Shown: positions 1 through 64,000 of the stretch, piece after piece | Layout: every line of letters begins with the position of its first letter | How positions within the stretch are numbered: the first letter of the stretch is position 1 | Source: a virus | DNA: 64,000 bases | IMG/VR virus record: IMGVR_UViG_3300028794_000198 | Location: 26,049-90,048 of that record | Reading direction: 5' to 3' (one strand) | The notes under the pieces: generated by a model | What the model was told of the DNA's origin: nothing | The model's input: the letters and a program-made list of their open reading frames with translations, nothing else | Database searches by the model: none | Made by a program: the position numbers and the translations under genes

Positions 1-443
1 ATGTCGAGCGGGGACTCCACCGTGATCAGTGGCGGGCAGTCCGGGGTGCCGCAGTCACCCGAGCCGACCGCGAGGTACTCGCGGCCGTACACCAGGGCGT
101 CCAGGTGCGCGAGGGACGACTCGTCGAAGAGGTCGTTGGCGTCGGCGATCTCGTCAAGATCCGACGAGTCGGAACCGTCCTTCCATCGGAACGCCTCCAA
201 GTCGAGGCGCTCCTCCAGGGACTCGACGCCGACCCGAGGCCATCCGATCACCGTATGCAAGCCCTTGAGCTGCGGCGGAATCGAGATACCCAGATCGCGC
301 ACCAGCTGCTCGCCGTTGAAGTACGAGTCCCGCAACTGCAGCGCCCACCGGTCCCGCAGCATGTCCGCGCGCAGCATGTTGATCAGCGCAAGTTCGTCGT
401 CCGACAGATACACCAGCGGCAGTTCAGGGATCGAGACAGTCAC
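1..443 (-). CDS. Phage portal protein, N-terminal part (runs off the window)
   Basis: Not in the ORF track. GTG at 443 overlaps the terminase TGA; reads MTVSIPELPLVYLSDDE...YFNGEQLVRDLGISIPPQLKGLHTVIGWPRVGVESLEERL...HLDALVYGREY, typical of SPP1 gp6-like actinophage portals. Confidence 0.9.
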   Translation of the reverse strand, partial: MTVSIPELPLVYLSDDELALINMLRADMLRDRWALQLRDSYFNGEQLVRDLGISIPPQLKGLHTVIGWPRVGVESLEERLDLEAFRWKDGSDSSDLDEIADANDLFDESSLAHLDALVYGREYLAVGSGDCGTPDCPPLITVESPLD

Positions 444-2212
444 CGCAACACCACCACCCTGCCTTTACCGCGCACGGTGGAGCGCTTCTGATTCTTCGGA
501 CTGTTCAACACCAGGCGCCGCAGCATGCGGGCGCCGACCATGCACACCGCGAGGTCGATTTTCCGGGCGGACTCGCGGTGCTCCTTGCCGATCGTGATCC
601 CCCAAGCATTCGTCCGCCTGCGGGCATTGATCACATGGGTGCGCATCACCTTGTGGCCGTCGTGGGCCAGGTTCCGCTGCAGCACATCCTCATGCGCGCG
701 CTTCACCGCGTCGGTAAACGTCTCCTGATTGCGGCGGTCACGCATGTCCCAGCGAACCGCGTGCGCCTTCGGGCCGGCCGATACGGCGCGCAGCGTGAGC
801 TTCTTCCCGAATGCCTGCCCCCAGCGGTCCAGGTAGGTGTCCCAGTACATTTCGCCGTCGTCGTCCTTGCCGGAGCCGGGGTCGGCATAGAACGCCAGCA
901 CCCTGAACCGTCCGAACGCGTTGGCCACAACGCCGTCGACGTCCTCGCGCGGCACCTGGTACGGCATATAGCCCGGCGTTTCCGGCGACGGCCAGTTCGG
1001 AGGCCTCTGCCACACGCCCAGCGTCGACACCAGACCGTCCGACATGCGGCAGGCCGCCAGGCCCGTCGCATCGTCCGACTTTGAACCGTCGAAGAAGAGG
1101 ACGACCTCGTCACCGTCTGCCAGCGCCAGATCCTCGCGCTTGCAGGCATCCCACTCGTAGCGGGCCAGCCACGCATCCTCCGCCGCGGCGATCTGGTTGA
1201 ACCAGAAGCGCCGACTGCGGGAAGGCGGGTTGCGGACGTCGAGGATCGACTTGATGATCCGGGGAATGTTCAGCCAGACCGAGTCGCCCCGGACGGCAAG
1301 CAGCACCTTCTCCAGCCACGGCCTGGTGAGCTTCGCCTCGGGCGGCGCCTCCAGCGAGTCGTACAGAATCCCCGTGTCCTCGGCGCGGCCTGCCTCGGCC
1401 GCCTCGTAGGCGTCGCGGGTCTGCTCAGCGACCGAGTCCTCGCCGGGCTCGAACGCGTTGGTGATCGCGAATGTCCGGGCCGAACCGTCCGCCGACTTCG
1501 TAGCGTTGCGCTCGATCGTGGCGGCCATCTCGTGGCCCTGGTTCGACTCGATCCAGTGGTGCGTCTCGTTGAGCAGGGTGAAGGTGGTCCGGCCGCCCTC
1601 AAGGGCGCGCGGCGAAGAGGTCACGGCCTCGATGCGCGCCTGCCCCTTGTGGGCGTAGACGATCTCCTTGCCGACATCGATGCCGAACTCGGCCCTGGCT
1701 TTCGGGGTGAACAGTGACCCGAAGATGATCATTGTGTTGCGGGTCTGATCCTTCGACACCGCAGCCACCTGCACCCACGGCTCCAGGTGGGGCTCGCCGA
1801 CCGCCTGCCCCTCCGGCACGCCACTCTCGTCGTCCGGGCCGGCAATCCGCCCCGACCAGCGGGACGGGCCGACGAACTCGACAGCGCACAACGTAGCGCC
1901 GAACGGATCCTTGCCCCAGCCCTTCAAGCGCTGAAGCACGGCATCTCGGTACGCGAACTCGCCGGTCACTGGATCGAGGGCAAACCACCACAGGACCAAG
2001 CGGACCTGCTCGCTCGTGTACCGCCACCGCTCACCGCGATGCTGAAGATAGGCGCCCGTCCACACGAGAACATGCCAGCCGAGCGTGAACGCCGGCTTGA
2101 TGAACAGGCCGTCCTCGCCGCGCGTCCAGGTCGGCCCGATGACAACGGGCGTGACCTCGTCCGGGACTTCCTCGACCGACTGCTCAGCCACCGAAGGCGG
2201 AGCGGTAGTCAT
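440..2212 (-). CDS. terL: Terminase large subunit
   Basis: RLKGWGKD Walker A variant, LLNETHHW Walker B, FDGSKSDD nuclease Asp, C-terminal KIDLAV. Confidence 0.95.
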   Translation of the reverse strand: MTTAPPSVAEQSVEEVPDEVTPVVIGPTWTRGEDGLFIKPAFTLGWHVLVWTGAYLQHRGERWRYTSEQVRLVLWWFALDPVTGEFAYRDAVLQRLKGWGKDPFGATLCAVEFVGPSRWSGRIAGPDDESGVPEGQAVGEPHLEPWVQVAAVSKDQTRNTMIIFGSLFTPKARAEFGIDVGKEIVYAHKGQARIEAVTSSPRALEGGRTTFTLLNETHHWIESNQGHEMAATIERNATKSADGSARTFAITNAFEPGEDSVAEQTRDAYEAAEAGRAEDTGILYDSLEAPPEAKLTRPWLEKVLLAVRGDSVWLNIPRIIKSILDVRNPPSRSRRFWFNQIAAAEDAWLARYEWDACKREDLALADGDEVVLFFDGSKSDDATGLAACRMSDGLVSTLGVWQRPPNWPSPETPGYMPYQVPREDVDGVVANAFGRFRVLAFYADPGSGKDDDGEMYWDTYLDRWGQAFGKKLTLRAVSAGPKAHAVRWDMRDRRNQETFTDAVKRAHEDVLQRNLAHDGHKVMRTHVINARRRTNAWGITIGKEHRESARKIDLAVCMVGARMLRRLVLNSPKNQKRSTVRGKGRVVVLR

Positions 2213-2624
2213 CGAGCGCCGTCACCTTCGCGCCACCCTGCGAGGCGGGCTTCTTCCGCTCCAGCTCCATGCGAGCCCGACGCCGGTCGCCCTCCGTCGT
2301 CAACAGCGACGACATGACGCTGTTCAGGGCGGCCACCAACTGGCCGTTCGGGCCGCGCTCCGACAGCAGCACCTTCGACATCAGGTCGGCGGCATACCGG
2401 GCCACCGCCCAGTCCGACGGCTGATAGAACGCGGACTGCCCCGACTCGCGCAGCGACAGATACCAGTCGGCGGAGATCGGATGCCACAGCGGATCAGCAT
2501 CCGGCAGATCCGGCAGATCGTCCGGCGCCCCCGACGGGGCCCTCGTGACGGAATCCTGCTCTTCCTTCGAGCGATGGCCCATGCGCTCCTCGGAGCGCTT
2601 ACCGATAGGTCCACGAGCGCCCAT
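2184..2624 (-). CDS. terS: Terminase small subunit
   Basis: Directly upstream of terL; GPIGKRSEER...WY...QPSDW...LLTTEGDRRRARMEL pattern of actinophage small terminases. Confidence 0.85.
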   Translation of the reverse strand: MGARGPIGKRSEERMGHRSKEEQDSVTRAPSGAPDDLPDLPDADPLWHPISADWYLSLRESGQSAFYQPSDWAVARYAADLMSKVLLSERGPNGQLVAALNSVMSSLLTTEGDRRRARMELERKKPASQGGAKVTALDDYRSAFGG

Positions 2625-2710
2625 GACGACCTCCAGGGTCAGAGCGCGCCACCAGGGCGCACGGAGGGCTGGAAACGACAGCGCCCCAACTCAGGGACGC
2701 CGCCGGGGCG

Positions 2711-3337
2711 TCAGAGCGAGGCGACCAAACCGGCCGCATCAGGCAGCACGGCAAGACTCAACGGCGTACCCGGAACCCGGTCACCGACGATGATGTAGCG
2801 GCGATCCGAGTACACCTCGAACGCCAACTCCCCCTTGCGGATACGGCGGCCTGCCGGGACGGCGCCGCGGAACCACAGGTGCAGGCCGGTACCGGACCGG
2901 CCGCGTTCCATGTACGTCGGCGGCAACCGGTCCACGATCGCCTGCGCCCACGGAAGGACGCTTCCATCCTCGACCGCATGGTCCAGGTCGACGACCATGA
3001 TGCCGTCGCCGGCCGTGAGGACGAAGCCGATGCCGTCGCCCGTCTTGGATCCGGCGACTGCGGCGTAGTCCGACCAGGACGACGGGTCCTTCACCGAGGC
3101 GAAACGGCCGTCGGTGCGCAGCGGCACCTTGTCCTTGTGCCGCACCCAGCGGGGACGTGAGGTCAGCTCGGCGGGAATACGGGCCTGCTGCTCGGCAGCA
3201 AGGGCTGCGTCACGCTCACGCTTGCGGGCCCGAGCTGCGAGGACGCGATGCGAGTTGGAGCAGTAGCGGCGGTCCGACCGGTGCATGACCGGCAGCTCTC
3301 CCCCGCAGTGCGCGCACCTCTGAAGCGTCTCTGGCAT
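2711..3337 (-). CDS. Zn-finger plus primase-polymerase (AEP/prim-pol) domain protein
   Basis: CAHCG...YCS N-terminus; GIGFVL, VVDLDH, GRSGTGLHLW and EVYS..RY AEP motifs; start placed at ATG 3337. Confidence 0.75.
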   Translation of the reverse strand: MPETLQRCAHCGGELPVMHRSDRRYCSNSHRVLAARARKRERDAALAAEQQARIPAELTSRPRWVRHKDKVPLRTDGRFASVKDPSSWSDYAAVAGSKTGDGIGFVLTAGDGIMVVDLDHAVEDGSVLPWAQAIVDRLPPTYMERGRSGTGLHLWFRGAVPAGRRIRKGELAFEVYSDRRYIIVGDRVPGTPLSLAVLPDAAGLVASL

Positions 3338-3487
3338 GCATCCAGGATAGCGCCGCCTGTTAACGACTATAGGCATTTGAGCTGCACTGTTACCGGCCTG
3401 CGACATAGCTCAGCCACCCGAGCGGACTGGACCACTTAGGCATACTCGCAGGTCAGGGGCCTTGGAAACCCGGGGGGGATGTCAGGT

Positions 3488-3536
3488 GCTATACGGGCCC
3501 GATCCTAAAGGATCATGGGTGGGGGGTACGCCCCCT
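3488..3536. other. Candidate cos/packaging site
   Basis: Intergenic between HNH and terS; minus strand CGGGCCCGTATAGC next to hairpins GATCCT-aa-AGGATC and GGGGG-N5-CCCCC. Confidence 0.4.
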
Positions 3537-3562
3537 ATGTCCGTTTAGGGTTGGATCAAGGT

Positions 3563-3742
3563 TCAGAGATCATCCGGATCAGCCTCGTGCGTCCAGGCGT
3601 GGGCGATCACGTCCGTGAGGTCAGGCTCAACGCTCATGATCAGCATGTTGCCTTCGCGACCTCTCGACGTGATCACTGTCGTGATCGGTACTGCGACGTC
3701 GCACTCGGGACAGTGGACCTGGACCGCACCGACCGCTGCCAC
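3563..3742 (-). CDS. Small CxxC hypothetical protein
   Basis: GTG with GGGGAGG RBS; HCPECD. Confidence 0.6.
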   Translation of the reverse strand: MAAVGAVQVHCPECDVAVPITTVITSRGREGNMLIMSVEPDLTDVIAHAWTHEADPDDL

Positions 3743-3768
3743 GCTCGCCTCCCCGGTGGCCGACGTAC

Positions 3769-3945
3769 CTACCGGCTGGCCTGCTCCCTGCCGTCGAGGG
3801 AGTGGTGCACCAGCAGCCAGCCCGTCGACCCGTCCTCCTGGGTGGCCGGCCTGACCTCGGGCCCGCACGCGCAGTCGGGCTCGCTGGTGCTGGTGTCGTG
3901 GTCGACCAGGTCGTGCTGTGGTGTGACGTGAAGGGTGTTGGTCAC
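3769..3945 (-). CDS. Small His/Cys hypothetical phage protein
   Basis: GTGA overlap; DCACGP...VHHSLDGRE. Confidence 0.7.
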   Translation of the reverse strand: MTNTLHVTPQHDLVDHDTSTSEPDCACGPEVRPATQEDGSTGWLLVHHSLDGREQASR

Positions 3946-4205
3946 CGCCGCTTGGCCCCGCCTCGCAGTGCCTTGGCGTGAGCGCTCGTGCTCATGCCTG
4001 TCGCCGCGATATGCCTCAGCTGGCAGTATCCCTTGGCTCGCGCCCCAAGATGCTTTGACAGGAGTCGGTTGCATCGGGACCAGTCGCCTGGTGTACCCCA
4101 GCGGATCTTGGCCGCCCCGACCCCGTGGGTCCAGTAGTTGCGCAGGGTCTGGGCGTTGCCGCCGCCTTTGCGTCCGCCGTTGCCTTGCCTGCCGCGTGCC
4201 ATCAC
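3942..4205 (-). CDS. Hypothetical phage protein (YW..G.GAAKIRWGTPGD..RC domain)
   Basis: Coupled ORF; motif recalled from actinophage head-region proteins. Confidence 0.7.
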   Translation of the reverse strand: MMARGRQGNGGRKGGGNAQTLRNYWTHGVGAAKIRWGTPGDWSRCNRLLSKHLGARAKGYCQLRHIAATGMSTSAHAKALRGGAKRR

Positions 4206-4417
4206 GTGCCACCCTTCTCCAGCGCGGGCCCGCCCTGTGGTGCGTCTACCCGCATGATGCTGCGGATCTGCTCACGGGGTACGGCGAAGCAGGTGCCGGC
4301 TTCGTCTTTGAAGATGGCCCAGTCGGGGGTGAACTCGACGGTGAGTGCGTCGTCTTCGAGGAGGACGTCTTCGCCGCGTCGCTCGTTGTGGACGATGAGG
4401 TAGGCGGGCATAGTCAC
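4202..4417 (-). CDS. Hypothetical protein
   Basis: ORF with RBS within the operon. Confidence 0.65.
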   Translation of the reverse strand: MTMPAYLIVHNERRGEDVLLEDDALTVEFTPDWAIFKDEAGTCFAVPREQIRSIMRVDAPQGGPALEKGGT

Positions 4418-4421
4418 CGCC

Positions 4422-4715
4422 TTACAGGAGTCCTGGGTGCCGCTCGGGCTGGCGCTTCCGCCCGGGCGGCGGGTTGGCGGCCTTAGCCGCGCGGCCCTCT
4501 GCGCTGGACTTCAACCCATGGCATGTGGCGCAGACGCCTTGAAGTCGATCCTCTGCATGATCGTCAGTCTTGGCCTCGACGTGATCGCAGTGACTGCTCG
4601 GCCGTACCCCGCAGATCTTGCACGTCGGGTCGCGGGCGAGCACCTTGGCACGAATGGTCGACCAGTTCGACGGCAGCCGGCTCTTGCGGTCCGAGTTCTT
4701 CCAGCCTCCGCTCAC
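4422..4715 (-). CDS. HNH endonuclease (packaging-associated)
   Basis: RDPTCKICG...DHV...LQGVCATCHGLKS; located upstream of terminase. Confidence 0.9.
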   Translation of the reverse strand: MSGGWKNSDRKSRLPSNWSTIRAKVLARDPTCKICGVRPSSHCDHVEAKTDDHAEDRLQGVCATCHGLKSSAEGRAAKAANPPPGRKRQPERHPGLL

Positions 4716-4990
4716 GGCTGCGCCTCGGCGTTGGGGTCGTCCTTCCGCCCTGGGCGCCAGTCGGTGACGAGGTCGAGGGTGAGCGTGCAGTCGTCGGGGT
4801 TGTAGCCGGTGATGCGGTAGACGACTTGGTCGGCGATGTTGACGTTGCCGCCTTCGATCCTGATGAAGAGGCCGGGGCCCCCAACGGCGTCGACGTCCAT
4901 CTTCGCCCGCTGCGGGGCTTCGTCGACGACGACGCCTTTCCCGAGGTGGCGGCTGATCTGGATGTCTCCGTACTCGGTGCCGCTCATCAC
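4712..4990 (-). CDS. Hypothetical protein
   Basis: Coupled ORF. Confidence 0.65.
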   Translation of the reverse strand: MMSGTEYGDIQISRHLGKGVVVDEAPQRAKMDVDAVGGPGLFIRIEGGNVNIADQVVYRITGYNPDDCTLTLDLVTDWRPGRKDDPNAEAQP

Positions 4991-5182
4991 CTACTCCTCA
5001 CCGCTGCTGCTGGGTGACCAGCCTGCGAATCCGGCGCGCCGGTCGGCCGGGCTGCTTGCGGTGGCGACGCCGTATAGCCGGATGGCGGTTTCTTCGGCGC
5101 GTCGGAGTGCGTCGTCGGCGCCGCTGATTTCGACGGTGATGTCGCGGGTGCCGTCGGACAGCTTGACTGTCACGTCAGGCAT
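4991..5182 (-). CDS. Hypothetical protein
   Basis: MPDVTVKLSDG..., ATG at 5182. Confidence 0.55.
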   Translation of the reverse strand: MPDVTVKLSDGTRDITVEISGADDALRRAEETAIRLYGVATASSPADRRAGFAGWSPSSSGEE

Positions 5183-5381
5183 CGGCGTGGGGCAGCGCGG
5201 CGTTCTCGATGAGGTAGTTACCTGCTTCGACGAGTAGGGCGCCGAGGGCTCGGTAGACGTCTTCTGCGTAGAGCGTGCCGCCACGAGGGGCGACGGCGAG
5301 GGTGCCGATGCGTCCTCCGATTGGGGTGGCTCCGGGGAGGCAGGTGGTGACCTCTACGGGTGCTGTGATCTCTGCAGCCAT
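5175..5381 (-). CDS. Hypothetical protein
   Basis: ATG at 5381 with AGGAG RBS. Confidence 0.6.
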   Translation of the reverse strand: MAAEITAPVEVTTCLPGATPIGGRIGTLAVAPRGGTLYAEDVYRALGALLVEAGNYLIENAALPHADA

Positions 5382-5408
5382 GGCGCTGGCTCCTGTGGTC
5401 GTCAAGGG

Positions 5409-5825
5409 TTACGGCTTCCAGCGACGCCCGAGTAGCGCTTCGGGCACGTCGCTGGTGGTGATGGGCGGGGTGATCCAGTGGGCGAGGCGTGGGCCGGTGC
5501 TCGACTTGCGCTCGGGCGGTGTCGGCTGGTCAAGGCTCGCGAGAATCTCGGCGGTTACGCCTTGGGCGTGCGCGAGGTCGAGCAGTTCGGGGCAGTCGTT
5601 GAGGTTGTCGACGTTCGCCAGATCCATGTCGCTGTAGGTGCCGCAGCCGTGGCAGGCGATCGCGTAGGGGTTCCTCGGGTCGAGCGTGTGCCGGGCGAGG
5701 ATGCGGCGGTCCGCCTCGCAGCGGCGCAGGATGGGCGCGGCTTCGTCGCTCGGAATGCAGTCCTCTTCGATCGACCGCTCAACAGTGTGGACTTGCTGGG
5801 TGATCCAGGCGTGGAGATCCGTCAC
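5409..5825 (-). CDS. DUF6221-like phage protein
   Basis: MTDLHAWI...LRRCEADRRILARH...CxxC pattern. Confidence 0.6.
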   Translation of the reverse strand: MTDLHAWITQQVHTVERSIEEDCIPSDEAAPILRRCEADRRILARHTLDPRNPYAIACHGCGTYSDMDLANVDNLNDCPELLDLAHAQGVTAEILASLDQPTPPERKSSTGPRLAHWITPPITTSDVPEALLGRRWKP

Positions 5826-6100
5826 GGCGTCTCCTCGGTGCTGGCGCCTTGCGGGGCCGGGAATCCGGAGAGGTCATCCGTGAGCGCGTTCCACGTCGAC
5901 TCGATGTGGTCTTTCGTGGTGCTCTGCGCGGCGGCTTGGACGTAGGCGCGGATGGCTTCGGCCTGGTCGCGGACGTCGATGGGGATGGCGCTGACGACTG
6001 CGTTGAGGCAGGTCTTGTCGGCACCGTGCTCGTCTTCGTGGTTGAGCATGGCGATAGTCAGGTCCCATACCCATTTGGGCAGGACAGTGTTGGAAGCCAT
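5822..6100 (-). CDS. Hypothetical protein
   Basis: Coupled ORF. Confidence 0.65.
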   Translation of the reverse strand: MASNTVLPKWVWDLTIAMLNHEDEHGADKTCLNAVVSAIPIDVRDQAEAIRAYVQAAAQSTTKDHIESTWNALTDDLSGFPAPQGASTEETP

Positions 6101-6121
6101 GGGCGCGGGCCTTCCGTGGGT

Positions 6122-6325
6122 TCAGGCGATGGGCGCGCCGCACCACGTGCAGCGCGGCGCGATGCTGTGCGGGGCGCCGCGTCCGTGGCGTCCGCGCTTG
6201 TGGAGGTATCGCATGCGTGCGGCGTAGGCCCGCGAGTAGACGGCCACGTACAGGCTGTGGAGGCCGCCCGACTCGCGCCTGAAGCTGCGGATGTGGCGGT
6301 AGGCGAACTGCTGCACACCGTTCAC
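6122..6325 (-). CDS. Small basic CxxC protein
   Basis: GTG with GGGAGG RBS; C-terminal CTWCG. Confidence 0.55.
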   Translation of the reverse strand: MNGVQQFAYRHIRSFRRESGGLHSLYVAVYSRAYAARMRYLHKRGRHGRGAPHSIAPRCTWCGAPIA

Positions 6326-6338
6326 GTGGCGCCTCCCG

Positions 6339-7022
6339 TCAGGCGGGGATGGTGGCACGTTCGGTGAGCAGTGCCCGGACCGTATCCGGCTGCCCGGTGG
6401 CGTCGACGTACCGCTGACACAGCTGCCCGTTGGCGACGTGCTGGGGTGTGCCGTGGCCAACCTCGGGCGGGTGCCACAGGTGGGTGATGGTGCCCTGGTG
6501 AGCGACGGTCGAGCCGAGGAGTGCGTCGGCGGCGATGCGGTACGCGGCATCCTCGAAGCCGTAGGCGACGAACCGTTCGTCCATGCCGCCCGCTGCCCAC
6601 CAGCTCGCGGGTTGGATGACGAGGACGCCGCCGGTGGCCCATTGGTGTTCGAGGTCGACCGCACAGTCGGAGGCCGGCGCACCTGCGAGGTAGTCGGCGG
6701 TGCCGTGCCGTGAAAGGCCCCGGTACCAGGTGTACGGCAGGTGCAGCACGCCGTCCGTAGCCGCCTCGATCGCGGCATGCAGGGGCTCGCGCTCGGGGAG
6801 GGTGTCGGCGTCGCAGAGGACGACGACGTCTGCCCCGGCTGCCTGCGCCTGCCGGACGCCTTCGTTGCGGCTTCCAGCGCGGGAGAACGGTGTGTGCCCG
6901 CTGTCGACGTCGAGGGGGATCGCGTCGGGCAGTAGCTGCCGCAGGTGGGCGCGGACGTACTCGTGGTGGGCGTTGCGCTCCGGGGTGCCGGGCCGCCACG
7001 GGATGACGACAGCGACGGTCAC
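6339..7022 (-). CDS. Glycosyltransferase, GT-A fold (GT2/GT7-like)
   Basis: VVIPWR, SRAGSRNEG, DAD (DxD), GGMDERFVAYGFED, HLWH. Confidence 0.9.
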   Translation of the reverse strand: MTVAVVIPWRPGTPERNAHHEYVRAHLRQLLPDAIPLDVDSGHTPFSRAGSRNEGVRQAQAAGADVVVLCDADTLPEREPLHAAIEAATDGVLHLPYTWYRGLSRHGTADYLAGAPASDCAVDLEHQWATGGVLVIQPASWWAAGGMDERFVAYGFEDAAYRIAADALLGSTVAHQGTITHLWHPPEVGHGTPQHVANGQLCQRYVDATGQPDTVRALLTERATIPA

Positions 7023-7037
7023 GCGCGGCTCCTTCCT

Positions 7038-7436
7038 TCAGAGCCACATCACGGCAGCGGCATTGATCGCCAAGTGCATCGCGTTGTCCGCAATGATCAG
7101 TAGCCAGACGGCCAGCCAGACCGGTCGGTCCTTGTGGTAGCCCGTCGCCGAGCACTCCGACCACGGATGCCAGTAGGAGCGCGGAGCCAGGAAGTTCTTT
7201 GCCCACACGACGTGCCGCGCTAGGCGGTAGTGATCGATGACCGCATGGGTCACGACGATGACCGCGAGCGCGACAGGCGACCGGGTGACGAGCAGGAATG
7301 GCAGGCCGTAAGTAAGCGCGTGCGCCCAGGCTGGCCACCAGCGCTTCGTCTTCTCGTTGGCCATCCAGTCGGATTGCAGGACGTAGTCCCCGAAGAGGTG
7401 GGCGAGGAGTAGGCCGAACGCAACCTCACCGGTCAC
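7038..7436 (-). CDS. DUF3307-like membrane protein
   Basis: AHLFGDYVLQSDWMA..K, HA.TY, THAVIDH, DNAMH. Confidence 0.8.
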   Translation of the reverse strand: MTGEVAFGLLLAHLFGDYVLQSDWMANEKTKRWWPAWAHALTYGLPFLLVTRSPVALAVIVVTHAVIDHYRLARHVVWAKNFLAPRSYWHPWSECSATGYHKDRPVWLAVWLLIIADNAMHLAINAAAVMWL

Positions 7437-8023
7437 AGGGCCCGCCACACCGACCATGGCCGGTCGGCTTCGACGCGCTCCATCTTCAGCTTCGCGGCTA
7501 GCTCGTCCTGCCGCTCACGCGCCCAGGTCGTGACGCCGAGCCAGCCGTGCCCGTCCGACGGCTCATCCGACACGGGCCAGTCGAGGGCTAGCAGGCCGCC
7601 CTTCTTCACCACCGCACGCAGGTTGCTGACGAGTTGCTCACCGGTCGCGTAGTCGTGGTGGATGAGCACGGCGAGGCAGTACGCGGCGTCGAACTTGCGG
7701 CGGCCGAGATGCCTCCCGAAGTCGGAGCCGTCGGACTGGAACGTGGTGAGGCCGGGGTCGCGTTCGGCGAGCGCCGCAAGCATGCGCGGAGAGGCGTCGA
7801 CGCCGGTCACGTCGTAGCCCATGGCGCGGAGCGGAATGGCGACGCGGCCGTCTCCGCATCCGAAGTCGAGCACCCGCGCTGCGGCAGGAATATCGGCGGC
7901 GAGGAGGACGGCCTGCGCCCGCCCGGATGCCCGGTAGGCATCCTCGGAGATGCCGCGCGTGGGGTGGATGGCGCCAGCCGCTTCAGGCTGGTCCCACGCC
8001 TTGATGACGTCTTCGGCGCTCAC
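7433..8023 (-). CDS. Class I SAM-dependent methyltransferase
   Basis: VLDFGCGDG, GVDASPRM, VKKGGLL. Confidence 0.9.
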   Translation of the reverse strand: MSAEDVIKAWDQPEAAGAIHPTRGISEDAYRASGRAQAVLLAADIPAAARVLDFGCGDGRVAIPLRAMGYDVTGVDASPRMLAALAERDPGLTTFQSDGSDFGRHLGRRKFDAAYCLAVLIHHDYATGEQLVSNLRAVVKKGGLLALDWPVSDEPSDGHGWLGVTTWARERQDELAAKLKMERVEADRPWSVWRAL

Positions 8024-9273
8024 GACTTCCTCCCTACGCGGATGGTGGTGACACCCGACTGATCCGGCATGTAGCCGTGAGGGTCGATAACGACCGAGCC
8101 GGGCGGGAGGCGCAAGTGCAGGAACGCATCATGCCGGGTGGCGATCACGATGACGCCGGGCTCGTCGGGGGCGAAGGTGCCACCGCTGTCGACGTGCGGA
8201 TCCCAGTGCTCCACGTCGAGGTCGCGCGCCCGAAGCTGGTGGGCGAGAAGCAGCCCAGCGGAGCCGTTCACGAGGCTGACGTTGGGCTTGTACGCCTTGC
8301 CGAGGATGCAGATCGGCAGGCCGCTCATGCGGTGCCAGTGCTCAACCAGATCGGCCAGCCACGCGGACTGCTGCTCGCGGGCGTCGGAGACGTAACCCAT
8401 CAGGTCGACGGACAGGTCAAGGCGCTGGGCCAGCCAACTCATGGCCTGGTTGTCGCGGGGGTGGCAGGCTCCAGAGTCGCCCATGCCGCCGCGCATGTAG
8501 GCCGGCGAGGTGATGCGGTCGGTGGCGAGTGCGAGCCCATCGGCGACTTGGTCGCAGTCGGCGCCGGTTTTCTGGCAGATCTCCATGACCATGTTCGCGA
8601 ACACGATCTTCATGGAGACGAAGCAGTTGTAGGCAACCTTCGTCAGCTCGGCGGACTCGATCGACACGGCATGCACGGGCCGGTCATGCACGGTGCGGTA
8701 CAGGTCTGCGATGTCGGCGACAGCTCCAGCGTCGTCGCTGCCGAGGAGGACGAACTCGGGGTGGAGGAAGTCCTGCACGGTGGTCGACATGGCAATGAAG
8801 TAGGGCCCGTAGACGAGTCGCACGTTCGGCCCGCACAGCGGGGCGAGGTAGGCGCGGGTAGTGCCGGGCAGCATGGTCGAGATGACGACCAGGGTGATCT
8901 GCTTGTCCTGCGCCTCGGCTGCCTGGGCGACGTCGCGGACGGCTTGAATGAGGTAGCCGTACTCGAAGTCGACCGGCTCGTCGATGATCGGTGTCTCGCC
9001 GCCGTATCGCGGGTCGTGCGGGGTCTGCACGGACACCATGACGATGCCCTCGCTCGCCGCGACCACGTCGGACGGCGAAGGGGCGAGGATCATTCGGGAA
9101 CCGTTGAGGAGTTCCTCAATGCCAGCCTCTTCCGGCGGTGGCACTTGTCGGTTGAGGATCTGTTGCGGCCGGGGCGAAGGGTCGTAGCCGACGATGTGAT
9201 GCCCGCCATGCTTCTCCATGGCGAGCGCACACGTGAGCCCGAGCTTCCCGAGACCGATCCAGCCGAGCCTCAT
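8020..9273 (-). CDS. UDP-glucose/GDP-mannose dehydrogenase family protein
   Basis: GLGKLG Rossmann motif, VQTP, STMLPGT, SAELTKVAYN, GACHPRD catalytic Cys, GKAYKPN; ATGA start at 9273. Confidence 0.92.
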   Translation of the reverse strand: MRLGWIGLGKLGLTCALAMEKHGGHHIVGYDPSPRPQQILNRQVPPPEEAGIEELLNGSRMILAPSPSDVVAASEGIVMVSVQTPHDPRYGGETPIIDEPVDFEYGYLIQAVRDVAQAAEAQDKQITLVVISTMLPGTTRAYLAPLCGPNVRLVYGPYFIAMSTTVQDFLHPEFVLLGSDDAGAVADIADLYRTVHDRPVHAVSIESAELTKVAYNCFVSMKIVFANMVMEICQKTGADCDQVADGLALATDRITSPAYMRGGMGDSGACHPRDNQAMSWLAQRLDLSVDLMGYVSDAREQQSAWLADLVEHWHRMSGLPICILGKAYKPNVSLVNGSAGLLLAHQLRARDLDVEHWDPHVDSGGTFAPDEPGVIVIATRHDAFLHLRLPPGSVVIDPHGYMPDQSGVTTIRVGRKS

Positions 9274-10052
9274 CCGGCCGCCTCCTTCTTGCGTAGGACG
9301 GCCGCGAGGTATTGGCCGGTCGGGGTGAGGTATTCGCATCGCTCAACAGCGAACAGGTCGCCGAAGCGCTGTTCCAGACGGTCGCGGCTGTACCAGTCGG
9401 CATATTCCCCGACCTGGTCGAAGTAGCGGACGAAGCGTTCGAAGCCCGGGTCGGTGGTGGCGTCGTCGGGCGGCTCGGTGCCGGTGGCCTGGATCCAGCC
9501 GCGGTCGGAGTAGAGCATCAGCCGGGCGACGCCGTCGGGCCGGAGGATTTGGTGGGCGCGTTCCATGACCTGGCGGGCCCACGGGATGTGGTGGAGGACG
9601 CCGTTGCAGTGGAACACGTCGTAGCTGCCGGGATCGGCTTCGATGTACGGCGGTTCGCCGAGCGCGCGGTAGATCGTCAGCGCGGGCTGTTCGGCGATCC
9701 GGTCGGCGTACAGGCCGAGGACGCGCACGGCGAGGTGCAGGTTGTCGACGCTGATGTCCGCGAGGTCGACGCGGTTCCCGGCGAGGGCGAGCTCCAGGGC
9801 CTCGACGCCGACGCCACAGCCAAAGTCGAGCACATCCTGGCCGCCGGGCTCGTCGAGGCCCATGAGGTCGCGCCATAGGCCGTCATGGTTGCGCCAGCCG
9901 CCGTAGCGGGTGGCGCGCATCTGCTCGACCAGGGCCCGCAGTTCGTCGTCCGGCTTTGCGAGCAGGTCGGCGGCGGGGATGTAGCCGACGTCGTCGACGG
10001 GCGGACGCGACCATGCAGCACGCTGCCGTTCGAGGAAGCCTTCGTCGGTCAC
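9270..10052 (-). CDS. Class I SAM-dependent methyltransferase
   Basis: VLDFGCGVG, GVLHHIP, LRPDG; GTG at 10052. Confidence 0.9.
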   Translation of the reverse strand: MTDEGFLERQRAAWSRPPVDDVGYIPAADLLAKPDDELRALVEQMRATRYGGWRNHDGLWRDLMGLDEPGGQDVLDFGCGVGVEALELALAGNRVDLADISVDNLHLAVRVLGLYADRIAEQPALTIYRALGEPPYIEADPGSYDVFHCNGVLHHIPWARQVMERAHQILRPDGVARLMLYSDRGWIQATGTEPPDDATTDPGFERFVRYFDQVGEYADWYSRDRLEQRFGDLFAVERCEYLTPTGQYLAAVLRKKEAAG

Positions 10053-10702
10053 CGGGCCTCCGTGGCGATCAGGGCGCGAAGAATCGTGACGTCGGCGGCT
10101 CGGGCGGCTTCCATGGCGGGGCTGCCGTAGTCGGCGGTGCGGTAGCCGGCCAGTGATTCGGCGCGGGTCTGGTCGTCGTGTCCGCCCGTGAGGTCGGCCC
10201 GGTCGTGCAGGATTTCGATGTCGACACGTTCGTGCCGGTCGAGGGACTGACCCAGATATTGGATCCACGAGTCGCAGTGCGGCGACAGGGAGACGTGCCC
10301 GAGGCAGTCGGTCCAGGCTGCGGGCCAGATCGGGAAGGTGTTGCAGGTCGCGATGTCGTTGCTGCGCGGCCACAACGCGCCGGGCTCCTGTTCGCGGACT
10401 GCGGCGTCCCAGCCTGGCGTGAGCATGCGGGCGTCGTCGTTCCACAGCATCAGCCACTCGCCGTCAGCCTGCTCGGCGAGCCGGTTGACGTACTCGTGCA
10501 GCCGCGGATAGCCGAAACGTTCCGGTGCTGTCCAAGTGCTGGCCTGCCACGGGAGTTCGGCGTTCAGTGTGGCCTCGTCGTCGGGGTCTGCGGCGACGAG
10601 GATCTGAATGCTGCCGGGCCGGTCCGCGAGGTCAAGGAGGCTACAGATGGACTCAACGAGGGCCTTCGGCCGGCCGCGGGAAGGCAGCAGGATCGAGATC
10701 AA
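10049..10702 (-). CDS. Glycosyltransferase family 2
   Basis: TTG start; ISILLPSRGRP...WNDDA. Confidence 0.85.
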   Translation of the reverse strand: MISILLPSRGRPKALVESICSLLDLADRPGSIQILVAADPDDEATLNAELPWQASTWTAPERFGYPRLHEYVNRLAEQADGEWLMLWNDDARMLTPGWDAAVREQEPGALWPRSNDIATCNTFPIWPAAWTDCLGHVSLSPHCDSWIQYLGQSLDRHERVDIEILHDRADLTGGHDDQTRAESLAGYRTADYGSPAMEAARAADVTILRALIATEAR

Positions 10703-10752
10703 CCGGCCACCGTCCCGCGAGTGGGGATGATGACGAGCAGGTCGTCGGCCAT
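10699..10752 (-). pseudogene. 17-codon remnant of a GT2 gene (MADDLLVIIPTRGTVAG)
   Basis: Strong AGGAGG RBS; GT2 N-terminal strand LLVIIPTRG; its stop overlaps the next start. Confidence 0.55.
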
Positions 10753-10764
10753 GGCGCGGGCCTC

Positions 10765-11058
10765 CTAGTAGACGGTGAGGATGCCCGCCCTGTAGACGGG
10801 CGTTTCGGTTCCTGCCGCCCAGGTGATCCACACGCTGTATTCGCCCGCAGTGAGCGCGGTGGTGCCGCCTGCGGGGCCGACGAGGATGCGGGCCCAACTG
10901 GTGGCCCATTCGCCGTTGAACCAGTCGCTGGTGCCCGGGTTGCCGCTGGTGGCCATGAACGCGAACTTGGGGGCGACGGCCACGTTGATGAGGCTGCCGG
11001 ACAGGCGGGAGCTGGCGGAGATCCGCACATATTCGGTGCTGGTGGCGGCTATCTCCAT
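10765..11058 (-). CDS. Putative virion appendage adaptor C' (Ig-like; paralog of 12310-12597)
   Basis: Shares STEY, W..EW, ARILVGP, L.AG.Y.VWI and AGIL.V with its paralog. Confidence 0.7.
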   Translation of the reverse strand: MEIAATSTEYVRISASSRLSGSLINVAVAPKFAFMATSGNPGTSDWFNGEWATSWARILVGPAGGTTALTAGEYSVWITWAAGTETPVYRAGILTVY

Positions 11059-11897
11059 GGCCTGCTCACCGCCCATCCGCTGACGGGGTGCCCGAGTTGC
11101 ACGTCGACGTCGATGGTGGCGCCGACAAGAGCGGCGGTGAGCGTCGAGCCGCCGGTGAGGGCTGCGCCGGTCATGGCGGTGATGGCGGGGGCCGCAGCGC
11201 CGAGTGCGGCGTCGGCGGTGAGGTCCGCTGTGACGATGGTCCGTGCGGTGGCGGCGGCGGCGAGGGTGGTGTCGCTGGTGAGGGCGGCGGTGGCGAAGAA
11301 GGTGGCGGCGGCCGTCGTGGCCGTGTTGACGTTGTCGAACTCGGTGAAGTTCGTGGTGCCGTTGTTGCGGTAGGAGTACAGGTCAAGGGCGCACGTGTTG
11401 CGGGTGGTTCCGGCGGTGATCCATGCGGGGGTGGCGAGGGTGCGCCGGTTCGTCCACGTGCTGCCGTCGGTGCTGGTGTCCCAGTACACGTTGGTTCCGT
11501 CTTCACGGAAGCGGAGCCACAGGTGTGTGACGGCGCTGTAGGTGAGGACGGTGGCGCCCGCATCGGAGTAGGCGACGTTGGATTCGAGGCGCAGCGTCCC
11601 GGCAACGGTGTTGATGTTGAACGCGAGGTTGGTGCCGTCGGTGACGTTGATGACGGAGAACGCAGTCTGGGCTTCGACGGTGGCACTGGCCGCGGCTGCC
11701 GCGGTGGGGACTTGCAGGTAGACGCTGCTTCCGGCGAGGGTCCACACCTTGGCGGTCTGGTAGCCGGAGTAGTTGCCTGCAATGCAGGGGATGTGGGCGC
11801 GTCCGCCGGTTTCGGTGCAGCCGCCGTAGGCGTTGCCCCAGTCGGGTCCGATGATGTTGTCGTTGAAGTTGTCTACGAGGGTGGCGATGAGTGCCAT
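11049..11897 (-). CDS. Putative fibre protein B' (beta-rich lectin-like head plus ~3 Ala/Thr repeats)
   Basis: DNFND start, WLRFRE...YWDTSTDG, FDN end of head domain; C-terminal DVDVQLGHP..W. Confidence 0.65.
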   Translation of the reverse strand: MALIATLVDNFNDNIIGPDWGNAYGGCTETGGRAHIPCIAGNYSGYQTAKVWTLAGSSVYLQVPTAAAAASATVEAQTAFSVINVTDGTNLAFNINTVAGTLRLESNVAYSDAGATVLTYSAVTHLWLRFREDGTNVYWDTSTDGSTWTNRRTLATPAWITAGTTRNTCALDLYSYRNNGTTNFTEFDNVNTATTAAATFFATAALTSDTTLAAAATARTIVTADLTADAALGAAAPAITAMTGAALTGGSTLTAALVGATIDVDVQLGHPVSGWAVSRPWR

Positions 11898-11910
11898 GCC
11901 GCCTCCTCAG

Positions 11911-12294
11911 CTACGCGAGGGCGAGCGTGAGGGTGCCTGCGGCGATGCGCAGTTCGTCGCCCGCTGCGACGGTGCGGCTGGTGCCGACGGCCCCGTACCA
12001 GAAGCGGATGGGGGTGCCTGCGGAGTCCCAGATTTCTACGCCCACGACAGTGCAGGCGGGCATGCCGGTCCAGGAGAGGTCAGCACTGTTGGAGGTGGCT
12101 CCGCTGCTGGCGGCGGCGACGGTGAGGGTCTTGCGGGCGTAGGAGCCGCCGGTGACCTCGGTGCCTGCGGTCGCGTCGTTGCCGTTCGCGGTGACGAGCG
12201 CGACCTTGAGGGGGGCGGTGGGGGCGGTGGTGGTGTTGCCCATGAGCCAGTCGAGAGCCCTGTTCTCGGCTGTATTTGAAAGGTTGTCGCTGAT
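11911..12294 (-). CDS. Putative fibre subunit A' (non-canonical ATC start likely; first ATG at 12243)
   Basis: ALVTA...EVTGGSYARK...IWDSAG...G.L pattern; frame extends upstream as ISDNLSNTAENRALDWL after an AAGGGGG RBS. Confidence 0.7.
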   Translation of the reverse strand: MSDNLSNTAENRALDWLMGNTTTAPTAPLKVALVTANGNDATAGTEVTGGSYARKTLTVAAASSGATSNSADLSWTGMPACTVVGVEIWDSAGTPIRFWYGAVGTSRTVAAGDELRIAAGTLTLALA

Positions 12295-12309
12295 GAGACT
12301 CGCCCCCTT

Positions 12310-12597
12310 TCAGGTGACGGAGAGGATTCCGGCTTTGCGGACGACGTTTTCGGCGCCGGGCGGATCGAGGTTGATCCACACCCGGTAGTCGCCTGCCGCA
12401 AGTTCGAGGCTGCTGTCGGGGCCGACGAGGATGCGGGCGGCGCCGCTCACCCAGTCCGCGGCATGCCATTCACCGTCGGCGGGATCACTGCGGTGGGCGA
12501 CGACGGCGATCCGCACCGGAGTACTTCCGGTGTCGACGCCGGCCGGGAGGGTCGCAGGCACGTGCAGGTATTCGGTGGAGGAGGCGGGGATCACCAC
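12310..12597 (-). CDS. Putative virion appendage adaptor C (Ig-like)
   Basis: GTG overlaps the stop of B; paralog of C'. Confidence 0.7.
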   Translation of the reverse strand: MVIPASSTEYLHVPATLPAGVDTGSTPVRIAVVAHRSDPADGEWHAADWVSGAARILVGPDSSLELAAGDYRVWINLDPPGAENVVRKAGILSVT

Positions 12598-14270
12598 GTT
12601 GCGCCCACCTTCCAGCCGGTGTCCTGCGGCTCGGCGGCGACCCACGGGTCGCCGTGCGGTATCCCTGCCGCCCAAGGGCTATAGGGGGCGCCGACGGTGA
12701 CGTCGATGTCGTCGTGGGTGGAGATCAGCGTCCCGCTGGCCGTGAGCGTCGCGGTGGCGGCGAGCGCCGTACTGCCGATAGAGGCTTTGACCCCTGACGC
12801 CGCCAGTACCGCTGCGATGTCCAGGACGGTTCCCGCGACTGCCGCGCGGCTGCCTGCCGCCGCGAGAGTGACCGTGGCGCTCAGGGCGGCGTCTGCGAGT
12901 ACGGGTGGAGTGCCCGTGACTCCGTCGGCCGTCAGGGCGGCCGTGACTGCGAGGGCGGCTGTACCGGTGCGGCCGGCCTGCCCTTGTGCGGCCAGACCTG
13001 CTGTGACGGCGAGGCCGGTGTCGGCGGTGGCGCCTCGCTGTCCGGCCGCGGTGAGGGATGCTGTGGTGCTGAGGGTGGCGTCGCCGATGGATGCTGTCTG
13101 CCCGGCGGCGGTCAGGCCCGCGGTTGCGGGAAGCGCCGCGTCTGCCTGGGTGGCGCGCATTCCGTCCGCGTCGAGCCCCGCTGACGTGGTGAGTGCGGCC
13201 TGCCCTGGGTGATCGACCAGCCCGGCGGCGGCCAGGTTCGCGCTCGCGGTGAGCGCAGCGCCGCCGACTGCGGTTGTTGCGCCGTCTGCGGCGAGGCCTG
13301 CCGTGATGGCGAGGCTTGCCGCTGCGGAGGCGCCGCAGGTCCCAGCTGCCGTCAGGGTCGCGGCGGGCGCGAGGCTCACATCGCCGGTCGTTGCCCGTAG
13401 GCCTGCTGCGGTGAGGGTGGCTGCGGGTGCCAGCGCCGCGGCGCCTGCTGTGGCGCGAGTGCCGTCCGCCGTCAGGGCCGCCGAGGATGGCAGGGTTGCG
13501 GCGCCGGTTGTGGCCCGTACTCCGCCCGCCGACACGCCGGCTGTGGCAGCCAGGCCCGCGTCTCCGGCCGTAGCCCGAAGGCCACCGGCCGTCAGAGCGG
13601 CGGCGGAGGCCAAGGTCGCGCTACCGGTAGCGGCCCGGACTCCAGCAGCGGTCAGGCCCGCCGTGGCCGCCTGTGCCGCGCCGCCGGTGGTGGCCCGCAG
13701 ACCGGCCGCGGACAGTGTTGCCGTGTTGGCCAGTGCCGCGTCGCCTGTGGTGCCGGAGGTGACGTCGGCTCCGGTGAAGTTGTCGAAGCGGAGCGAGTTA
13801 CTCGACTCGGCGCGGATGCCGACGCTCGTGCCGCTGGTGACGGCCGTGTTGGTGACGGAGACGCGCGAGATCCCGTTGACGAAGCCTTGGATCGTCGACC
13901 CGACGGCCTGCACTTTCGCCACATCGCCCGCGACGGCTGCCGCGGTGTAGCTGCCGATGGATACAAAGGATCCGCCGACGACGGAGAAGAGGGTCCACGT
14001 GGTGCCGTCGTTGCGCCACAGGTAGCCCTGGGTGATCGTCGTGTTGCCGCGACACCAGACGCCGTGACTGAGCGCTGCGGTCGCGGTGATCGTGATCTGG
14101 GCGGAGTTGTCGTTGGTGGCCATCGCGCCGGTCGCGCGGATGACGATGGTGCCGCCCGCGGATCCCGATGAGAGTTGGCTGGAGACGATCGACCAAGTGC
14201 CGGACACCGCAGTCCAGTTGGCGCCCGGGCTTCCGTCGGCCCGGTTGAAGTCGTCGCTGAAGCTGGTCAC
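12591..14270 (-). CDS. Putative fibre protein B (ConA-like head plus 17 x 20-aa repeats)
   Basis: FSDDFNRAD...FDNF head; repeats like TGDAALAATATLTAAGLRAT; Trp/Pro-rich tail. Confidence 0.75.
   Translation of the reverse strand: MTSFSDDFNRADGSPGANWTAVSGTWSIVSSQLSSGSAGGTIVIRATGAMATNDNSAQITITATAALSHGVWCRGNTTITQGYLWRNDGTTWTLFSVVGGSFVSIGSYTAAAVAGDVAKVQAVGSTIQGFVNGISRVSVTNTAVTSGTSVGIRAESSNSLRFDNFTGADVTSGTTGDAALANTATLSAAGLRATTGGAAQAATAGLTAAGVRAATGSATLASAAALTAGGLRATAGDAGLAATAGVSAGGVRATTGAATLPSSAALTADGTRATAGAAALAPAATLTAAGLRATTGDVSLAPAATLTAAGTCGASAAASLAITAGLAADGATTAVGGAALTASANLAAAGLVDHPGQAALTTSAGLDADGMRATQADAALPATAGLTAAGQTASIGDATLSTTASLTAAGQRGATADTGLAVTAGLAAQGQAGRTGTAALAVTAALTADGVTGTPPVLADAALSATVTLAAAGSRAAVAGTVLDIAAVLAASGVKASIGSTALAATATLTASGTLISTHDDIDVTVGAPYSPWAAGIPHGDPWVAAEPQDTGWKVGATW
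12720..13750 (-). repeat. Degenerate 60-bp (20-aa) coding tandem repeat, about 17 copies
   Basis: Counted by hand in the translation; coordinates approximate. Confidence 0.85.
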
Positions 14271-14291
14271 GACGGCCTCCCCGTCAGGGCG

Positions 14292-14690
14292 TTACGCGGC
14301 CTGCGGGCTTAGCGAGACGGAATGGCTCGTCAATGTGAAGGTATCGGCGGACGCCCACGCCTTCGAGGCGGTGAGCTGCACCGAGTACAGGAACGTTCCG
14401 CCGGTCACGGCGGTCCACACGGAGATGTCCGTGATCGTTTCCGAGGTGCCGCCGTTGGTCCACGCCGGGTTGGTGCCGGTCAGCGCGAGGGCGGATCCGG
14501 CCGACGATGCGGCGTGCGTGAAGATGACGCGGGTCGCGGAGCCTGCGCTGATCGCCGTCGTCCCGGCCGCGCCCGGGTTGGCGGTGTGGAGCTGCGCGTA
14601 CTCGGCTGCGACCGGGCCGAAGGCAGCACCCGCCGCGCGCAAGGTGTTGAGCAGGTTGGAGACCAGGGTGGTGGAGAGTCCTTCAGCCAT
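14292..14690 (-). CDS. Putative fibre subunit A
   Basis: QLHTANPG..G...VWTA.TGGTFL...K.....DT pattern; distant paralog of A'. Confidence 0.7.
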   Translation of the reverse strand: MAEGLSTTLVSNLLNTLRAAGAAFGPVAAEYAQLHTANPGAAGTTAISAGSATRVIFTHAASSAGSALALTGTNPAWTNGGTSETITDISVWTAVTGGTFLYSVQLTASKAWASADTFTLTSHSVSLSPQAA

Positions 14691-14802
14691 CGGTCAGTTC
14701 CTCGTCTTCCGTGGCGGGCTCGACGGCGTCGGGCTGCTGGGGTGCGGGCGTGACTTCGCCGGATGCTTCGACGGTGAGGGTGATGACGTGTTCGTCGGCC
14801 AC
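14683..14802 (-). CDS. Small acidic protein (39 aa)
   Basis: GTG with AAGGAG RBS; MADEHVITLTVEASGEV... Confidence 0.55.
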   Translation of the reverse strand: MADEHVITLTVEASGEVTPAPQQPDAVEPATEDEELTDG

Positions 14803-14812
14803 GGCGGTCTCC

Positions 14813-14938
14813 TTACGGGTGGGCGCCGTGTGGCGCGTCGACTGCGGGCTGGGGTGCGACGGGCCCGTCGGCGATGTAGGCGACCGGGCCGACCATCCAG
14901 GCGAGGACGAACAGCACGGTGATGACGGCCCGCCGCAT
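14813..14938 (-). CDS. Small membrane or secreted peptide (41 aa)
   Basis: MRRAVITVLFVLAWMVGP; AGGGGG RBS. Confidence 0.5.
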   Translation of the reverse strand: MRRAVITVLFVLAWMVGPVAYIADGPVAPQPAVDAPHGAHP

Positions 14939-15024
14939 AGCGCCCCCTGAGGTCAAGTCCCGCCGCCCGGCGTAGGGGTGGACGACGGGACGTTCGGGGC
15001 TCGAAGTGAGCGGCCAGCCCCGGC

Positions 15025-15285
15025 TCAGGCGGTTTCCATGAGGTGCCAGACGAGTTGGCCGCCGGGTGCGAGCGCGGTGCCGACGTGGTCCAGGTTGTCG
15101 GGCATCGACTGTCCGGTGCCGTAGACACGGAAGCTGCGAATGTCGGACGCCCCGTCGGCGTGGCGGGCCCAGACTTCGACGGCGTGGACGTTCCGGCAGT
15201 CGACGTGCACGATCTCGCCGGAGAGCTGCAACGGATGCCAGCGGTCGTCGACGGGGATCTCGTACCGCCAGATCGCGTCTGCCAC
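15025..15285 (-). CDS. Hypothetical phage protein
   Basis: IWRYEIP...VYGTG...HVGT...VWHL; GGAGG RBS. Confidence 0.75.
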   Translation of the reverse strand: MADAIWRYEIPVDDRWHPLQLSGEIVHVDCRNVHAVEVWARHADGASDIRSFRVYGTGQSMPDNLDHVGTALAPGGQLVWHLMETA

Positions 15286-15406
15286 CGCTGCCTCCGTCCG
15301 GGTTGTTGCCCGCACGGCCCCCACGCGAGGCCGTGCGGGCTGGTTGGGCCGAGCGCTGAGCGCTTCAAGGCCCGCCCTGCGCAGCTGCCACCGCGCGCAG
15401 GGGGCT

Positions 15407-15646
15407 TCAGGCGGCGAGTAACGTCGTCTGCCGCTGAGGAAGTGGTGGCGGCGGGGTTGGCGTGATCAGCTCGCGAGTGTCCGGGTCTCGCTTGGCGGGG
15501 TCGATCTCCATGAGGTCGTAGCGGGCGTTCTTGCCCTTGCCGTAGACGGAGATGCGGCCTTCGGATGCCCAGCGCCAGATGGTGCCGATGGGGCGTCCGG
15601 TCCAGTAGGCCATGTCGGCTGCGGTGACGAGTGCGGTGGAGGGCAT
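15407..15646 (-). CDS. HTH DNA-binding protein (MerR/excisionase-like), first gene of the late operon
   Basis: GRPIGTIWRWASEGRI...RYDL. Confidence 0.75.
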   Translation of the reverse strand: MPSTALVTAADMAYWTGRPIGTIWRWASEGRISVYGKGKNARYDLMEIDPAKRDPDTRELITPTPPPPLPQRQTTLLAA

Positions 15647-15666
15647 GGTCACCTCCGGGAACGACG

Positions 15667-15691
15667 AAGGCCACCCGGTGGGGGGTGGCCT
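15667..15691. terminator. Hairpin in the late leader
   Basis: AAGGCCACCC-N5-GGGTGGCCTT. Confidence 0.55.
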
Positions 15692-15717
15692 TAGCGCGAG
15701 ACTTGAGCGATCTAAGC

Positions 15718-15749
15718 AGATGATCGCTTCGGTTACCGACGATTGTCAA
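15718..15749 (-). promoter_or_regulatory. Putative late-operon promoter
   Basis: Perfect TTGACA (15744-15749), 18-bp spacer, weak -10 GATCAT. Confidence 0.5.
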
Positions 15750-15771
15750 CCTCGTCGGCCACAACTAACGC

Positions 15772-16545
15772 TTACGTCGCGCTACGCCCTCCGCTCGCAA
15801 GGGACTTCAGATCCGACAGGAAGTACAACTGGACGCCGTTCTCGTCACGGAGGACGTGATCGAGCTTCTTCCGGTGGATCCACACGCGCGCCGTTCCGAG
15901 TCGAATGCCGAGTTGGCGCGTCCCGACTTCCAGGGTGACGAGGTGCGCGGTGAGGGGGAGTTCAGGGAGTCGAGCGCGACTGGGGCGTTGCCGGAGGTTC
16001 TGAAGCGTGGGCCACGCCGGGTCCGGGGCCCCGAACTCCTCACGGACCTGGGCAATGTGCGCGTCGAGCGTGGCGTGGCGAGTGAAGTATTCGGCAGCGT
16101 TGCTGAGCCTGAGGTTGCTGAACTGCTGGTGCCGATCGGCCTCTTCCGGGCGTCCACCCGGCTCCCAGGCAAGGATCTCGTCAGGGAGGAGTCCCGCGAA
16201 TCGCTTGCGCGGCTTCGCGGTGTAGCCGATCTTTACCAGCCTCCCCCGTCGTGCGTAGTACACGATCGATGAGGGGATGCGGCTGGGACGTCGATCCTCT
16301 TCGTCTTGAAGGTGCTGCGCATACTTCCGTCGACCGTCGGCGATCGCCTGACCTATCGACTCGGCGTCGAGGTCTCCGCCTGTTCGCCGGATCCGCTGGA
16401 GTTCGGCGGCGATGAGAATGAAGGCGGGTTCACTCTGATCGACCGTCTCCACCAGGGCCTGAACGCTAGGGCGGACTCCGGACGACTCTTCGCGCGCAAG
16501 CCCGTAGGGCCTAGCGATCGGGATCTTGTGGTTACTCTGGACCAT
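15772..16545 (-). CDS. GIY-YIG (T5orf172-like) domain protein with C-terminal HTH
   Basis: IVYY...VKIGYT..P.KR...E...H..F..LR...EYF. Confidence 0.8.
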   Translation of the reverse strand: MVQSNHKIPIARPYGLAREESSGVRPSVQALVETVDQSEPAFILIAAELQRIRRTGGDLDAESIGQAIADGRRKYAQHLQDEEDRRPSRIPSSIVYYARRGRLVKIGYTAKPRKRFAGLLPDEILAWEPGGRPEEADRHQQFSNLRLSNAAEYFTRHATLDAHIAQVREEFGAPDPAWPTLQNLRQRPSRARLPELPLTAHLVTLEVGTRQLGIRLGTARVWIHRKKLDHVLRDENGVQLYFLSDLKSLASGGRSAT

Positions 16546-16659
16546 GTTGGCGCTCCTTCGTAGCGTCGGCCACGCCCCGGGACCGGTCGCACGGTCGCCG
16601 GGGTCTCAACTGCCCCAATTCTACCGGCTTTTGGATCTATTCGCGGGCCTTTGCGCAGG

Positions 16660-16968
16660 TCAGTGACGCAATCCTGCGACGATGCCGGAGGCGAGGTACA
16701 CGACCAGCCCCACGATCACCAGCGGCCAGACGAGCGCGAAGGCGGCGGCCAGCAGGGCGTGTGAGAGTCCGTGCCCGTTCGTGGGTGCGCCTTTGGTGAG
16801 CACCATGTTGACCGCCCACAGTGCGAGTCCGATGCAGAGGTAGACAGCGACGCCGAGCTTGGGCGGGCCGGACGCCGCGAAGGCGACCGCGACGACCATG
16901 GCGGCGCCGATGAGCCAGGCGGCAGCGTAGATCCTGAACAGGCCCTGGTTGGGGCTCGCTTCGTTCAT
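16660..16968 (-). CDS. Membrane protein
   Basis: Three hydrophobic segments; ATGA overlap. Confidence 0.65.
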   Translation of the reverse strand: MNEASPNQGLFRIYAAAWLIGAAMVVAVAFAASGPPKLGVAVYLCIGLALWAVNMVLTKGAPTNGHGLSHALLAAAFALVWPLVIVGLVVYLASGIVAGLRH

Positions 16969-17165
16969 GGCGTGTGTCCGTGCTTCTCGTGCGGTTCGAC
17001 ACGGCAGACCGTGCACTGTAGGCAGATGCAGTAGCCCGGCTCCCCGCGCGGGATGCGAGGGTCAGCGCAACGGACGCAGTGGCATACGCATTCAACGTCC
17101 ATCGCGGGCGGGTGGCCGCACTTGCTGTTCGCCTGATCAGGGCTAGCGAGGCTCGTCTCGTTCAC
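16965..17165 (-). CDS. Small Cys-rich protein
   Basis: Nine Cys in 66 aa; coupled. Confidence 0.55.
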   Translation of the reverse strand: MNETSLASPDQANSKCGHPPAMDVECVCHCVRCADPRIPRGEPGYCICLQCTVCRVEPHEKHGHTP

Positions 17166-17383
17166 GTCGCCTGCCCTTCCGTGTCCGGGTCGACCCGGAA
17201 CTCCTCGACGTCACACGCCGGAGCGCCCCACTGGGTGGCGTTCCCTTCGCGGACTCTGCGGGCGTGCTCGGCGCGTCTGGCTTCAATCCACGCGTCCGCC
17301 TTCTGCCGGGTACTGAACACGCCACGGACGACGAGGCCGACGTCGTATCCAGTGTCTTCCGTGACGACATACACATCGCTCAC
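17162..17383 (-). CDS. Hypothetical protein
   Basis: VYVV...GVFSTRQKA...VEEF. Confidence 0.65.
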   Translation of the reverse strand: MSDVYVVTEDTGYDVGLVVRGVFSTRQKADAWIEARRAEHARRVREGNATQWGAPACDVEEFRVDPDTEGQAT

Positions 17384-17604
17384 GGCGTCTCCTCGTGCCA
17401 CTCTTCGAGCATCGCCTCGATGCGCCTGAGGGTCTGCGCATGGTCCAGGACCACGGTCCCGTCCGGCTGGGTGACGTCCTCCGGAACGCATTTCCCATTG
17501 TCGACTCCTGCGGCGAGGAAGCCGATCGCGTCCTCGATGTCCTCGCAGGGCATTTCGTGGAGCCGGTGGTACTGGTAGTAGCGGGCTCCGAAGTCGTCGC
17601 TCAT
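17380..17604 (-). CDS. Hypothetical protein
   Basis: Coupled ORF. Confidence 0.65.
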   Translation of the reverse strand: MSDDFGARYYQYHRLHEMPCEDIEDAIGFLAAGVDNGKCVPEDVTQPDGTVVLDHAQTLRRIEAMLEEWHEETP

Positions 17605-17831
17605 GTGGTCTCCTCGCCCGCGTCGCCGATGCCGAGTTCACGTTCGAGCCGGGCGATCTTCGCACGGTCGGGGCGTGGTCGGGGACGCCGCCAGTCGTGT
17701 GCAATCAGGTTCCAGACGGGATGGGGCCACCGTAGCCACAGGGGTGCGCCCGGCTCGGCGCCGTAGATGCCGCAGAGGCCGGTATAGGTGACGGCGAACA
17801 GGCTCAAGATGACCGCCAAGACATCGTTCAC
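17601..17831 (-). CDS. Small membrane protein
   Basis: Hydrophobic N-terminus; KIARLERELG. Confidence 0.6.
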   Translation of the reverse strand: MNDVLAVILSLFAVTYTGLCGIYGAEPGAPLWLRWPHPVWNLIAHDWRRPRPRPDRAKIARLERELGIGDAGEETT

Positions 17832-18289
17832 GGCGCCCACTCTTCACCCTTGTGCTCCGGATGCCCGACGAACGGCTGGGCAAGAATGCCGAGTCGCCGG
17901 TTGACTCGCTCGTCGCGTCCACAGTCACACGGACTGCCGATCCGAGCATCGTGGCAGGTCTCTCCACCGTCGCGCTCTTCGGTGGCCGCCGCGCATGTCC
18001 ACCAGCAGTCCTCGACGACCTGATGCCGTTCGGCGAGCAAGTCGTCGACGAGCGCGAGCTTGGCGTCGAGGTCGGCGAGGACGCCCGGGTCGGCGGCGGA
18101 CTCGCCGTACTTCTCGAAGAACTCGTCCATGCCGATCCGGTGGAACTCGCCGAGCATGACGTGCGGATCGTCCTGGCTGTAGACGGCTGTCCACTGGAAC
18201 GGCAGGTCGCCCCGAACCGACTGCTTCCGTGTCTCCTTGTCCCGCGCTTCCGTGTACCTGGCGCGCAGAAACTCGGCGATCTCGCTCAC
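17828..18289 (-). CDS. DUF6221-like phage protein
   Basis: IAEFLRAR...DP.VLADLDAK...LAQPF..HP...EW. Confidence 0.75.
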   Translation of the reverse strand: MSEIAEFLRARYTEARDKETRKQSVRGDLPFQWTAVYSQDDPHVMLGEFHRIGMDEFFEKYGESAADPGVLADLDAKLALVDDLLAERHQVVEDCWWTCAAATEERDGGETCHDARIGSPCDCGRDERVNRRLGILAQPFVGHPEHKGEEWAP

Positions 18290-18480
18290 GGCACATCCCT
18301 CTCACTCTGTCGCCCCGCGAAGGCCATGAAGATGGCACCCGCGCTGCCGAGAATCGCCAGACCTCCTGGGGCGATGTACCTGAGTCCGGCGGTCGTCACC
18401 CAGATCCCGGTACACAGCCCCGCGAGGCCAAGGATGAGCAGCGTCGAGGTGTAGATGGCGTTCTCCTTCCGAACGTTCAC
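18286..18480 (-). CDS. Two-TM small membrane protein
   Basis: GTGA overlaps; two hydrophobic helices. Confidence 0.6.
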   Translation of the reverse strand: MNVRKENAIYTSTLLILGLAGLCTGIWVTTAGLRYIAPGGLAILGSAGAIFMAFAGRQSERDVP

Positions 18481-19283
18481 GCCGCGACTCCTGCCGCTTC
18501 GGCGAGCACGGCTTCCTGTGCGGCCCGGAGTTCCCGCCACTCCCCGATCGTCTCCCACTTCGCGTTGCATCCGCCGCAACGCACCCGGTGGCTGGCTGCG
18601 GACGCGGTGAGCGGCGTCCAGCACGGCCCGTCGTCGAGGCGCACGGGACAGTTGCCGATCTGCACCCGGCCGGGCCGCCGCTCGTCGTTGACGATGGCCG
18701 TGCACTCGCCGTGCAGCTTGCCGATCTCGTCGATGTCCTGGCCGACCTCCTCGTAACTGCCGCACGCCCACAGCAGGTTGTTCGCGAGGAAGGCGGTGCG
18801 ACGCTGCACAGCGTCCGCCGCATGGTCGGCACGCCAGTACGGGTAGACGCGATCCTCGCGCACTGCCTCACCGACACGTCGGGCCCCGCCCTTGTCGCGC
18901 CAGACCGGATAGACGGTGCGAGGTGCAGTGGGCGGCGGGGTGGGCCAGCCGAGCGCTTGCCGCCACGAGTCCTCAATCGCCTGAAGCCTGGCCGCAACAC
19001 CGCCGGACCCGACGAGGGCGAGGACTTCGAGCCGGAGCGGGACAGGTGCGGTGCGGCTACTGGATGAGCTGCCGCCGGGCTGGCGGGCGCCACGCATGAG
19101 AGCGGCCGTGGTGTCGAGCTTCCGGAACAGGACGGGGAGTTCAGCGATGCGGGCCAGGGTGACGTCGCCGCAGGGCCGGCACGCCCACCGGTCGAGCTCG
19201 TCGGCCCACAACTGCCGTCCGCAGCGAGGGGTGACGCATGTCGGCCATTCGTAGCTGTCGTCGTCGGGGGTGTGGTCGCGCAT
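18477..19283 (-). CDS. Zn-finger protein, possible late transcription regulator
   Basis: N- and C-terminal Cys pairs (C..C/CRPC; GNCP...C...VRCGGC..W); located near the early/late boundary. Confidence 0.6.
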   Translation of the reverse strand: MRDHTPDDDSYEWPTCVTPRCGRQLWADELDRWACRPCGDVTLARIAELPVLFRKLDTTAALMRGARQPGGSSSSSRTAPVPLRLEVLALVGSGGVAARLQAIEDSWRQALGWPTPPPTAPRTVYPVWRDKGGARRVGEAVREDRVYPYWRADHAADAVQRRTAFLANNLLWACGSYEEVGQDIDEIGKLHGECTAIVNDERRPGRVQIGNCPVRLDDGPCWTPLTASAASHRVRCGGCNAKWETIGEWRELRAAQEAVLAEAAGVAA

Positions 19284-19373
19284 GGTGCAGTCCTCCGGCG
19301 GTGGTACGGGGAACGGGGGCACTACTGAGCCAATGATGCTCTACGTGATTGACACGGCGGGCCATTGGCACAG

Positions 19374-19592
19374 TCAGGTGCCGCACTCCACAGCCCGCAC
19401 GCATCCCCGGCATTCCCCGACCGCCCCGACGACGTACCCGCTGGCGAGCAGCCCGCTCTTCCCGCAGGCGGCGTGCAGCAGCTCCCACCACCGCTGCTCC
19501 TCGGGCCGGCGGACGCGATGCCGGGTGCGGCCGTTGACGAACCGGACGCGCGCCGGGTATTCGTCGGCGATCGACGGGGCGGGGGCGGTCAC
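19374..19592 (-). CDS. Hypothetical protein
   Basis: GTGA overlap; H..ACG..CRGC. Confidence 0.55.
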   Translation of the reverse strand: MTAPAPSIADEYPARVRFVNGRTRHRVRRPEEQRWWELLHAACGKSGLLASGYVVGAVGECRGCVRAVECGT

Positions 19593-19828
19593 GGAACGGC
19601 TCGGACGGGGATCGTCGCGGTCGACGACCACCAGGTCTCGCGGGTCTCCGGGTTGCCCGGGCCGGTGCGACGAGAGAAGTCCTCGCCCGCAGTCACCCGG
19701 TACTCGTAGCTGCCGTCAGGCCACGGGCCCTTCACCTCGCGGACGGTGGCGGTCCCGGCGCGGGCGGCGGCCCACTGCTGGCCGTAATGCCGGACGCGGG
19801 TGCCGACGCGGACGGGGTGGGTGCTCAT
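19589..19828 (-). CDS. Hypothetical protein (SH3-like)
   Basis: VGTRVRH...ATVREV. Confidence 0.6.
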   Translation of the reverse strand: MSTHPVRVGTRVRHYGQQWAAARAGTATVREVKGPWPDGSYEYRVTAGEDFSRRTGPGNPETRETWWSSTATIPVRAVP

Positions 19829-20118
19829 CGCGTCTCCTTGCGTGTCGCCCGCCGTTCCCAGGCGAGCAGCCCGGCAACAGCGGCCTTCTGGATGGTGGCT
19901 TCGACCGGGTTGCGGGTGCGCCCACCATCGGCGAACCACCAGTTCCACCCGTTGCGGCCCGTGCGCGACGTCCCGCCGTAGGACGGTTCGACGACGACCA
20001 ACACCCGACCGCCGGAGACGACATGCCAGTTGCGGGTGTCCGCCCAGTCGGGGGCTTTCACGATCTCAGCGGCGTCGATGACGGCGCGGGCCGCTTTCGC
20101 GGACAGGGGGCGGGTCAT
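19825..20118 (-). CDS. Hypothetical protein
   Basis: Coupled ORF. Confidence 0.65.
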   Translation of the reverse strand: MTRPLSAKAARAVIDAAEIVKAPDWADTRNWHVVSGGRVLVVVEPSYGGTSRTGRNGWNWWFADGGRTRNPVEATIQKAAVAGLLAWERRATRKETR

Positions 20119-20411
20119 GCCGTCTCCTTGCCGGCTCGGTCGGCGAGTCGCGCGAGCGCCGCTGTGGTGTCGGGCGCGTTCCCGGCGTATCCGCCACCGG
20201 GTCCGTAGGCGGTGGGCATCTGGCCCGCGCGGGTGGGAATGTTGATGGCTCCGATGAACGTCTCATCGGTCGGCTGGTCGCCTTTGAACAGCCACAGGTA
20301 GGCGGTTCCGAAGGTGTCGGTGCCGATCGCGATGCTGTGGCCGGGTGGGGTGGTGTCGTCGACACCGTGCCAGTTGATCGCGCAGTGGGCGGCCAGGAAC
20401 TTGGCGGGCAT
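20115..20411 (-). CDS. Hypothetical protein
   Basis: ATG at 20411 with GAGGA RBS. Confidence 0.65.
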   Translation of the reverse strand: MPAKFLAAHCAINWHGVDDTTPPGHSIAIGTDTFGTAYLWLFKGDQPTDETFIGAINIPTRAGQMPTAYGPGGGYAGNAPDTTAALARLADRAGKETA

Positions 20412-20413
20412 GG

Positions 20414-20560
20414 TCAGTCCTCGTCTCGGTTGATGTCGCGGTCGCCCCACCAGCGGTCGAAGCGGGCGGCTTCGGCCGGGGTCTCGTCCCACTCCCGCGC
20501 CCCGGGTTCGGTCAGCGGCTCCGGCATGGGCGCCGGGGCAGGCTCGGGCGGGGCGGTCAC
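20414..20560 (-). CDS. Small hypothetical protein
   Basis: GTGA overlap. Confidence 0.5.
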   Translation of the reverse strand: MTAPPEPAPAPMPEPLTEPGAREWDETPAEAARFDRWWGDRDINRDED

Positions 20561-20844
20561 GGCTGGTCGTCGCAGACGCACGCCTCGTGCGGGAACCAGC
20601 ACGGCCTGGGGTGGGCCTTTGAGGCGTCGCGGACGGCGATGATGGCGCCGATCTCGTCGTTGCTGAGGCCTTTGGCGAGGCGGTAGCTCTCGCGCCAGCC
20701 GTCGGCCTCCGCGTACTGCTCGTCGTTGTCGGCGAGGAGCCGCAGCGCTATGTCTCGCGCTTCCTGCACGGTCAAGGCGGGGTCGTTCAGGCGCTTGCGG
20801 ATCTGGTCGATCTCGTCGTTGGTGAGCGGCTGGTGGGTGGTCAT
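20557..20844 (-). CDS. Hypothetical protein
   Basis: ATGA overlap. Confidence 0.6.
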   Translation of the reverse strand: MTTHQPLTNDEIDQIRKRLNDPALTVQEARDIALRLLADNDEQYAEADGWRESYRLAKGLSNDEIGAIIAVRDASKAHPRPCWFPHEACVCDDQP

Positions 20845-21386
20845 CGGGGCTCCTCGCCTTCGGCCGGGTTGGTGACGGTGACGCCGTCGCGGGTGCGGGA
20901 CAGGACGCGGTCGTACTCGCGCTTGGGGTCGTCCCAGCCGCCTCCACCGCCATCGAGGGTGAGGGTTTTGGCGTTGGCGCGCTTCACCTTGTAGGTGCTG
21001 GTGACGGCGAGGTCGCGCCGGAAGTCGCGGACCTTGACGATGTCGCCGGGCTGGAAGTCGGAGCGCTGCCACGGCCGGGAGCGCGTCGCTTCGACTGCCG
21101 CAAGGTCCGCTACGTCTTTCGCCTGGCTCGCTTTCTGCTGCGCCCGGGCGGCCATCTCGCGGGCTTCGATGGCGCGGCGGGTGGCGTTGTCGGCGCGGTC
21201 GCGGTCGCGGACTGCGGACCGGTAGGAGTGGTGGCCGACGAGGAGCGGCTGCCCGCCGGCGAACCGGCCGTACATGCCGGATGCGTGGTCGCTCATCTGG
21301 TCGGCGGTCTTCTTGAGTTCGTCCGCTCGCCGTTGAAGACGCTCGGCGTCGCGCTGTTCGGGGTTTTCGTTCGCGGCGTCCACCAC
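20841..21386 (-). CDS. DUF3560-like protein
   Basis: ERL..RA...GQPLLVGHHS...R...A..RAIE. Confidence 0.8.
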   Translation of the reverse strand: MVDAANENPEQRDAERLQRRADELKKTADQMSDHASGMYGRFAGGQPLLVGHHSYRSAVRDRDRADNATRRAIEAREMAARAQQKASQAKDVADLAAVEATRSRPWQRSDFQPGDIVKVRDFRRDLAVTSTYKVKRANAKTLTLDGGGGGWDDPKREYDRVLSRTRDGVTVTNPAEGEEPR

Positions 21387-21392
21387 GTGCTC

Positions 21393-21653
21393 CTATCGGT
21401 TGAGGCCGGGCAGGTCGCCCCAGCCGTGTACGAGCCCCGGGTTGTGGGCGGCCAGTACCTTGGTGGCGGCAGCGATCCGGGCGAGCGCCGCCTGCCGACC
21501 TTCCTCATAGCGGGGCTGTCGGCAGAGGGAGAGGTGGACGCAGGCTTCCCAGGATTCGCGGCGCGCGTCCCGGATGTGGGGCGGGAGTTGCCGGGCGGCT
21601 AGGTCGGCGACTGCATCCGGGACGGGGACGGTGTACGGCGGGCGGGCGATCAC
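21393..21653 (-). CDS. Hypothetical protein
   Basis: Coupled ORF. Confidence 0.6.
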   Translation of the reverse strand: MIARPPYTVPVPDAVADLAARQLPPHIRDARRESWEACVHLSLCRQPRYEEGRQAALARIAAATKVLAAHNPGLVHGWGDLPGLNR

Positions 21654-21886
21654 GGCTTCCGCTCCCCCAGCGCCCCGATGGCCGCGATGACGTCGGCGAC
21701 GCCCCGGTTGTAGGCCTCGTCGGTTTCGTCGCCGGTCGCGTCGGTGAGGTACTCGCCGCGCGCCGCCTCAATGGCCTTGGCCAACTGGAGGGCGTCGTGC
21801 TCGGCGAGGATGCTTTCGGCTTCTGCGCGTTCGGTGCATCCGCTGACCGTGATCGCGCCGATGATGTACTCGGTCGGGTTCTGCAT
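21650..21886 (-). CDS. Hypothetical protein
   Basis: ATG with GAGGAG RBS. Confidence 0.65.
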   Translation of the reverse strand: MQNPTEYIIGAITVSGCTERAEAESILAEHDALQLAKAIEAARGEYLTDATGDETDEAYNRGVADVIAAIGALGERKP

Positions 21887-21961
21887 GTCGATCTCCTCAG
21901 GCGGCAAGTCGGGCGACGGTTCGGTGGTGGAGCCCGGCCTCGAAAGGCCGGGCGGGGCGGG

Positions 21962-22285
21962 TCAGGACAGTTCGGTGAAGCACAGCCAGGCGGCCCGGTC
22001 CCGGCCGCTGTAGCCGAGGGCCTGGATCGCGTGCGCGAGTTGGACGTCCCAGCCGGCCTGCTGCTCCGGGGAGATGCCCGCCGCGCTCCGGTACTCGCCG
22101 GGCTCGACCTCCTTGCTGTAGGCGACCAGGAAGATCTGCTCACCCTGGTTGGAGCCGCCGGCCGCAGAGTGCACGTCGGGGCACCGGTCCTTGATCGTGT
22201 CCAGGACTTCGTCGATCCGTTCGGCCTCATCGGCGTCGGAGCCGACGTGCAGGCCGTAGGCGAGGAATGCGGTGTTCGTGTCCAC
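21962..22285 (-). CDS. Hypothetical protein
   Basis: GTG with AAAGG RBS; LAYG. Confidence 0.6.
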   Translation of the reverse strand: MDTNTAFLAYGLHVGSDADEAERIDEVLDTIKDRCPDVHSAAGGSNQGEQIFLVAYSKEVEPGEYRSAAGISPEQQAGWDVQLAHAIQALGYSGRDRAAWLCFTELS

Positions 22286-22340
22286 GGGGAGACCTTTCGT
22301 CGCGGGGCCGGACTGATTCGGGCGCAAGGGTGTTGCGTTG

Positions 22341-22374
22341 CGTAGGGGGCCCGGGTTGTCCCGGGCCCCCTACG
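22341..22374. terminator. Strong 15-bp stem hairpin
   Basis: CGTAGGGGGCCCGGG-ttgt-CCCGGGCCCCCTACG. Confidence 0.75.
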
Positions 22375-22381
22375 GTTCGAT

Positions 22382-22573
22382 CTAGCCCATCATCCGGCGC
22401 CACACCGAGACGGTCTCCTCGTCGCCGCTGATGTTGAATTCGACCTTCCCGTTGTCTTGGATCTTGGTCGATACGCTGAGCCCGCCCTCCCGGAGTGCGT
22501 CGCGGTTCTCCTTGAGGGTGGTGCCGCGCAGGTCTTCGGTCGTGCGGGTGAAGCTGAACCGGCTCTTCGCCAT
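22382..22573 (-). CDS. Small hypothetical protein
   Basis: AGGGAG RBS; first gene behind a strong promoter. Confidence 0.7.
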   Translation of the reverse strand: MAKSRFSFTRTTEDLRGTTLKENRDALREGGLSVSTKIQDNGKVEFNISGDEETVSVWRRMMG

Positions 22574-22616
22574 GTGAACTCCCTGTTGAGGTGTCGTTCC
22601 GTCTTGCGATACCTCA

Positions 22617-22686
22617 AATATAGTGGGTACCCATCAATACGTCAAGTGGGTACCCACTAGATCTTTTCATGGGTACCCACTACACT
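22617..22686. promoter_or_regulatory. Divergent promoters with three TGGGTACCCA operators
   Basis: Minus strand TTGACG-17-TATATT; plus strand -10 TACACT 6 nt before ATG; palindromes at 22624, 22647 and 22670. Confidence 0.85.
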
Positions 22687-22692
22687 CGACAC

Positions 22693-22968
22693 ATGGACAC
22701 TCCACCCAAGCCGTTTCAGCAGCTCACCGCCCTCGCCGGCTCCGAGAGCATCGAGCGCGCCCAGGCCCTGACCGAGGCGTTGAAGGCCATCCCTGACCTT
22801 CAACACTGGCTGCGGGAGCAGCGCCAGCACGTCGTCCGCACCCTCCATGAGCGGGACGGAATCAGCTACACCGACATGGCGCCCGCCCTCGGGGTCAAGC
22901 CTGAGCGCGTGTCAGGCATTGCCCGTGGCCACAGCCGTTCATCAAGGAAGGGCAGCGCCGAGGGCTGA
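22693..22968 (+). CDS. Small HTH transcriptional regulator (probably leaderless)
   Basis: GISYTDMAPALGVKPERVSGI HTH. Confidence 0.8.
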   Translation: MDTPPKPFQQLTALAGSESIERAQALTEALKAIPDLQHWLREQRQHVVRTLHERDGISYTDMAPALGVKPERVSGIARGHSRSSRKGSAEG

Positions 22969-23058
22969 CCGGCGCCCGGTGGATGGCCCGCGCCGCACCC
23001 GACACGCAAGCCCCGACCGGAGACGATCCCGGTCGGGGCTTGCGAGTGCCCGGGCAGG

Positions 23059-23598
23059 TCACCGCTGGTTGATGTTCTTGACCCAGACGGCCCGGGTGTT
23101 GGTGGTGCGGTGCTCGTGATATTCGGGCCCGTTGTGGTGGTGCACGTCGGGCACGACAGCCCGCTTGGCCTTGCCGATGGCACCCCCGACGGCGGTCACG
23201 ACCATGGCGAAACCGGCGAACGGGAGGGCAACGGTCAGAACACCGGCCAGGGTCACGGTGGACAGGCTGTGGATAACCGACGACAGGCCCTTGCAGGCGA
23301 GCCAGACCGCACAGCCGAGGCCGATGGATCCGACACCGACTCCGATGGAGCCGACGGCGATTCCGAGCGCCCAGGCGGGCACGATCCGGCTGTCGGGCTG
23401 CGGGACGGGCGGGGTGGTGCCAACGCGAGGCCCGTCCTCGAATGACGGGATGCTCTCGTCGTCGACGCGGACGGCGGTGGGCTTGTCGGTGCCGATCTCG
23501 TCGAGGGCTGCGAAGAGGCGGCGGATGTTGTCGCGGTCGGCTTGCGTGGCCTGCCCGGCCGCGGCGGCGGTGGGCGTCGGCTCGGGCAGGTCGAGCAT
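23059..23598 (-). CDS. Membrane protein, Spd-like (plasmid spread)
   Basis: Two TM helices, HHH.GP tail; downstream of the tra gene. Confidence 0.55.
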   Translation of the reverse strand: MLDLPEPTPTAAAAGQATQADRDNIRRLFAALDEIGTDKPTAVRVDDESIPSFEDGPRVGTTPPVPQPDSRIVPAWALGIAVGSIGVGVGSIGLGCAVWLACKGLSSVIHSLSTVTLAGVLTVALPFAGFAMVVTAVGGAIGKAKRAVVPDVHHHNGPEYHEHRTTNTRAVWVKNINQR

Positions 23599-23624
23599 GG
23601 GGTGAGGTCTCCTTCGGGTAGTGG

Positions 23625-24272
23625 TTACGGGGTGGCAGCCTTGGCGGTCGCCTTGGCCGGCTTCTTGCGGGTGCTGGTCTTGGGTGCGGGTGTGGGCGGC
23701 GACGGGGCCATGGCGGCTGCGGCGGTCTGCTGCGCGTACCACTTGCCGCCGACGCTCGCCCCGCCGTGCACCTGCTTCTCGTGGGCCCGCAAGGCGCTGG
23801 TGGCCTTCTTGGCGTCCTGGAAGCGGGGCTTCACCTTCTTGCCGCAGGGGCAGCTCCAGCCGATCAGGCCGGAGCCTTTGTCGGCACCGAACCGGCTCGC
23901 CTTGTAGACGGCCCACTTGCTGGCCGTGGCCTTGGTGCCCTTCGCGGGGCAGGGCTTGGATCCGGTGAGGGTTCCGTCCTTGGCCCGGGTGGCGATCTGT
24001 CCGTTGCCGTGGCAGGTGGTGCAGTTCTCGTGGGTGATGCGGCGGATGGCCGCGGCCTTGCGGGAGGTGGTCACGTCGCGGTGGGTGTCGACCATGGGGG
24101 CGATGACCCGCAGCACCAGCCAGGTGCCGAGGCGGGCGTGGAGCGGGCCGCTGCGCGGGATTTTGACCCGCCGGGCGGGATGCGTGCGCCGGACGGCGGT
24201 CGCGGTGGTGCGGCGGCGCGCCGGGGCCTTGCGGCGGGCGGTCGGCCGCCTTGCGGAACGCTTCGCTGCCAT
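23625..24272 (-). CDS. Basic Zn-finger protein (CxxCxGxG and C2H2-like)
   Basis: CTTCHGNG...KPCP; WSCPCG...H...H. Confidence 0.7.
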   Translation of the reverse strand: MAAKRSARRPTARRKAPARRRTTATAVRRTHPARRVKIPRSGPLHARLGTWLVLRVIAPMVDTHRDVTTSRKAAAIRRITHENCTTCHGNGQIATRAKDGTLTGSKPCPAKGTKATASKWAVYKASRFGADKGSGLIGWSCPCGKKVKPRFQDAKKATSALRAHEKQVHGGASVGGKWYAQQTAAAAMAPSPPTPAPKTSTRKKPAKATAKAATP

Positions 24273-24313
24273 GATCGGGACTCCTTCTCAAGAACTTCAC
24301 ATATGTGGATCAA

Positions 24314-24456
24314 TAGGGTGTCTATGGGCCGTCTTTGGCCCGACTAAGGCCCGTCTATGGCCCGGCTACCTGCGGTTCCTCTTGATCGCCCAGTCGGGCC
24401 ATAGACGGGGTGAAGACGGGGGTTAGGCGGCCCGTAGACGGGCCATAGTCGGGCCC
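24314..24456. repeat. clt-like locus: 5 + 6 inverted tandem 11-bp repeats (consensus TAGACGGGCCA)
   Basis: Arms at 24314-24368 and 24391-24456 with a 22-bp spacer; right arm overlaps the 3' end of the traB-like gene. Confidence 0.8.
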
Positions 24457-26522
24457 AACAGGCCTGCGGCGGCCTGCTCAACAGACTCTCGGGACCAGCC
24501 GCGGACCTGCGCCCGGCCATCCCACTCCTGACGGATCGCCGTCACCGACGGGGCATGCTTCCGAAGCAGCTGAGAGAGGCCGTTGGCGTCCATCTGCACG
24601 CCCGCCTCGCCGAGCGCGGGGAGCAGTTCCTCGGTCGTCGGCAGGAACGTCTTCGCGCCGAACGCCCGCAGCAGAACGGCGACCGTCGCCGCATCCTCCA
24701 CACCGCCCTGCTCGTCGAGAGCGACGAGGCGGTCGGCCAGGGACGCTTCGCCCGCCGCACCATCGCGGCGGATCACGTGCAGCAGGTTGGCGGCGGCGAG
24801 GCTGGCGTGGTCGAACCAGGGACGTCCGGCGTCCTTGCGGTCCTTGACGGCCTGCCGAATCTGGTCACGCTCGAACCGGTTCCACCGCCACAGCACGGGC
24901 CGGTCGAAGCCAGGGCCAGCGATGTAGAACTTGCCGGCGTCGTAGACCCGCTCGTCGTCGACGGCCGGACGCAGCCGGTCGGGACGGTATCCCGCCGCGG
25001 AGGCCCCCTTACCCAGGACAAGGGGGATGTCCTCGCTGCGCGCGGCGAGCATCACCCGGTAGGTGACGGCGCTGGCGATGGCGTCACCGAGGGAGTCTTG
25101 TGTGGCTTCCTGGGCGGCGAAGAGGAGGTAGACGCCGGTCTCGCGGCCGATGCGGAGGATCTCGATGGCGAGTTCCTTGGCTTCCTTGGGTAGGAAGATG
25201 AACTCGTCGATCAGGCCGAAGATGGCGGGCTCTTCGGGGGTGGGCTCCCACAGGTCGCCCATCTCCTTGGCCGACTTGACCTGATTGCGGGCCGAGGCGA
25301 TGTCGCGCAGCCAGCGCAGCTTCTCCGTGCACTCCTTCGGTCCACGGATCGGCGGCAGCGCCATGACCTCGGAGAACTCGCGGATTCCGTCCTTGACCGG
25401 GTCCATCTCGATGGCGATGGCGTCCCGGCATGCGGTGATGACCTCGGCGAGGCAGCGCAGCGCCCCCTTCGTCTTCGCCGACCCGGACGAACCGATGACC
25501 ATCATGAACATTCCGCGCAGGCGCATCTCCAGCAAGGTGCCGTCCATGCAGCGGCCGTACACCACCGCATCCTTCACCGACAGGCTGTTCGGCGAGTGCA
25601 CCGACGGCCGGGGCATGTCGGCGAACGGATCCGACTGCACGAGACGCAGCGTGAGGTGGGAGTTGTCCTCCGGGTCCGGCTCGCACAGGGTCTGCCCCTT
25701 GCCGATGCCGAAGTGGGAGTCCAGCTTGCTCATTACGGCGTTGACCTGCTCCGGCGCCGCCCCCTTGAGGACGACGTCGATCTCCCAGCCCCAGCCACGG
25801 TAGCCGAGCACGCGCACCGCGCGGGTGTCGATGCCCTCCCAGGCGAGCGCCCGGGTGACGCACTGCTCGACCTTGTCCGGCGACTGCGCAACCGCGAGCG
25901 GGAACGGCTCGTCGCTGGTCGGGTCGTCCTGCTCGGCGACGATCTGCTCGGGCGCAAGGCCGGTGTTGTTGAGCCGGTAGCGCCCGTACCAGGTGACGGC
26001 GGAGGCCACGGACAGGGCGAGCACGCCTGGCGTGATCCACCACGAGTCCGCGGCGGTCATGCCCGCTTCGGCGACGAGCGCCCACCAGCCGGCGAGGTTG
26101 AGTGCGGCCAGCGCGCCGGCGCCCCAGCCGAGGAACTTCCAGCGCCGGTGGCGGATCTCGGTGTTGCGGCGCCAGTCGGTCGACGAGGTGACGCCGCCGA
26201 TCGCCTCCTGATAGTCGTGGGAGCGCAGGTACCGCCAGCCGAGGAAGGAGACAGCGCCGGCGCCGGCGCCGAACCAGCGAGCCGCCGTCCAACTGCCGCG
26301 CACCGACAGGCCGACAGCGCGCCCGGTGGTCTTGGCGACGACCATGGCCGCGCTGCCGGTCTTCCGCAGTACCGGGTAGGCCGGCTCGTAGGGCAGGAGG
26401 ACGCCAGGCGCGATGTCGTCGTCGAGTTCCCCGGACAGGTCGTCGGGGACTTCGAGCTCGCCCGGGATCACCTTCGTCAGGTCCCAGCCGGGCGGGAGTT
26501 CCGGGTTCATCTCGAGGCTCAT
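24423..26522 (-). CDS. FtsK/SpoIIIE-family TraB-like conjugative DNA translocase
   Basis: N-terminal TMs, GSSGSAKT Walker A, GLIDEF Walker B, GRETGV..FAAQ, C-terminal wHTH ending RGW. Confidence 0.85.
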   Translation of the reverse strand: MSLEMNPELPPGWDLTKVIPGELEVPDDLSGELDDDIAPGVLLPYEPAYPVLRKTGSAAMVVAKTTGRAVGLSVRGSWTAARWFGAGAGAVSFLGWRYLRSHDYQEAIGGVTSSTDWRRNTEIRHRRWKFLGWGAGALAALNLAGWWALVAEAGMTAADSWWITPGVLALSVASAVTWYGRYRLNNTGLAPEQIVAEQDDPTSDEPFPLAVAQSPDKVEQCVTRALAWEGIDTRAVRVLGYRGWGWEIDVVLKGAAPEQVNAVMSKLDSHFGIGKGQTLCEPDPEDNSHLTLRLVQSDPFADMPRPSVHSPNSLSVKDAVVYGRCMDGTLLEMRLRGMFMMVIGSSGSAKTKGALRCLAEVITACRDAIAIEMDPVKDGIREFSEVMALPPIRGPKECTEKLRWLRDIASARNQVKSAKEMGDLWEPTPEEPAIFGLIDEFIFLPKEAKELAIEILRIGRETGVYLLFAAQEATQDSLGDAIASAVTYRVMLAARSEDIPLVLGKGASAAGYRPDRLRPAVDDERVYDAGKFYIAGPGFDRPVLWRWNRFERDQIRQAVKDRKDAGRPWFDHASLAAANLLHVIRRDGAAGEASLADRLVALDEQGGVEDAATVAVLLRAFGAKTFLPTTEELLPALGEAGVQMDANGLSQLLRKHAPSVTAIRQEWDGRAQVRGWSRESVEQAAAGLLGPTMARLRAA

Positions 26523-27820
26523 GACGGGTCCTTCTGGGTGCTCTGCTCAAGGCGTGCCTGAGTGCGGGCGATAGGGCTGGGCGGCTGGCTGTCGCCGGCC
26601 CGTCGGACGGGCGGAGTGCCGCCGTTGTTGCGGCGCCCGTCGGGGGCGTTCGGGTCACGCTTGGAGCGGGGACCCTTTTGGGATTCGATCAGCGAGAACT
26701 CGCCGAAAACGGGCGCTTCAGTGACGGTCCGCATGTGGGCCTGTGCGGCGCGCGACTGAGCTTCGATTTCGGGACGGATTCCGACCGTCTTGCAGCCGGT
26801 AACGAGGAACCAGGACTCGGCCCAGATCTGGTCCGTGACGAACCTGGAACCGCGCGCGGAACGGATCGCGTCAGCGACCTGCCACACGTCGCCGTGCGTC
26901 GCCTCGCGGTCGGCGTCCTTGCGGGTCTGCTCCTCCTCGGCGGCCTTCTCGCGGGCCACCCTCTCGGCTGCCGCTTTCGTATCGGCAGCCTGCTTCTCGG
27001 CGCGCGCCTTCTCGCGGGCGGCGTCCGCCTGGGCCTTGGCGCGCTCGGCAGCCCGGCGCTCACGGCCGGATGGGATCCCGTCGACCTTCTGCGCGATGCC
27101 GTGCTCGTAGGTCATCAGCACGATCGGTCCACCGAGGGAAGCGATCGCGCCGATGATGCCGGCGTTGAGGCCGATCGCCGGGTCGGTCATGCCGCCGTAC
27201 AGGTTGACGGCTGCGGCGATCACGGCGCCAACCATGATGCCGACGCGGTAGGGGCGAACGTCGCGCCGGTGGGCAACCGCCCATGCGGCGCCGAACGCGA
27301 GGACGAGGGCGAAGCCTTCGAGCAGTGCCGGGGCAGCGATGAGGAACTTGCGGTGCGGGTCCCAGAAGTGCATGAACTGCACCGGCGCTGCGATCACCAA
27401 GCCGACGGCATAGATGCCGCGGGCGCCCCACTTCCACCAGCGCTCCGAACGCTTCTGCTCCTTGGCGATCCGCACCTCCAGAGCTTCCGCCTCAGCCTCG
27501 GCCGCGTCTGCCTTCTCCCGATCCGCTTCGGCCTTGGCGGCTTCGGCGGCCTTCTTGGCGAGGTAGACGTCGTGGTCGGCCTGCTTCCTCTCCTGGGCCA
27601 GGCGGGCTCGCTCGTTGGTGAGCCGTTCTTTTTCGGCTTGTTCGGCGGCGAGGATCTCGGCAGCCTTCGCCTCGCCTTCAGCCTTGATGCGTAGCGCGTC
27701 GGCTTCAGCAGCAGCCCGGGTGCGGATCGCCTCCGCCTCGGCCAGCGCGCGCGGGTCGAACCGCGGCTCGGGCGAGGCCAGCGGCGAGCCGTTGACCTTC
27801 TTCTCGACGGAGGTTGTCAC
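26519..27820 (-). CDS. SpdB2/DUF2637-like spread protein
   Basis: Coiled coil, four TMs (AAPALLEG...AAAVNL), coiled coil; coupled to the traB-like gene. Confidence 0.7.
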   Translation of the reverse strand: MTTSVEKKVNGSPLASPEPRFDPRALAEAEAIRTRAAAEADALRIKAEGEAKAAEILAAEQAEKERLTNERARLAQERKQADHDVYLAKKAAEAAKAEADREKADAAEAEAEALEVRIAKEQKRSERWWKWGARGIYAVGLVIAAPVQFMHFWDPHRKFLIAAPALLEGFALVLAFGAAWAVAHRRDVRPYRVGIMVGAVIAAAVNLYGGMTDPAIGLNAGIIGAIASLGGPIVLMTYEHGIAQKVDGIPSGRERRAAERAKAQADAAREKARAEKQAADTKAAAERVAREKAAEEEQTRKDADREATHGDVWQVADAIRSARGSRFVTDQIWAESWFLVTGCKTVGIRPEIEAQSRAAQAHMRTVTEAPVFGEFSLIESQKGPRSKRDPNAPDGRRNNGGTPPVRRAGDSQPPSPIARTQARLEQSTQKDPS

Positions 27821-27838
27821 GATCGGGTCCTTTCGGAT

Positions 27839-28042
27839 TCAGCCGCGCGGGGCGGCGCGGTGGGCGATGAACGTTGCGGTGGCGTTGGCCGCGCTGTAGG
27901 CGGTCGCGTAGAACACGGCGACAGCTGCGGCGACCGTGACGACGGTGGGGGCGCCGAGCGTGCTGACGGCGGTCAAGGTGACGGAGGCGACCAGGGCGGA
28001 TGCGACGCCGATCGCAACCAGGACGAGACGGTTCAGGCACAT
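27839..28042 (-). CDS. Small two-TM protein
   Basis: MCLNRLVLVAIG...; hydrophobic. Confidence 0.6.
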   Translation of the reverse strand: MCLNRLVLVAIGVASALVASVTLTAVSTLGAPTVVTVAAAVAVFYATAYSAANATATFIAHRAAPRG

Positions 28043-28043
28043 G

Positions 28044-28241
28044 TCAGCCCCTCCCCCGCCGGGTCGTCTTGCGCCAGCCGAAGCCGCCGGGGAGGTTCCA
28101 CGACGTGGTACGACGGCCGGTCGAACTGCGGGTGTAGTGCGGCGTGTTCTTGCCGCCCAACGTGATCGACCAGCTGTGCAGGCCGATGTTGACGCGGACA
28201 CCGGGCAGGACCCGGAAGGACTTGCGGAAGGTGATCGGCAT
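28044..28241 (-). CDS. DUF4236-like protein
   Basis: FRKSFRVLPGVRVNIG..S.S.TLG...NLPG. Confidence 0.8.
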   Translation of the reverse strand: MPITFRKSFRVLPGVRVNIGLHSWSITLGGKNTPHYTRSSTGRRTTSWNLPGGFGWRKTTRRGRG

Positions 28242-28519
28242 CAGACCGTCTCCGATCCGAGCGGCACCGGCGTGAAGCCGACCTCGCCGTCCACCTTGTC
28301 CGGGAAGTCAGGGCCCGCGACCTGGTGCGATCGCATCCGGTAAGGGCGCTGCAGCCGCCACACCATCGGCGTGTAGTCGAAGGCCACGGTGTAACCGTCG
28401 GCGGTCGGCCAGTCCAGTTCGGAGGCGGCGCGGACTGCGTCGGTCGGGTCGGCGGCGCGAACCCACTCGGTGTAGACGCCGGACGGGCGGGTCGGCCAGG
28501 TCACGCTGTACTTCTTCAT
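28241..28519 (-). CDS. Hypothetical protein
   Basis: GAGGAG RBS. Confidence 0.65.
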   Translation of the reverse strand: MKKYSVTWPTRPSGVYTEWVRAADPTDAVRAASELDWPTADGYTVAFDYTPMVWRLQRPYRMRSHQVAGPDFPDKVDGEVGFTPVPLGSETV

Positions 28520-28554
28520 GCGGTGCTCCTCTCAGGGGTGGGGTCGGGGGCCGC

Positions 28555-28728
28555 TCAGCCGCCGATTTCCTTCAGGTAGGCCTTGGCCTCGCTCTTCGAG
28601 ACCTCCAGGCAGGTGGCGACGATCGTTGCGTCGGCGTCGGGGTTGACCTCCCGGATCGCCTCGATGCGGCGGATGTGCTCGTCGTGCCGGACCGGGTTCT
28701 GCGGCACGTTGCGGTTGAACAGGCCCAT
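28555..28728 (-). CDS. Small HTH-like protein (not in ORF track)
   Basis: MGLFNRN...IVATCLEVSKSEAKAYL; GAGGA RBS. Confidence 0.6.
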   Translation of the reverse strand: MGLFNRNVPQNPVRHDEHIRRIEAIREVNPDADATIVATCLEVSKSEAKAYLKEIGG

Positions 28729-28740
28729 ATCGGGTTCCTC

Positions 28741-29037
28741 TCAGGCGGGCGCGCCGGTGCGCGCCTTGTGGAATTCGCGGATGAACTCGTCGGTGAGCCC
28801 GGCGCCGAGTGCGGCCCCGACCGGGCCGATCCCGGTCACGTCAGCGGCCCACAGCTCCAGCCACGCCATACGGGTGGCGGCGTAGTTGATGACCGGGCGC
28901 ATGCAGCGGATCGCGAACACGACCGCCCCGAGCGCGCACATGACGGTCAGGGCGAGGGCCCGCAGCGCCCACCGGCCCGCGAACCGGGCAGCGAGATGCA
29001 GCCGACCGGGCTTCGCGGTGATCAGGTACGGGCGCAT
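28741..29037 (-). CDS. Hypothetical membrane protein
   Basis: ATG at 29037 with GAGGAG RBS. Confidence 0.6.
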   Translation of the reverse strand: MRPYLITAKPGRLHLAARFAGRWALRALALTVMCALGAVVFAIRCMRPVINYAATRMAWLELWAADVTGIGPVGAALGAGLTDEFIREFHKARTGAPA

Positions 29038-29054
29038 GCGGACTCCTCTCGGGG

Positions 29055-29567
29055 TCAGGCGATGGTGTGGATGGGTGCGCGCCGGGCCACACGAACGGGT
29101 CCGGCGGCGGGGTTGAGGTGGGCGGCGAGGCGCTCCAGTTCGCAGGCCTGGGCTTCGCCGTCGTCCCACTGCGCGTCGTACTGCTCCAGCTCGGCGGCCG
29201 GGAGCCGGGACAAGGCTTCTTCGGTGCGGAACTTTTCGACCCGCCGCACGCCCGGTCGCAGCATCTGCGCGGCGTGCACGAGTTCGTGAATGACGGTCTT
29301 GTCGACCTCGGACGCGTCGTAGAGGTGGGCTTGGGCGTTGACGACGGCGAGGACCCGGTCGAGGCCGTACAAGGTGCAGCCGTACAGGCCGTCGTCGTCA
29401 CCGGCGAGGAGGCGGGTGAAGTAGGTGCCGGTGACGAGGAGTTCCACCCCGAGCAGGCGCACACCCATCTCGCTCTCGACGAGCGCGGCGGCCTGGTCGG
29501 CAATGGCGCACACCCGGTCCAGGACTGGGCGTCGGGCCGGGCCGATGGCGTAGGCGTTGACCTGCAC
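29055..29567 (-). CDS. Putative zinc metallopeptidase
   Basis: IHELVHAAQ (HExxH) and downstream EAQA. Confidence 0.7.
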   Translation of the reverse strand: MQVNAYAIGPARRPVLDRVCAIADQAAALVESEMGVRLLGVELLVTGTYFTRLLAGDDDGLYGCTLYGLDRVLAVVNAQAHLYDASEVDKTVIHELVHAAQMLRPGVRRVEKFRTEEALSRLPAAELEQYDAQWDDGEAQACELERLAAHLNPAAGPVRVARRAPIHTIA

Positions 29568-29596
29568 GGGGGGCTCCTCTCGGGGTTGGGGGTCGG

Positions 29597-29782
29597 TCAG
29601 TTGCCGGGCTTGAGCTCGTCGGCGGTGTAGCCGCGGTAGCCGAGGACGGCCTCCTTGACGCGCCCGTCGATGCCCTTGACGGCGAGTTCACCGCCGGACT
29701 TGGAGCCGTCGTCGACGACCGTGCCGGTCTTGCCCTTCGCGTCGCCGGTGGTGACGGTGACCTTGTCGCCCTTGCGGAACAT
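29597..29782 (-). CDS. KOW-motif protein
   Basis: FRKGDKVTVTTGDAKGKTGTV. Confidence 0.7.
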   Translation of the reverse strand: MFRKGDKVTVTTGDAKGKTGTVVDDGSKSGGELAVKGIDGRVKEAVLGYRGYTADELKPGN

Positions 29783-29940
29783 GCGGGACTCCTTCGGTTC
29801 GGTGAATGGATGTGCTGGTGCCGGTCGTGCTGGGCGCCGCACCGTGGGGGCGATGCGGTCCCCGGCAGGACCAGGGGGTGGAGCCGTGGCGGCGAGGCCG
29901 CGGGGGAACGAATCCCACCGCCACGGCGATCAGGGGCCGC

Positions 29941-30090
29941 TCACCAGTACTTGGCGTCGGCGGGGTCGATCTTCGGCAGCTTCCGGGCCGTCTTGCGCAG
30001 GGCGTCCGCTTCACGCTTGGCGCGGGCGACTGCGGCGGGGTCGGGCTTCCGTGGCGGGGGCGCGTCGTCGCGCTTGCGGCCGAACATCAC
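29941..30090 (-). CDS. Small basic protein (not in ORF track)
   Basis: GTGA overlap; MFGRKRDD...KYW. Confidence 0.55.
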   Translation of the reverse strand: MMFGRKRDDAPPPRKPDPAAVARAKREADALRKTARKLPKIDPADAKYW

Positions 30091-30305
30091 AGGTAGCTCC
30101 CCGGGTCGGCCGCGACGAGCACCTCGCGCGACAGGTCACCCTGGGCCGGGCCGACCACACTGTCCGCCTCCAGCAGATCCAGCAGCCGGCAGGCCGTCTG
30201 GTAGCCGACTCGGAGACGCCGCTGCAGGCTCGTCACCGACGCGGACTGGAAGTAGATGACGTGGGTGCGGGCCTCGGCCAGCAGCTCCGGTGTCACGGCG
30301 GCCAT
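30087..30305 (-). CDS. Stand-alone FtsK gamma (winged-helix) domain protein
   Basis: ASVTSLQRRLRVGY..A.RLLDLLE...VVGPA.G...REVL. Confidence 0.88.
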   Translation of the reverse strand: MAAVTPELLAEARTHVIYFQSASVTSLQRRLRVGYQTACRLLDLLEADSVVGPAQGDLSREVLVAADPGSYL

Positions 30306-30514
30306 CAGGCAGCTGCCGGGTAGTTGAAGCCGTCGAGCTCGGCAAGCAGGTCGGCGTCGGCGGCGAGCCGGATCTCCGCCCGACGGGCCTTGCTGGCGGC
30401 GGCGTACTCGGTGAACACGTCGGAGATCGACAGGACCGTCGGGACGAGCACCAGGGCGCGGTCGGCGCCGCCCGTCAACGTGGCGTGATCGGCGGAGAGC
30501 AGGAAGGGGGACAT
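30305..30514 (-). CDS. Hypothetical protein
   Basis: ATG at 30514; coupled to the next gene. Confidence 0.55.
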   Translation of the reverse strand: MSPFLLSADHATLTGGADRALVLVPTVLSISDVFTEYAAASKARRAEIRLAADADLLAELDGFNYPAAA

Positions 30515-30561
30515 GGCGGGGGACCTTTCAGGTCGCAGAGAACGTGGAAGGGGGGCGGGGG

Positions 30562-30822
30562 TCAGGCGGTGCGGCGGCTGGGCAGCCACAGGCGGCGCTT
30601 GGGCTCGGGCTCGACGGGCGCGACCGCCTTCGGCTGCTGCAAGGCGTCGGCGATCCGGGCGAGCTGGATGTTGGTGGCCTGCTGCTCGGAGACCAGCGCG
30701 AGCAGGGCGTACAGGACGGCCTGCTGCTCGCCTTCCGTGCTGGTGATGCGGAGGCCATGACCGTCCCTGCCGTCGAGGCGGCGCCGCACGGTGGTCAGGT
30801 GCTGCTCGGTGGTTCCGGACAT
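30562..30822 (-). CDS. Hypothetical protein
   Basis: GGGAG RBS. Confidence 0.6.
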   Translation of the reverse strand: MSGTTEQHLTTVRRRLDGRDGHGLRITSTEGEQQAVLYALLALVSEQQATNIQLARIADALQQPKAVAPVEPEPKRRLWLPSRRTA

Positions 30823-30982
30823 GAGGGGACTCCCATTGGTGGGGCGAAGGTGGATGCCACGGCGGCGGGACGGGGGGATTGTCGAACCGCCGCCGTGGCG
30901 GTCTAGGGGTTAGGCCTTCGGCCGGGTCTCGGACTCCCGGTTGGCCTTGGCGACCTTCCGGGAGAGTTCGGCGCGCTCTGAG

Positions 30983-31162
30983 TCAGTCACCGGACTCACC
31001 GTCCGGCAGGAACTTGCCGCCGTCGCGGTGCGCATAGCTGACGTAGACGCCTTTTACGAGTGGGGCGCGGACGATGGCCATCAAGTCATCAGGCCAATAG
31101 CCGAGGAACACCTCGTCCACGCTGGCCGCCAACTCCTCCTCCGGCGACGGGTCGGCAGTCAC
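30983..31162 (-). CDS. Small hypothetical protein
   Basis: GTGA overlap; MTADPSPEEE... Confidence 0.5.
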   Translation of the reverse strand: MTADPSPEEELAASVDEVFLGYWPDDLMAIVRAPLVKGVYVSYAHRDGGKFLPDGESGD

Positions 31163-31353
31163 GGCGCCACCACCGTCAACTGCGGGGTGCCAACCTTGTA
31201 GGCGACGAAGCCGGTGGCGAGCCGCTGCCCGGTCGCAGCGTCGGCGACCGCGATCCGCAGCAGCGGGCCGCCGTCGAGAGGCTCGGCAATCGCGCCGATC
31301 ACCTCGTCGGCCTTCGCCTGCGCCGCCGTCAGGCGTGCCAGGTCGGCGGTCAC
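31159..31353 (-). CDS. Small hypothetical protein
   Basis: GTGA overlap. Confidence 0.55.
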   Translation of the reverse strand: MTADLARLTAAQAKADEVIGAIAEPLDGGPLLRIAVADAATGQRLATGFVAYKVGTPQLTVVAP

Positions 31354-31523
31354 GACTCGGCCTCGACGTCCGGGACGACGACCAGGAAGCGGTCGGTACG
31401 GATGTCCTGCACGACGGTCGCCGGGACGCCCTGGTCGCGGAACTGCTTCGCCTGCTCCTCCGCGGGCCAGGAGCCGCGCGGGTGGGAGGCCGGCGAGGTG
31501 GCGAGAACCTTGCGGCCGGTCAC
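31350..31523 (-). CDS. Small hypothetical protein
   Basis: GTGA overlaps at both ends. Confidence 0.55.
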   Translation of the reverse strand: MTGRKVLATSPASHPRGSWPAEEQAKQFRDQGVPATVVQDIRTDRFLVVVPDVEAES

Positions 31524-31723
31524 GACGCACCGTCCTCGGTGAGGATGAACGTCGCGGACTTGAGGTCACCGAACGCGCTGGCCCGCTCGCGGCCGAGCTG
31601 CGTGTGCTCAGCCGCCGTAGTGGCGGACTCGGTTCGATCGGCGATGTCGGTGATGCGACCGCGGGCATCGGCCTGAAGCGTGGCCGCGGCGGCGATGTCC
31701 TTCTTGCTGAAGCAGCCCATCAC
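31520..31723 (-). CDS. Small hypothetical protein
   Basis: MGCFSKKD...; coupled. Confidence 0.55.
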   Translation of the reverse strand: MMGCFSKKDIAAAATLQADARGRITDIADRTESATTAAEHTQLGRERASAFGDLKSATFILTEDGAS

Positions 31724-32085
31724 GCACCTGCCGTCTGCGGGTGCGGGCCGCGGGGACGCTGCGGGAGGCGCGGCTCGTTCGCTTTGGCGTGGTCGTCGGA
31801 GGCGACGAGGTGCAGCAGACCGGCGTCGGCGAGGGTAGCGCGGGAGCCGGCCATCAGCTCCTCGGCGAACTCCCACGAACGGACATCCAGCGCGGGCAGA
31901 CCGTTGCCGGTTGCAGCCTTCGCCGCCAGCTCGGCAGCGTGCAGGGCGGCCGACTCGTAGCGGGTCACCGCATCGACAACCGGCTTCGGGAAGGCGAGAC
32001 GCAACTCCAGGCGGGCCGGAGTGGGGACGGCCGGAGTGGGGAGCGGTGCGGTGGGGGTGTGCGGGGAAGTGCTGGTGGCGGCCAT
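31720..32085 (-). CDS. Hypothetical protein, first gene of the tra operon
   Basis: AAGGA RBS, ATG at 32085. Confidence 0.6.
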   Translation of the reverse strand: MAATSTSPHTPTAPLPTPAVPTPARLELRLAFPKPVVDAVTRYESAALHAAELAAKAATGNGLPALDVRSWEFAEELMAGSRATLADAGLLHLVASDDHAKANEPRLPQRPRGPHPQTAGA

Positions 32086-32167
32086 GAGCGGTGTTCCTTC
32101 CTCTGGTCGTAAGTCGCACAAAACGGTGTGGCCGCCATTTCGTCGGCCTTCCGGCGATGCGATACTG

Positions 32168-32196
32168 ACGGTAGACCGGTGGTCCACCGGTGTCAA
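32168..32196 (-). promoter_or_regulatory. tra-operon promoter with a palindromic operator
   Basis: TTGACA-17-TACCGT; spacer holds ACCGGTGG-T-CCACCGGT. Confidence 0.8.
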
Positions 32197-32263
32197 CCAG
32201 TTGACCGGAGGGAGAACCGTCCCTATGGTCAAGAGACATCCAGCGAAAGGAGAGGAAGGAGCG

Positions 32264-32983
32264 ATGCTTGGATACGCCGAAATCGCCGCACACTTCAGGA
32301 GGCAGATCACCGACGGGGAGCTCAATCCCGGAGATGCGATGCCGTCCTATACGGAGGCCTCCGACCAGTTCGGGGTGAACCGAACGACGGTGGTCCGCGC
32401 CTACGACATCCTCAAATCCGAAGGACTGGTCGCCAGTCGACCCGGAAAGGGAACGACCGTCGCCGCCCGCCCCAGCGTCATCATCAGCGGCGTCGACCGG
32501 CTTGACCGACTGAGCCGGACTGGTCGACGTTATGGGCCCGGAGAGGACTCGACAGGCCACCGTGTGATGTGGCGATCGGCGTATGACGTCGACGTGTGCC
32601 GCGCTCTTGAGATCGAACCGGGCGACGAGGTCGTGATCCGCATCCGCACGTTCCGACAGGACGGACGGGCGACAAGTGTCGGCATCTCGGTCTACCTGCC
32701 GCGAACTGTCGCCGAGGTCCAAGAGCTCGCCGAGAGCGAACGGATGGGGCGCTTCTTCGGTGAGATCTACACCGAACGCACCGGACGCGAAGTCACCAAG
32801 GGGCAGCGCACAGCCCATGCTCGGCAAGCCTCGCAGGACGAGATCGATGCCCTGCAACTCAACGTGCCCGCCCACATGGCGGTGTCCGTCCTCGTCACGA
32901 ACGTGACCTTCCACGACGAGGAGGGCCCACTCGCCTACTGGGAAGACGTCTACGCGCCGGGGGAGAAAATCCCGACCGCGTAG
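32264..32983 (+). CDS. GntR/HutC (UTRA) regulator, KorSA/TraR-like
   Basis: Y..IA..F...I..G.L.PGD.MPS...FGVNRTTV.RAY..L..EGLV.SRPGKGT; divergent from the tra operon. Confidence 0.9.
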   Translation: MLGYAEIAAHFRRQITDGELNPGDAMPSYTEASDQFGVNRTTVVRAYDILKSEGLVASRPGKGTTVAARPSVIISGVDRLDRLSRTGRRYGPGEDSTGHRVMWRSAYDVDVCRALEIEPGDEVVIRIRTFRQDGRATSVGISVYLPRTVAEVQELAESERMGRFFGEIYTERTGREVTKGQRTAHARQASQDEIDALQLNVPAHMAVSVLVTNVTFHDEEGPLAYWEDVYAPGEKIPTA

Positions 32984-33081
32984 AACGCGAAAGGCCGAGC
33001 GGTTGCACCCGCCCGGCCGTTTCGACCAGCGAGTTGCTGCTCGCTGATCTTCAACCGTCACTCGCCAGAGAGAAGGTCTCG

Positions 33082-33558
33082 ATGACCACTGTACTGCCCG
33101 CCCAGGCCTCTGCCCCCGCGACGTCTGTCACTCCCCCGCCCCGGACGTGGTCGTTCGTCGACCGCCGCACCGGTGAGGCCGTCGAGTATCGATGCATGGA
33201 CAACTGCACCCTGGATCATGGCCGCGAGGTGGGGCGCGCCATCTTCCGTGAGGACGTGTGGTGCTGGACGTGGGCCGAGTCCATGACTCTGCCAGTCAAC
33301 GAGAACGGAACGCCGGAGGAGATGGCCGTCCTCTCCACCGTCATCAAGGTCGAGCCGTTCTCCCGAACGATCTCCCAGCGCCTGCCGTATGCGGTCGTCG
33401 AGCTGGTCGAGGACCAGTTCATCGAGAACCTCGACCCCGACGGCTACGAGACGCTCATCCGCACACTGTCCGACCGCCTCGACCAGATGCGCGCCACGCA
33501 CCGCCGGCTCGTTGGGATCCGCGCCGCATACATGGCCCGGCAGGTGCGCGCCGCCTAG
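33082..33558 (+). CDS. DUF6907-like protein
   Basis: C...C..DH...DVWC...PF...LDP pattern. Confidence 0.55.
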   Translation: MTTVLPAQASAPATSVTPPPRTWSFVDRRTGEAVEYRCMDNCTLDHGREVGRAIFREDVWCWTWAESMTLPVNENGTPEEMAVLSTVIKVEPFSRTISQRLPYAVVELVEDQFIENLDPDGYETLIRTLSDRLDQMRATHRRLVGIRAAYMARQVRAA

Positions 33559-33650
33559 CGCCTTCAGTCCTCCCGCAACCAACCCGCAGGCGGCCCGGCG
33601 AGTTCCCATCGTCGGGCCCCGCGTCATCCGCAAACCTGGAGCATAGGTAC

Positions 33651-34352
33651 ATGCTGATTCACCGCAGGCCAGACCCCGCCGAAGCTGAGGCCGCCCAACG
33701 AGCTCTTCTGTTGGATGGGCGTCTGAGCCTTCTGACCGTCGGCGTTCTGATGAAGATTCTCAATCGCGCCCCCGAGTGGCAGATCAACGCCAAAACATTC
33801 CATGCAATGTGCGAGGAGGGGCGTGGCATCGGCGCCGAATCAGCACGCAGCATTCGGATGGCGTTCCGCGAGCTCGAAACGATCGGCTACATGCGCCGCA
33901 CCAAGGGCAAGAAGTCCAACGGCGACTTCTACACGTGGCTTGAGGTGTCCGATGTTCCGCACCAGTTCGCACCCTTCAGCCTGGCGGAACAACCGTCGGA
34001 GCCGGTCGCAGGCTACGAGCACGGAACGATGCCGACCGAAGGCTTCGTCTACATAATCAGCCCGGCAGAAAGTCGCGTCGTGAAAATCGGCACGACTGTG
34101 GATGTGTCGACTCGACTGCGGAGCATGCAGACGTCCAACCCTCAACTGCTCGTCGCCCGATGGTCGTGCCTAGGGAACGTCGAGCTGGAAAGCTTCCTTC
34201 ATCGCCGATTCGACCCCATCCGCGTCAAGGGTGAGTGGTTCGATTTCGGCGACGGGGATCCCATCGCCGAAGTTTCCGCAGCGGCGGAGTACTTCTACGA
34301 GTTGCCGTTTGGCTCCCTGAGTGAACCGGCAGTCGCGACCGAGCCGATCTGA
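33651..34352 (+). CDS. Initiator-like wHTH fused to a GIY-YIG (T5orf172/MUG113) domain
   Basis: DGRLS...GVL...W...RELETIGY; FVYII...VKIGTT...RL..MQTSNP...E..LH..F...RV.GEWF. Confidence 0.8.
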   Translation: MLIHRRPDPAEAEAAQRALLLDGRLSLLTVGVLMKILNRAPEWQINAKTFHAMCEEGRGIGAESARSIRMAFRELETIGYMRRTKGKKSNGDFYTWLEVSDVPHQFAPFSLAEQPSEPVAGYEHGTMPTEGFVYIISPAESRVVKIGTTVDVSTRLRSMQTSNPQLLVARWSCLGNVELESFLHRRFDPIRVKGEWFDFGDGDPIAEVSAAAEYFYELPFGSLSEPAVATEPI

Positions 34353-34412
34353 CGCTCAACACTTCGGCTCCCGCCTCCATCGTTAATACGCGGGGCCGCA
34401 GGCCCGGCCTTA

Positions 34413-34724
34413 GTGCGTGCGTGCGCGAGGCGGAAGCGGCAGGCGGGCAAGCCTGTCGATCATCGACGACGACCACATTTCAACGAGAGGTTCACTGTGG
34501 GACTGACGAAGGAGCAGATCGGCAGGCTCGAAGCCGACACCAGGATCGACGGGTCGGACCGCCGGCTGCTGATGTCGCTGTGCGACTACGACCCGGGGGA
34601 CGGCTCGGACGACAGTGGATGGGGCGGACTCCGGGTGATGTTCCGAAAGCTGGAGGCCGCCGGATACCTGACGATCGACGGACTCCACGTTCACGTCCGA
34701 GTACTTGAAACGGAGGCGCGATGA
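34413..34724 (+). CDS. Hypothetical protein (start uncertain)
   Basis: RKLEAAGYL wHTH-like; coupled to the next gene. Confidence 0.5.
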   Translation: MRACARRKRQAGKPVDHRRRPHFNERFTVGLTKEQIGRLEADTRIDGSDRRLLMSLCDYDPGDGSDDSGWGGLRVMFRKLEAAGYLTIDGLHVHVRVLETEAR

Positions 34725-35026
34725 GCAACATCCCGTACACCCACTGGTCGTACTTCCCAGACGAGGCCACCGCGCGCCGCTGCGCCCAGGATCTCGCCGA
34801 CTACATAACCCGCGTCCGTGAGCCGCTGCCGGACAGCACCGACTGGCTGCTGCTGGCGGGCCGGGACGTCAGCATCGACCACCTCGTAGCGCGCCACCGG
34901 GAGGTCGCCGCGATCGTCGAGCGGCACGGCGGCCGGTACGACGGCGGGGAGGCGGCCTACCTCGGAACGGGCCGGCCGGTCGCGGACCCGATGCTGATCG
35001 AGGACGACGACGGGGCCACTACGTGA
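34721..35026 (+). CDS. RraB-like (RNase E inhibitor) domain protein
   Basis: HWSYFPDEA.A..CA..L...W.L...ERHGGRYDG. Confidence 0.65.
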   Translation: MSNIPYTHWSYFPDEATARRCAQDLADYITRVREPLPDSTDWLLLAGRDVSIDHLVARHREVAAIVERHGGRYDGGEAAYLGTGRPVADPMLIEDDDGATT

Positions 35027-35406
35027 TCGCCGCCGCGGTCATCACCCACGCGGCCCGCGTCCTCCTCATCCGCCGCACAACCCCGGAGGCCGCCCTTCTG
35101 TGGTCGTTCCCTGCGGGCAAGCTGCACCCCGACGAGTCCCCTGTCGAGGCCGCTGTCCGCGAGGCCCTGGAAGAGGCGGGCGTGACGGTGGCCCCGCTCC
35201 AACTGCTGGGTGAGCGCACGCATCCGGTGACGGGCCTACGCGTCGTCTACATCGCCTGCGAGCTGGTCGGTGGCACGGCGCATGCGGCGTCGCCTCGCGA
35301 GGTGGCAGAAGTCCGCTGGGCGCGCCTCAGTGAGCTGCCAGGGCTGATCCCTGGCGGCATCTACGCACCGGTGCAGGCCTTCCTCGAAGGAGTCCTACCG
35401 CCGTAG
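35023..35406 (+). CDS. Nudix hydrolase (pSAM2 Pif-like context)
   Basis: Nudix box GKLHPDESPVEAAVREALEEAGV; HPVTG. Confidence 0.9.
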   Translation: MIAAAVITHAARVLLIRRTTPEAALLWSFPAGKLHPDESPVEAAVREALEEAGVTVAPLQLLGERTHPVTGLRVVYIACELVGGTAHAASPREVAEVRWARLSELPGLIPGGIYAPVQAFLEGVLPP

Positions 35407-35499
35407 CTCTCCGCCTCGCCCGCACCATCAGCCCTTCCGTCCCTCACCCATCCACCCACCCCTAAACTGACCCGGCCGCCGCCGAAAGGACCCTCCCGT

Positions 35500-35889
35500 A
35501 TGCGCCCCGCCGACTACCGCGACTACCTCGTCGACCTGCTCAAGAACAGCTCTGACGTGCAGCGAGTGCAGGTCATCGACTCCGGCAAGCATCCTTACGC
35601 CCTGGCCGCGACGGTGGCGGGCAAGGAGCGCCGCTGGCAGGTGATCGGCCAGCTGGCGGACGGCGCAAAGCACGCGACTCCGACGGCGCCGGTGCACTCA
35701 GGCCCGCCCGCGTACACAGCGGCGCCCGCCACTGGCGCGCCGGATGCGTGGCTGGCCGGTGTGATCGGTGCTGCGGAGCCTGCGGACACGGAGCGGCTTG
35801 AGGTGTGGTCGACACGCAAGAAGACGGGCGAGCCCGGGGTGACCGTGCATTTTCACAACGGCGAGCGCGCCTTCGTGCGCCTCATCTGA
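35500..35889 (+). CDS. Hypothetical protein
   Basis: AAAGGA RBS. Confidence 0.7.
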   Translation: MRPADYRDYLVDLLKNSSDVQRVQVIDSGKHPYALAATVAGKERRWQVIGQLADGAKHATPTAPVHSGPPAYTAAPATGAPDAWLAGVIGAAEPADTERLEVWSTRKKTGEPGVTVHFHNGERAFVRLI

Positions 35890-35966
35890 GCCCTTCCTGC
35901 GACTGGCCGGCTGCCGCATCGTGGGTCGCGCAGGAAGCACCTCCGCCCGTTGAAGGAGATCTGCTC

Positions 35967-36116
35967 ATGCGCAACCGTGTCGACCCCACCCAGTGCTCGG
36001 CCTCCTGTCCCGTCTGCGGCGCCTACGGCAGCGCAGAGCCCGGCCAGCCGACAGCTCAGCATCAGGCTCAGGGCAGCCGCGAGATGTGTCCTGGCAGCGG
36101 CCAGCCGGCCGTCTGA
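35967..36116 (+). CDS. Small Zn-ribbon protein
   Basis: AAGGAG RBS; CPVCG...H...CPGSG. Confidence 0.6.
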   Translation: MRNRVDPTQCSASCPVCGAYGSAEPGQPTAQHQAQGSREMCPGSGQPAV

Positions 36117-36127
36117 GCGCGCACGCG

Positions 36128-36160
36128 AAAAAGCCCCGCACCATCAGGTGCGGGGCTTCG
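36128..36160. terminator. Terminator between convergent operons
   Basis: AAGCCCCGCACC-atca-GGTGCGGGGCTT with a T-run on the minus strand. Confidence 0.8.
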
Positions 36161-36178
36161 CCGTGTCCCGGTTGCCCC

Positions 36179-36457
36179 TCAGTCCTCTTCCGCCGCGTGC
36201 GCCAGTTCGTTGGCGAGCCGCTTCAGCGCCCGGTCCGCATTGGCGGGCACTTCGCGCATGTCTTCGTCGCCGTCTGCAGTGGCTGCTTCGAGGAGGGCGC
36301 GGATCGGTGCCCGGAGTTCGAGGACGGCTTCCCGGAGTTCCAGGAGGATCTCCTGCGCGCTGTCGGCGTCCGCGGGCAGGTCGGTGACGTCGAGTTTGGC
36401 GGCGGCGGCGCGGATCTGGGCGGCGAGTTCCTTGCTGAGACGGACGTTGCGGGGCAT
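36179..36457 (-). CDS. Hypothetical protein
   Basis: Helical ORF before the terminator. Confidence 0.6.
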   Translation of the reverse strand: MPRNVRLSKELAAQIRAAAAKLDVTDLPADADSAQEILLELREAVLELRAPIRALLEAATADGDEDMREVPANADRALKRLANELAHAAEED

Positions 36458-36472
36458 CAGGGCTTCTGTCGG

Positions 36473-36622
36473 TCAGAGGATGTGCAGGAGGGTCCACAGC
36501 GCGGCCTTGAGTACCCAGTTGACGAGCGTGAGCATCCCGAGCGCGGCAACGATCAGGGCGGCGCCTCGCGGGACGCGGACCTCTTCGTTCAGCCAGTGCG
36601 GGTCGCGGTCGGTCACGCTCAC
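36473..36622 (-). CDS. Small membrane protein
   Basis: GTGA overlap; one TM. Confidence 0.5.
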   Translation of the reverse strand: MSVTDRDPHWLNEEVRVPRGAALIVAALGMLTLVNWVLKAALWTLLHIL

Positions 36623-37077
36623 CGCCGCCGCCGCGCCGGCCCATGCGACGGCTGCCAGGCGGGCCGGTCGCGTGGTCGGGGCGGCTTGCCGCAGTCGTCG
36701 CACCCGACGGCCTCGGGTAGGTGCCGGAAGGCTTCTTTGATCTGCCTGAACTGGTCGGCGACGCGTTGGAGCAGCGGCTGGAACGCGGCACGGAGACTCT
36801 CCTGCATCTCGGCCAGGACCGCTTGCGCTTCGATGGCCGCGAGATCCGCGTGCGGGCCAGGTCGTCCGAGTTCGGCGGCGATGACGGCTGCCTGGGCTTC
36901 GGCCGGGGTGAGGTCATGCCGTTCGATGAGCCGGCCGATGAGGACGTTGGCCCCGTTCATCCGTGGGCGCACAGCCGGTGGGGGCGGCAGGTCGGGCGCC
37001 CACCGCATGGCGCCGCCGCTGACGTCCCAGTCGTCGAGGGCGGTGTCGATCTGGCCGAGGACGTCGTCGGTGCGCAT
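36619..37077 (-). CDS. Hypothetical protein
   Basis: AAGGAG RBS. Confidence 0.65.
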   Translation of the reverse strand: MRTDDVLGQIDTALDDWDVSGGAMRWAPDLPPPPAVRPRMNGANVLIGRLIERHDLTPAEAQAAVIAAELGRPGPHADLAAIEAQAVLAEMQESLRAAFQPLLQRVADQFRQIKEAFRHLPEAVGCDDCGKPPRPRDRPAWQPSHGPARRRR

Positions 37078-37078
37078 C

Positions 37079-37336
37079 TCAGGTCTCCTTCTGGTGGTGC
37101 GGGCAGCTGCACGGCGCCATGTCCTGCTTGCGGGTGAGCCGACAGGAGGCGTGCTGCCGTCCGGCCCACAGCAGGAGTTCGTCGGCCATGTCGGGGCGCC
37201 GTAGGCCGGCTACTTCGAGGGCGCGGGCCATCTGGCAGGCGGTGGAGTCGTAGGGGCCGAGGTCGACGACGGCGAGGAGGTGGTCGGGGAGTTTGTCGCG
37301 GTCGCTGCCGGGCGGCGGCGGGGTCCAATCGGTCAC
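37079..37336 (-). CDS. Hypothetical Cys/His protein
   Basis: STAC...H..CR...CSCPHH. Confidence 0.65.
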   Translation of the reverse strand: MTDWTPPPPGSDRDKLPDHLLAVVDLGPYDSTACQMARALEVAGLRRPDMADELLLWAGRQHASCRLTRKQDMAPCSCPHHQKET

Positions 37337-37554
37337 TGCTGCTCCTTCTGCCGGTCGAGCTGGTCGATGAGCTGCGCCGCCCCGTCGCTGAAGCTGCGCT
37401 CCGGCGCTCCAGCAGGGCAGTCGTGTCCGCAGAGCGGGCAGATCCGGGCGTTGATGGCGTCCCGTATCCAGCGCCTGGCGGTGTGGGCGGCGGCATACGC
37501 CGAGGGTCCGAGGATGATGCCGACGGCGAGCGCGATCCAGTTGGCGGTACTCAC
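37333..37554 (-). CDS. Small membrane protein with CxxC
   Basis: GTGA overlap. Confidence 0.55.
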   Translation of the reverse strand: MSTANWIALAVGIILGPSAYAAAHTARRWIRDAINARICPLCGHDCPAGAPERSFSDGAAQLIDQLDRQKEQQ

Positions 37555-37772
37555 TTGCCGCCTTGTCCGGCTCGGTGCCCGTTCTTCTCGTGGCGTTCTG
37601 CTGCGGCGATGAGGACGGCGAGGGACGGGATGTCGTCGTTGGTGTCCCAGGTGCCGACGTCGCCGACGCCGATCAGGTTGTTGTTGCAGGCGTCGCAGGT
37701 GAGGGCGACGGTTGGGTGTCCGCCGGTGGGGTCGTCGCCGGTGACGTGGTACTCGTCGAGATTGACCATCAC
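37551..37772 (-). CDS. Small CxxC protein
   Basis: GTGA overlap. Confidence 0.55.
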   Translation of the reverse strand: MMVNLDEYHVTGDDPTGGHPTVALTCDACNNNLIGVGDVGTWDTNDDIPSLAVLIAAAERHEKNGHRAGQGGK

Positions 37773-38359
37773 TCGCCCTCGCTTTCCAGCGGCCAGCGCA
37801 GGTCGTCGCTGCTGGTCGGCGAGTTGTCCGCCCCGTTGTCCACCGACTCGCACGCCCTGACCTGCACGTTCGCGATTGTGGGCCCGTTTTTGTCCGCCGG
37901 AATGTCCGCAGCGGTGTCCGTGGGTCCGTCGAGTGCGGCAAGGGTGTCGCGCGCCTGGTCGATGGCCTGCACGCGGACCGAGGAGGCGATGGTCATCTCG
38001 CAAAGGCGGCGCACGCGGGCGATGGCAGCTTCGGCGCGTTCGGCCCGCTGCTTCTGTTCGTTGGCGTAGGCGACGGCCTCGGCCCGTTGCCCGACAGCCG
38101 TCACCTTCTCGGTGATCTTGACGGCGAACTCGCGCATCGCCGCGTACCCGATGTGGTGGCCACAGAAGACGAACGCCCCATGCTGCCGGGCGTCGGCGAT
38201 GTCGCCGATCAGTTCGTTGACGAGATCGGGGCGCGGGCAGTCCATGAGCGTGCAGACGATCCGACTGTCGTCGCCGAGGCGCAGGGTGGGGTTTCCGCAG
38301 GCGGGGCAGAAGCCGTGGACGTCGCGGGCGTGGATCGAGGGCAGGGGCCGGCTGGTCAT
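37769..38359 (-). CDS. Zn-ribbon/coiled-coil hypothetical protein
   Basis: CPACG..TL...C...CPRP. Confidence 0.65.
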   Translation of the reverse strand: MTSRPLPSIHARDVHGFCPACGNPTLRLGDDSRIVCTLMDCPRPDLVNELIGDIADARQHGAFVFCGHHIGYAAMREFAVKITEKVTAVGQRAEAVAYANEQKQRAERAEAAIARVRRLCEMTIASSVRVQAIDQARDTLAALDGPTDTAADIPADKNGPTIANVQVRACESVDNGADNSPTSSDDLRWPLESEGE

Positions 38360-38529
38360 GTAGTCCTCCTCCGTGCTGCGCGTCGTGTCTCCCGGTTGGC
38401 GGGTGGTGGTGGGGCGAGTTCCTCGTCGTCGTCTTCGACCACGGTCTCGCTGGGTCGGACGATGACGGTCTCCCAGTCGCGGCCTCGCTTGCCGGCGTGT
38501 TCGCGGCGGGGGTTGGATGGGCCGGTCAC
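38356..38529 (-). CDS. Small hypothetical protein
   Basis: NRETRRA; coupled. Confidence 0.5.
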   Translation of the reverse strand: MTGPSNPRREHAGKRGRDWETVIVRPSETVVEDDDEELAPPPPANRETRRAARRRTT

Positions 38530-38813
38530 GGCTGGCCTCCGGTGTTGATGGCCCGCGCGATGGCAAGAGTTTCGGGTCCGCCGACGCGGTTGAGGAGGTC
38601 GGGGTCGAGTTCGCCGATGCGCGCCCATGCTTCGAAGACGTCGGCGAGGAGTGTGCCGACGTGGGGGTCCATGGCTGCCGGGTCGGGGCGCACGTTTCCG
38701 AAGAGGTCGCGGGTGCCTTTGCGGATCACGGCGCCGATCCCCTGTCCGGCTCGTTGGGCACGCTCACGCAACCGGGTTGCTGCGGCTCGGAGTTCGTCGC
38801 TGGGGCTGGTCAC
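38526..38813 (-). CDS. Hypothetical protein
   Basis: Coupled ORF. Confidence 0.6.
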   Translation of the reverse strand: MTSPSDELRAAATRLRERAQRAGQGIGAVIRKGTRDLFGNVRPDPAAMDPHVGTLLADVFEAWARIGELDPDLLNRVGGPETLAIARAINTGGQP

Positions 38814-39202
38814 AGGTACTCCCTACGGTTGATCGTGATGTCGCTGATGGCGCGGAGCCGTTCTTCGGTGAGCAGTTCGCCGTGGCGTCCTTGTCCGCGT
38901 AGGTCTTGGAGGCGGGGGTCGACGGGTGTGGGAGCCCAGTCGGCTTCGTCGTCCTGCCAGAGGGGCTCGCAGTCGACGGGCGCGGTCACGGCTGCTGCTC
39001 GGGGCGATGTGGTCGGCGGCGTTGAGCGCGGACAGCATGGTGACGTTGCCGGGCTTCTTCGGGTCGTGGGCGTTCCAGGCTGCGCGGATGCGTTCGGCGA
39101 GGTGGTGGGCGTGCTCGTCGAGGACGGCTTGCAGTAGCTGTTCGTCGTAGGCGCCGGTGACACCGAACTCGGCGGCGAAGCGGTCGCGTGCGGGGTGGTC
39201 GG

Positions 39203-39472
39203 TCATGGTGCCTCGATGCCGGGGATGTCGCGGTCTGCTTCTTGCCGGATGTTGTTGATCTCGGCGTCGTACTGGGTGATGGCGGTGTGGACTTGGGTCC
39301 AGAGGGTGCGCAGCGGGGTGCCTGGCTCGGGCGCCCATTGGTCGAGGACGTCGCGGACGTTCTGGACGCGTGAGCCCTGGTAGTCGCCGATGCGGGCGTT
39401 GAGGTGCTGCCGTTTGAGTTCGGCGTTCCTGCCTTCGACGAGGGCCAGGACGGCGGGCGGGATGTCGGTCAC
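39203..39472 (-). CDS. Hypothetical protein
   Basis: GTGA overlap. Confidence 0.55.
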   Translation of the reverse strand: MTDIPPAVLALVEGRNAELKRQHLNARIGDYQGSRVQNVRDVLDQWAPEPGTPLRTLWTQVHTAITQYDAEINNIRQEADRDIPGIEAP

Positions 39473-39843
39473 TGGCCGTTCCTGTCGTGTAGGCCGAGGG
39501 CGTGGCGCACTCCTGGGTAGCGGTCGTTGGCGTAGGACTGGCGCTGGATCTGGAAGTCGACGGGAAGCCCGGTGCGCTGCCGGGCGAGTTCGCTGATGGC
39601 TGCACAGAGCAGGTCCCAGCGCCCGTCGGGCTGGCCGTCGGCGACCGGCGGGAACAGGTCGGCGAACTCGTGGTCCGGAAGGATCAGCCGGACATCGACG
39701 TCGCGCCACTGCTTGCCGACGGCGGCGGAGCCGACGAGGTAGGGCAGGTGCCCGAACGCCGCGTCGACCTCGCGGCCGAACGCGTCGAGGTGGAGGGCGG
39801 CGGGCATACCGACGCCGATCATGGGTCTGGACTGCTCGGTCAT
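39469..39843 (-). CDS. Minimal nucleotidyltransferase-like protein (Pol-beta superfamily)
   Basis: YLVGSA.....RDVDV (hGS..DxD); third Asp in PVDFQ. Confidence 0.7.
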   Translation of the reverse strand: MTEQSRPMIGVGMPAALHLDAFGREVDAAFGHLPYLVGSAAVGKQWRDVDVRLILPDHEFADLFPPVADGQPDGRWDLLCAAISELARQRTGLPVDFQIQRQSYANDRYPGVRHALGLHDRNGQ

Positions 39844-40163
39844 GCGGCTTCCTCAATCTCGGTCCGGTCATCGGTGTCGCCGCGCGCCCAGCTCGGCCCT
39901 GGACGCCCTGTGGGCGGCTCTGCGGGCTCAGGGGCCGCCCGGAGGTCGCCCGGGAGCCCTGAACCCCCCTCAGCCCCTCCAGCGGGCGCCCAGATACCGC
40001 GAACGGCCTGCCACGCCCACCGGCAGCCGCACCACGCCACAACACCCGCCGCGTACACGGCCAGCCCCGCCACCCCGCACAGCAGGAACACCCACACCGC
40101 ACCCGCACGCAGCAGGACGGGGATCGTGTCGACGGCCTCGGCGAAGAGCTGCGCGGTGGTCAT
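39840..40163 (-). CDS. Membrane protein
   Basis: TM segment; coupled. Confidence 0.55.
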   Translation of the reverse strand: MTTAQLFAEAVDTIPVLLRAGAVWVFLLCGVAGLAVYAAGVVAWCGCRWAWQAVRGIWAPAGGAEGGSGLPGDLRAAPEPAEPPTGRPGPSWARGDTDDRTEIEEAA

Positions 40164-40606
40164 GAGCCGGACTCCTCAGCCGCCGGGTGGTACGGCAGCC
40201 GGAGCGGCTCTGGCATGAGTCCGACGCTCGGAACATGCTCGGCCTCAACGGTGTAGCTGGTGTCCGCCCGGACCAACCGGAACGCCCACTGGTCGCCGTA
40301 CCGGGTGACGACGCCGTCATAGTCCTCGCGCGCCTCGTCCCGGTCGTGACGGTCGGCGAGCCAGCGCTGCCAGACACCGCGCCGGTAGGTCTGGATCGTC
40401 CAGGCACTGTCGGGTGGGAACGGCTGCACGGCGGCCCTGAGGCGGAGTTCGGCTGCGCGCTTCCGTGTGTCCTCGGCGACGGGGCAGTGGCAGATCGTCC
40501 ACGCATCGTCCTGGGTGCCGTGGTCTGGGCAGCGAGCTTCGATGTTGGCGGCCTGGGCGTCCATGACTGCTGCGTGGTCCGAGAGCGAAGGGAGTCCGTC
40601 GGCCAT
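40160..40606 (-). CDS. Hypothetical protein
   Basis: AAGGAG RBS. Confidence 0.6.
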   Translation of the reverse strand: MADGLPSLSDHAAVMDAQAANIEARCPDHGTQDDAWTICHCPVAEDTRKRAAELRLRAAVQPFPPDSAWTIQTYRRGVWQRWLADRHDRDEAREDYDGVVTRYGDQWAFRLVRADTSYTVEAEHVPSVGLMPEPLRLPYHPAAEESGS

Positions 40607-40607
40607 G

Positions 40608-42248
40608 TCAGTGCTCCTTGCCGGGCTGAGACGCGGCGGCGCGGTCTTCGATCGCCCGGACAACAGCCCGGTACCGGCGCGCCTTGGCCACGGCCTCGTC
40701 GTTCCAGCCGTGTTGCTGCTGCATCTCCTCCAGCGTGCCGTGCATGCACGTCTCGTCGTGGACGGCCTGTTCGCAGTCCCAGCCGCAGAGGACGGCCCAC
40801 AGCCATGCGTCGACGCGGTAGGTGCCCCAGTCGCGGCTGCTGGTGGCGAGGAGGGTGTGCAGACCCTCGAACATGGCGGCGAGCGTCTGCGTCTCGTCTG
40901 CCGGTTCCTCGCCAGCCCCGGCCGGGACAACGGTGGGCTGCGCGTCGTCGGCCACCTGGCGCAGCGCTTCTTTGCGCGCGCGGTCGAGGCGCTGCTCCGC
41001 CAGTCGACGCAGCCACGAAACAATCACCGGGCGAACCTCATACGGGACCGGGCCGATAGCGGCACCAACGTCCATGTGCTCGGCCGCAGACCGGAGAGCC
41101 TCCATGGCGCCTTCATGGCGGGCTCGGGTAACGCGCTGCTGATGCATGGTCTCCTCGGGCTGCCGCGTGGCGGTGACTGTGCAGCAGGAGCACGACGGCG
41201 GGCACGGACACTCGCCGTCGTAGCCGTCCGGGTGGACGCACACGCCTGCCGACTGCTGCGTCTCGTCGGCCAGGCGGCGCAGCTCGGCGGCGTCCGCGAG
41301 GATCACGTCCCGCGCGCTTGGCGACGCGTCAGCCGCCTGGCGGGCCAGGTGGTCAGCGGTTTCGTTGAGCACGGCGGCCCGGCCGTCGGATGCGGCGGCC
41401 TCCATCTGCCGGACGTGGGCTTCGGTCAGCCCCTGGACCTCGGCCGTCAGGTCTTCGGCCCGGTCGCGGATCGCCTCCCAGTTGGCTGCTGTGCCGAGGC
41501 CGAGGGCGGTCGACAGGGCGAGCCGGTACGCCTCCTCGGCGGCGGAGTCGGCTGGCGGCGGCAACACGGCAGCGAGTGCAGCCACGGCGATGTTCCTCGG
41601 GTCGTCTTCGACGCAACTGCCGTTGTCGCTGCGCCCGCACTGCTCCCACACGGCGGAGGCGATCGCCTCCAACTGCGGATGGCCGTCGGTCCAGTCGACG
41701 GCGGCCAGCCCGTTGCGGATCTCGTCCCGCAGTTCACAGCCCGCGCAGCCCAGGTTCACGCCGAGATTGTCGTGCCGGGCGACGGAGCCGTGGAGTGCGG
41801 AGAGGTAGGCCTCGGTACGGCGCAGCAGGTCGGCGCTTCGTGTGGTGTGTGCTGCCTGCCCGACAGACGAGACAGCAGACGCGGCAGCGGGCGGGCTCGG
41901 GTCCGCGTCGTAGGCGGCCAGGTTCTCCCGCGCGGCGGCCAGCCGGGCGCAGTGCTCGCACGGCTTACCGGAGGTGTCCCACACGCCGGGGCGTTCGTGG
42001 GCGTGGCGGGGGCTCCGGTAACCGAGCACGTACCGGAGGTCTTCCGCGAGCGCGGCGATCCGGTCCCGTAGTGCGGTCTCTGCGGACTGCGCGACAGCAG
42101 ACGAGGCGGTGAGGCGCTGGACCTGCTCGCGGAGGACGACGACCTGGCCTATCAGCCAGACAGCGCCGCCGGACGTCACCCCGCCGGTCTCGGCGTACTC
42201 GGCACGTAGGTCATCAAGCTGGTAGTCGTCGTGCGGGTTGGTGGTCAC
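40608..42248 (-). CDS. Large mosaic early protein (Ead/Ea22-like coiled coils and Cys clusters)
   Basis: AGGAG RBS; modular CxxC segments. Confidence 0.65.
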   Translation of the reverse strand: MTTNPHDDYQLDDLRAEYAETGGVTSGGAVWLIGQVVVLREQVQRLTASSAVAQSAETALRDRIAALAEDLRYVLGYRSPRHAHERPGVWDTSGKPCEHCARLAAARENLAAYDADPSPPAAASAVSSVGQAAHTTRSADLLRRTEAYLSALHGSVARHDNLGVNLGCAGCELRDEIRNGLAAVDWTDGHPQLEAIASAVWEQCGRSDNGSCVEDDPRNIAVAALAAVLPPPADSAAEEAYRLALSTALGLGTAANWEAIRDRAEDLTAEVQGLTEAHVRQMEAAASDGRAAVLNETADHLARQAADASPSARDVILADAAELRRLADETQQSAGVCVHPDGYDGECPCPPSCSCCTVTATRQPEETMHQQRVTRARHEGAMEALRSAAEHMDVGAAIGPVPYEVRPVIVSWLRRLAEQRLDRARKEALRQVADDAQPTVVPAGAGEEPADETQTLAAMFEGLHTLLATSSRDWGTYRVDAWLWAVLCGWDCEQAVHDETCMHGTLEEMQQQHGWNDEAVAKARRYRAVVRAIEDRAAASQPGKEH

Positions 42249-42307
42249 GGTGCTGCTCCTTCGGGTGGGGCCGGCCGCCGCCGGGAAGACGACGGCAGGG
42301 GCGGGGG

Positions 42308-42754
42308 TCAGAACAGCTCGGCGGCGATCGCCTCGCCCGAGCCGGTGATGAAGGCCCGGCGGGCGTCGTCGGGCATGTCGGCGGGGAATGCGAAGTGGAC
42401 GCGCACGATGGGCCGTTCGTCGCCCTTGAAGGTCAGGCAGTCGCTGGTCGGCTGGAGTCCGTCGGCGCCGAGGTCCACGGCCCACTCGGACAGGTCGACC
42501 GCCCCGTTGATGAGCTTGTCGAAGCTGCGCTGAGCGGCGTCCCAGGTGTCGTCGTCAAGCTGGTCCCAGGTGCGGCCGGTCACCGGTTCGGTACCGGTCT
42601 CCGGGTCGGGGTCGACGACGGTGGAGTCGATGGAGGCGCCCTCCATCTGCTCGCCGATGCCCATGAAGTCGGGGTCCTGCTGGGCTCCGAAGAGCTGGCG
42701 GGCCGCCTCCGCGCGGAGGTCGTTGTCGGTGTACGGGCGGTCGGTGGTGGTCAT
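42308..42754 (-). CDS. Hypothetical protein
   Basis: AGGAG RBS. Confidence 0.7.
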   Translation of the reverse strand: MTTTDRPYTDNDLRAEAARQLFGAQQDPDFMGIGEQMEGASIDSTVVDPDPETGTEPVTGRTWDQLDDDTWDAAQRSFDKLINGAVDLSEWAVDLGADGLQPTSDCLTFKGDERPIVRVHFAFPADMPDDARRAFITGSGEAIAAELF

Positions 42755-42888
42755 GTCGGGTCTCCTGTCGGTGAGGTGGTTGCGGTTTCAGATCGGGGCT
42801 GGAAGCTCACAGGCGGCCCTAGGAGCCGTCAGGAGCGTCCGGGAGGACGCGGGGGGCCTCGACGGGCTGCACGGCGCTCCTGACCCCG

Positions 42889-43107
42889 CTACGGCGGCAC
42901 GGACGGGGCATCGACGGCCACCGGCACGATGTGCGCACCACCGCAACGCCCGCACGCCACCACGTCCCGCCGCCACCCCGACGCGAACGCCGACGTGATC
43001 TCCGCCTGCGACGCCACCCCCACCGACGCGAACCTCGGCAGGCCAGTGGGGCAGGCAGTGGCGGGGCGCAGGACGGCTGGCGGATGACGCAGCCACGGGC
43101 GCGGCAT
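42889..43107 (-). CDS. Small Zn-binding protein
   Basis: CPTG...CGRCGGAH; TGATG coupling. Confidence 0.5.
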   Translation of the reverse strand: MPRPWLRHPPAVLRPATACPTGLPRFASVGVASQAEITSAFASGWRRDVVACGRCGGAHIVPVAVDAPSVPP

Positions 43108-43316
43108 CAGGCACCGTCCTTCGACCGCGACTTGCCCGGCTTCGCCGTCAGCAGCCCGTCCCGCACCGCCATCAGGCGCACCGCCCGCTCCAGCACCGCA
43201 GCCAGGACCTGCCCCGGGTAGCAGTCGGCGATGATCCGCTCGGCGTCCGGCGTCAAGTACTTGCGGGTCGACGGGCGGCGGCGGGGAGGCGGGGTGGGGG
43301 TCGTGCGGTCGGGCAT
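43107..43316 (-). CDS. Hypothetical protein
   Basis: AAGGGAG RBS. Confidence 0.55.
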   Translation of the reverse strand: MPDRTTPTPPPRRRPSTRKYLTPDAERIIADCYPGQVLAAVLERAVRLMAVRDGLLTAKPGKSRSKDGA

Positions 43317-43388
43317 CAGGTGCTCCCTTGCGGCTGGATAGGGTTCGGGGCAGACCCGGGCCGCTACAGACGGCCCGGGTCGCTGCGT

Positions 43389-44261
43389 TCACGGGGCGGT
43401 GCAGGAGGCGCGCGGCCGACCGCAGTTCGCGCAGTTCGCCAGACGGTGCTCCGCCTCGCTCTCGCCCCGGTACGCCTTCTCGTAGCCGGGGCAGCCGCGC
43501 TCACGGACGTCGGCATCGCGCTCCAACGTGGAAGCGGCGTCGTCGGCCCACTCGCCGTCGTAGGTGTCGCGAACGAACTCGCCGCAGCGGCGCATGATCT
43601 GGGCCTCGCGACTGGCCAGCACCTGAGCCGCTTCGTCCTTCGGCGCCTCAACCCCGACGGTCACCCGCGAGATCAAGTGCAGAGCACCGAGCGCGTTGCT
43701 GCCGGGGTCCTCCAGGTCGTAGCAGAGGGCGGCCAGAGCGGCGCGGGCCTCGACTGCCGGGCCCTCCAACTCGGCGACGCGGGCGCGGAGCTTGTCCACG
43801 TCGGCCTTCGGCGTGATCAGCTCGAAGGCGTTAGTCCACGGGCAGTTCATCGACGAGTGCTCGCCGATCACTTCCTCCGGGGCGACGGCGTAGGCCAGCT
43901 TGTCGGCGATCTCCTGCGCCCGGTCGCGGTCGTCGATGGTGTCGGTGAGCATGCGGTCCAGATCGGTGATGTGCCGCACGGCGATCGCCTTCGCACCCTC
44001 GGTTCCGATCCGGTAGGCCTGGTAGTTCTCGCGCTCCTGGGCAAGCTCGGCGCGGAGGCGGTTGACCTCGACGGTCAACTCCTCGTTGCCGGGAGCCCAC
44101 CCGGCGGCGCGCAATGCGGCGACGTACCAGCCACGGCAACGCTCGCAGTCGGGGCAGACGCGGTCACCGGGCTCGGAGCCGCAGTCTCCGCAGATGGCTC
44201 CGGCGTCGGACAGGGCCTGGATGGCGATGTCATCGATCGGTTGGACGGGCGGGTTGCTCAT
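43389..44261 (-). CDS. Coiled-coil/Cys early protein (Ea22-like)
   Basis: CxxC pairs; LRARVAELE. Confidence 0.7.
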   Translation of the reverse strand: MSNPPVQPIDDIAIQALSDAGAICGDCGSEPGDRVCPDCERCRGWYVAALRAAGWAPGNEELTVEVNRLRAELAQERENYQAYRIGTEGAKAIAVRHITDLDRMLTDTIDDRDRAQEIADKLAYAVAPEEVIGEHSSMNCPWTNAFELITPKADVDKLRARVAELEGPAVEARAALAALCYDLEDPGSNALGALHLISRVTVGVEAPKDEAAQVLASREAQIMRRCGEFVRDTYDGEWADDAASTLERDADVRERGCPGYEKAYRGESEAEHRLANCANCGRPRASCTAP

Positions 44262-44328
44262 CGGATCTCTCCTTCGGTGGGTGGTCAGGCGGCGGTGCTG
44301 TCGCGGTGCGGGGCGGGGGTGGCGGGGG

Positions 44329-44520
44329 TTAGGCGGCCCTCCCGTGTCGGCGCTGCTCGCGGGCGCGGTGGATTTCGGAGTACGCGGACAGGAGGCGGCT
44401 GGTGGCCCAGCAGTGGCCGCAGGCCGGGCACTGGTAGCCGTGAACGATCGAGTCGTTGCGGCGTCGGGCGGCGGCCGGATTCACGCCGCGCTCGCAGCAG
44501 TTGGGGCAGGAGTCGGTCAC
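44329..44520 (-). CDS. Small Zn-ribbon protein
   Basis: CPNC...YQCPACGH.W. Confidence 0.55.
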   Translation of the reverse strand: MTDSCPNCCERGVNPAAARRRNDSIVHGYQCPACGHCWATSRLLSAYSEIHRAREQRRHGRAA

Positions 44521-44530
44521 GGCGCCGGCC

Positions 44531-45895
44531 CTAGCTCTGCGCCATGTCGACGAAGCGCGAGTAGTGCCCTTGGAAGGCGGTCGTGATCGTCGCCGTGGGG
44601 CCGCCGCGGTTCTTGGCGACGATGAAGTCGGCTTCGCCGGCCCGCGGCGAGAGCTTTTCGTAGGCGTCTTCGCGGTGCAGAAGGATGACCATGTTGGCGT
44701 CCTGCTCGATGGCGCCGGATTCGCGGAGGTCGGACAGCAGCGGCTTCTTGTCTGCACGCTGCTCGGCGCCGCGGTTCAGCTGCGACATGGCGATCACGGG
44801 GACGTGGAGCTCCGCGGCGAGCTTCTTCAGGCTGCGGCTGATCTTCGCGACTTCCTGCTGCCGGTTCTCGGTGCGGCCGGACAGTTCGCCTTCCATGAGC
44901 TGCAGGTAGTCGATGACGACAAGTCGCAGGTCTCGCTTGCGCTTGATGCGCCGGCAGTGGGAGCGGATCTTCGTGAGCGTCAGCCCGGCGTCGTCGACGA
45001 TGTCGAGCGGCGCATCGTTGATCATCGGCCAGACCTTGGCGAGGCGGGCCCAGTCGTCGTCGGTCATGCCGTTCTGGCTCTGCATGTGGTGCAGCGGGAC
45101 GCGTGCCTGCGCTGACGCGATCTTCATCTTCAGTTCGGTTCGGGACATCTCCAGGCTGAAGAACACGGCGGGCAGGCCCTCGACGATCGTCGCGTGGCGG
45201 ACGATGTCGGTGCCGAGCGTGGACTTGCCGACGGCGGGCCTAGCCGCAATGACGATCAACTGGCCGGGCTGCAGGCCGTTGGTCAGCGAGTCGAAGTCGG
45301 TGAAGCCGGTCTTGACGCCCCGGGCCGGCCCGTCCTTCTGAAGGACTTCCAGCTGCTCAAGGAAGTCTTCGCCGTCGGCGCCGATGAGGGTGTCTTCGTC
45401 GCCGCGGCTGGTGTCGTCGACGATGCCGTCGACGTCGGCGCGAAGGTCATCGAGGAGCTCACCGGTGTCGCCGGTTCCGTCGGCAATCTGCCGGAGGGTG
45501 CGACTACAGGCCGACTGCAGGTCCCGTAGTACCGCCCTTTCGTGGATGATCTCGGCGTAGTGCTGGGCGTGGGCGACGCTGGCGACCTGCTGGACAAGAT
45601 GGCTCAGGTAGGCGATGCCGCCGATGCGGTCGATGTCGCCGCTCTTGATCAGGTCGTCGTTGACGACGATGGGGTCGATGGGCGCGCCGGCGTTGTAGCG
45701 GGCGACGATCGCCCGGAAGATCGTCTGGTGGGCGGGCCGGTAAAACTCTTCCGCGTTCTTGACGACCTCGGTGATGTCGGCGACCGCGTCGCGGGACAGC
45801 AGCATCGATCCGAGGCCGCCCGCTTCGGCGCCAATGTCGTGCGGGGCCCGCATGTCGCGCGGGGGCTCGTCGTCGTAGTCGTCGTCGTGGGTCAC
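44531..45895 (-). CDS. dnaB: Replicative DNA helicase, DnaB family
   Basis: PHD..AE, AARPAVGKS, FSLEMS, IDYLQLM, SQLNR, DLRESGAIEQDA, AKNRGG. Confidence 0.97.
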   Translation of the reverse strand: MTHDDDYDDEPPRDMRAPHDIGAEAGGLGSMLLSRDAVADITEVVKNAEEFYRPAHQTIFRAIVARYNAGAPIDPIVVNDDLIKSGDIDRIGGIAYLSHLVQQVASVAHAQHYAEIIHERAVLRDLQSACSRTLRQIADGTGDTGELLDDLRADVDGIVDDTSRGDEDTLIGADGEDFLEQLEVLQKDGPARGVKTGFTDFDSLTNGLQPGQLIVIAARPAVGKSTLGTDIVRHATIVEGLPAVFFSLEMSRTELKMKIASAQARVPLHHMQSQNGMTDDDWARLAKVWPMINDAPLDIVDDAGLTLTKIRSHCRRIKRKRDLRLVVIDYLQLMEGELSGRTENRQQEVAKISRSLKKLAAELHVPVIAMSQLNRGAEQRADKKPLLSDLRESGAIEQDANMVILLHREDAYEKLSPRAGEADFIVAKNRGGPTATITTAFQGHYSRFVDMAQS

Positions 45896-46488
45896 TTGTT
45901 GCCGCCCTTCCTGCGGTCGGCGCCGGTGAAGTGGGCGATGGTGGCGCCGTCGCCGAGGCGGGAGGACGCGCGGTCGCCCAGGACGTCGCGGATCTCGGGG
46001 GGCGTCAGGTTGGTGGCGATGAGCGTGGGGCGGCGCTTCTGCCAGCGGTTGTCGATGAGTTCGCTGATGGCGTCGGCGGTCCAGTCGTTGACGGCTCGCG
46101 CACCGAGATCGTCGATGGCGTACACGTCTGCCTCGCGCCAGGCGGTGAGCTGCTCGTGATCGAGGGGCCGGTCCGTTGCGAGCTTGACGTCGTAGGTGGT
46201 GGCGATGCGGAACTGGCCTGCCCAGCCGGAGCGGATCAGCGTCTCGTTGAGCTTCCACAGGTGCCACGTCTTCGTGGTGCCGATCTCGCCGGTGAGGATC
46301 AACGATCCGTGGCGGCCGGCAAGGAAGTTGTTCATCCAGGCGCGGACGTCGGGGCGCAGCTCACCGGAGTCGGCGAAGGCGGCGGGACGGCGAGCCAGGA
46401 AGGCGTCCAGCCGGAAGGCGACGGCTTCGGCTTGGGCCTCTGCGCGCCAGGAGGCGTGGTCGTGGGGGTCGTAGGCGGTTGTGTTCAT
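45892..46488 (-). CDS. DnaC/IstB-like ATPase (helicase loader)
   Basis: GEIGTTKT, IDDLG, LIDNRW..RPTLIATN, GDR.SSRL, GADRR. Confidence 0.9.
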   Translation of the reverse strand: MNTTAYDPHDHASWRAEAQAEAVAFRLDAFLARRPAAFADSGELRPDVRAWMNNFLAGRHGSLILTGEIGTTKTWHLWKLNETLIRSGWAGQFRIATTYDVKLATDRPLDHEQLTAWREADVYAIDDLGARAVNDWTADAISELIDNRWQKRRPTLIATNLTPPEIRDVLGDRASSRLGDGATIAHFTGADRRKGGNK

Positions 46489-47420
46489 GATGCGAACAGG
46501 TCCTCCACTGATGAGTTCGTGTAGTCGTCTGCGGTGTGCGTGTTGGCGCGGGATCCGGTGCCTTGGCGGCGGGAGCTGGCGGGGCCGGGGGTGTTTCGCT
46601 GCTCGCGGTCGCGGGCTCTCTTGGCCGAGTCGGCGATCCACTTCTGCCAGGCGTCGTGCCAGTTGCGCTTACGGCGGCCTTCGGCCCGCCAGTAGCGGAT
46701 GAACTGCTCGGTCTCGAAGTCGGGATCGAGGTTCGGATAGAGCGCGACGACCCAGCGGCGCATCGTGTCGTTGAGGTAGAAGTCGTCGGGGATTTCGTGG
46801 GAGCCGTCAGGCTCGACGGCGCGCACTACACGACCCGCGCTCTCTCCATCTACAGCAACCACAGATATGGGGTACGGGTCGGGTCGGGTCGGGGCGCTGT
46901 TAGTAACGCCGTGACGAAGCTCGATGACCTGCGAGTCTTCATCTGAAACGGCACGTTTTGAAGTCGCCGTCGTGTCGCCGTCGTGCTGCGTTCGTGTCGC
47001 CGTCGTGTCGCCGTCGTGCGTTTCGTCGTCATGCGTAACGCCGTTACTGACGCCGTTACTTGACCCATCCGGCGGCGCCGGCTTGCCGTTCTTGCGGCGG
47101 CGGAAGCGCTCCTGTCGCTCGGCGTTCCTCTTCCGCTCCAAGAGCACCTGCTCGCGGCTCGGGTTGTAGTCGAGGTAGTCGTGGATCAGCCACCCCTCGT
47201 CGGTGCGATCCCAGACGCCGGCCTCTTCCAGCTGCTTGGCGGTCGCCTTGATGGCGCGGATGTTGGCGACGAGCGTGAGTTCGCGGTCGCTGATGTGCCC
47301 GTCCGTGAGGTTTTCGGCGCACCAGCAGATCGCGGAGACGTGCAGCCGGAAGGCCCGATCGGACAACAGCGCAACCTTCCGATGGGAAGGGAAGCGGTCG
47401 TCGAGCTTGACCCAGGGCAT
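46485..47420 (-). CDS. Phage replication initiator (lambda O-like organisation)
   Basis: MPWVKLDD.F..HRK...LTDG...IHDYLDYNPS; repeat-rich linker; C-terminal F..YW...W...W.KW; upstream of loader and helicase. Confidence 0.85.
   Translation of the reverse strand: MPWVKLDDRFPSHRKVALLSDRAFRLHVSAICWCAENLTDGHISDRELTLVANIRAIKATAKQLEEAGVWDRTDEGWLIHDYLDYNPSREQVLLERKRNAERQERFRRRKNGKPAPPDGSSNGVSNGVTHDDETHDGDTTATRTQHDGDTTATSKRAVSDEDSQVIELRHGVTNSAPTRPDPYPISVVAVDGESAGRVVRAVEPDGSHEIPDDFYLNDTMRRWVVALYPNLDPDFETEQFIRYWRAEGRRKRNWHDAWQKWIADSAKRARDREQRNTPGPASSRRQGTGSRANTHTADDYTNSSVEDLFAS
46903..47062. repeat. Iterons / putative origin inside the initiator gene
   Basis: GTCGCCGTCGT at 46963, 46974, 46996 and 47007 in 11-bp phase; GTAACGCCGTTAC-type repeats near 46903, 47035 and 47047. 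Confidence 0.7.
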
Positions 47421-47503
47421 TGGAGCTTCTTTCGGGAGGTGTGGTCAGGGGCTGTGGGCGCACGGAACCAGGGCGCTTACGGAGGCCTGTTCAACCCCTC
47501 CCC

Positions 47504-47590
47504 GCCATAGCTATGATAGCTAAGAACGCTAAGAAATCGATAGCTAAGGGAGCCACCATGACTGTCATGGCCATCAGCGGTTACGCTGTG
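47504..47590 (+). promoter_or_regulatory. Operator/promoter region of the antitoxin-like gene
   Basis: Repeated (ATA)GCTA(A/T)G; palindrome CCATGAC-T-GTCATGG; -10 TACGCT 6 nt before ATG. Confidence 0.55.
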
Positions 47591-47593
47591 CCT

Positions 47594-47878
47594 ATGAGCG
47601 ACCGGCCGACCGTGCACCAAAACCAGATCGCCGAGGCGCGCAACGTCCTCGGCCAGGTGATCGCGCGCGCCCGCTTCGGCGGCGAGCCGACGGTCCTCAT
47701 CAACCGCGGCCAGAAGGCCGGCGCGATCGTCAGCTACGAAGACTTCGCGACCCTCTGGGAACTCCGCGCCTACCTGGAGGAGTTGGAGGCCGACGACCGG
47801 CCGAGCGGCAGGGTCAACGCCCGTGCTCTCCGTGAAGCGCTCGATATCGCGAAGCGCCGCGCTCTCGACTCGTCCTGA
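47594..47878 (+). CDS. Phd/YefM-family antitoxin-like protein (orphan)
   Basis: IAEARNVLGQVI.RA...EP.VL..RG...GAIVS. Confidence 0.85.
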   Translation: MSDRPTVHQNQIAEARNVLGQVIARARFGGEPTVLINRGQKAGAIVSYEDFATLWELRAYLEELEADDRPSGRVNARALREALDIAKRRALDSS

Positions 47879-47932
47879 CACTTCCCCTCCTCTCGTCTCG
47901 GCCTCGCCCTTGCGGGGCCGCTGCTGTTTCCG

Positions 47933-49111
47933 CTAGCTGGCGTTCCGGTACCTGCTCGGCTGGTGGTCGTCGCACAGCCAGCCAGCCGGATACAGGCGCG
48001 CAGACTGGCCGCACTTGACGCGCCCGGCCTCGCAGACGCCGGGAACCGGGCGCCGGATCGCTGGCGCCACCAGTTCGGATGCCGCGGTGACGCCCCGCAG
48101 GGGTTCGGGCAGGTTGACGGCCTGAAGGCGCATCTCTTCCAGCTCCGCTTCCTTCGCCTGGGAGTGGCCGCCGGGTTCGCCCTTCCGGGTCCGCACCCCC
48201 TCGGCCGCCGCTCCGTCGGTCTGCGGCGCGGCCGGGCTGGCTATGTAGGCGAGGTACTGGCCATACGAGGCCATGTCGGTCCAGAAGAACCTGGGCGCCC
48301 GGATCACCCTGGCGTCGACAACGGGCATGTAGGCGCCGATGGGTGCACCGCGAAGAACGTCGTCCAACTGGCCGGCCGTGACCTGCCCGCGGGCGTGGGG
48401 CTTGCCGCAGCCGCTGAACTTGCCGTTCGGGCACTCGTGGCCGCTGCGCACCGTGCAGGTGTAGATCTCTATGCGGTAGACACCACCGCGGAACTCGTGC
48501 CGGTAGTTGGGATTCACGATCACCTTCGGCGGCAGGTCACCGTCGGTGCGCAGGATCGGCACCTGGCCGCGCACCTTGTCGCTGGTGGAGTGCCACATCG
48601 CCGTTCGCCCGACCGCGGCAGCAAGGCGTGTCCGCTCGGGTGCGCTGTACCGGCCGTTGGCGCTGAACGGGGAGTGCTGGTGTTCGTAGGCGATCGTCAA
48701 CGTTCCCGTGAGGAGCACGTCGGCGCGGGTCTTCATGTTCGGCGCCCACGCTTCCCGGCGCGGCTTGTAGCCTTCGGCCTCGCCGATGGTGAACGCGCGG
48801 TCGTTCCACGCCCGGTGCTCCGGCGTTTCGACGGGCTCGTAGTCGTGGTCGGGCCGCGCCTCGCCCGGCTGGTGGCTGCAAACGGGCGTGCCCTTGGCGG
48901 TGCTGTACGTCTTCAGCCACTGGACTTCGCCGTACAGCTCCCAGCATTTGGCGCACTGGACGAGCTTGGCCTTGGGTGAGTTGACGTTCCGTCCGCGCAG
49001 CTCCGTCCACTCGTCGCTGGTGAGTCCCGCCGCGTCGACGACGCCCTTGTCATTGCGTGCAGCGCGGGCGCAGACGCTGCCGTCGGTGATGACGATCTGG
49101 TTGTTCAGCAC
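47933..49111 (-). CDS. CoiA-like PD-(D/E)XK nuclease
   Basis: CxxC...H..., ETPEH, RADV, EHQHS. Confidence 0.75.
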   Translation of the reverse strand: MLNNQIVITDGSVCARAARNDKGVVDAAGLTSDEWTELRGRNVNSPKAKLVQCAKCWELYGEVQWLKTYSTAKGTPVCSHQPGEARPDHDYEPVETPEHRAWNDRAFTIGEAEGYKPRREAWAPNMKTRADVLLTGTLTIAYEHQHSPFSANGRYSAPERTRLAAAVGRTAMWHSTSDKVRGQVPILRTDGDLPPKVIVNPNYRHEFRGGVYRIEIYTCTVRSGHECPNGKFSGCGKPHARGQVTAGQLDDVLRGAPIGAYMPVVDARVIRAPRFFWTDMASYGQYLAYIASPAAPQTDGAAAEGVRTRKGEPGGHSQAKEAELEEMRLQAVNLPEPLRGVTAASELVAPAIRRPVPGVCEAGRVKCGQSARLYPAGWLCDDHQPSRYRNAS

Positions 49112-49210
49112 AGCCGCGGGTTCCTTTCGAGTGGGTGCGGGCCCCGCCACGGCGGGGCTTCGCTATGTCCTGCCTTGGGGTGCATGTCCGGCTGGTGTGC
49201 GGGATGGGTG

Positions 49211-49423
49211 TCAGGGCCCGGCGCGCGGGCGGGCGTGGTCGGGGCACAGGTCGCGCCCGTCCCGGGTCCATCGCCAGCCGCGGCCTTTGAGCAGTCGCCG
49301 GAGTTCGCGGTGGATGTGCGGCTCGAACCGGACGGGCCAGCTGCCTTCCGCTCCACAGCGGCCGTCGGATTCGGTCTGGTCTGCCGCGTCGCAGCGGAGG
49401 ACGAGGTAGGCGTCGGCGGTCAT
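49211..49423 (-). CDS. Small Zn-binding protein
   Basis: CD...CG...GW...DLCPDH. Confidence 0.65.
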   Translation of the reverse strand: MTADAYLVLRCDAADQTESDGRCGAEGSWPVRFEPHIHRELRRLLKGRGWRWTRDGRDLCPDHARPRAGP

Positions 49424-50472
49424 GCGGCGGCCTCGCCTTCGTCGGCTGCACGCATGGGGATGCCGAAGGCGGCTGAGATGACGTGTTCGGCCAGAAGGCA
49501 CGGGACCGCGTTGCCGATCTGCTCGTAGCGCTTCGTCTGGCTCCCCTGGAACGGGTGGCCCACCGGGAAGCTCTGCACCAGCGCGGCGTCTTCCGGCGTG
49601 ACGCGGATGGTGTCCCGCCGTCCCCCGCGGTAGGCGGGGAGCTGGTCGGCGTCGACGATGCGCCTGCAGTCGATCCACCGGCCGGCGTCGCGTTCGCCGT
49701 ACAACGTGGCGCGGGCGCCGGAGCCTCCGACACAGGAGGGGTCGGGTCCGCCGGCCGCGGTGCCGACGGCGATGGTGAGTGCGGGCCGGTGGGTCATGCC
49801 CCAGCCGATGGCGTCGGCCATGGAGATCCACGGCTTGAGTCCGAAGGCTTCCTGTACCTGGGTCTCGCCCCTGCGATAGCGGTGGTGGGTGGGCTGCGGG
49901 AGCCGTGCTTCGCCGTTGAGGGTGGCGACGAGGAAGGCGCGGCTGCGGGTCTGCGGTACGCCGTACTCCTCGGCGGACAGGCGCCCGGTGGCGACGCTGT
50001 ATCCCTCGGCGCGCAGGTGTCCGGCGAAGGCTTCCCAGACGGGGAGCACGGTGGGCACCTGCTCCAGCAGGATCGTGCGGTACGGGCGTCCGGCGTCCTT
50101 CGCTTCCAGCGCCCAGCGCAGCGGCTCCAAGACGAGCCCGGTCCGCTCGTCGTCAAAGCCCTTCAGTGCCAGGGCGATGCTCTGCCGGGCGGTAAGCAGC
50201 TGCGCCAGGTCGAGGACGGTGTCGAGCGCCTTCCGCCCTCCACCCTTCCCTCCGACAGAGAATGGCTGACAAGGCGGAGAGCCGATCGCGGTGGTGGCGT
50301 CGGGGAAGTCGGCGGGCCCGTAGTCGCGGACGTCGCCTTCGACGGTTCCAAGCCCGGCCGCGCGCCGCGTCTCGCATGCGGCGTGGTCGCGTTCGATGCC
50401 GGTCACGTCCAGGCCGAGCCGGGTGGCGCCCACGTCCCAGCCGCCCGGCCCGGCGAAGAGGTCCACGATCAT
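49420..50472 (-). CDS. DNA (cytosine-5) methyltransferase
   Basis: DLFAGPGG, GSPPCQ, EQV, PQTRSR, QIGNAVP. Confidence 0.93.
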   Translation of the reverse strand: MIVDLFAGPGGWDVGATRLGLDVTGIERDHAACETRRAAGLGTVEGDVRDYGPADFPDATTAIGSPPCQPFSVGGKGGGRKALDTVLDLAQLLTARQSIALALKGFDDERTGLVLEPLRWALEAKDAGRPYRTILLEQVPTVLPVWEAFAGHLRAEGYSVATGRLSAEEYGVPQTRSRAFLVATLNGEARLPQPTHHRYRRGETQVQEAFGLKPWISMADAIGWGMTHRPALTIAVGTAAGGPDPSCVGGSGARATLYGERDAGRWIDCRRIVDADQLPAYRGGRRDTIRVTPEDAALVQSFPVGHPFQGSQTKRYEQIGNAVPCLLAEHVISAAFGIPMRAADEGEAAA

Positions 50473-51905
50473 GCCGCCGCCTCCTCGGTCTCGCCGTAGT
50501 GGCGTGCGACGAGGGGCTGCCAGTCGATGCCGGTTGCGGCGCCGACGACTGCTGCTGCGGCGCGGGGGCACCAGGCGTTGCCGACCTGCTCGAACTGCTT
50601 GGTCCTGGTGCCCTGCCACGGGTAGTCGGCGGGGAATGACTGGAGGACTGCCGCCTCAGTAACGGTGATGCGCACGGTGTCGGGGCTGGCGAACTGGGAC
50701 TCGCCGTCGCTTGAGCGGTCACGGTGGCCGGGCGGGGCGATCCTGTCGGTGGCGCACACGGTGGTGGCTGGTCGAGTATTGGTCCACTCGTACTCGTTGC
50801 GGGCGTTCCCGAACGCGAGGGTTGCGGCCGGCTCGTCCACCGTGCGTACCGTGGCGTTGGCGCGGGCGTTGTGCTTGAGCATCCACTGACTGCCGGATTG
50901 GACTGTAAAGGCAGGTGCGGGTGCGGTGTGCGGGTTGATCGTCTGCCTGGTGCCGTCCGGCTGCTGATGGCGGTTGGTGTGCAGGATCCAGGAGCGGGCC
51001 TTCTCGGTGAGAGCCCACGATGGCTCGTCGACGCCGAAGTTGTTGCCGCCCGGCGTCTTGCGGTCGCCGCGGGTGTTGACCACGTCGGATGCTTCCAGGT
51101 TGAGCGCCTGGGCCATGGACACCCACGGCTTCAGGCAGTCACCGAACAGGTCGTGTGCCGGATCCTCATCGTGGGTGGCATCGGGTGCGGCGACGCGGCG
51201 GACGCTGGACGCGATGAGTACGGCGCGTTTCCGTGTCTGCGGCACCCCGTAGTTGGCGGCGTTGAGGATGCCCGTCCATACCGACCAGCCGAGGCGGCGC
51301 AGTTCTTCGGCGTACACCTTCCACAGCGGGAGGACGCCGGGCACCTGCTCGAATGCCGCCCATTCCAGGGGTATGCCGCCGCTGGCGTCGCCGGTGATCA
51401 GAGCGTGCAGGTAGCGGGCGGGTTCGAGGATGAGGACGGTGACGAACGCGTCGTCGCGGGCCGCGGCCTCTACCTTGTCCTGCGTCCACGGCTTGCGGCG
51501 CTTGGCGTTGGCCGCCTGCTGCTCGGCGAGGGCGGCCGGGTAGATCTGGTCGCGGAGTTCCCGGCGGCAGTCATCGCCACGGAACATGCGCTGGATGCCG
51601 CTGGCGAGCAGACCCATGACCTTCAGGCCGAACTGCTTGCCGGCGGCGGAGAACTTGGTGCAGGGCGGGGAGAAGACGGCGCCCCAGACGCGGCCGACGA
51701 GCGGCGCCAGGACGAAGGAGGACACGTCGACGCGCACGGTCAGGTGCCCGGCGGCGGCCCGGGTCTTGCAGGCCGCCTCATCCCATTCGAGGCCGACGTC
51801 CTGGAGGCCGAGCATGCGGAGGCCTTCCGACCAGCCACCAGGACCCGCGAAGAGGTCGAGGATGATGCCCTTCTGCTGCGGGGCCCACGCGATGTTGAAA
51901 CTCAC
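50469..51905 (-). CDS. DNA (cytosine-5) methyltransferase
   Basis: DLFAGPGG, SPPCT, EQV, PQTRKR, QVGNA. Confidence 0.93.
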   Translation of the reverse strand: MSFNIAWAPQQKGIILDLFAGPGGWSEGLRMLGLQDVGLEWDEAACKTRAAAGHLTVRVDVSSFVLAPLVGRVWGAVFSPPCTKFSAAGKQFGLKVMGLLASGIQRMFRGDDCRRELRDQIYPAALAEQQAANAKRRKPWTQDKVEAAARDDAFVTVLILEPARYLHALITGDASGGIPLEWAAFEQVPGVLPLWKVYAEELRRLGWSVWTGILNAANYGVPQTRKRAVLIASSVRRVAAPDATHDEDPAHDLFGDCLKPWVSMAQALNLEASDVVNTRGDRKTPGGNNFGVDEPSWALTEKARSWILHTNRHQQPDGTRQTINPHTAPAPAFTVQSGSQWMLKHNARANATVRTVDEPAATLAFGNARNEYEWTNTRPATTVCATDRIAPPGHRDRSSDGESQFASPDTVRITVTEAAVLQSFPADYPWQGTRTKQFEQVGNAWCPRAAAAVVGAATGIDWQPLVARHYGETEEAAA

Positions 51906-52780
51906 GCGGCAGCCCCCAGCCCGGCCTTGGCCGTCTTCTCTTGCTGGGGGCGGACGCGCTTCTGTCCGCTGCGCCATTCCTGGACGATCTGGCGGACGGT
52001 GGAGATGGACACCTCGTTGTCGAGGCGGGCGAGGATCTGCTCAGGGGTGTCGCCGTGCCAGGCGAAGTGGATGATTTCTTCGCGGCGGAGTTCGGCCCGC
52101 TCGTGGAAGTTGAGCTGGACGGCTGGTGCGTCTGGCTCACAGTCGGGGTTGTCTATGTCGTCCCAGGCGCCGGGTGGCGCCCAGCCTTCGCGGGCGGCCC
52201 GTCGTTCGTTCTTCCAGTTGGTGCCGCGCTGGTGGACGAGTTGCCGGTAGGTCTCGGCGAGGGCGGTGGCCGCTTTGTTGTCGATGACGTTCCAGCGGGC
52301 TTCGGCGAGGAGGCTGATGCTGGCGATGCTGAGCCCGCTGCGTGTGGAGATGTCGGCGCGCCCGTGGCCGAGGCTGTAGAGGGCGCGGACGCGTCGGATG
52401 GATCCGATGGCGGGGCGTTCGGCGTTGCCGTCGAAGCGGTGTGGCCGGACGGTGAGGATCCGGCGGGCCACGTCCGCCTGGCAGGTTTTGTTGCGGCCGG
52501 TGGTGACGTAGGAGATGGCGGACTGGGCGACGCCGGCCTCTCGGGCGATCATGGTTTGGCTCATGCCGGTCGCACGCAGCATCAGGATGTGCGGCAGGAC
52601 TTCGGCGACGGGAACGAGGCTGCGTTCGCCGCGCTGGCGGCGGAGTTCCCGTTCCAGGTCGGCGCGCCGGTGGCCGCGCTGGCACAGCTTGCACCGGCAG
52701 GGCGGCCGGGTGCCGGTGCGGTTGCCCTTGTAGCGGGCATCGGTGCCGTGTTCGGGGATGGCGTTGGCTGCGGTGGTCAT
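51902..52780 (-). CDS. Multi-HTH DNA-binding protein
   Basis: HGT..Y...CRC..C; GMSQTMIAREAGVAQSAIS; GWAPP.AWDDID. Confidence 0.8.
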   Translation of the reverse strand: MTTAANAIPEHGTDARYKGNRTGTRPPCRCKLCQRGHRRADLERELRRQRGERSLVPVAEVLPHILMLRATGMSQTMIAREAGVAQSAISYVTTGRNKTCQADVARRILTVRPHRFDGNAERPAIGSIRRVRALYSLGHGRADISTRSGLSIASISLLAEARWNVIDNKAATALAETYRQLVHQRGTNWKNERRAAREGWAPPGAWDDIDNPDCEPDAPAVQLNFHERAELRREEIIHFAWHGDTPEQILARLDNEVSISTVRQIVQEWRSGQKRVRPQQEKTAKAGLGAAA

Positions 52781-53124
52781 GGCTGCGGCTTCTCCTTCCG
52801 GGTCTGCTCGGTGGCGTCGAGGATGTTCTGGCAGGTGATGAGGTCGTTGATGTGGCTGCCGGGTGCGGTTTCGCGCTGGGGCGGGTCGGTGCACAGTTGT
52901 CGCCAGGCGGCGGTCCGGTCGCGGCGTTCGTCGCGCCGGTCGCGGAGCCAGCCGACGAGGTGGAGCGCGGCCCCGATGCCGCACAAGAGGGCGATGAGTC
53001 CGCCGAGCTGCCAGACGAGGACGACGGGCAGTCCCCACTCGTCGATCTGGAGCAGGTACCAGTCGGCGGCGGCGTGCAGGTTGTGGCCTGCGGTGCGGTA
53101 GGCGTCGTACAGCTCGGTGCTCAC
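52777..53124 (-). CDS. Membrane protein
   Basis: TM segment; coupled. Confidence 0.55.
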   Translation of the reverse strand: MSTELYDAYRTAGHNLHAAADWYLLQIDEWGLPVVLVWQLGGLIALLCGIGAALHLVGWLRDRRDERRDRTAAWRQLCTDPPQRETAPGSHINDLITCQNILDATEQTRKEKPQP

Positions 53125-53203
53125 GTCCGCCTCCCGACGGCCCATTCGATGGCGGCCCAGGCGGCGCCGACGATGACGGCGATCACGAAGAGGAGGCCGA
53201 GAT

Positions 53204-53560
53204 TCATGCCGCCCTCCGCTCGCTGCGGGCGGCGATGGCGTTGAGCCGTTCGGCCGACAACGTGTAGACCTTGATCGGCTTCCCGTGGGTGGACGCGGCC
53301 GTCGACGGTTCCTCACCGACGACGACCACCTGCCGGGGGCTGCGACGGCGGACCAGCGAGTGGAAGAACAGGCCGGCCGTACCGTGGGCGAGTTCGGGCA
53401 GCACGGCCCGCAGGTCGTTGGCACTGAACGGCCTACCGTCGCCACCGATTGCGTCGATGGCCTGGTTGAGGAGGGCCTCGTCCCAGTCGGTGACGTTGGC
53501 GTAGAGGGTGGCGAGGGTGGTGTTCGCCTGCTCGCGGGCCTCGGCGGGGGTGATGGTCAT
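53204..53560 (-). CDS. Hypothetical protein (wHTH-like)
   Basis: PFSANDLR...HGKPIKVY. Confidence 0.65.
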   Translation of the reverse strand: MTITPAEAREQANTTLATLYANVTDWDEALLNQAIDAIGGDGRPFSANDLRAVLPELAHGTAGLFFHSLVRRRSPRQVVVVGEEPSTAASTHGKPIKVYTLSAERLNAIAARSERRAA

Positions 53561-53994
53561 GAGGTGGCCTCCTCGTCGGCGATCTCGGCGTCCTGCGCGG
53601 GCGTGACGGCTTCCAGCTCGGCGTCCGACATCAGCCAGTGCGGGAGCCGGCCGGTGTTGAGCACGACTCGGATGTCCTTGGCGGCGCGGGAGATCTGGGC
53701 GGCGCGGGAGATCTGGGCGGCGCGCGCCCGGCCGACGTCGGTGGTGGCCTTGGCGGCGATCTCCTCGTACCGCTCGGCGAGCGTGTTGAGGGCGGACAGG
53801 GTGGCGCTGGGGTCGTCTCCGCCGCCGTCCCATCCGTTGGCGACGTGCCGCAGGACGTAGGCGGCGCCTTCCTTGCCCATGCCGTTGGCGACGGCCTCGA
53901 TTTCGACGCCGCCCTCGGTCTTGCCGGGCCGGATGATGACGAAGGCGAGGGCGTCCGTGCCGTCGACGGCGGTGATGGTCGTGTTGGCGGTCAT
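53557..53994 (-). CDS. Hypothetical protein
   Basis: AGGAG RBS; internal 18-bp duplication (AAQISR twice). Confidence 0.65.
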   Translation of the reverse strand: MTANTTITAVDGTDALAFVIIRPGKTEGGVEIEAVANGMGKEGAAYVLRHVANGWDGGGDDPSATLSALNTLAERYEEIAAKATTDVGRARAAQISRAAQISRAAKDIRVVLNTGRLPHWLMSDAELEAVTPAQDAEIADEEATS

Positions 53995-54060
53995 TCGTGG
54001 TCTCCTGAGTGAGCCGGGGCCCCGCTTGTTTGCGGCGAGCGGGACCCCGGGATGGCGGAT

Positions 54061-54882
54061 CTACTGGGTGGGCGGTTGTGCGGTCTCGGGCCAGCCGCCG
54101 ACGGGCTCAAGCTCGGCCTCGACCGGGACGTCTTCCACGTCGGGGTCCGCAGCTTCGAGGACCCCGGCTGTGGAGCCGGCGGGCAGCGGCATGTCGGTGC
54201 GCTCGATGACGGCGCTGCGCTTCTCTGCGGAGGTGGGCACCCACTTGCCGAGGCGGCGGGCTGCGGTCTTCAGCCACATCGACTCTTCGTCGGTGCGCCA
54301 CGGCGAGTACTCACTGTCGGCGCCGTCGGACTTGGCCTTAGCCCGGTTGATGTGGGTGCGGCTGAGGACGACGACCTTGGAGGTCGCGCCGCCCTGCATG
54401 ACGGCGTAGGCGTACACGCCGACGAGATCGCCGCGCTCCCCGAACCAGTCGACGGTGTGAACGGGCCGTTCGTGGAGGCCGGGCACGTAGTTGAACTGGT
54501 CGCCCGCTCGGACGACTTCGACGACGACGGACGATGAGGCGCCCGCGTTGTAGATGAGTTCGACGATGCCCTGGTAGCCGACGATGCCCTGCACTTCGAG
54601 CTGGCCCTTGCGCTTGATGGGGCGCAGGTAGAACTGCTCGGTGCCGGGTTCGAGGCCGAGGCGGGCGGCGGTCATGAGGGCGCTCATGAGGCTGCCCGGG
54701 TTGGCCTGGGCGGCCTGGGCGAGCTTCGGGTTCTGGCGGAGGACGCCGACGGCGAGGCGGGCGAACGTGTCGACCCTGACGTGGCTGGCGGCGACGAGGG
54801 CGAGTTCGGGCTTGTACTGCTCAATGACGGAGGCGGGGCCTTCGTCGCGCTTCTCGATGGCGTTGCCGATGGGGCTGTTCAT
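54061..54882 (-). CDS. recT: RecT-family recombinase
   Basis: AARLGLEP...YL.P...GYQG..EL...SPW....M..KT..RRL.KW.P.S.E. Confidence 0.95.
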   Translation of the reverse strand: MNSPIGNAIEKRDEGPASVIEQYKPELALVAASHVRVDTFARLAVGVLRQNPKLAQAAQANPGSLMSALMTAARLGLEPGTEQFYLRPIKRKGQLEVQGIVGYQGIVELIYNAGASSSVVVEVVRAGDQFNYVPGLHERPVHTVDWFGERGDLVGVYAYAVMQGGATSKVVVLSRTHINRAKAKSDGADSEYSPWRTDEESMWLKTAARRLGKWVPTSAEKRSAVIERTDMPLPAGSTAGVLEAADPDVEDVPVEAELEPVGGWPETAQPPTQ

Positions 54883-55823
54883 GCTGCTTCCTTCTGCTGG
54901 TACGGGCTGAGGGACTTGGTGGTGCCGTCCGCTTTGGGGATGCGGTAGGCGATGCGGCGTTTGCCGACGACGGCCCGCTTGCCGGTGCCGATGTGGTCGA
55001 GGACGACGCCCTTCGCGGCGGCGAGTTCGACGGCGGCGGCCTTAGATGCGGCCTGCGCGTTTTGGTAGCGGTCCGCGTCGACGACAGGGATTTCGACGTC
55101 GACGTCTTCGAAGCCGTCGGGCTGAACCCGGATCGTCTGGTAGGTGTCGTCGGCGCCGTCGATCGGCGGCCGAACACCGTCACGGACTTCGTCGAGGAAC
55201 TTGACGGCGGCGTCGCGGAGGATCTGCGCTTCGGCCTCGTCGTAGTCGACGGTGTATTCGCGGTAGTCGTGGCCGGAGATGAGGACCGCGAACTGGGTGC
55301 GGCGCAGGCCGAGCGTGTCCATCTGCCAGATGACCTGGCAGCGGTACCAGAGCGGCACCCCGTCATCGGCGCCGGACGGGCCCCAGTCGTCTCCGAACGG
55401 GGACGTCTTCACCTCCAGCAGTTCCTCGGCCTGGTCCGACACCTCGAACTCGCCTGCGGGCTGCGGGTAGATGAGCCGGTCGGGGGTGGCGCGCTGCCAT
55501 TCCCGCTCCCGGTTGAACCAGGTGCCAGCCGGGGCGGCGAGTCGGCCCGGGTGCTCGTCCTCCCACTTCTGCGCGACCGGGTCTTCGAGCCGGCTCCCCC
55601 ACTCGATCCCCGACGTCATCTCGAACGGGGCGACGGCCAGGCCCGACTTCTTGTGCCACAGCGTGAAGCGCGACATCCACGGCGACAGGCCGACCACAGC
55701 GGCGATCTCGGTGGCGGTGATGGTGAGTCCGGCGCGGGCCGCATCCCACGCCTCTGTGCCGGGCGTGAGGTGCCCGATGAGGACGCCGTCAGGGGCGGGA
55801 TAGGGGTGTTGTGTGGTGCTCAC
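54879..55823 (-). CDS. YqaJ-like viral recombinase exonuclease
   Basis: W...R..ITATEIAAVVGLSPW, ATPDR, LEVKT, Y.CQV.WQM. Confidence 0.93.
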   Translation of the reverse strand: MSTTQHPYPAPDGVLIGHLTPGTEAWDAARAGLTITATEIAAVVGLSPWMSRFTLWHKKSGLAVAPFEMTSGIEWGSRLEDPVAQKWEDEHPGRLAAPAGTWFNREREWQRATPDRLIYPQPAGEFEVSDQAEELLEVKTSPFGDDWGPSGADDGVPLWYRCQVIWQMDTLGLRRTQFAVLISGHDYREYTVDYDEAEAQILRDAAVKFLDEVRDGVRPPIDGADDTYQTIRVQPDGFEDVDVEIPVVDADRYQNAQAASKAAAVELAAAKGVVLDHIGTGKRAVVGKRRIAYRIPKADGTTKSLSPYQQKEAA

Positions 55824-55993
55824 TTCTGGTGCTCCTGTTCGCTTCTGAGCTGCGTGTTCGGCGTGAAATGGGTGTCGAATGCCGGGCCTCGCCGCCCGCG
55901 ACCGGGGGGTGGTTGGGGCGGCGAGGCCTCGGCTGGCGTCCGGAGCGGCTTGGGGGAAGCGCGCTCAACGGGCGCCGTCTGTGGGGTTGTTGG

Positions 55994-57190
55994 TCAGGCG
56001 GTGGCGTCAGCCGTGGCGGTCTCGGCGGGCTGCGGCTTGATGGCCTTCCACTCGCTGGCTTCGGCGTCGAACGTGACGTGCGGGTTGTCGTCGACGCGGA
56101 AGCCGATCCCGGCGTCCTTCGCGTCGTTCAGCGCGAGCGCCAACCGGACCGCCCACTTGCGGGGCTCCTCGGCGTACTGCTTGGCGAGGCGGGCTTCGTA
56201 GTCGTCGTTCCACTGCTTGGGGTTGAAGCCGGACTGTTCGGCCATGTCGTAGGCCCACTCGCCGAGTTCGCCGGAGTCGAGCTGTTCGGCGGTGTCCTCG
56301 ACGACGGCGCGGGCGGCGCGCGGGTCGACCTGGTGGAGGGCGTCGAGGTAGCGGTAGGCCATCCAGTCGGAGACGCCGGAGCGGATGTGCGCGAACCAGG
56401 CGTCCTGGTCGTCGTCGAAGGACGTGTTGTAGACGTTCGACGTCGAGTCGAGGACCCCCTTGAGCAGGTTGGCGGCGGTCTCGTCGATGCTGCGGGTGGC
56501 CCACAAGCGGGACGGCTCCGGGAGCGGCAGGCTGGCCATGTCGACGTCGGCGGCCCCGGCGGCCAACGTCCACAGCCACAGGCTGTGTGCGGAGTCGAAG
56601 GTCTGCTCCTTGGTCGGGCCGATGCTGCCGCCACCGGACGGCATCTGTGCGCCGATGAAGTCCTCGCCGAAGAACAGGACGGCCTTCCGGTCGGCGGTGA
56701 TGCGGGTGCGGAGGCTCTGCTCGGCGGCCGACCACTTGCGGAAGAGGTCGGAGTTGAGGGCCGGGAACGGTTCGCCGTCGACGGTCTGGGCGGCGATGGT
56801 GCGGAGCAGGCCGCGCCAGTCGGGGAACTCCAGGCTGAGGCTGACGGCGACGTTGAGGTCGGAGAGCGGGCCATCGAAGACCAGCCGGGCTTCCTCGGTG
56901 GCGCTGATGGTGATGTAGCTGGCGCCCTTCATCGCACCGACCCACTCGCGGAGGGCGGGCACGATGTCGCCGGGGATGGTGGCCGCCCACGGCTCCTGGT
57001 TCTGGTCGCCGCTGTCGAGGCGGAAGCGGGCGGCGGCGATCGTGAACCGATCCGTGGCGACGGCGTACAGGTACTGGCTGTCGACGTCGAGGCGGATGCC
57101 GTACAGGGGCTCGAAGCCGTCGTGGCCCATGTGGGCGGCCGTCTTGTCGAGGAGGAGCTTCAGCTGATGGGCGTTGATCGTGACGGACAC
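55994..57190 (-). CDS. DNA polymerase III beta-clamp-like protein with C-terminal extension
   Basis: L.GIRL...AVATDRF, FPDWRGL, F.G.QMP. Confidence 0.7.
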   Translation of the reverse strand: MSVTINAHQLKLLLDKTAAHMGHDGFEPLYGIRLDVDSQYLYAVATDRFTIAAARFRLDSGDQNQEPWAATIPGDIVPALREWVGAMKGASYITISATEEARLVFDGPLSDLNVAVSLSLEFPDWRGLLRTIAAQTVDGEPFPALNSDLFRKWSAAEQSLRTRITADRKAVLFFGEDFIGAQMPSGGGSIGPTKEQTFDSAHSLWLWTLAAGAADVDMASLPLPEPSRLWATRSIDETAANLLKGVLDSTSNVYNTSFDDDQDAWFAHIRSGVSDWMAYRYLDALHQVDPRAARAVVEDTAEQLDSGELGEWAYDMAEQSGFNPKQWNDDYEARLAKQYAEEPRKWAVRLALALNDAKDAGIGFRVDDNPHVTFDAEASEWKAIKPQPAETATADATA

Positions 57191-57295
57191 GTCTTCTCCT
57201 GAGAGAGTGGTGGTGGACTCCCGCCGACTTCGCCTCGGCGGGGTTCTTGCGTTGGGCGCCGGCTGGCCGGGAGGGTGCACCGGCCAGCCGGACGT

Positions 57296-57817
57296 TCAGT
57301 GGGTGGTGGCCGGGTCCGGCTCGACGACGGGCACGGGCGCGGTGTCGTCTTCGCTCCGCGCCCAAGCTGGCGGCACACGCCCGGGGTCGGTGACGGCGGC
57401 GGTCGGCCCGACACCGAGGGCGTCCCACAGCGTCTGCACGTAGATCGGCCCGGTCGCCTGGTCCTCGACGGCGCTGGTGTCGCGCACCATCGGCGGCACG
57501 GTGACCCGGTTGGCGTTGTCTTCTGCGGCGATCTGGGCGCCGAAGCGGGCCCGCAGGGCGAGGGCCTCATCCCGCCATCCGTCGCGGTCGGCGGCGAGGT
57601 CTTCGAGGTCGGCCTGCTGCTGGATGACCAGTTCCTCGGCCGCGCCCTGCTTGGCCTTCGTCTCGGCGAGTTCCTGGCGGAGGATCATGAACGCGTCGTC
57701 TGACCCGGCGACGATGGTGAGCAGGCGCCGGTTCTCGTCGCGGAGTTCGGCCACCTTGTCGACGGCCCGGCGGCTGCCGTTGCCGCGAAGTGCGGGAATC
57801 AGGTCGGTGAGGGTCAC
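57296..57817 (-). CDS. Coiled-coil protein
   Basis: Heptad pattern; coupled. Confidence 0.65.
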   Translation of the reverse strand: MTLTDLIPALRGNGSRRAVDKVAELRDENRRLLTIVAGSDDAFMILRQELAETKAKQGAAEELVIQQQADLEDLAADRDGWRDEALALRARFGAQIAAEDNANRVTVPPMVRDTSAVEDQATGPIYVQTLWDALGVGPTAAVTDPGRVPPAWARSEDDTAPVPVVEPDPATTH

Positions 57818-58032
57818 TGCTGCTCCAGTCCGGTGCGGTCGATGTATCCGGCGGCCTCGCTGTCGGCGAAGTCCCGGGCGGTGGCTTCGGCGCGGCTGAG
57901 TTCGGTGGCCGCGGCGAGGACCGCTTCCAGCTCGCGGATATGGGCGTCTAGGCCGCGGATCGCATGCCGGGCCATCGCGTTGACGAAGCCGGCGGTCGGC
58001 GACCGGTACGGGGATTCGGCGGGGGCGGTCAC
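57814..58032 (-). CDS. Hypothetical protein
   Basis: GTGA overlap. Confidence 0.55.
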   Translation of the reverse strand: MTAPAESPYRSPTAGFVNAMARHAIRGLDAHIRELEAVLAAATELSRAEATARDFADSEAAGYIDRTGLEQQ

Positions 58033-58141
58033 TGCTCCCCCTCGTCGAGTTCGGCGGCGGCGCGCTGTGCGGCGTTGATGCGGGCGTCGCGGGCTGCTGC
58101 CCACAGCAGGAGCGCGGCGGCGGCGAGGCCTACGGCGATGC

Positions 58142-58462
58142 TCACGACGTCACCGCCTTGCCTGCGGCCCCGTGCAGCGCGGCCAGCACCTCGGCCTGCG
58201 TGCGCCCGGCCTTCCGCTCCCAGTCGCCGGCCCACTCGCATTCGAGGTGCAGGCAGAGCAGGTCCCAGGCGGCGAGCGTGACCGCCTCCGCCTTCACCCC
58301 GCCCTTGCCGGGCGTGTAGCCGACCGCCCGGTCGATGGCACCCATGAGCGGGTTGCGGAGCGGATGCCACTTCTCCCGGGAGAGGAGGTTGGCGGCGGCG
58401 ATCAGCGCGGTGGCTGCGCGGGTGACGTCGGTGGCGCGCGGGCGGGTCTTCAGGGCGGTCAT
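58142..58462 (-). CDS. Hypothetical protein (DUF6197-like)
   Basis: W....GRTQAEVLAAL. Confidence 0.6.
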   Translation of the reverse strand: MTALKTRPRATDVTRAATALIAAANLLSREKWHPLRNPLMGAIDRAVGYTPGKGGVKAEAVTLAAWDLLCLHLECEWAGDWERKAGRTQAEVLAALHGAAGKAVTS

Positions 58463-58632
58463 CACGCCACCACCTGCGGGTCGCAGCGGACGGCGTGGAG
58501 CCGCAGGTCGTATTCGCGGGTCTGGCCGGTCGTCCACGTCAGTTCGTCGGGTCCGAACTCGCGGTGGGCTTCCGTCCACACGCGGGCGAGGGCCTCCTCA
58601 ACGGCGCCGTCGTACTGGGTTGTGGTCGCCAT
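58462..58632 (-). CDS. Small hypothetical protein (not in ORF track)
   Basis: MATTTQYDG...; fills the operon gap. Confidence 0.5.
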   Translation of the reverse strand: MATTTQYDGAVEEALARVWTEAHREFGPDELTWTTGQTREYDLRLHAVRCDPQVVA

Positions 58633-58633
58633 G

Positions 58634-58984
58634 TCAGGCCACCTGCTTCTCGGCGACGGGCCCGGTCAGGTATTCCTCGGCGATGCGCAGCGACTGCCCG
58701 GTCCAGCCGACGATCCGGTCCGCCGCCTCGGGCATGCCCTCCAGTCGCAGTCGGCCGGCGAGGTCGCCGACGAACTCGCGCAGCAGCGGGTCGACCGCCA
58801 CCTTCGGCTTCGGTGTGGCCTTCTCCGCCTCCAGCGAGTCGAGGAGGGCCTGCAGGACGGTCGTCAGCCAGCCGTAGGCGAACACCATGTCCAGCGGGTT
58901 GTGCGCGTCCTGCTCCAAGGCCAGAACCAGGTACTTGCGGGCTGTGGCCTCGGAGTGGCGCAGCGGGGCGATGTGCTTGGTCAC
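58634..58984 (-). CDS. Hypothetical protein
   Basis: Coupled ORF. Confidence 0.6.
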   Translation of the reverse strand: MTKHIAPLRHSEATARKYLVLALEQDAHNPLDMVFAYGWLTTVLQALLDSLEAEKATPKPKVAVDPLLREFVGDLAGRLRLEGMPEAADRIVGWTGQSLRIAEEYLTGPVAEKQVA

Positions 58985-59178
58985 GAGATCTCCTGAGGCG
59001 GGCAGGTGCAGTTCTCGGGGTGGGTGCAGGCGAGCAGGTCGAAGACCTGCTCGTACCAGGCGTCCGGCTGCGGGGCGCCGGTGTGACCGGCTGGCGGGGC
59101 GGCCAGGAGCTGGTTCAGGGCGACACCGGACTCGACGACCGGCAGCGACACGTCCAGGCGGTGGATGGGGACGGTCAT
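58981..59178 (-). CDS. Small hypothetical protein
   Basis: ATGA overlap. Confidence 0.5.
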   Translation of the reverse strand: MTVPIHRLDVSLPVVESGVALNQLLAAPPAGHTGAPQPDAWYEQVFDLLACTHPENCTCPPQEIS

Positions 59179-59558
59179 GACGTCGCCGCCGTCCGCTGCT
59201 CGCCGGGGTGGGTCTGGTTGCGGACGGGCTTCCACGGCGCCTTGCCGGAGCCGGGGCACGGCTCGGACCAGTTCTTGCCGTTCCACCGGTGCAGGCCCAT
59301 GACGCCGTCCTTCATGGCCCGGTCCTTCATGCAGTGCTTGCACCAGCCGCGCGGCCGGACCGGCTCGGCGACGGCCGGGTAGACGATGCGGTAGCAGGGG
59401 TGGCCGATGGTGCGGCGCTTCTCGCCGTCGATGCGGAAGCGGAGATAGCCACCCCCGGCGCCGATGATCGTGGCGGGCTGGCCGTCGAACTCGATGCGCA
59501 TGCCGTGCCGGGCCGGGACGTCGTAGGTTCGGCGGATCCACTCCATCGTGCTGGTCAT
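59175..59558 (-). CDS. Hypothetical phage protein
   Basis: MEWIRRTYDVPA..G.R...HP; CKHC...H...CPGS. Confidence 0.7.
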   Translation of the reverse strand: MTSTMEWIRRTYDVPARHGMRIEFDGQPATIIGAGGGYLRFRIDGEKRRTIGHPCYRIVYPAVAEPVRPRGWCKHCMKDRAMKDGVMGLHRWNGKNWSEPCPGSGKAPWKPVRNQTHPGEQRTAATS

Positions 59559-59986
59559 GCCGTCACCGCCTTGGCGTGCTCGCAGGGCCAGGGGTTGCCG
59601 CACGCGCACCAGTGGCATCCGTCCAGCGGGTCCGGCGTCTTGTCGAAGTGCTGCGGCGCGGGGGCCTCCGGCGCAGGCCAAGCGACGGGCAGACCCAACT
59701 GTTCGGCGAGCTGCCGCCGGGATTCGGCGTGGCCCTGCCAGCGGTCGTAGTCGTGGCCGTTGTCCGGGTGGCAGTTACGGATCGCGGTGATGTATCCGGC
59801 GCGGTCGGCCACGAACTCCTCGACGATCGCCACCTGCTCGCGGAGGCGTGCAGCCTCCTCGGCCTCCTCGACGAGCAGGAGCATCGACTCCTTCGCCCGG
59901 CTGCTGTAGAAGGCGATGGAGGACTCGAACTTGAGCAAGTCCTTGATCTCGGCGATGCGCTCCGGCGTCATCTGGGTGTCGCTCAT
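59555..59986 (-). CDS. Hypothetical protein
   Basis: ATGA overlap. Confidence 0.6.
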   Translation of the reverse strand: MSDTQMTPERIAEIKDLLKFESSIAFYSSRAKESMLLLVEEAEEAARLREQVAIVEEFVADRAGYITAIRNCHPDNGHDYDRWQGHAESRRQLAEQLGLPVAWPAPEAPAPQHFDKTPDPLDGCHWCACGNPWPCEHAKAVTA

Positions 59987-60222
59987 GCCGCACCACCGAG
60001 CGTGATGCCGAGGCGGCGGGCGAACTCCACGAACGGCGGGTGGTCTTCGGCGCGGGCGGCGAGAGTGCCGGCCTCGATCAGGCTGGCCACGTGAATCACG
60101 TCGATCTCGACGTGCGAGACACCCGCCTCGTCCGTATAGGGGATGGTGTTGATGCCGAGCTCGGCACACAGGTGCTTGATCACGGCGGTGGTGTCGTCCG
60201 ACGCGGGGGTCTGGTCGCTCAT
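59983..60222 (-). CDS. Hypothetical protein
   Basis: ATGA overlap with the RAMP gene stop. Confidence 0.6.
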   Translation of the reverse strand: MSDQTPASDDTTAVIKHLCAELGINTIPYTDEAGVSHVEIDVIHVASLIEAGTLAARAEDHPPFVEFARRLGITLGGAA

Positions 60223-60890
60223 GCGGTGGCCTCCCACTTGATGACCTCGTACCTGCCGAAGCCCTGCGAGCGGGAAGCGCCGACGCCCTGCTGTTCGCCG
60301 GTGAGCCAGAGCATGGCCCACTCTTCGTCGGTGAACGCGTAGTCGGAGATGACCGTGAAGTCGAACTCGGCGGTCTCGATGAACTCCGTGTACTGGATGC
60401 CGGTTTGGCCGGTGCGCGGGTTCTTCGGGAAGGACTGGAGGACGCCGGTGGGCTCGGTGACGCCGAGGTGGAGCTTGTCCTCGACGACCATGATGTGTTC
60501 GGCGACGAAGCCTTGGACGCCCTTGTTGGTGGAGCCCCAGCGGGACTTCAGCTTGTCGACGGAGCGGGCGACGGACGCGGCTTCCTTGATCGCGGCCTTC
60601 AACTGGCGGCCTTCGATGTACAAGCCGTCCTCGTCGCGACGGAAGCCGTTGAGGTGCTTGTTGGTGTCGACGAGCTTCGCGGCCTCGTCGGCGGTGACGC
60701 CTCGGTCGACCATGGTCTGGGCGACCATCTCGCGGATCAGGTCGTCCTTGTCGGCGAGTTTGGTTCGCAGCCAGCCCTCGGCGACCTTCGGGTCAGTCGG
60801 CGTGCCGCCTGCGATGTTCTTCACGCGGATGGTGCCGTGGAAGCGGTGGGGCCACGCCTTGTCGGTGAAGCTGGCGAAGATGCTGGTCAT
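60219..60890 (-). CDS. Stand-alone Cas7-group RAMP-like protein
   Basis: LYIEGRQLKAAIKEAA (cf. RAMP P.IPGSSLKG..R helix), putative thumb hairpin, C-terminal Gly-rich loop GVGASRSQGFGRYEV; AAAGGA RBS. Confidence 0.8.
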   Translation of the reverse strand: MTSIFASFTDKAWPHRFHGTIRVKNIAGGTPTDPKVAEGWLRTKLADKDDLIREMVAQTMVDRGVTADEAAKLVDTNKHLNGFRRDEDGLYIEGRQLKAAIKEAASVARSVDKLKSRWGSTNKGVQGFVAEHIMVVEDKLHLGVTEPTGVLQSFPKNPRTGQTGIQYTEFIETAEFDFTVISDYAFTDEEWAMLWLTGEQQGVGASRSQGFGRYEVIKWEATA

Positions 60891-60919
60891 GTGGTGAGTT
60901 CCTTTCGGTGACCTGGGCG

Positions 60920-61642
60920 GTCGTGTGGGCTGCGGCGGAGTGGGCTGAGTTGGAATGGGTAGTCGGCTAGGCCTGGCCTGCGGAGGGTTGGCAAGTCGTC
61001 ATGGGACGGTGGGCGCCGAGGCGAGACGGGAAGAGCAGTCGTTGCGGGCGGGCTCGGGTCGAGGCGGATCGAGATGGCATGTCGGTTGGAGCGAGTCGTG
61101 ATGTGTGGCGAGGTGGCGAGCCGGACCGGGTAGTCGGTCGGAGCTGGGCCGGGGTGGCTGGTCCAGGCCGGGGCGGGGGTGTCGGAGGGCTTGGCTCGGA
61201 CTGTGCGGCGACGAGCCGGATTGGGAAGTCGGCACGGGATGGGGTGGGTGGCCGGGCCTCGTGTCGGGCAGTCGGTACGGCGTGGTGAGGGTGGGCTTGG
61301 CACGTCGACGCGAGTCAGAGCGGGCTGGTTGGTGAAGCGACGGATAGTCGGCATGGGTAGCGCTGAACTGCGCGGGGCAGGAGGGGGCAGAAAAGTCGGC
61401 TGGGTGGGGCGGCAGCGGGAAGCCCTGCGTAGGGGCGCGTAGTCGACGAGGGGCGGGAAGTAACGGCCCGGGTTGATCCGTCGGCATGGGGTGTGGAGGC
61501 TGGCGCGGTGGCGAAAAGAAAAGTCGGCAAGAGTTGGGATGAGGTGCGGTCGCGTGGCGTCGGGAAGTCGTTCCGAGTGGGGTGGAAACGCCTGGGCGTG
61601 AATAGTCGAGGAGGTGTGAGGCGCGGTGTGTCGGCCGGTGCT
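60920..61642 (-). repeat. Pentamer-phased array of 17 units, putative guide-RNA array
   Basis: Plus strand [GTC (GNNNN)6-10] x17; 134 of 135 blocks start with G; transcribed strand assumed from the operon. Confidence 0.9.
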
Positions 61643-61647
61643 CTTCG

Positions 61648-62208
61648 TCATGCCGCTGCTCGCGGCATCGCTCGCGGTCCCTGCTGGGTGACGGAGCGGT
61701 ACATCTCCAGGTACTGCGCCTCTGTGAAGACCTCGCCGACCAACTGGCCGCCGATCTTCTTGCCGACCGCCCGGTGGAACGCCGCCTCCAACTTCGAGAT
61801 CCGCGCCGCGTCCTCGTACTTCGAGGCGACGAACCGGCAGTCGTCGGCGGTCATGTTCGCCACCGTCCGACGGGTGTTGTCCTCGTCGACCACGTACTCG
61901 GCGGCGAAGGGGTGCAACGCCGTGACGTCACCACCGGCGAAACTGCGGGCCGCCTCGGCGAACGCCCTGCGCGGGGCGCCGATCCGGGCCGCCTGCCGCT
62001 TGCTGTTCGACCTGCGGGCCACGACGTCCGCGAGGATCACCGCCGCCTTCAAGTCCAGCCACCCGGCCAGCAGTTCCGGGTCCTGCGCCCTCAGGTGCTC
62101 CACGAGGTCGGCGGCAACCATCGACGCCACGTAGTCACCTGCGGGAATCGCACCCTCGACCGCCTCGGCCATCTCGGTGATGAAGTCGCGGTCTGTCACA
62201 CTGGACAC
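61648..62208 (-). CDS. Hypothetical protein directly upstream of the array
   Basis: AGGAGG RBS, GTG at 62208; helical. Confidence 0.75.
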   Translation of the reverse strand: MSSVTDRDFITEMAEAVEGAIPAGDYVASMVAADLVEHLRAQDPELLAGWLDLKAAVILADVVARRSNSKRQAARIGAPRRAFAEAARSFAGGDVTALHPFAAEYVVDEDNTRRTVANMTADDCRFVASKYEDAARISKLEAAFHRAVGKKIGGQLVGEVFTEAQYLEMYRSVTQQGPRAMPRAAA

Positions 62209-62288
62209 GCGGCCCCTCCTTTCTTGTGGTGAGTTCAGGTGGGTCGCTTCGGCCGGTCGCCTCTGGTGGCCGGCCTTCTCCTTGCCGG

Positions 62289-62552
62289 TCATGCGGCGGC
62301 GCGGGCCGGCTTGTTGAACGGCTGGACCGTGAACTGCTCCGTGATCGCCCGGATGTTGAGCCCGGAGAACCAGATCTTGTTGCCGTTGTTCACGTGGGGG
62401 ATTTCGCGGGCGAACGCCTTCAGGGCGAGCTGGCGAGCGCTGAAGGGGAGCCAGAGCGCAGCCTCAGTGGGCTGGTAGTGGAAGAGCTCGCCCTCGGGAC
62501 TGCTGGGTGCGGGAAGGTTCTCCCGGACCGGGGGAAGCTTGCGGGGGGCCAC
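62289..62552 (-). CDS. Excisionase-like HTH protein
   Basis: Y.PTEAA.WL..S...L.....REIPH...GNKIWF. Confidence 0.7.
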   Translation of the reverse strand: MAPRKLPPVRENLPAPSSPEGELFHYQPTEAALWLPFSARQLALKAFAREIPHVNNGNKIWFSGLNIRAITEQFTVQPFNKPARAAA

Positions 62553-62554
62553 GG

Positions 62555-62755
62555 TTACTCCTGGTGGGTGATGTCGTTGGGGGTGACACCCAGTGCGTCC
62601 GCGACTTTCTCGATGTTCTTGTCGCTCAGGCCGACGAGTCCGCGTTCGACTCGGGAGAGGTGCGACTTGTGGATCCCCGTCTTGACGGAGAGCGTGGGCA
62701 GGCTCATTTTTAGAGCCCTCCTTCTGAAGCGGATAGCGCTGGAGTGCGGTCTCAC
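62555..62755 (-). CDS. Cro-like XRE HTH regulator
   Basis: MSL..LS.KTGIHKSHLSRVERG...VADALGV. Confidence 0.9.
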   Translation of the reverse strand: MRPHSSAIRFRRRALKMSLPTLSVKTGIHKSHLSRVERGLVGLSDKNIEKVADALGVTPNDITHQE

Positions 62756-62762
62756 GCCTCAA

Positions 62763-62791
62763 AAGCTAGCCCCTGTGAGTGCTTTGGGCAA
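62763..62791 (-). promoter_or_regulatory. Early (cro) promoter
   Basis: TTGCCC-17-TAGCTT, 7 nt before GTG; GAGTGCYTTG repeated at 62777 and 62799. Confidence 0.6.
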
Positions 62792-62971
62792 GCCTTGCGA
62801 GTGCCTTGATAGCACTTTTTTAGTGCCCACGGTGGGCCATCTGTCGCTCACGTGGCGTTACGCGTAACACGCCCCATGCAACCCAAACGCTCTTTTTGTG
62901 CGCTCAGTCGCAGGTCAAAAGGCCTGAACCCGGCTAGGTGGTTGCATGGAGGTAGGGCAAGATGGGGAGAC

Positions 62972-63496
62972 ATGGAGTCAGAGCGAGACTGGGAACGCCT
63001 GGGTGCGGCGTTCGCCGAAGCGCGCAAAGCGGCCGACCTCACGCAGGTCGAGGTCGCCACACGCCTGTCTGTGACCCGCACACCCATCCAGGCCATCGAG
63101 CGGGGCAAGCAGCCCAATGGCAATCCCTACGGCAAGGTCACCAGCACTATGCGGGCCTACGCTCGACTCGTCGGCTGGACCGAGGACTCCCCTGCCCGAA
63201 TCCTGCGCGGCGAGGAGCCAGAACCGGCCACCCAGCCCGTTTCCGAGTGGGATGCCGACCCTAAGTCGGACCTGCCGGCGGCCGTCGACCGGGAACTCCG
63301 CTCCGGCAAGACCCTCGACCACGCCGTCGTGAATCTCGGCGGCGAGAACGACGACGACACCCGGTTGATCGTTCTCCTCAAGGGGTCCGAGGATCTCAGC
63401 GAAGAGCAACTCGACGAGCTCTGGCAGAAGTGGCGGAAGATGCGCCGCCAGTTGCAGGCAATCCCCGGCGAATCAGACACCCCACAAGAATCCTGA
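62972..63496 (+). CDS. CI-like XRE repressor
   Basis: LTQVEVA.RLSVTRTPIQAIERG; divergent from cro. Confidence 0.88.
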   Translation: MESERDWERLGAAFAEARKAADLTQVEVATRLSVTRTPIQAIERGKQPNGNPYGKVTSTMRAYARLVGWTEDSPARILRGEEPEPATQPVSEWDADPKSDLPAAVDRELRSGKTLDHAVVNLGGENDDDTRLIVLLKGSEDLSEEQLDELWQKWRKMRRQLQAIPGESDTPQES

Positions 63497-63595
63497 CCCA
63501 TATCCGGTCTCAGACGGTCGACGGTGACTCAAAACTGTGCTTCGATGCACGGACCGTCACCGAGGGGGGGCACTGCTCGGATCGGGGAATTGAGC

Positions 63596-64000
63596 ATGTG
63601 GGTCATGGAAGTTGAGCGCGTCCAAGGTGACTACATAGCGCCAGAGATCGTGGATCTCGAAGGCGGCTGCCTGTTCAGAATCCACGCGGACGACATCAGC
63701 GAAGACGGGCCGAAGATGCTCGCCGAGCTCCTCACCGAGCAGGCGCAGCGCTGGGCCCCCCGCCCTCCCGGATCACCCCTCGGCCCCGTCATCCCAGTGC
63801 GCTGGATGTGCGTACCCGACCTGCCCGACCCCTTCGCCATAGGGGTCGACGACGGCCCCGACGCGATCACATACACCATCGACTCGTCGATCCTCAGCCA
63901 GCGCGCCGGCGACTTCCTCGGCCATCTCGACACTGAGCGATCTCCGTACTGGCAGCGTGTACCCAAGGGCTACCACGACGGCGAAACCGGCGCCGAGTAG
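63596..64000 (+). CDS. Hypothetical protein
   Basis: ATG at 63596, TAG at the window end. Confidence 0.65.
   Translation: MWVMEVERVQGDYIAPEIVDLEGGCLFRIHADDISEDGPKMLAELLTEQAQRWAPRPPGSPLGPVIPVRWMCVPDLPDPFAIGVDDGPDAITYTIDSSILSQRAGDFLGHLDTERSPYWQRVPKGYHDGETGAE

Follow-up and report, generated by a model that had tools for sequence, protein, structure and literature searches.

A probable plasmid-type DNA transfer and spread module resident in a temperate siphophage of a Streptomyces-type host

The viral record IMGVR_UViG_3300028794_000198 represents a complete temperate tailed phage (siphophage) of ~90 kb with a Streptomyces-type host, and is classed as a provirus in IMG/VR. We analysed a stretch of 64,000 nucleotides of this record (the window, to which coordinates refer unless stated otherwise). 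A self-contained transfer unit at 23002-32983 is probably a complete Streptomyces plasmid-type module for double-stranded DNA transfer and spread, and a resident, conserved part of the phage. We document its gene content, homology, fold and synteny with a plasmid cassette, its conservation in relatives, and the covariation between a repeat array and the C-terminal domain of TraB. The data support a coherent plasmid-type Tra/Spd set rather than a lone FtsK gene. By analogy with such plasmids, phage DNA may also pass from hypha to hypha, or along a hypha, in particle-free form.

Organisation of the transfer operon

The block is built around a divergent operon of ~18 genes, several of which overlap, that is bounded by a divergent promoter region at one end and by a hairpin at the other. 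It is located on the lytic strand. An initial annotation had placed the block between replication and late genes; the position is correct, but a stretch of ~20 kb, occupied by small genes and by genes for fibres and glycans, lies between the block and the terminase gene. The gene models required revision as well. The operon start was moved to 32085, with two small genes added, and a stand-alone FtsK-gamma gene that had been missed was included. An ORF of 413 aa (23059-24300) was rejected as a single gene, since it really comprises two genes in different frames. The features are given below in the direction of transcription.

28044-32085, minus strand: ~14 short genes with some overlaps, forming the upstream portion of the operon (picked by GC3 and from their translations), among them the genes down to 28044 below
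31720-32085, minus strand: orf121
31520-31720, minus strand: orf66
31350-31523, minus strand: orf57 (first)
between this orf57 and the FtsK-gamma gene, minus strand: orf59, orf86 and orf94
30087-30305, minus strand: stand-alone FtsK-gamma gene (Pfam FtsK_gamma, 3e-17)
between the FtsK-gamma and HExxH genes, minus strand: orf49, then a weakly KOW-like protein of 81 aa
29055-29567, minus strand: HExxH protein, 170 aa
between the HExxH and DUF4236 genes, minus strand: orf57 (second) and orf92
28044-28241, minus strand: DUF4236 gene (Pfam, 1.2e-14)
26519-27820, minus strand: SpdB2/DUF2637-type membrane protein, 433 aa (family profile, hydropathy)
24423-26522, minus strand: TraB-like FtsK-type dsDNA translocase, 699 aa (PHROG, NCBIfam, structure model)
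24314-24458: clt-like array, eleven 11-bp units in two inverted arms (repeat and inverted-repeat analysis)
24300-24320: conserved box, reading CACCCTATTGATCCACATATG in the traB sense; it immediately follows the array and lies upstream of the zinc-ribbon gene
23625-24272, minus strand: basic zinc-ribbon protein, 215 aa (family alignment)
23059-23598, minus strand: membrane protein, 179 aa, two hydrophobic segments, final gene of the operon (translation and hydropathy)
23002-23047: hairpin, 19-bp stem, 95% complementary (inverted repeat)

The hairpin is situated where the operon and a plus-strand gene (22669-22968) converge and, judging from its sequence, is likely a terminator. Most of the small upstream genes are not conserved among relatives. 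Homologues of the 179-aa protein, which corresponds to a further membrane gene of the initial annotation, are found at 14 of 42 viral loci.

A TraB-like translocase and its neighbours

The assignment of the 699-aa protein as a TraB-like FtsK translocase held up, both in its match to PHROG 12531 ('FtsK/SpoIIIE-like', 2e-73) and in its motor fold. Its score against the NCBIfam model plasmid_TraB NF041214 (3.7e-11, 42.2 bits) lies below the cut-off of 800, and that against Pfam PF01580 (FtsK_SpoIIIE, 8.6 bits) below the cut-off of 24; by its profile score the protein is only distantly related to plasmid_TraB and does not qualify as an equivalog. The best PDB matches of the AlphaFold model, retrieved with Foldseek, are FtsK motor domains (E 4e-16 to 1e-14), with 6t8b and 2ius at E 4e-16 to 1e-15 and TM 0.60-0.70 when normalised to the target. 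The motor has a Walker A (GSSGSAKT) and a Walker B (LIDEF) motif, and K350, D439 and E440 are invariant across 44 homologues. N-terminal to it, where a TraB would have its membrane anchor, the AlphaFold model predicts helices at residues 74-185 that are only weakly hydrophobic, with Kyte-Doolittle maxima of 1.14-1.29 at 133-151 and 160-180. The C-terminus is modelled as a winged helix (~609-677; domain model pLDDT 88, pTM 0.80, topology H-S-H-H-S-S). Structural matches of this predicted domain (Foldseek, VIA) are mostly winged-helix proteins (PadR, MarR, Rex, Cdt1/ORC; Z 5-6.4, best E 0.08), and they establish the fold class only.

The stop codon of the SpdB2-like gene overlaps the traB start. 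According to hydropathy, its product consists of a Glu/Ala/Lys-rich N-terminus (1-125), which is coiled-coil-like by eye, four hydrophobic segments (135-236) and a C-terminal domain. This is the architecture of SpdB2, i.e. a coiled coil, four membrane helices and a C-terminal domain in a protein of ~410-430 aa encoded just upstream of traB; the coiled coil and the four membrane helices have been described for SpdB2 of pSVH1 (PMC4447253). Pfam PF10935 (DUF2637) does not match the window's own protein, even at E 10, and matches 4 of 29 family members at E <=0.01 (best 2.3e-4). The family profile aligns with the RefSeq-annotated DUF2637 protein of plasmid pFP1 with an hhalign probability of 98.8% (E 1.2e-16), and pairwise BLASTP of the two proteins gives E 3e-8, in line with the SpdB2/DUF2637-like identity that had been proposed. 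The homology is visible by pairwise and profile comparison only, and tblastn against the phage and plasmid collections yielded no match. Leads for the SpdB2/DUF2637 identity of the 433-aa protein were also obtained from the ESM Atlas.

On the other side of traB, the zinc-ribbon protein has the invariant residues C84, C87, C108, C141, C143, H164 and H169. No family was found for it in Pfam, the PDB or the Atlas, and its family aligns with the ORF that follows traB in pFP1 (hhalign probability 95.9%, E 6.5e-9). The SpdB2-like gene is located directly upstream of traB at 36 of the 42 viral loci, and the zinc-ribbon gene downstream at 38.

Taken together, the core of the operon corresponds to the cassette of pFP1 (NC_006912.1) in gene order and orientation: in the plasmid, a GntR gene is divergent from small ORFs, which are followed by DUF2637, traB and a 258-aa ORF. 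All three core genes are homologous, TraB with 35.6% identity (the identity to any plasmid TraB is at most 36%), and pFP1, too, has a phased inverted repeat array, in its case including a CCGCAGGT element, directly after traB. In contrast to the phage, pFP1 is a 39-kb circular plasmid without virion genes. It also has a CTCTAC-type repeat unit, another TraB C-terminal domain and a regulator that is 31% identical to that of the phage. The designation as a Streptomyces plasmid-type module is borne out by homology and synteny of the core genes with pFP1, by the similarity of the regulator to that of pJV1, and by an array that covaries with TraB.

The clt-like array covaries with the TraB C-terminal domain

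The clt-like repeats noted previously proved to be a phased array. In the traB sense, it is composed of six units (consensus about GGCCCGTCTAT), a 24-bp spacer and five inverted units. The array straddles the traB stop codon, so that its first three units encode the C-terminal tail of TraB. In this respect it has the form of a cognate clt, i.e. short repeats at or overlapping the traB 3' end, to which TraB would bind. In pWTY27, too, the clt extends across the 3' end of tra. The recognition word of pSVH1 is reportedly GACCCGGA. TraB is known to bind 8-bp clt repeats specifically, SpdB2 to form pores, and TraR to be a GntR regulator (PMC4447253); the specificity of TraB for clt has been shown for pJV1, pSVH1 and pIJ101 (PMC9513070).

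Nearly all relatives have an array of the same architecture at the stop codon of traB, and the adjoining box CACCCTATTGATCCACATATG is nearly identical in 6 of 7 sequences compared despite their differing array units. Across the 42 viral loci there are five repeat-unit classes, each tied to one variant of the TraB C-terminal domain; they include class A (CCGTCT), class B (TGCTCR) and class C (ACCCGG). When proteins with a motor identity of 0.50-0.65 are compared, the C-terminal identity amounts to 0.44 within a unit class versus 0.21 between classes. In one relative, the TraB motor, the C-terminal domain and the array have been swapped together, and the SpdB2-like gene has been kept 100% identical. 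It should be considered that physical linkage could account for part of this covariation, since the C-terminal domain is encoded next to the array and, in part, by it.

Regulator and control region

The divergent GntR regulator of the initial annotation was confirmed and found to carry a UTRA effector domain. The combination of a GntR winged helix with UTRA, encoded divergently from a transfer operon, is that of the TraR/KorA type. The likely start of the gene is 32264, not 32021. Further genes follow on the same strand, including the Nudix gene, which was likewise recovered.

32086-32263: divergent control region, about 179 bp (read from the sequence, promoter scan)
32175-32191: palindrome ACCGGTGGTCCACCGGT (read from the sequence)
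32192-32205: palindrome GTCAACCAGTTGAC (read from the sequence)
32264-32983, plus strand: TraR/KorA-like GntR (HutC-type) regulator, 239 aa (Pfam GntR 4e-18, UTRA 1.8e-8)
33034-33558, plus strand: DUF6907 gene (Pfam), first of a set extending over 33034-35889
33648-34352, plus strand: T5orf172/MUG113 protein gene (Pfam)
between the T5orf172/MUG113 and RraB-like genes, plus strand: orf103
34721-35026, plus strand: RraB-like gene (Pfam)
35023-35406, plus strand: Nudix hydrolase gene (Pfam)
last of this set, plus strand: orf129

Both palindromes overlap a promoter-like TTGACC-17-TATGGT detected by the promoter scan, and we regard them as a candidate operator. The regulator shares 60-63% identity with GntR regulators of small Streptomyces plasmids; its homologue in pJV1 (61.3%) is divergent from traA/traB. 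Identity to pZL12.80 is 39%, and the phage Nudix protein is 36% identical to pZL12.76c. Nudix homologues reside on the strand opposite traB at 15 of the 42 viral loci, and GntR and Nudix are each detectable in just 12-15 of the 42 relatives. Three further ORFs in this region, namely 31520-33061 (minus strand), 33258-34352 when read from its first start, and 35993-37204 (plus strand), were rejected as off-frame or antisense artefacts.

Comparison with known transfer systems

The idea of a phage with a transfer cassette is not new. The plasmid-phage pZL12/ZL12 (GQ919031) also has a tailed phage genome in which a GntR gene is divergent from small ORFs (one of them Nudix-like), and in which a membrane protein and an FtsK-like gene are encoded immediately upstream of the late genes. 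Zhong et al. 2010 (J Bacteriol 192:3747) reportedly demonstrated its conjugal transfer locus experimentally. According to PMC3583192, transfer of pZL12 needs one main tra gene together with two genes next to it; this article and PMC4487206 cite Zhong et al. 2010 for the plasmid-phage. pZL12 differs in that it is maintained as a plasmid with ParA and ParB, whereas the phage studied here has a tyrosine integrase and no match to ParB_N or ParA (AAA_31) in the 90-kb record. Moreover, BLAST detects no similarity between the two FtsK-like proteins, and there is essentially no relationship between the virion genes. SpdB2 homologues have also been noted in the actinophages phiC31 and VWB (PMC4447253).

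The tra-spd regions of the pSVH1/pJV1/pSN22 type follow the same logic, with a divergent GntR repressor, an SpdB2 with coiled coil and four helices, and a winged-helix TraB that reads short repeats beside traB (PMC4447253). There, however, the repeats are 8-bp direct repeats, whereas the phage array has an 11-bp period in two inverted arms; the phage block has no rolling-circle Rep, and its TraB is distant from the plasmid_TraB model (42 bits). AICEs of the pSAM2 type, which encode an integrase, Rep, TraSA, Spd, KorSA and Pif, are likewise maintained in the integrated state by a tyrosine integrase and share with the phage an FtsK-like transfer protein as well as a GntR repressor together with a Nudix gene; pSAM2 is controlled by KorSA and the Nudix protein Pif (PMC2440964). 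In the present case, by contrast, integrase and replication genes belong to a 90-kb tailed phage with a full virion gene set and are located 20-50 kb from the module.

Alternative roles of the module

The module could serve the lytic or induced cycle only, in that TraB and the SpdB2-like protein push replicating DNA across septal cross-walls along the hypha, with no mating and no new lysogens. We consider this rather unlikely. It would fit the location of the operon on the lytic strand, between replication and late genes, and the retention of an FtsK-like gene (31-34% identity over the motor domain, same PHROG) in the ~130-kb Streptomyces phages NootNoot, Paradiddles and others, which we take to be lytic phages of cluster BE. 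Yet no SpdB2-like gene is annotated beside the FtsK-like gene of NootNoot, and no obvious repeat array could be made out after it; the phage collection yielded no tblastn match to the SpdB2-like protein. In addition, the module has a plasmid-type repressor (61% to pJV1) and a Nudix gene, both characteristic of plasmids and AICEs in which mating is regulated (PMC2440964).

Since the ~130-kb phages also carry FtsK-like genes, in NootNoot without an obvious array, a phage-specific role other than conjugation is possible for the FtsK-like gene. A host-takeover or accessory function, such as interference with septation or sporulation, segregation, dimer resolution or delivery of the prophage into spores, with the repeats as a loading or regulatory site and without any intercellular role, appears improbable to us. 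The Streptomyces phage literature treats FtsK-like genes as developmental or replication-linked, albeit without tests, and the stand-alone FtsK-gamma gene in the same operon would be in line with such a function. It leaves unexplained, however, why a SpdB2/DUF2637-type pore protein and a zinc-ribbon protein are conserved partners in the order of one conjugative plasmid, and why the regulator is a plasmid-type TraR. A segregation signal would also be expected genome-wide, whereas the 26 near-matches to the 11-bp unit in the window (18.6 expected) have their whole excess in one 130-bp spot, where seven of them lie. A transfer and spread module is our preferred reading; the TraB scores below the curated cut-offs, the weak hydrophobicity of its N-terminal helices and the detection of GntR and Nudix in a minority of relatives speak against it.

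Conservation and origin

A set of 42 IMG/VR viral contigs shares the location of the trio of SpdB2-like, traB and zinc-ribbon genes (36-38 of 42 for each gene beside traB). The trio also has this position in the prophages of the three Streptomyces genomes examined, one of them syntenic and the others more distant; a separate search of genome contigs with a single protein returned one locus. A large group of temperate Streptomyces phages has long had the trio as a mosaic component, and the block was not inserted recently. By megablast, no match to the block was obtained in the phage and plasmid collections.

As the initial annotation had stated, no integrase, relaxase or RepSA-type gene is present in the block: in Pfam scans its ORFs matched no integrase, relaxase or Rep family. 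Convincing att-like repeats flanking the block were not found, just imperfect matches typical of GC-rich coding DNA, and there is no tRNA in the window. Own att sites together with absence from relatives had been named as evidence against the proposal; the block lacks such flanks, and relatives carry it at the same position. A pSAM2-type AICE insert was rejected, as its own integrase, att sites and Rep gene are absent from the block. We regard the recent insertion of an independent AICE or plasmid fragment into the prophage, whether as a passenger or as a decaying remnant, as highly improbable. It is true that the regulator shares 60-63% identity with its counterparts in small plasmids, far more than the at most 36% between TraB and any plasmid TraB, and exchange with plasmids has therefore taken place; but the block lacks integrase, Rep and att-like flanks, its position is shared with syntenic and distant prophages and with 36-38 of 42 viral contigs, its reading frames are intact and its catalytic residues invariant. 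Of the proposed phage-AICE hybrid, the plasmid-type module in a phage stands, but a recent fusion does not, the trio being long-standing in this phage group.

The sole integrase found is the phage's own tyrosine integrase (genome positions 1793-2842). Because of this, and because ParA/ParB were not found, use of the phage's own integrase and replicon, as suggested earlier, is the only available reading.

Proposed mechanism and implications

For expression, DNA binding and any transfer by the plasmid-type module, we infer the following course. The TraR/KorA-like GntR repressor would keep the divergent operon off. Upon derepression, the four-helix SpdB2-like protein would form a membrane assembly with the TraB-like ATPase where hyphae touch or at a septal cross-wall, and the C-terminal winged helix of TraB would dock on the eleven clt-like repeats across the traB stop codon. 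Phage DNA that is excised or replicating could then be pumped by the motor, double-stranded and unprocessed, into the adjoining compartment or hypha, where it would integrate via the phage tyrosine integrase or enter the lytic cycle. The Nudix gene may act like pif of pSAM2.

A broader proposal is more tentative, and we hold it to be possible but doubtful: a widespread group of integrating tailed phages of Streptomyces would regularly use TraB/clt/SpdB2 as a second, capsid-free infection route with interchangeable winged-helix/clt classes, and the clt of a prophage could act as an Hfr-like origin that mobilises chromosomal DNA between mycelia.

The value of these findings is tempered by the pZL12 precedent and by the fact that SpdB2 homologues in phages had been remarked on before. 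As candidate natural cognate pairs, the covarying TraB C-terminal domains and repeat classes lend themselves to studying how TraB reads clt. If the cassette works, the phage would have two routes of spread, virions for distant hosts and the pumping of double-stranded DNA for neighbouring hyphae or compartments. Receptor-based resistance would thereby be bypassed, the line between prophages and AICEs would be blurred, and the unexplained FtsK-like genes that are often annotated in Streptomyces phages would be given a function.

Organization of the putative transfer block

Since the DNA has a G+C content of about 70%, genes were picked by third-position GC and then checked by translation and Pfam searches. 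The module content proposed in the initial annotation was thereby borne out, and the block proved to consist of a single transcription unit and a divergent arm. The operon extends on the minus strand from its start at 32085 to 23059, and several of its stop and start codons overlap; its last four genes form a conserved core:

26519-27820, minus: SpdB2-like protein, 433 aa, coiled-coil-like at its N-terminus and with four membrane helices
24423-26522, minus: TraB-like protein, 699 aa
23625-24272, minus: basic zinc-ribbon protein
23059-23598, minus: small membrane protein
23002-23047: hairpin with a 19-bp stem at the operon end
Regulator strand, plus: DUF6907, T5orf172 and RraB-like proteins, then a Nudix hydrolase (35023-35406)

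A single 413-aa ORF previously placed at 23059-24300 was rejected, as this stretch holds two genes in different frames. The expected GntR regulator is present as a 239-aa GntR+UTRA protein, but its start is most likely at 32264 and not at 32021. Regulators of small conjugative plasmids share 60-63% identity with it; on one of these plasmids, pJV1, the homologous gene is read divergently from traA and traB. The adjacent 179-bp intergenic region contains two adjoining palindromes and a promoter-like site. In agreement with the initial annotation, no ORF of the block matches integrase, relaxase or Rep families; nor were att-like direct repeats found at its flanks.

About 14 small genes lie upstream of the core. 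One of them, missed before, encodes a stand-alone FtsK-gamma winged-helix protein of 72 aa (30087-30305, minus; PF09397, 62.5 bits) that is distinct from the winged helix of TraB itself. Only 4 of the 42 related viral loci have a homologue, and the protein might affect FtsK/Xer functions of the host or be an adaptor. A 170-aa protein (29055-29567, minus) carries an HExxH motif, HELVH, and has no family match. The DUF4236 protein (28044-28241, minus) accompanies the cassette in 21 of the 42 relatives, on either side of the SpdB2-like, traB and zinc-ribbon trio. Between the GntR and Nudix genes (within 33648-35026, plus), tblastn detected homologues of the T5orf172/MUG113 protein (GIY-YIG-like) in four of the 42 loci and of the RraB-like protein in none.

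Core proteins and their plasmid counterparts

The TraB-like protein has no Pfam match and scores 42 bits on NCBIfam plasmid_TraB, well under the cut-off of 800, while it matches PHROG 12531 (2e-73). Its AlphaFold model (44 homologues in the alignment, pLDDT 73.8) finds FtsK motor structures as best matches (E 4e-16 to 1e-14), and all 44 homologues keep the Walker A lysine (K350) and the Walker B residues D439 and E440. The last 110 residues, modelled alone, adopt a confident winged-helix topology (pLDDT 88) and match mostly winged-helix domains, with modest scores.

The 433-aa membrane protein does not itself match DUF2637, but 4 of 29 members of its family do, and the family profile aligns with the DUF2637 protein of the Streptomyces plasmid pFP1 (hhalign probability 98.8%, E 1.2e-16). 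The architecture described for pSVH1 SpdB2 is the same (PMC4447253). Likewise, the zinc-ribbon family aligns with the ORF after traB in pFP1 (hhalign probability 95.9%). The layout of pFP1 is identical, with a GntR gene read divergently from small ORFs, which are followed by DUF2637, traB and this same ORF. We consider it very probable that the block is a plasmid-type Tra/Spd module.

The repeat array and its covariation with TraB

A clt-like array spans the traB stop codon (24314-24458). Read in the traB sense, six 11-bp units (about GGCCCGTCTAT) are followed, after a spacer of 24 bp, by five units in inverted orientation; the first three units of the array encode the TraB tail. Over the whole window the unit has 26 matches (up to 2 mismatches) against 18.6 expected, i.e. 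no enrichment, yet seven of the 26 are concentrated in one 130-bp stretch, the array, which is thus a local site and not a dispersed signal. Of six related Streptomyces genome loci whose traB end was read, five show this architecture at the stop codon of the gene, as do the great majority of the 42 IMG/VR loci; an analogous array is present in pFP1. Directly 3' of the array lies a box, CACCCTATTGATCCACATATG (traB sense, 24300-24320), near-identical among relatives with differing array units and missing from the relative whose array units are TGCTCA. The box may serve the zinc-ribbon gene as promoter or operator.

Specificity of TraB for its clt is established for pJV1, pSVH1 and pIJ101 (PMC9513070). 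Here, the array units fall into the classes CCGTCT, CCGTCC, TGCTCR, ACCCGG and GTGACG, each with one distinct TraB C-terminal domain; for pairs with comparable motor domains (identity 0.50-0.65), C-terminal identity is 0.44 within and 0.21 between classes. Two IMG/VR contigs are mosaic relative to this phage. L058 has an identical SpdB2-like gene (100%) and a TraB N-terminus of 94-98% identity, but a motor and C-terminal domain of 32-58% identity and a different array. In L057 the main difference is the TraB C-terminal domain (14% identity). Compared with window 24423-27820, the breakpoints fall within traB itself: the N-terminal membrane part is kept together with the SpdB2-like gene (94-100% identity), and the motor or C-terminal domain is replaced along with the array. 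Such breakpoints suggest a modular exchange of specificity. Covariation and mosaics fit the prediction for a cognate TraB-clt pair, as supportive evidence but not proof, because physical linkage can contribute to the pattern.

A resident of temperate phage genomes

The window covers positions 26049-90048 of the whole record (90,048 bp), which is classed as a provirus by IMG/VR, with a CheckV completeness of 100%. Almost all genes are on the minus strand, and all closest protein relatives are from Streptomyces. Landmarks are:

1793-2842 of the whole record: tyrosine integrase
Elsewhere in the whole record: Ro60/TROVE protein, amidase, tape-measure-sized 1568-aa ORF, tail tube protein, SPP1-type portal
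440-2212 of the window: large terminase
44531-46267 of the window: DnaB-type helicase
62852-63496 of the window, plus: cI-like HTH gene
Window: DNA methyltransferases, RecT and a RecE-like exonuclease

ParA and ParB were not found in the 90,048-bp record. The genome is that of a temperate, integrating, siphophage-type virus. Region 22382-22968, with a 38-bp perfect-centre palindrome of AGTGGGTACCCA-type units and a promoter-like TTGACG-17-TATATT (22614-22689), resembles a control region for the transcription unit that comes next, possibly a late one; a minus-strand gene run lies on one side of the palindrome and a weakly HTH-like 99-aa plus-strand gene on the other.

A close TraB homologue (47-65% identity) occurs in 7 of 401 sampled Streptomyces species genomes. 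In all three examined over 120 kb, the trio sits within a prophage at the corresponding position, between helicase and terminase or tail genes, and one of the three shows synteny with this phage (virion proteins 50-86% identical). In 36 of 42 viral contigs, most of which measure 50-93 kb, traB is directly preceded by the SpdB2-like gene, and in 38 the zinc-ribbon gene directly follows it; a Nudix gene on the opposite strand (15), a GntR gene (12) and a terminase gene at most 10 kb downstream (7) are less frequent. These frequencies define the trio and array as the core and the regulator arm as variable. The block is resident, not inserted.

Relation to known systems and possible function

In the plasmid-phage pZL12 the late genes are immediately preceded by an analogous arrangement, namely GntR (39% identical), small ORFs, one Nudix-like (36%), a membrane protein and an FtsK-like gene, whose product, however, has no BLAST similarity to this TraB. 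No protein matches between the two genomes are stronger than these GntR and Nudix matches and those in a methyltransferase region. In that region, ORF 50469-51977 (minus) is 41% identical to pZL12.28c, and a spurious antisense ORF over 49420-50619 aligns to the pZL12.27c region (51%), which indicates a second homologous gene there (within 49420-51977, minus). Streptomyces phages of about 130 kb, NootNoot among them, encode an FtsK-like translocase that shares 31-34% identity with this TraB. The NootNoot gene (73794-75611) is surrounded by tRNA genes and close to a Ro-like gene; no SpdB2-like gene is annotated beside it, and the sequence that follows shows no obvious repeat array. FtsK-like genes are listed in recent phage papers with no function tested, and literature searches retrieved no account of an integrating prophage that carries a TraB-clt-SpdB2 cassette.

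The module is confirmed as real, intact and conserved. As the main alternative, its role would be confined to spread inside a mycelium in the course of lytic growth. We lean towards transfer, in which the module would carry phage DNA from one hypha or compartment to another with no virion involved. What sets the system apart is an integrating prophage, rather than a plasmid-phage, that combines a pFP1-type cassette with a pJV1-type regulator, and the module is directly testable.

What the first reader, a model, noticed from the sequence alone, without database searches (positions are those of the whole stretch)
60219..62208. Candidate non-CRISPR RNA-guided system: lone Cas7/RAMP gene plus pentamer-coded array in the phage early operon
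Seen: a 223-aa protein with RAMP hallmarks (YIEGRQLKAAIKEAA helix; terminal G-rich loop GVGASRSQGFGRYEV) lies directly downstream of a 720-bp array with strict 5-nt phasing, a few genes after cro. No cas1/2/3/5/6/10 and no CRISPR direct repeats are in the window. Known: Cas7-group RAMPs polymerise along guide RNA with a fixed number of nucleotides per subunit (6 in type I/III). Inference: this protein oligomerises on RNAs cut from the array, one subunit per pentamer, gripping the constant base(s) and displaying the variable ones. It could act as a nuclease-free programmable repressor against rival phages, host genes or host CRISPR. I recall a report of phage RAMP plus pentameric GGY/NN repeat systems ('VIPR') but cannot verify it here. 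This array's grammar is more degenerate and has CGAC anchors, so it may be a distinct variant.
Basis: partly seen in the sequence, partly recalled or inferred. Interest (0 to 1): 0.97.

Follow-up and report, generated by a model that had tools for sequence, protein, structure and literature searches.

The report
Actinophage VIPR system, C-rich guide array
A Streptomyces-type prophage carries a VIPR system, a CRISPR-related RNA-guided DNA silencer first described in 2026: one small Cas7-like protein, a partner gene and about 16 short guides, one of which spells the catalytic motif of a rival element's integrase. The kind is known; this branch writes its guides in a different, C-based code.

Summary
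Window 60219-60890(-) encodes a 223-aa protein with a confident Cas7/Csm3 (RAMP) fold. The 757 bp upstream (60891-61647) hold about 16 units built from 5-nt steps.

Each pentamer has three constrained and two hypervariable positions.

The published 1-nt-skip rule finds targets. Guide 61350-61394 matches an integrase motif (xYLLRHGHK) in 7 of 401 Streptomyces genomes, against 0 for the control, and only wobble positions vary. Relatives' guides hit rival RAMP genes.

It differs from the studied type II system in five ways:
- There is one invariant base per pentamer, not GGY.
- Guides have 4-10 pentamers.
- Guides are joined by a 3-nt GAC with no tail.
- A conserved helical partner gene precedes the array.
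- In about 50 relatives the C-rich strand is always the gene's sense strand. The guides are therefore probably S-Y-C/NN RNAs (my odds 0.7, no RNA data).

Only one of 16 window guides has a firm target.

This scan has already noted the same clade on other DNA. I rate it a new variant of a known kind, of moderate interest.

The parts
60219..60890 (-). vipr-like gene: a 223-aa minimal RAMP (Cas7-like) protein. It has helix-1 (GRQLKAAIKEAA) and a G-loop (GVGASRSQGFGRY); R207 is invariant.
   Evidence: AF2 gives pLDDT 91 and pTM 0.86. Foldseek on PDB puts type VII Cas7 and Csm3 on top at E 2e-9, with 193 hits at E<=1e-3. VIA-align gives Csm3 Z 10.7. There are 1477 homologs. hhalign against SUSP1 Vipr aligns helix-1 and the G-loop at E 8.7e-4, probability 23%.
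60891..61647 (-). Guide array: about 16 units holding 120 pentamers. On the sense (-) strand each unit reads GAC-(NN-S-Y-C)k. On the + strand it reads (G-R-S-N-N)k-GTC, with k=5-9.
   Evidence: Period-5 signal. Unit parse and position frequencies. The same architecture appears in about 50 homologous loci.
61350..61394 (-). A 9-pentamer guide. Its NN letters, written on the + strand, are AT TA CT CT CG CA GG CA AA. Under the 1-nt-skip rule they spell the codons of the integrase motif MYLLRHGHK.
   Evidence: Two exact IMG/VR hits lie in frame in integrase ORFs. Seven hits with at most 1 mismatch occur in 401 Streptomyces genomes, against 0 for the backward control, and all lie in 454-481 aa integrase ORFs.
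61648..62208 (-). Conserved partner gene, a candidate vap: 187 aa from a GTG start with an AAGGAGG ribosome-binding site. It is mostly helical and has no recognisable fold.
   Evidence: It is found upstream of the array, on the same strand, in 37 of 54 loci. AF2 gives pLDDT 86. Pfam and PHROGs find nothing. Foldseek gives E>3 and VIA gives Z<=5.
62251..62275 (.). GC-rich hairpin in the gap between the small ORF and the partner gene. On the + strand it scores as terminator-like. Its function is open.
   Evidence: The same hairpin is present in close relative L001.
62555..62755 (-). cro-like HTH gene at the head of the early operon that contains the module (context).
   Evidence: Pfam HTH_3, E 6e-10.
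62852..63496 (+). Divergent cI-like HTH repressor gene (context).
   Evidence: Pfam HTH_31, E 2e-9.

Best explanation
This is a VIPR-family RNA-guided DNA-binding system in the early operon of a temperate actinophage.

Proposed mechanism.
1. The operon cro - small ORF - partner gene - array - vipr is read as one minus-strand transcript.
2. The 757-nt array RNA yields about 16 short guides of 28-48 nt, bounded by GAC joints.
3. Vipr protomers bind one pentamer each. They hold the three constrained bases and display the two variable ones.
4. The filament reads double-stranded DNA by pairing NN, skipping one base, pairing NN, and so on. A guide therefore spells codon positions 1-2 of a conserved protein motif and ignores wobble positions.
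5. Binding blocks transcription of genes of rival mobile elements. Here that is at least a tyrosine integrase family; in relatives, rival vipr genes.

Sub-claim (my odds 0.7). The guide is the C-rich sense strand, with the code S-Y-C/NN. Only the pyrimidine pocket of canonical Vipr is retained.

Status of the steps. Shown here: the fold, the array grammar, the conserved three-part module, the co-orientation and the in-silico targets. Inferred by homology with SUSP1 Vipr: co-transcription, processing, filament assembly and repression.
For: Protein.
- Cas7/Csm3 fold with a high-confidence model.
- Helix-1 and the G-loop align with SUSP1 Vipr, which is PDB 36pp.

Array grammar.
- Across 2236 pentamers there is one invariant position (97% before the parse fixed it) and two semi-constrained positions. 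The two hypervariable positions carry 0.02 bit each. This is the 3+2 logic of VIPR.

Conservation.
- Arrays flank the gene in nearly all of about 54 loci, down to 27% protein identity.
- The order partner - array - vipr holds in 37 of 54 loci.

Skip rule.
- Perfect matches at skip 0/1/2/3 number 5/33/4/2, against 1/7/10/5 for shuffled guides.
- A 16/16 match and a 14/14 match fall in rival vipr genes with the skipped base at codon position 3.

Integrase guide.
- 7 hits against 0 for the control in 401 genomes. All lie at xYLLRHGHK, and only skip positions vary. PHROG calls the ORFs integrase at E 6e-25 and 3e-32.
- The phage's own integrase lacks the site.

Sense-strand reading.
- The C-rich strand is the gene's strand for arrays both upstream and downstream of the gene.
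- A textbook sense-strand terminator follows directly after the downstream array in L055, and a perfect hairpin follows the array in phage Mae-JY09.
- The vrRNAs of SUSP1 are co-oriented with its vipr gene.
- The SUSP1 readers of G1 and G2 (H17, D177, W178) are not kept, while the Y3-pocket Arg is kept as invariant R207.
- The published motifs GGY, GAC, CAC and WGT have a pyrimidine at position 3, and TGH allows one (H = A/C/T).
Against: - There are no RNA data for this locus. The only RNA-library hits are unstranded contigs of a relative about 90% identical.
- Only 1 of 16 window guides has a firm target. Three others searched in IMG/VR gave chance-level or unconvincing hits.
- The skip-1 excess comes mostly from two guides that hit one conserved gene many times. 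Counted by unique guides, it is not enriched.
- Sequence homology to SUSP1 Vipr is weak: hhalign probability 23%, and no HMM hit in the SUSP1 genome.
- Two points fit the G-rich strand instead. Read on that strand, the invariant base is a G at position 1, and the conserved end of each unit (GGGWA-GTC) lies 3', like the canonical tail.
- No promoters were detected on either strand.
Confidence: 0.82

Rival explanations
1. It is the same VIPR-type system, but the guides are the G-rich strand, antisense to vipr. They would read G-R-S/NN and end in a short conserved 3' end, GGGWA-GUC. This would be a degenerate form of the canonical GGY/NN vrRNA, possibly the 'NNNNG' repeat type named in the first VIPR preprint.
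For: - On this strand the invariant base is a G at position 1, followed mostly by a purine G. This resembles GGY/NN.
- The conserved pentamer lies at the 3' end of each unit, where canonical vrRNAs carry their tail.
- The preprint lists NNNGG, YNNNG and NNNNG variants.
- A terminator-like hairpin on the + strand lies at 62251-62275.
Against: - It needs a dedicated antisense promoter inside or next to vipr in every locus, and a second one wherever arrays lie on both sides. None was detected.
- All adjacent arrays with a period-5 signal, upstream or downstream, share the gene's strand.
- A sense-strand terminator closes the L055 array.
- Position 3 would be mostly G, although the Arg of the purine-excluding pocket is invariant. 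The G1/G2-reading residues are lost.
Confidence: 0.25
2. The array is a cis-acting leader, not a set of trans guides. The RAMP protein coats the C-rich leader RNA of its own operon, for example to shield it from Rho termination or to autoregulate. The target matches would then be coincidence.
For: - The array lies inside the operon directly before vipr.
- C-rich, G-poor untranslated RNA is the classic Rho-loading signature (established knowledge).
- In L055 one guide matches its own vipr gene.
Against: - The NN positions are hypervariable, and 14 of 16 units differ between phages whose Vipr is 98% identical. A pure scaffold has no need for that.
- Whole units match conserved protein motifs end to end with wobble skipping: 7 hits against 0 for the control.
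- Arrays also lie downstream of vipr.
Confidence: 0.05
3. The period-5 tract is not an RNA element at all. It would be a coding region (ORF 60887-61651, 254 aa, with ATGA overlaps at both ends) or a DNA-level repeat.
For: A stop-free sense frame spans 99% of the array. It overlaps the partner gene's stop codon and the vipr start codon.
Against: - Shuffling the NN letters gives the same open fraction (median 0.92 against 0.98; only 1 of 35 arrays at p<=0.05). The open frame is therefore a by-product of the C-rich scaffold.
- A period of 5 with 3-nt slips does not fit codons.
- The sequence is unrelated between close relatives.
Confidence: 0.02

Closest known systems
Type II VIPR of Escherichia phage SUSP1 and a Pseudomonas fulva prophage: Vipr + vap1 + vrRNAs (bioRxiv 10.64898/2026.04.26.720920 and 10.64898/2026.04.26.720927; PDB 36pp)
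   Same: - A lone minimal RAMP with a helix-1 / G-loop layout.
- Phage-borne, with no cas genes.
- A 5-nt repeat with 3 constrained and 2 hypervariable positions.
- Arrays on the gene's strand.
- Targets found with the 1-nt-skip rule, in frame with the skip at wobble positions, on rival mobile elements.
   Different: - The fixed letters are one invariant C plus two soft positions (S-Y-C; G-R-S on the other strand), not GGY.
- Guides have 4-10 pentamers, not 9-16.
- There is no structured 3' tail. Units abut through a 3-nt GAC.
- About 16 guides lie between a helical partner gene and vipr.
- The protein carries an extra three-helix insert (residues 34-76). It lacks the SUSP1 residues that read G1 and G2.
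- Sequence similarity is only at the hhalign E 1e-3 level.
Divergent VIPR arrays with non-canonical repeat units: 21 clusters, e.g. GAC/NN, CAC/NN, WGT/NN, TGH/NN (bioRxiv 10.64898/2026.10.21.760802). Also the 'NNNNG' repeats and 'staggered arrays' of the first VIPR preprint.
   Same: - A period-5 array next to a Vipr-like fold with a non-GGY fixed trinucleotide.
- Position 3 is a pyrimidine in the sense reading.
- Units abut without long tails.
   Different: I could read only the text, not the figures or data tables. I therefore cannot tell whether S-Y-C/NN, the 3-nt GAC joint or this actinobacterial clade is among the published clusters or types. No C-rich or sense/antisense statement appears in the texts I searched.
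VIPR guide against a satellite's excision recombinase, and solo vrRNAs against relatives' vipr genes (bioRxiv 10.64898/2026.10.15.759431)
   Same: The predicted targets here are an integrase active-site motif and, in relatives, conserved vipr codons. The codon-periodic matching is the same.
   Different: Those cases were shown experimentally in E. coli phage SUSP1. Here the targets are in-silico predictions for a Streptomyces-type provirus.
CRISPR-Cas Cas7 backbone proteins (Csm3 of type III-A, Cas7 of type VII)
   Same: Best structural matches: Z 10.7 and 10.4, Foldseek E 2e-9. They share the RRM core, thumb and G-loop, and they polymerise along guide RNA.
   Different: Here there are no CRISPR repeats, no Cas1 and no other RAMPs. 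The period is 5 nt rather than 6 nt, and the guide is gapped rather than contiguous.

Membership tests
VIPR (Vipr + vrRNA) | Vipr protein: a small single-RRM RAMP with helix-1, thumb and glycine-rich loop | tested here: met
   AF2 pLDDT 91. Cas7/Csm3 are the top matches by Foldseek and VIA-align. The G-loop GVGASRSQGFGRY precedes the last strand.
VIPR (Vipr + vrRNA) | Sequence homology to an experimentally studied Vipr (SUSP1, PDB 36pp) | tested here: inconclusive
   The profile A1 finds nothing in the SUSP1 genome. hhalign gives E 8.7e-4 at probability 23%, with helix-1 and the G-loop in register. The 36pp structure is not in the fold libraries available here.
VIPR (Vipr + vrRNA) | Adjacent non-CRISPR array with a 5-nt period: three constrained plus two hypervariable positions | tested here: met
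   The variable positions N4 and N5 carry 0.02 bit each. The feature is conserved in about 50 loci.
VIPR (Vipr + vrRNA) | Fixed trinucleotide is GGY | tested here: not met
   The + strand reads G(1.0) R(G .64, A .19) S(G .55, C .22). The sense strand reads S-Y-C. Non-GGY variants are in print.
VIPR (Vipr + vrRNA) | vrRNA of about 100 nt: 9-16 repeats plus a conserved structured 3' tail (type II) | tested here: not met
   Units have 4-10 pentamers and are closed by a 3-nt GTC/GAC in 397 of 504 units. There is no tail.
VIPR (Vipr + vrRNA) | Targets obey the 1-nt-skip rule, with the skipped base on the codon wobble position | tested here: met
   Skip 1 gives 33 perfect matches, against 2-5 for the other skips and 7 for shuffled guides. 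The in-frame hits are described. All of this is in silico.
VIPR (Vipr + vrRNA) | Virus- or provirus-borne, without cas genes or CRISPR repeats | tested here: met
   The record is an IMG/VR provirus. 41 relatives lie on viral contigs. There is no Cas1 and no CRISPR-like repeat.
VIPR (Vipr + vrRNA) | Accessory vap gene of one of the six described families | not testable with these tools
   A conserved 187-aa helical partner is present in 37 of 54 loci. No vap sequences are available for comparison, and no fold match was found.
VIPR (Vipr + vrRNA) | Array RNAs are expressed, processed and co-purify with Vipr; the RNP represses transcription | not testable with these tools
   Only unstranded metatranscriptome contigs of a relative were found.
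CRISPR-Cas class 1 effector (Cas7/Csm3 backbone) | CRISPR repeat-spacer array and companion cas genes (Cas5/Cas6/large subunit/Cas1-2) | tested here: not met
   No direct-repeat array. No Cas1. The neighbouring genes are phage early genes.

The most novel reading that the evidence does not exclude
This actinophage clade uses a chemically different guide code. The functional RNAs are the C-rich sense strand. Each pentamer is held by a single invariant cytosine (S-Y-C/NN), sitting in the retained pyrimidine pocket, after the two guanine-reading contacts of canonical Vipr were lost. Guides are only 28-48 nt, are tail-less, and are released from a head-to-tail array at GAC joints. If so, a Vipr filament needs just one fixed base in five, and the smallest known programmable DNA-binding guides are shorter than those described so far.
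Probability: 0.6. Interest if true: 0.6.

Novelty: new variant of a known kind. Interest (0 to 1): 0.42.

Why it matters
VIPR is a months-old class, and experiments so far cover mainly E. coli and Pseudomonas type II systems. This locus belongs to a large family: 1477 homologs and 605 clusters at 50% identity, in Streptomyces, Actinomadura, Nocardiopsis, soil viromes and even a Microcystis phage. It keeps the gapped 3+2 logic but relaxes the fixed letters to one base.

It matters for three reasons:
- It shows how far the Vipr-RNA code can drift.
- It offers very short, tail-less guides as possible tools.
- It gives a concrete, testable target pair: guide 61350-61394 against the YLLRHGHK integrase site in Streptomyces genetics.

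Two further observations point to an arms race like that of CRISPR spacers, but with no known way of acquiring new guides:
- Guides turn over rapidly between phages that are 98% identical.
- Guides are aimed at rival vipr genes, and one possible synonymous escape codon was seen.

Tried and rejected
- Pfam and PHROGs on the RAMP gene and the partner gene: no hits.
- Profile search of the SUSP1 genome with A1: nothing.
- Profile against PDB sequences: only a borderline Csm4 G-loop match, E 0.45.
- RNA evidence: one search found two root-metatranscriptome runs that hold 5% of the sampled words. When laid on the window, they turned out to be contigs of a relative about 90% identical. One 1708-nt contig spans partner - array - vipr. 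It carries no strand, start or end information and DNA carry-over is not excluded, so it does not count as support.
- Targets for other window guides:
  - 61136-61180 gave one hit, in a contig of GC 0.55 outside any long ORF, which I treat as chance.
  - 61483-61522 gave 28 hits, nearly all in low-GC contigs, which I treat as chance for an AT-rich pattern.
  - 61231-61270 gave one in-frame hit in a GC 0.69 contig, in an unannotated 329-aa ORF, which is not convincing.
  - No window guide matches its own 90-kb provirus or the 424 kb of related loci above shuffled level.
  - No other relative's guide hits the integrase loci.
- The reversed-order control of the integrase pattern also gave one IMG/VR hit. 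The two IMG/VR hits alone are therefore not significant. The case rests on the genus search with its built-in control.
- The array as a coding ORF: rejected by the NN-shuffle null.
- Promoter scan: none on either strand. The terminator count was at chance level.
- Rfam and Tandem Repeats Finder: nothing relevant.
- Partner protein fold: no match.
- Supplementary tables of the VIPR preprint are not held, so the type (I-VII) could not be assigned.
Full report
OBSERVATION

The window end is the early region of a high-GC temperate phage. The source is an IMG/VR provirus record of 90 kb.

Gene order:
- A cI-like HTH gene, 62852-63496(+), faces the minus-strand operon.
- The operon runs: cro-like HTH 62555-62755, a small ORF 62289-62552, a 187-aa gene 61648-62208, 757 bp of non-coding DNA at 60891-61647, then the 223-aa ORF 60219-60890. 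Further early genes follow.

The non-coding stretch has the strongest period-5 signal of the whole 64 kb, about 5 sd above the window mean. One correction is needed: the phase is not strict.

PROTEIN

- Pfam and PHROGs are blank.
- The family is large: 1477 homologs in the 90%-identity collection and 605 representatives at 50% identity, all named hypothetical. They come from Streptomyces, Streptacidiphilus, Actinomadura, Nocardiopsis, soil viromes and a Microcystis phage.
- With a 65-sequence alignment, AlphaFold gives pLDDT 91 and pTM 0.86.
- Foldseek against the PDB returns Cas7 of type VII and Csm3 of type III-A first, at E 2e-9, with 193 matches at E<=1e-3.
- An independent all-against-all aligner agrees, with Csm3 at Z 10.7 and type VII Cas7 at Z 10.4.
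- BFVD returns other viral RAMP-like proteins.

The RAMP call is therefore confirmed.

ARRAY

Written on the + strand, each unit is (G-R-S-N-N)k followed by GTC. On the gene's sense strand it is GAC-(N-N-S-Y-C)k.

Over 504 units and 2236 internal pentamers from 35 arrays:
- The anchor base is invariant (97% before the parse fixed it).
- Position 2 is G .64 / A .19, and position 3 is G .55 / C .22.
- Positions 4 and 5 carry 0.02 bit each.
- 397 of 504 units close with GTC.
- CGAC-to-CGAC spacings are 5k+3 in 236 of 507 cases.
- The pentamer next to the joint is conserved: GGGWA on the + strand, TWCCC on the sense strand.

The window itself has 16 units with 120 pentamers, k=5-9. No Rfam family, classical tandem repeat or CRISPR repeat is present.

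RELATIVES

- In 13 genome loci and 41 viral contigs, nearly every copy of the gene has such an array next to it. This holds down to 27% protein identity.
- The 187-aa upstream gene is conserved in 37 of 54 loci, always in the order partner - array - RAMP gene on one strand. The other neighbours are not conserved.
- The partner is a confident helical model with no fold match.
- Arrays turn over fast. The window and L001 share 98% (RAMP) and 92% (partner) identity, but only 2 of 16 guides.

LITERATURE

Four 2026 preprints cover it:
- 10.64898/2026.04.26.720920 describes Vipr, a minimal RAMP of phages. It also describes vrRNAs made of GGY/NN pentamers plus a 3' tail, the 1-nt-skip reading of dsDNA, repression of rival phages, seven types, alternative repeats (NNNGG, YNNNG, NNNNG) and staggered arrays.
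- 10.64898/2026.04.26.720927 gives the filament structures and names the residues that read G1, G2 and Y3.
- 10.64898/2026.10.15.759431 shows a guide acting against a satellite recombinase and solo guides acting against relatives' vipr genes.
- 10.64898/2026.10.21.760802 reports 21 clusters with non-GGY trinucleotides.

I located the SUSP1 locus: vipr at 28474-29061(-), with YNNGG arrays on the same strand on both sides. Its product is PDB 36pp. A profile comparison with my family is weak (E 8.7e-4, probability 23%) but puts helix-1 and the G-loop in register.

TARGETS

All-against-all test. I tested the skip rule with 321 guides against 424 kb of related loci. Perfect matches numbered 5/33/4/2 for skips 0/1/2/3, against 1/7/10/5 for guides with shuffled order.

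The excess comes mainly from two guides:
- An 8-pentamer guide (16/16) matches codons 35-42 of the RAMP gene in 11 loci.
- A 7-pentamer guide (14/14) matches the G-loop codons in about 20 loci.

In both, the skipped base falls on codon position 3. By unique guides the enrichment is not significant. I treat this as supportive, not decisive.

Integrase guide. For the window, guide 61350-61394 gives two exact IMG/VR hits, both in frame in integrase ORFs of GC-rich contigs. A reversed-order control also gave one hit. The decisive test was therefore the search of 401 Streptomyces genomes: 7 hits with at most one mismatch, against 0 for the built-in backward control. All 7 lie at xYLLRHGHK in 454-481 aa integrase ORFs. 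Nearly all variation falls at the skipped positions; each of the six imperfect hits has a single NN mismatch. The phage's own integrase is of another type and lacks the site. Other window guides gave nothing convincing.

WHICH STRAND

There are no usable RNA data.

For the sense, C-rich strand:
- Every adjacent array shares the gene's strand, whether upstream or downstream. The experimentally mapped SUSP1 vrRNAs do the same.
- vipr has no room for its own promoter, so the C-rich RNA must be made whenever vipr is expressed.
- In L055 the downstream array is followed at once by a strong sense-strand terminator. In phage Mae-JY09 it is followed by a perfect hairpin.
- The residues that read G1 and G2 in SUSP1 are not kept. 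The Arg of the pyrimidine pocket is one of only three invariant residues.
- The published variants GGY, GAC, CAC and WGT keep a pyrimidine at position 3, and TGH allows one. This fits S-Y-C but not G-R-S.

For the G-rich strand:
- The invariant G is at position 1.
- The conserved end of each unit is at the 3' side.
- A repeat type named 'NNNNG' is in print.

I put the sense strand at 0.7.

VERDICT

It departs from the characterised type II system in motif, guide length, absence of a tail, array layout, partner gene and probably strand chemistry. I therefore file it as a new variant of a known kind. One caveat applies: the figures and tables of the preprints, which I could not read, may already list this clade.

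Earlier notes of this scan describe the same clade on other DNA with the same reading. They are not independent evidence. They do mean that this is not a first sighting.

Noticed in passing
window 60252-60254 (- strand), codon 213 of the RAMP gene: The Arg in QGFGRYE is encoded by AGG here, while 48 of 50 relatives use CGN. This synonymous first-position change is the single mismatch that spoils a 14/14 match to an anti-RAMP guide carried by relative L055. That guide matches L001 and L019 perfectly. It is possibly an escape from a wobble-skipping guide.
   Followed up: partly
L055:3717-3751 against L055:3661-3680: The first guide of the downstream array matches the G-loop codons of its own RAMP gene, about 40 nt upstream, as well as those of about 20 other loci. 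This is self-targeting, which the first VIPR preprint did not see. It could be autoregulation or simply tolerated.
   Followed up: no
window 60891-61647 against L001:3401-4000: Between phages whose RAMP gene is 98% identical and whose partner gene is 92% identical, only 2 of 16 guides share their variable letters. Guides turn over far faster than the genes, and no acquisition machinery is known.
   Followed up: partly
window 62251-62275: A GC-rich hairpin (11 pairs) sits between the small ORF and the partner gene. It scores as terminator-like on the + strand only, and it is also present in L001. Its role is unknown: it could stop antisense transcripts, or act as an attenuator or processing site.
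   Followed up: no
window 60887-61651 (- strand): A 254-aa stop-free frame spans the whole array, with ATGA overlaps at both ends. A shuffle test shows that the C-rich scaffold alone keeps the sense frames open. Ribosomes may nevertheless read through the array.
   Followed up: yes
L057:5851-6700: A G-rich segment with a period-5 signal lies 2.1 kb downstream of the RAMP gene. It is the only opposite-polarity tract seen, and it may belong to a second, inverted system.
   Followed up: no
L014 (Microcystis phage Mae-JY09, PP395641.1) 3001-4160: A cultured cyanophage carries a 32%-identical RAMP gene, annotated as hypothetical. A C-rich, CGAC-anchored array and a perfect hairpin follow it at the right end of the genome. 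This is a possible laboratory model for the clade.
   Followed up: partly
window 54879-58462 (- strand): Downstream early genes include a YqaJ-like exonuclease (54879-55823), a weak beta-clamp-like protein (55994-57160) and a DUF6197 protein (58142-58462).
   Followed up: no

What the first reader, a model, noticed from the sequence alone, without database searches (positions are those of the whole stretch)
60920..61642. Array grammar: GTC anchor plus 6-10 pentamers with an invariant first G, every unit unique
Seen (parsed by hand, plus strand): GTCG anchors at 60920, 60962, 60995, 61038, 61081, 61133, 61181, 61228, 61271, 61304, 61347, 61395, 61442, 61480, 61523, 61567 and 61605. Spacings are 42,33,43,43,52,48,47,43,33,43,48,47,38,43,44,38, i.e. 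stepped by 5 (5n+3, or 5n+2 when the first block is a 4-mer). Example: GTC GTTGC GGGCG GGCTC GGGTC GAGGC GGATC GAGAT GGCAT. 134 of 135 blocks begin with G (exception AGAGC; one 1-nt insertion allowed). Positions 2-3 are G-biased (GGN/GNG) and positions 4-5 vary freely. On the operon strand a unit reads CGAC-W-NNNC-(NNNNC)n. Period 5 is incompatible with codon structure, and the units are not copies of one another. Inference: each unit is a guide with information interleaved between structural bases, and CGAC marks processing sites.
Basis: seen in the sequence. Interest (0 to 1): 0.93.

Follow-up and report, generated by a model that had tools for sequence, protein, structure and literature searches.

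The report
Actinophage VIPR guide-RNA array
The five-base-rhythm array is real and is the guide-RNA array of a VIPR system, a CRISPR-related phage weapon first described in 2026; one guide exactly spells the catalytic motif of a rival element's integrase gene.

Summary
At 60910-61642 a 733-nt non-coding stretch has a 5-nt rhythm (lag-5 G autocorrelation 0.24, z=6.5, unique in the 64 kb). It parses into 18 units separated by GTC. With five 1-nt slips allowed, 134 of 136 blocks start with G.

The kind is already known. The next gene (60219-60890, minus) folds as a lone Cas7/Csm3-like RAMP. RAMP plus pentamer array in a phage is a VIPR system (bioRxiv 10.64898/2026.04.26.720920 and .720927). This scan has met VIPR, and this actinophage clade, before.

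Fifty-five related loci carry the same grammar next to a homologous RAMP. Positions 4-5 of each pentamer are free; unit lengths peak at 33/38/43/48/53.

Under the published rule (NN pairs, one target base skipped), unit 61347-61394 matches a tyrosine-integrase motif, (M/L/I)YLLRHGHK, in frame. It hit 7 of 401 Streptomyces genomes against 0 for the control, plus both exact IMG/VR hits. A second guide may target a TraB/FtsK-like gene.

Unusual here:
- Guides are short and tail-less.
- The punctuation is a triplet without NN.
- The G-rich strand is antisense to the RAMP gene in 54 of 55 loci.

Which strand is the guide RNA remains unresolved. No RNA data were available.

The parts
60910..61642 (.). 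vrRNA-type guide array. It has 18 units separated by the triplet GTC (plus strand), which reads GAC on the operon strand. Each unit holds 2-9 pentamers, each a fixed triplet plus a variable NN. Anchors lie at 60920, 60962, 60995, 61038, 61081, 61095, 61133, 61181, 61228, 61271, 61304, 61347, 61395, 61442, 61480, 61523, 61567 and 61605. The transcribed strand is unresolved.
   Evidence: Searches give the periodicity and the parse. Searches show the same grammar in 55 related loci.
60219..60890 (-). vipr: a stand-alone Cas7/Csm3-like RAMP protein of 223 aa. It has an RRM core, a helical insertion at 34-76 and a C-terminal glycine-rich loop, GVGASRSQGFGRY.
   Evidence: AF2 model pLDDT 75. Foldseek against PDB: type VII Cas7 and Csm3, E 4e-7, probability 1.0. 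VIA-align Z 8.5-7, top hits almost all Cas7-family proteins. BFVD phage RAMPs, E 9e-11. G-loop hits to Csm4 and Cas6. hhalign to SUSP1 Vipr, E 9e-4. No Pfam or PHROG hit.
61648..62292 (-). Conserved partner gene (214 aa, helical, no known family). It is the candidate vipr-accessory (vap-like) gene.
   Evidence: Homologues sit beside array plus vipr in L002/L009, L004 and L010-L012. One lies directly upstream of vipr in L071 (hhalign probability 98.6%). AF2 pLDDT is 61 and no fold match was found.
61347..61394 (.). Guide unit with nine NN dinucleotides: AT TA CT CT CG CA GG CA AA. Read with one skipped base between pairs, it spells (I/M)YLLR(H/Q)G(H/Q)(K/N). It matches the catalytic-box region of a tyrosine integrase family of Streptomyces proviruses.
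   Evidence: The window's own provirus has no such integrase and no self-target.
61395..61441 (.). Guide unit with eight NN after a 1-nt slip. Its reverse complement spells YA Y(S/R)(F/L)AR(H/Q). It is a candidate match to YAYRFARH in FtsK/SpoIIIE-like (TraB-like) genes of about 640-700 aa.
   Evidence: Weak: 7 hits against 6 control hits overall; three published hits fall in one gene family, in frame.
60891..60909 (-). Short conserved leader with the ribosome-binding site (AAAGGAA) of vipr. The array runs right up to it, which leaves no obvious room for a separate vipr promoter.
   Evidence: Sequence. Conserved in L002, L004 and L013.

Best explanation
This is a VIPR (Viral Interference Programmable Repeat) locus in the early operon of a Streptomyces provirus. 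It consists of a partner gene, a guide array and vipr.

The array encodes about 18 short guide units. In each 5-nt repeat, three bases are fixed and are held by the Vipr RAMP protein. Vipr polymerises along the RNA, one protomer per repeat. The two remaining bases (NN) are free and are presented for pairing.

The NN pairs read double-stranded DNA with one target base skipped between pairs. A guide therefore reads codon positions 1-2 of a gene and ignores the wobble base.

Units are separated by one fixed triplet that has no NN (GTC on the plus strand, GAC on the operon strand). This shifts the register by 3 nt and explains the 5n+3 unit lengths. By inference it ends one filament and starts the next.

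The guides are aimed at rival mobile elements. One reads the catalytic motif of their tyrosine integrase. By analogy with the characterised systems the outcome is transcriptional silencing.

Shown here: the grammar, its conservation, the RAMP fold, the gene linkage and one natural target match.

Inferred from the 2026 preprints: filament binding, DNA silencing.

Unresolved: which strand is the RNA. I put about 60% on the C-rich operon strand and about 40% on the G-rich antisense strand.
For: (1) Period-5 grammar with free positions 4-5.

(2) The adjacent 223-aa protein is a Cas7/Csm3-like RAMP with a G-loop. It aligns weakly to the SUSP1 Vipr, including helix-1 and the G-loop.

(3) Arrays of the same grammar lie beside a homologous RAMP in 55 of 59 loci examined. 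These run from 98% down to about 30% protein identity and from 72% to 46% GC. Of the four without one, three are cut off at the contig end.

(4) Array content turns over much faster than the flanking genes, by whole-unit gain and loss.

(5) 971 units in these loci have lengths peaking at 33/38/43/48/53.

(6) Unit 61347 under the published 1-nt-skip rule:
- 7 hits with at most 1 mismatch in 401 Streptomyces genomes, against 0 for the backwards control.
- All hits lie in one integrase family (PHROG_1, E 6e-25), in frame, with the skipped base on the wobble position.
- Both exact IMG/VR hits belong to the same family.
- Shuffled versions of the guide reach 4 mismatches at best on those contigs.

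(7) There is no self-target.

(8) The published description of VIPR matches in its essentials: phage-borne, a lone RAMP plus an accessory gene, 5-nt repeats, alternative repeats NNNGG / YNNNG / NNNNG, arrays without tails, and rival mobile elements as targets.
Against: - No RNA evidence exists for either strand.
- The G-rich strand, which carries the fixed Gs of all characterised vrRNAs, is antisense to vipr here. In SUSP1 it is the sense strand.
- Position 3 is not a pyrimidine on the G-rich strand.
- The G-contacting residues D177 and W178 of SUSP1 Vipr align to Ala and Ser in this family.
- Only one of five guides tested against large collections gave a clear target. A second is only a candidate.
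- Pooled target searches on small local databases showed no enrichment over shuffled guides.
- Sequence similarity to a published Vipr is weak (hhalign probability 23%).
Confidence: 0.85

Rival explanations
1. A Rho-loading or other cis-regulatory leader. On this view the 750-nt C-rich, G-poor untranslated stretch of the operon mRNA is a transcription-polarity element controlling entry into vipr and the downstream early genes. The YC dinucleotides every 5 nt would be protein-binding sites.
For: On the operon strand C is 49% and G 20%, with Y-C recurring every 5 nt. The stretch is less structured than shuffled sequence (z +1.2). It lies inside an operon downstream of a cro-like gene.
Against: It does not explain several things:
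- the exact 5-nt register, the NN-less punctuation or the quantised unit lengths;
- the uniform composition at two of five positions;
- arrays lying downstream of the RAMP gene in many loci;
- the in-frame match of a unit to a foreign integrase.
The strict linkage to a RAMP gene is explained only if the RAMP is the binding protein, which is then the VIPR model.
Confidence: 0.04
2. A protein-coding gene. The 254-aa frame at 60887-61651 (minus strand), which overlaps both neighbours by ATGA, would be translated into a Pro/Arg/Thr-rich protein.
For: The frame is open across the whole array and has 4-base overlaps at both ends.
Against: - The closest relative with a different array (L002) has several stops in all three frames. 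No frame is conserved across loci.
- There is no lag-3 periodicity.
- Anchors fall in all three frames, because unit lengths are 5n+3.
- Stops are rare by composition on a strand with 20% G and 14% T.
- No Pfam or PHROG hit.
Confidence: 0.02
3. A DNA-level element. The G-every-5 strand would form G-quadruplex or other non-B DNA, or the GTCG anchors would be iterated binding sites (origin, partition site or operator array), with no RNA role.
For: GGNNN repeats can in principle form two-tetrad quadruplexes. The anchors are one-directional and roughly regularly spaced.
Against: - Only G1 is near-invariant, and G2 is 60%, so runs of four GG are not maintained.
- The low-GC relative L074 keeps the period and the anchor with a GTN/NN motif that cannot form G4.
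- Anchor spacing of 33-58 bp is not helically phased.
- It does not explain free positions that spell a foreign gene's codons.
Confidence: 0.04

Closest known systems
VIPR systems (Vipr RAMP + vap + vrRNA). Sources: bioRxiv 10.64898/2026.04.26.720920, 10.64898/2026.04.26.720927, 10.64898/2026.10.15.759431; non-canonical repeat motifs in 10.64898/2026.10.21.760802.
   Same: - Phage or provirus borne.
- A lone minimal RAMP with a G-loop and a helical insertion, beside one small conserved partner gene.
- No cas genes and no CRISPR repeats.
- Non-coding arrays of 5-nt repeats with three constrained and two hypervariable positions.
- A guide that matches a coding sequence of a rival mobile element with the skipped base on the wobble position.
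- The papers state that alternative repeats (NNNGG, YNNNG, NNNNG) and tail-less arrays exist.
   Different: - Here the G-rich strand is antisense to vipr and to the operon.
- Position 3 is not a pyrimidine on that strand.
- Units hold only 6-10 repeats (33-53 nt), against 9-16 repeats plus a structured 3' tail.
- Units abut directly and are separated by a 3-nt NN-less triplet. The papers' 'staggered' arrays are described as overlapping by 1 nt, and I could not see their figures.
- The partner gene has no recognisable DNA-binding or nuclease fold.
- The type (I-VII) could not be assigned, because the papers' tables are not held.
Type II VIPR of Escherichia phage SUSP1 (KT454805.2: vrRNA1 29170-29229, vipr 28474-29061, vap1 28031-28471, downstream array 27802-27949, all on the minus strand).
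   Same: An RNA array lies on one or both sides of vipr, with the accessory gene adjacent. The G-loop and helix-1 align (E 9e-4).
   Different: - The YNNGG repeats of SUSP1 are on the vipr sense strand.
- The profile of this family finds nothing in SUSP1 by HMM.
- The SUSP1 G-loop reads GVGDWRPRFGRF; here it reads GxGASRSQGFGR(Y/F).
- The accessory gene lies upstream of vipr here and downstream in SUSP1.
Class 1 CRISPR effector backbones (Csm3/Cmr4/Cas7, type VII Cas7).
   Same: Best structural matches of the 223-aa protein. The logic is shared: a RAMP filament on a guide RNA with periodic flipped bases.
   Different: - The period is 5 nt, not 6.
- There are no repeats of 20 nt or more, no Cas5/Cas6/Cas10/Cas1/Cas2 nearby, no second RAMP, and no spacer acquisition machinery.

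Membership tests
VIPR system (broad family) | Stand-alone RAMP (Vipr) with an RRM core, glycine-rich loop, thumb and helical insertion, outside any CRISPR-cas locus. | tested here: met
   The neighbours are RecE, RecT, a clamp-like gene, methyltransferases and a cro-like HTH gene, with no cas genes.
VIPR system (broad family) | An adjacent non-coding tandem array of 5-nt repeats with a constrained triplet and a hypervariable dinucleotide (GGY/NN or a related consensus such as NNNGG or NNNNG). | tested here: met
   G 86-95%, R 81-83%, a G-biased third position, then two near-uniform positions. Conserved in 55 loci.
VIPR system (broad family) | Detectable homology of the RAMP to a published Vipr. 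| tested here: inconclusive
   hhalign of the family profile against SUSP1 Vipr gives E 9e-4 but probability 23%, over 126 columns including the G-loop. An HMM search of the SUSP1 genome found nothing. The seed protein X1U2U4 was not available to me.
VIPR system (broad family) | vrRNAs are expressed as discrete small RNAs and bound by Vipr. | not testable with these tools
   No RNA run holds this sequence. Complex prediction does not take RNA.
VIPR system (broad family) | NN dinucleotides match natural targets under the 1-nt-skip rule, mostly coding sequences of rival mobile elements, with the skip on the wobble base. | tested here: met
   Met for unit 61347: integrase, 7 hits against 0 control, both IMG/VR exact hits, all in frame. 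Unit 61395 is a candidate. Units 61133, 61181 and 61480 gave nothing above control.
VIPR system (broad family) | A conserved accessory (vap) gene next to vipr. | tested here: inconclusive
   A 214-aa partner is conserved with vipr. It has no family or fold match, so relation to vap1-6 is unknown.
Type II VIPR (SUSP1 / P. fulva clade) | Canonical YNNGG repeats on the vipr strand, 9-16 repeats, and a conserved structured 3' tail. | tested here: not met
   The G-rich strand is antisense to vipr in 54 of 55 loci. Position 3 is G 48%. Units have 6-10 repeats and no tail.
CRISPR-Cas | Direct repeats of about 23-50 nt separating unique spacers, with cas1/cas2 or effector cas genes nearby. | tested here: not met
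   Units share only a 3-5-nt anchor. The repeat finder reports two weak 2-copy families. No cas genes were found among the operon genes I scanned.
Rho-dependent terminator (rut region) | A C-rich, G-poor, unstructured untranslated RNA that causes Rho-dependent termination. | not testable with these tools
   Composition and low structure fit on the operon strand. Termination cannot be tested here, and the periodic grammar is not a rut feature.

The most novel reading that the evidence does not exclude
In this large actinophage clade the guide RNA is the C-rich operon-sense strand, processed from the early-operon transcript. Vipr would then hold S-Y-C triplets instead of G-G-Y. That would be a re-specified RAMP-RNA recognition code of opposite polarity to every characterised VIPR.

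Guides would be tail-less, 33-53 nt long, and delimited by an NN-less GAC triplet.

Points in favour:
- The array fills the gap between co-directional genes and leaves no room for a vipr promoter.
- Its C-rich strand follows the vipr sense strand in 54 of 55 loci; in the exception, L071, it follows the flanking genes instead.
- A pyrimidine-degenerate position exists only on the C-rich reading.
- The SUSP1 residue that stacks on the pyrimidine (R179) is kept as invariant R207, while the two G-reading residues (D177, W178) are Ala and Ser.
- The C-rich RNA is far less self-structured: -167 against -313 kcal/mol.

Points against:
- All characterised vrRNAs are G-based.
- The papers describe the alternative repeats as NNNGG or NNNNG.
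- L071 has the SUSP1-like same-strand layout on the G-rich reading.
Probability: 0.55. Interest if true: 0.6.

Novelty: new variant of a known kind. Interest (0 to 1): 0.42.

Why it matters
VIPR is a months-old class of RNA-guided DNA binders with a gapped code. So far it has been characterised in two proteobacterial systems.

This locus belongs to a very large actinobacterial clade, with 1477 proteins at 90% clustering and 605 clusters at 50%. The clade keeps the 5-nt logic but differs in three ways: it packs many short tail-less guides head to tail, it punctuates them with an NN-less triplet, and it has the opposite strand polarity relative to vipr.

If the C-rich strand is the guide, the fixed-triplet recognition of Vipr is re-programmable in evolution. 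That bears both on how RAMP proteins came to read RNA and on engineering compact guide arrays.

The integrase match gives a concrete, testable natural target. A temperate Streptomyces phage appears to silence the integrase of a rival integrating element.

Tried and rejected
Readings rejected:
- Protein-coding reading of the 254-aa ORF. The frame is not conserved, there is no codon periodicity, and anchors fall in all frames.
- CRISPR. There are no repeats and no cas genes.
- Known RNA families. Rfam gives nothing; the only hit has E 0.39.

Expression and strand:
- RNA evidence: no RNA holder is listed for this sequence.
- Promoter and terminator scans on the window and on the low-GC relative L074 found no promoter-like sites on either strand. 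One weak terminator-like hairpin lies on the antisense strand just after the L074 vipr stop codon. This is inconclusive for the strand question.

Search for relatives:
- blastn of the locus against 50,697 phage records found no relatives.
- The search for related loci with the broad alignment A2 failed because no conserved stretch was available.

Target searches that gave nothing:
- 611 clade guides against 0.9 Mb of related phage DNA, under seven pairing rules: no excess over shuffled guides.
- 15 window guides against two integrase-bearing contigs: only unit 61347 matches.
- 437 guides against the integrase loci: no excess.
- Unit 61133, which is GC-rich: 32 hits against about 38 control hits.
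- Units 61480 and 61181: the exact IMG/VR hits are low-GC and mostly out of frame. Unit 61480 gave 2 hits against 2 control in 151 genomes.

Other tests:
- NN dinucleotide usage against codon positions 1-2: correlation 0.77 with a sense/antisense mix. This is confounded by base composition and is inconclusive.
- Partner-gene fold: low-confidence helical model with no match.

Procedure:
- One hit in each lay in the unpublished genome G135. No claim here rests on it.

Full report
**Observation.** The stretch between two minus-strand genes (61648-62292 and 60219-60890) is 757 nt long. On the plus strand it is 49% G and 20% C.
- In strict 5-nt phase from those anchors, 86% of blocks start with G. 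Position 2 is G or A in 81%. Positions 4-5 are near uniform.
- Lag-5 autocorrelation of G is 0.24 (z=6.5 against 2000 shuffles).
- In a sliding scan of the 64 kb, all of the highest lag-5 values fall on windows overlapping the array. Codon periodicity is absent.
- A Viterbi parse gives 18 GTC-separated units (the extra anchor is 61095). With five 1-nt slips, 134 of 136 blocks start with G.
- The units are not copies of each other.

**Not a gene.** A 254-aa frame spans the array and overlaps both neighbours by ATGA. In the relative L002 all three frames carry several stops, and no frame is conserved across loci. Unit lengths of 5n+3 also put the anchors in all three frames.

**The neighbour is a RAMP.** The 223-aa downstream protein has no Pfam or PHROG hit, but it belongs to a large family: 1477 proteins and 605 clusters at 50% identity. 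Fold evidence:
- Its AlphaFold model (pLDDT 75) matches type VII Cas7, Csm3, Cmr4 and Cas7-11 domains by Foldseek (E 4e-7, probability 1.0).
- VIA-align gives Z 8.5-7, with the top hits almost all Cas7-family proteins.
- It matches phage RAMPs in BFVD at E 9e-11.
- Its C-terminal GxGAxRSQGxGR(F/Y) matches the RAMP glycine loop of Csm4 and Cas6.

**Linkage.** I examined 59 loci from IMG/VR and GTDB genomes that encode a homologue, at 98% down to about 30% identity and 72% to 46% GC.
- 55 of them carry a period-5 array upstream and/or downstream of the gene, 140-2055 nt long.
- Of the four without an array, three are truncated at the contig end.
- Across 971 units, lengths peak at 33, 38, 43, 48 and 53.
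- Positions 4 and 5 are uniform (22-28% each base).
- The last NN before the anchor is biased to W-A.
- Array content turns over much faster than the flanking genes. Against the 98%-identical relative L013 there are conserved patches, whole-unit deletions and unalignable patches. Against L002 only the first 35 and last 38 nt align.

**It is a known kind.** A look-up of this scan's earlier notes pointed to VIPR, and I read the papers. VIPR systems are phage-borne. They consist of a lone ancestral RAMP (Vipr), an accessory gene (vap) and vrRNAs made of GGY/NN pentamers. The NN pairs with dsDNA, skipping one target base per repeat, usually the wobble base of a rival element's gene. The outcome is silencing. 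Cryo-EM shows one protomer per repeat; the thumb and G-loop hold GGY and present NN. The authors also report alternative repeats (NNNGG, YNNNG, NNNNG), tail-less 'staggered' arrays and seven types. A later preprint lists non-canonical fixed triplets such as GAC/NN and CAC/NN.

I located the SUSP1 reference locus (KT454805.2). Its YNNGG repeats lie on the vipr strand. The profile of our family aligns to SUSP1 Vipr at E 9e-4 (probability 23%), including helix-1 and the G-loop. SUSP1 R179 corresponds to invariant R207 here. The G-reading residues D177 and W178 correspond to Ala205 and Ser206.

**A natural target.** I applied the published rule (NN, one skipped base) to the nine NN of unit 61347-61394.
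- The pattern hit 7 of 401 Streptomyces genomes with at most 1 mismatch. The backwards control hit none.
- All seven hits lie in orthologous proteins of about 455-480 aa, in frame, with the skipped base on the wobble position. They spell (M/L/I)YLLRHGHK.
- The protein is an integrase (PHROG_1, E 5.6e-25).
- The motif, with the downstream RMGHE...Y, looks like the second catalytic box of tyrosine recombinases. That identification is from my own knowledge.
- Both exact matches in IMG/VR are the same integrase family on proviral contigs.
- Shuffled versions of the guide reach 4 mismatches at best on those contigs.
- The seven hits are one gene family and so count as one event. The in-frame register and the target's nature make chance unlikely, but I cannot give a formal probability.
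- The window's own provirus lacks this integrase and has no self-target.

Unit 61395, read on the other strand, spells YAYRFARH. It matches FtsK/SpoIIIE-like (TraB-like) genes exactly in one genome and with one mismatch in two others. The overall count is 7 against 6 control, so this is only a candidate. Three other guides gave nothing above control, and pooled searches on small local databases showed no excess.

**How the array is built.** This part is inference. Each unit is n x (fixed triplet + NN) and is closed by one further fixed-type triplet that lacks NN: GTC on the plus strand, GAC on the operon strand.
- Every NN is therefore flanked by two fixed triplets, which the cryo-EM model requires.
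- The next unit starts 3 nt out of register, which gives the 5n+3 lengths.
- The low-GC relative L074 supports this. Its ordinary triplet on the operon strand is NAC and its punctuation is GAC.
- The register break probably ends one filament and exposes a cleavage site. Neither point is shown.

**Which strand is unresolved.** In 54 of 55 loci the G-rich strand is antisense to vipr.

For the C-rich operon strand:
- The array fills the gap between co-directional genes, right up to the vipr ribosome-binding site.
- In the single exception, L071, the partner gene and vipr are adjacent and on the G-rich strand. There the arrays' C-rich strand still follows the neighbouring genes on the other strand.
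- Only the C-rich reading has a pyrimidine-degenerate position.
- R207 is kept while D177 and W178 are lost.
- The C-rich RNA is much less structured.

For the G-rich strand:
- Every characterised vrRNA is G-based.
- The papers write the alternative repeats with G.
- L071 then looks exactly like SUSP1.
- L074 has a weak terminator-like hairpin at the antisense 3' end.

No RNA run holds the sequence. A target match cannot tell the strands apart, because the NNxNN pattern is symmetric.

**Partner gene.** The 214-aa upstream protein is conserved with vipr. It has no family or fold match.

**Verdict.** The guide interpretation is supported, and the processing claim is untested. The kind has been known since 2026 and this scan has seen it repeatedly, including this clade. 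The locus is a variant in array layout and strand polarity, with one concrete natural target.

Noticed in passing
L071:1-2961 (IMGVR_UViG_3300036815_000096): This is the only locus of 55 in which the G-rich strand of the arrays is on the vipr strand. The partner gene (405-974) and vipr (986-1669) are adjacent with no array between them. Arrays flank the pair on both sides, and the next genes (2994-4596) run on the opposite strand. It looks like an inversion of the gene pair inside an array.
   Followed up: partly
L074:3838-4330 (IMGVR_UViG_3300006924_000268, GC 46%): A distant relative (31% identity) keeps the 5-nt period and the CCGAC anchor. Its fixed triplet is NAC on the operon strand (GTN on the other). 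A G/C-rich hairpin sits directly after the vipr stop codon.
   Followed up: partly
window 24423-26522 (minus): The provirus carries its own TraB/FtsK-like gene of 699 aa. A candidate guide (61395-61441) matches a different, distantly related TraB-like family in other Streptomyces genomes (BLASTP E 5e-7 between the two), and it does not match the phage's own copy.
   Followed up: partly
window 49420-51977 and 54061-57280 (minus): The early operon downstream of vipr holds two C5-cytosine DNA methyltransferase genes, a RecT/RecE pair and a DNA polymerase III beta-clamp-like gene.
   Followed up: no
L120, L117, L126, L127 (low-GC IMG/VR contigs): Exact matches of guide 61480, read on the other strand, repeatedly spell (L/F)FAR(Q/H)ST(I/M). 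In L120 this is followed by GWDVWGNE, which resembles the end of MT-A70-type methyltransferases (from my own knowledge). The hosts are unrelated, so this is probably coincidence.
   Followed up: no
L057:4126-6250, L064:1101-3025, L037:1084-2958: Some relatives carry arrays of about 1.9-2.1 kb, roughly 45-50 units. That is far larger than this window's 18 units.
   Followed up: no
L014:3400-3700: The array of the Streptacidiphilus carbonis relative contains a masked or low-complexity stretch that reads as almost no G or C in the held copy.
   Followed up: no
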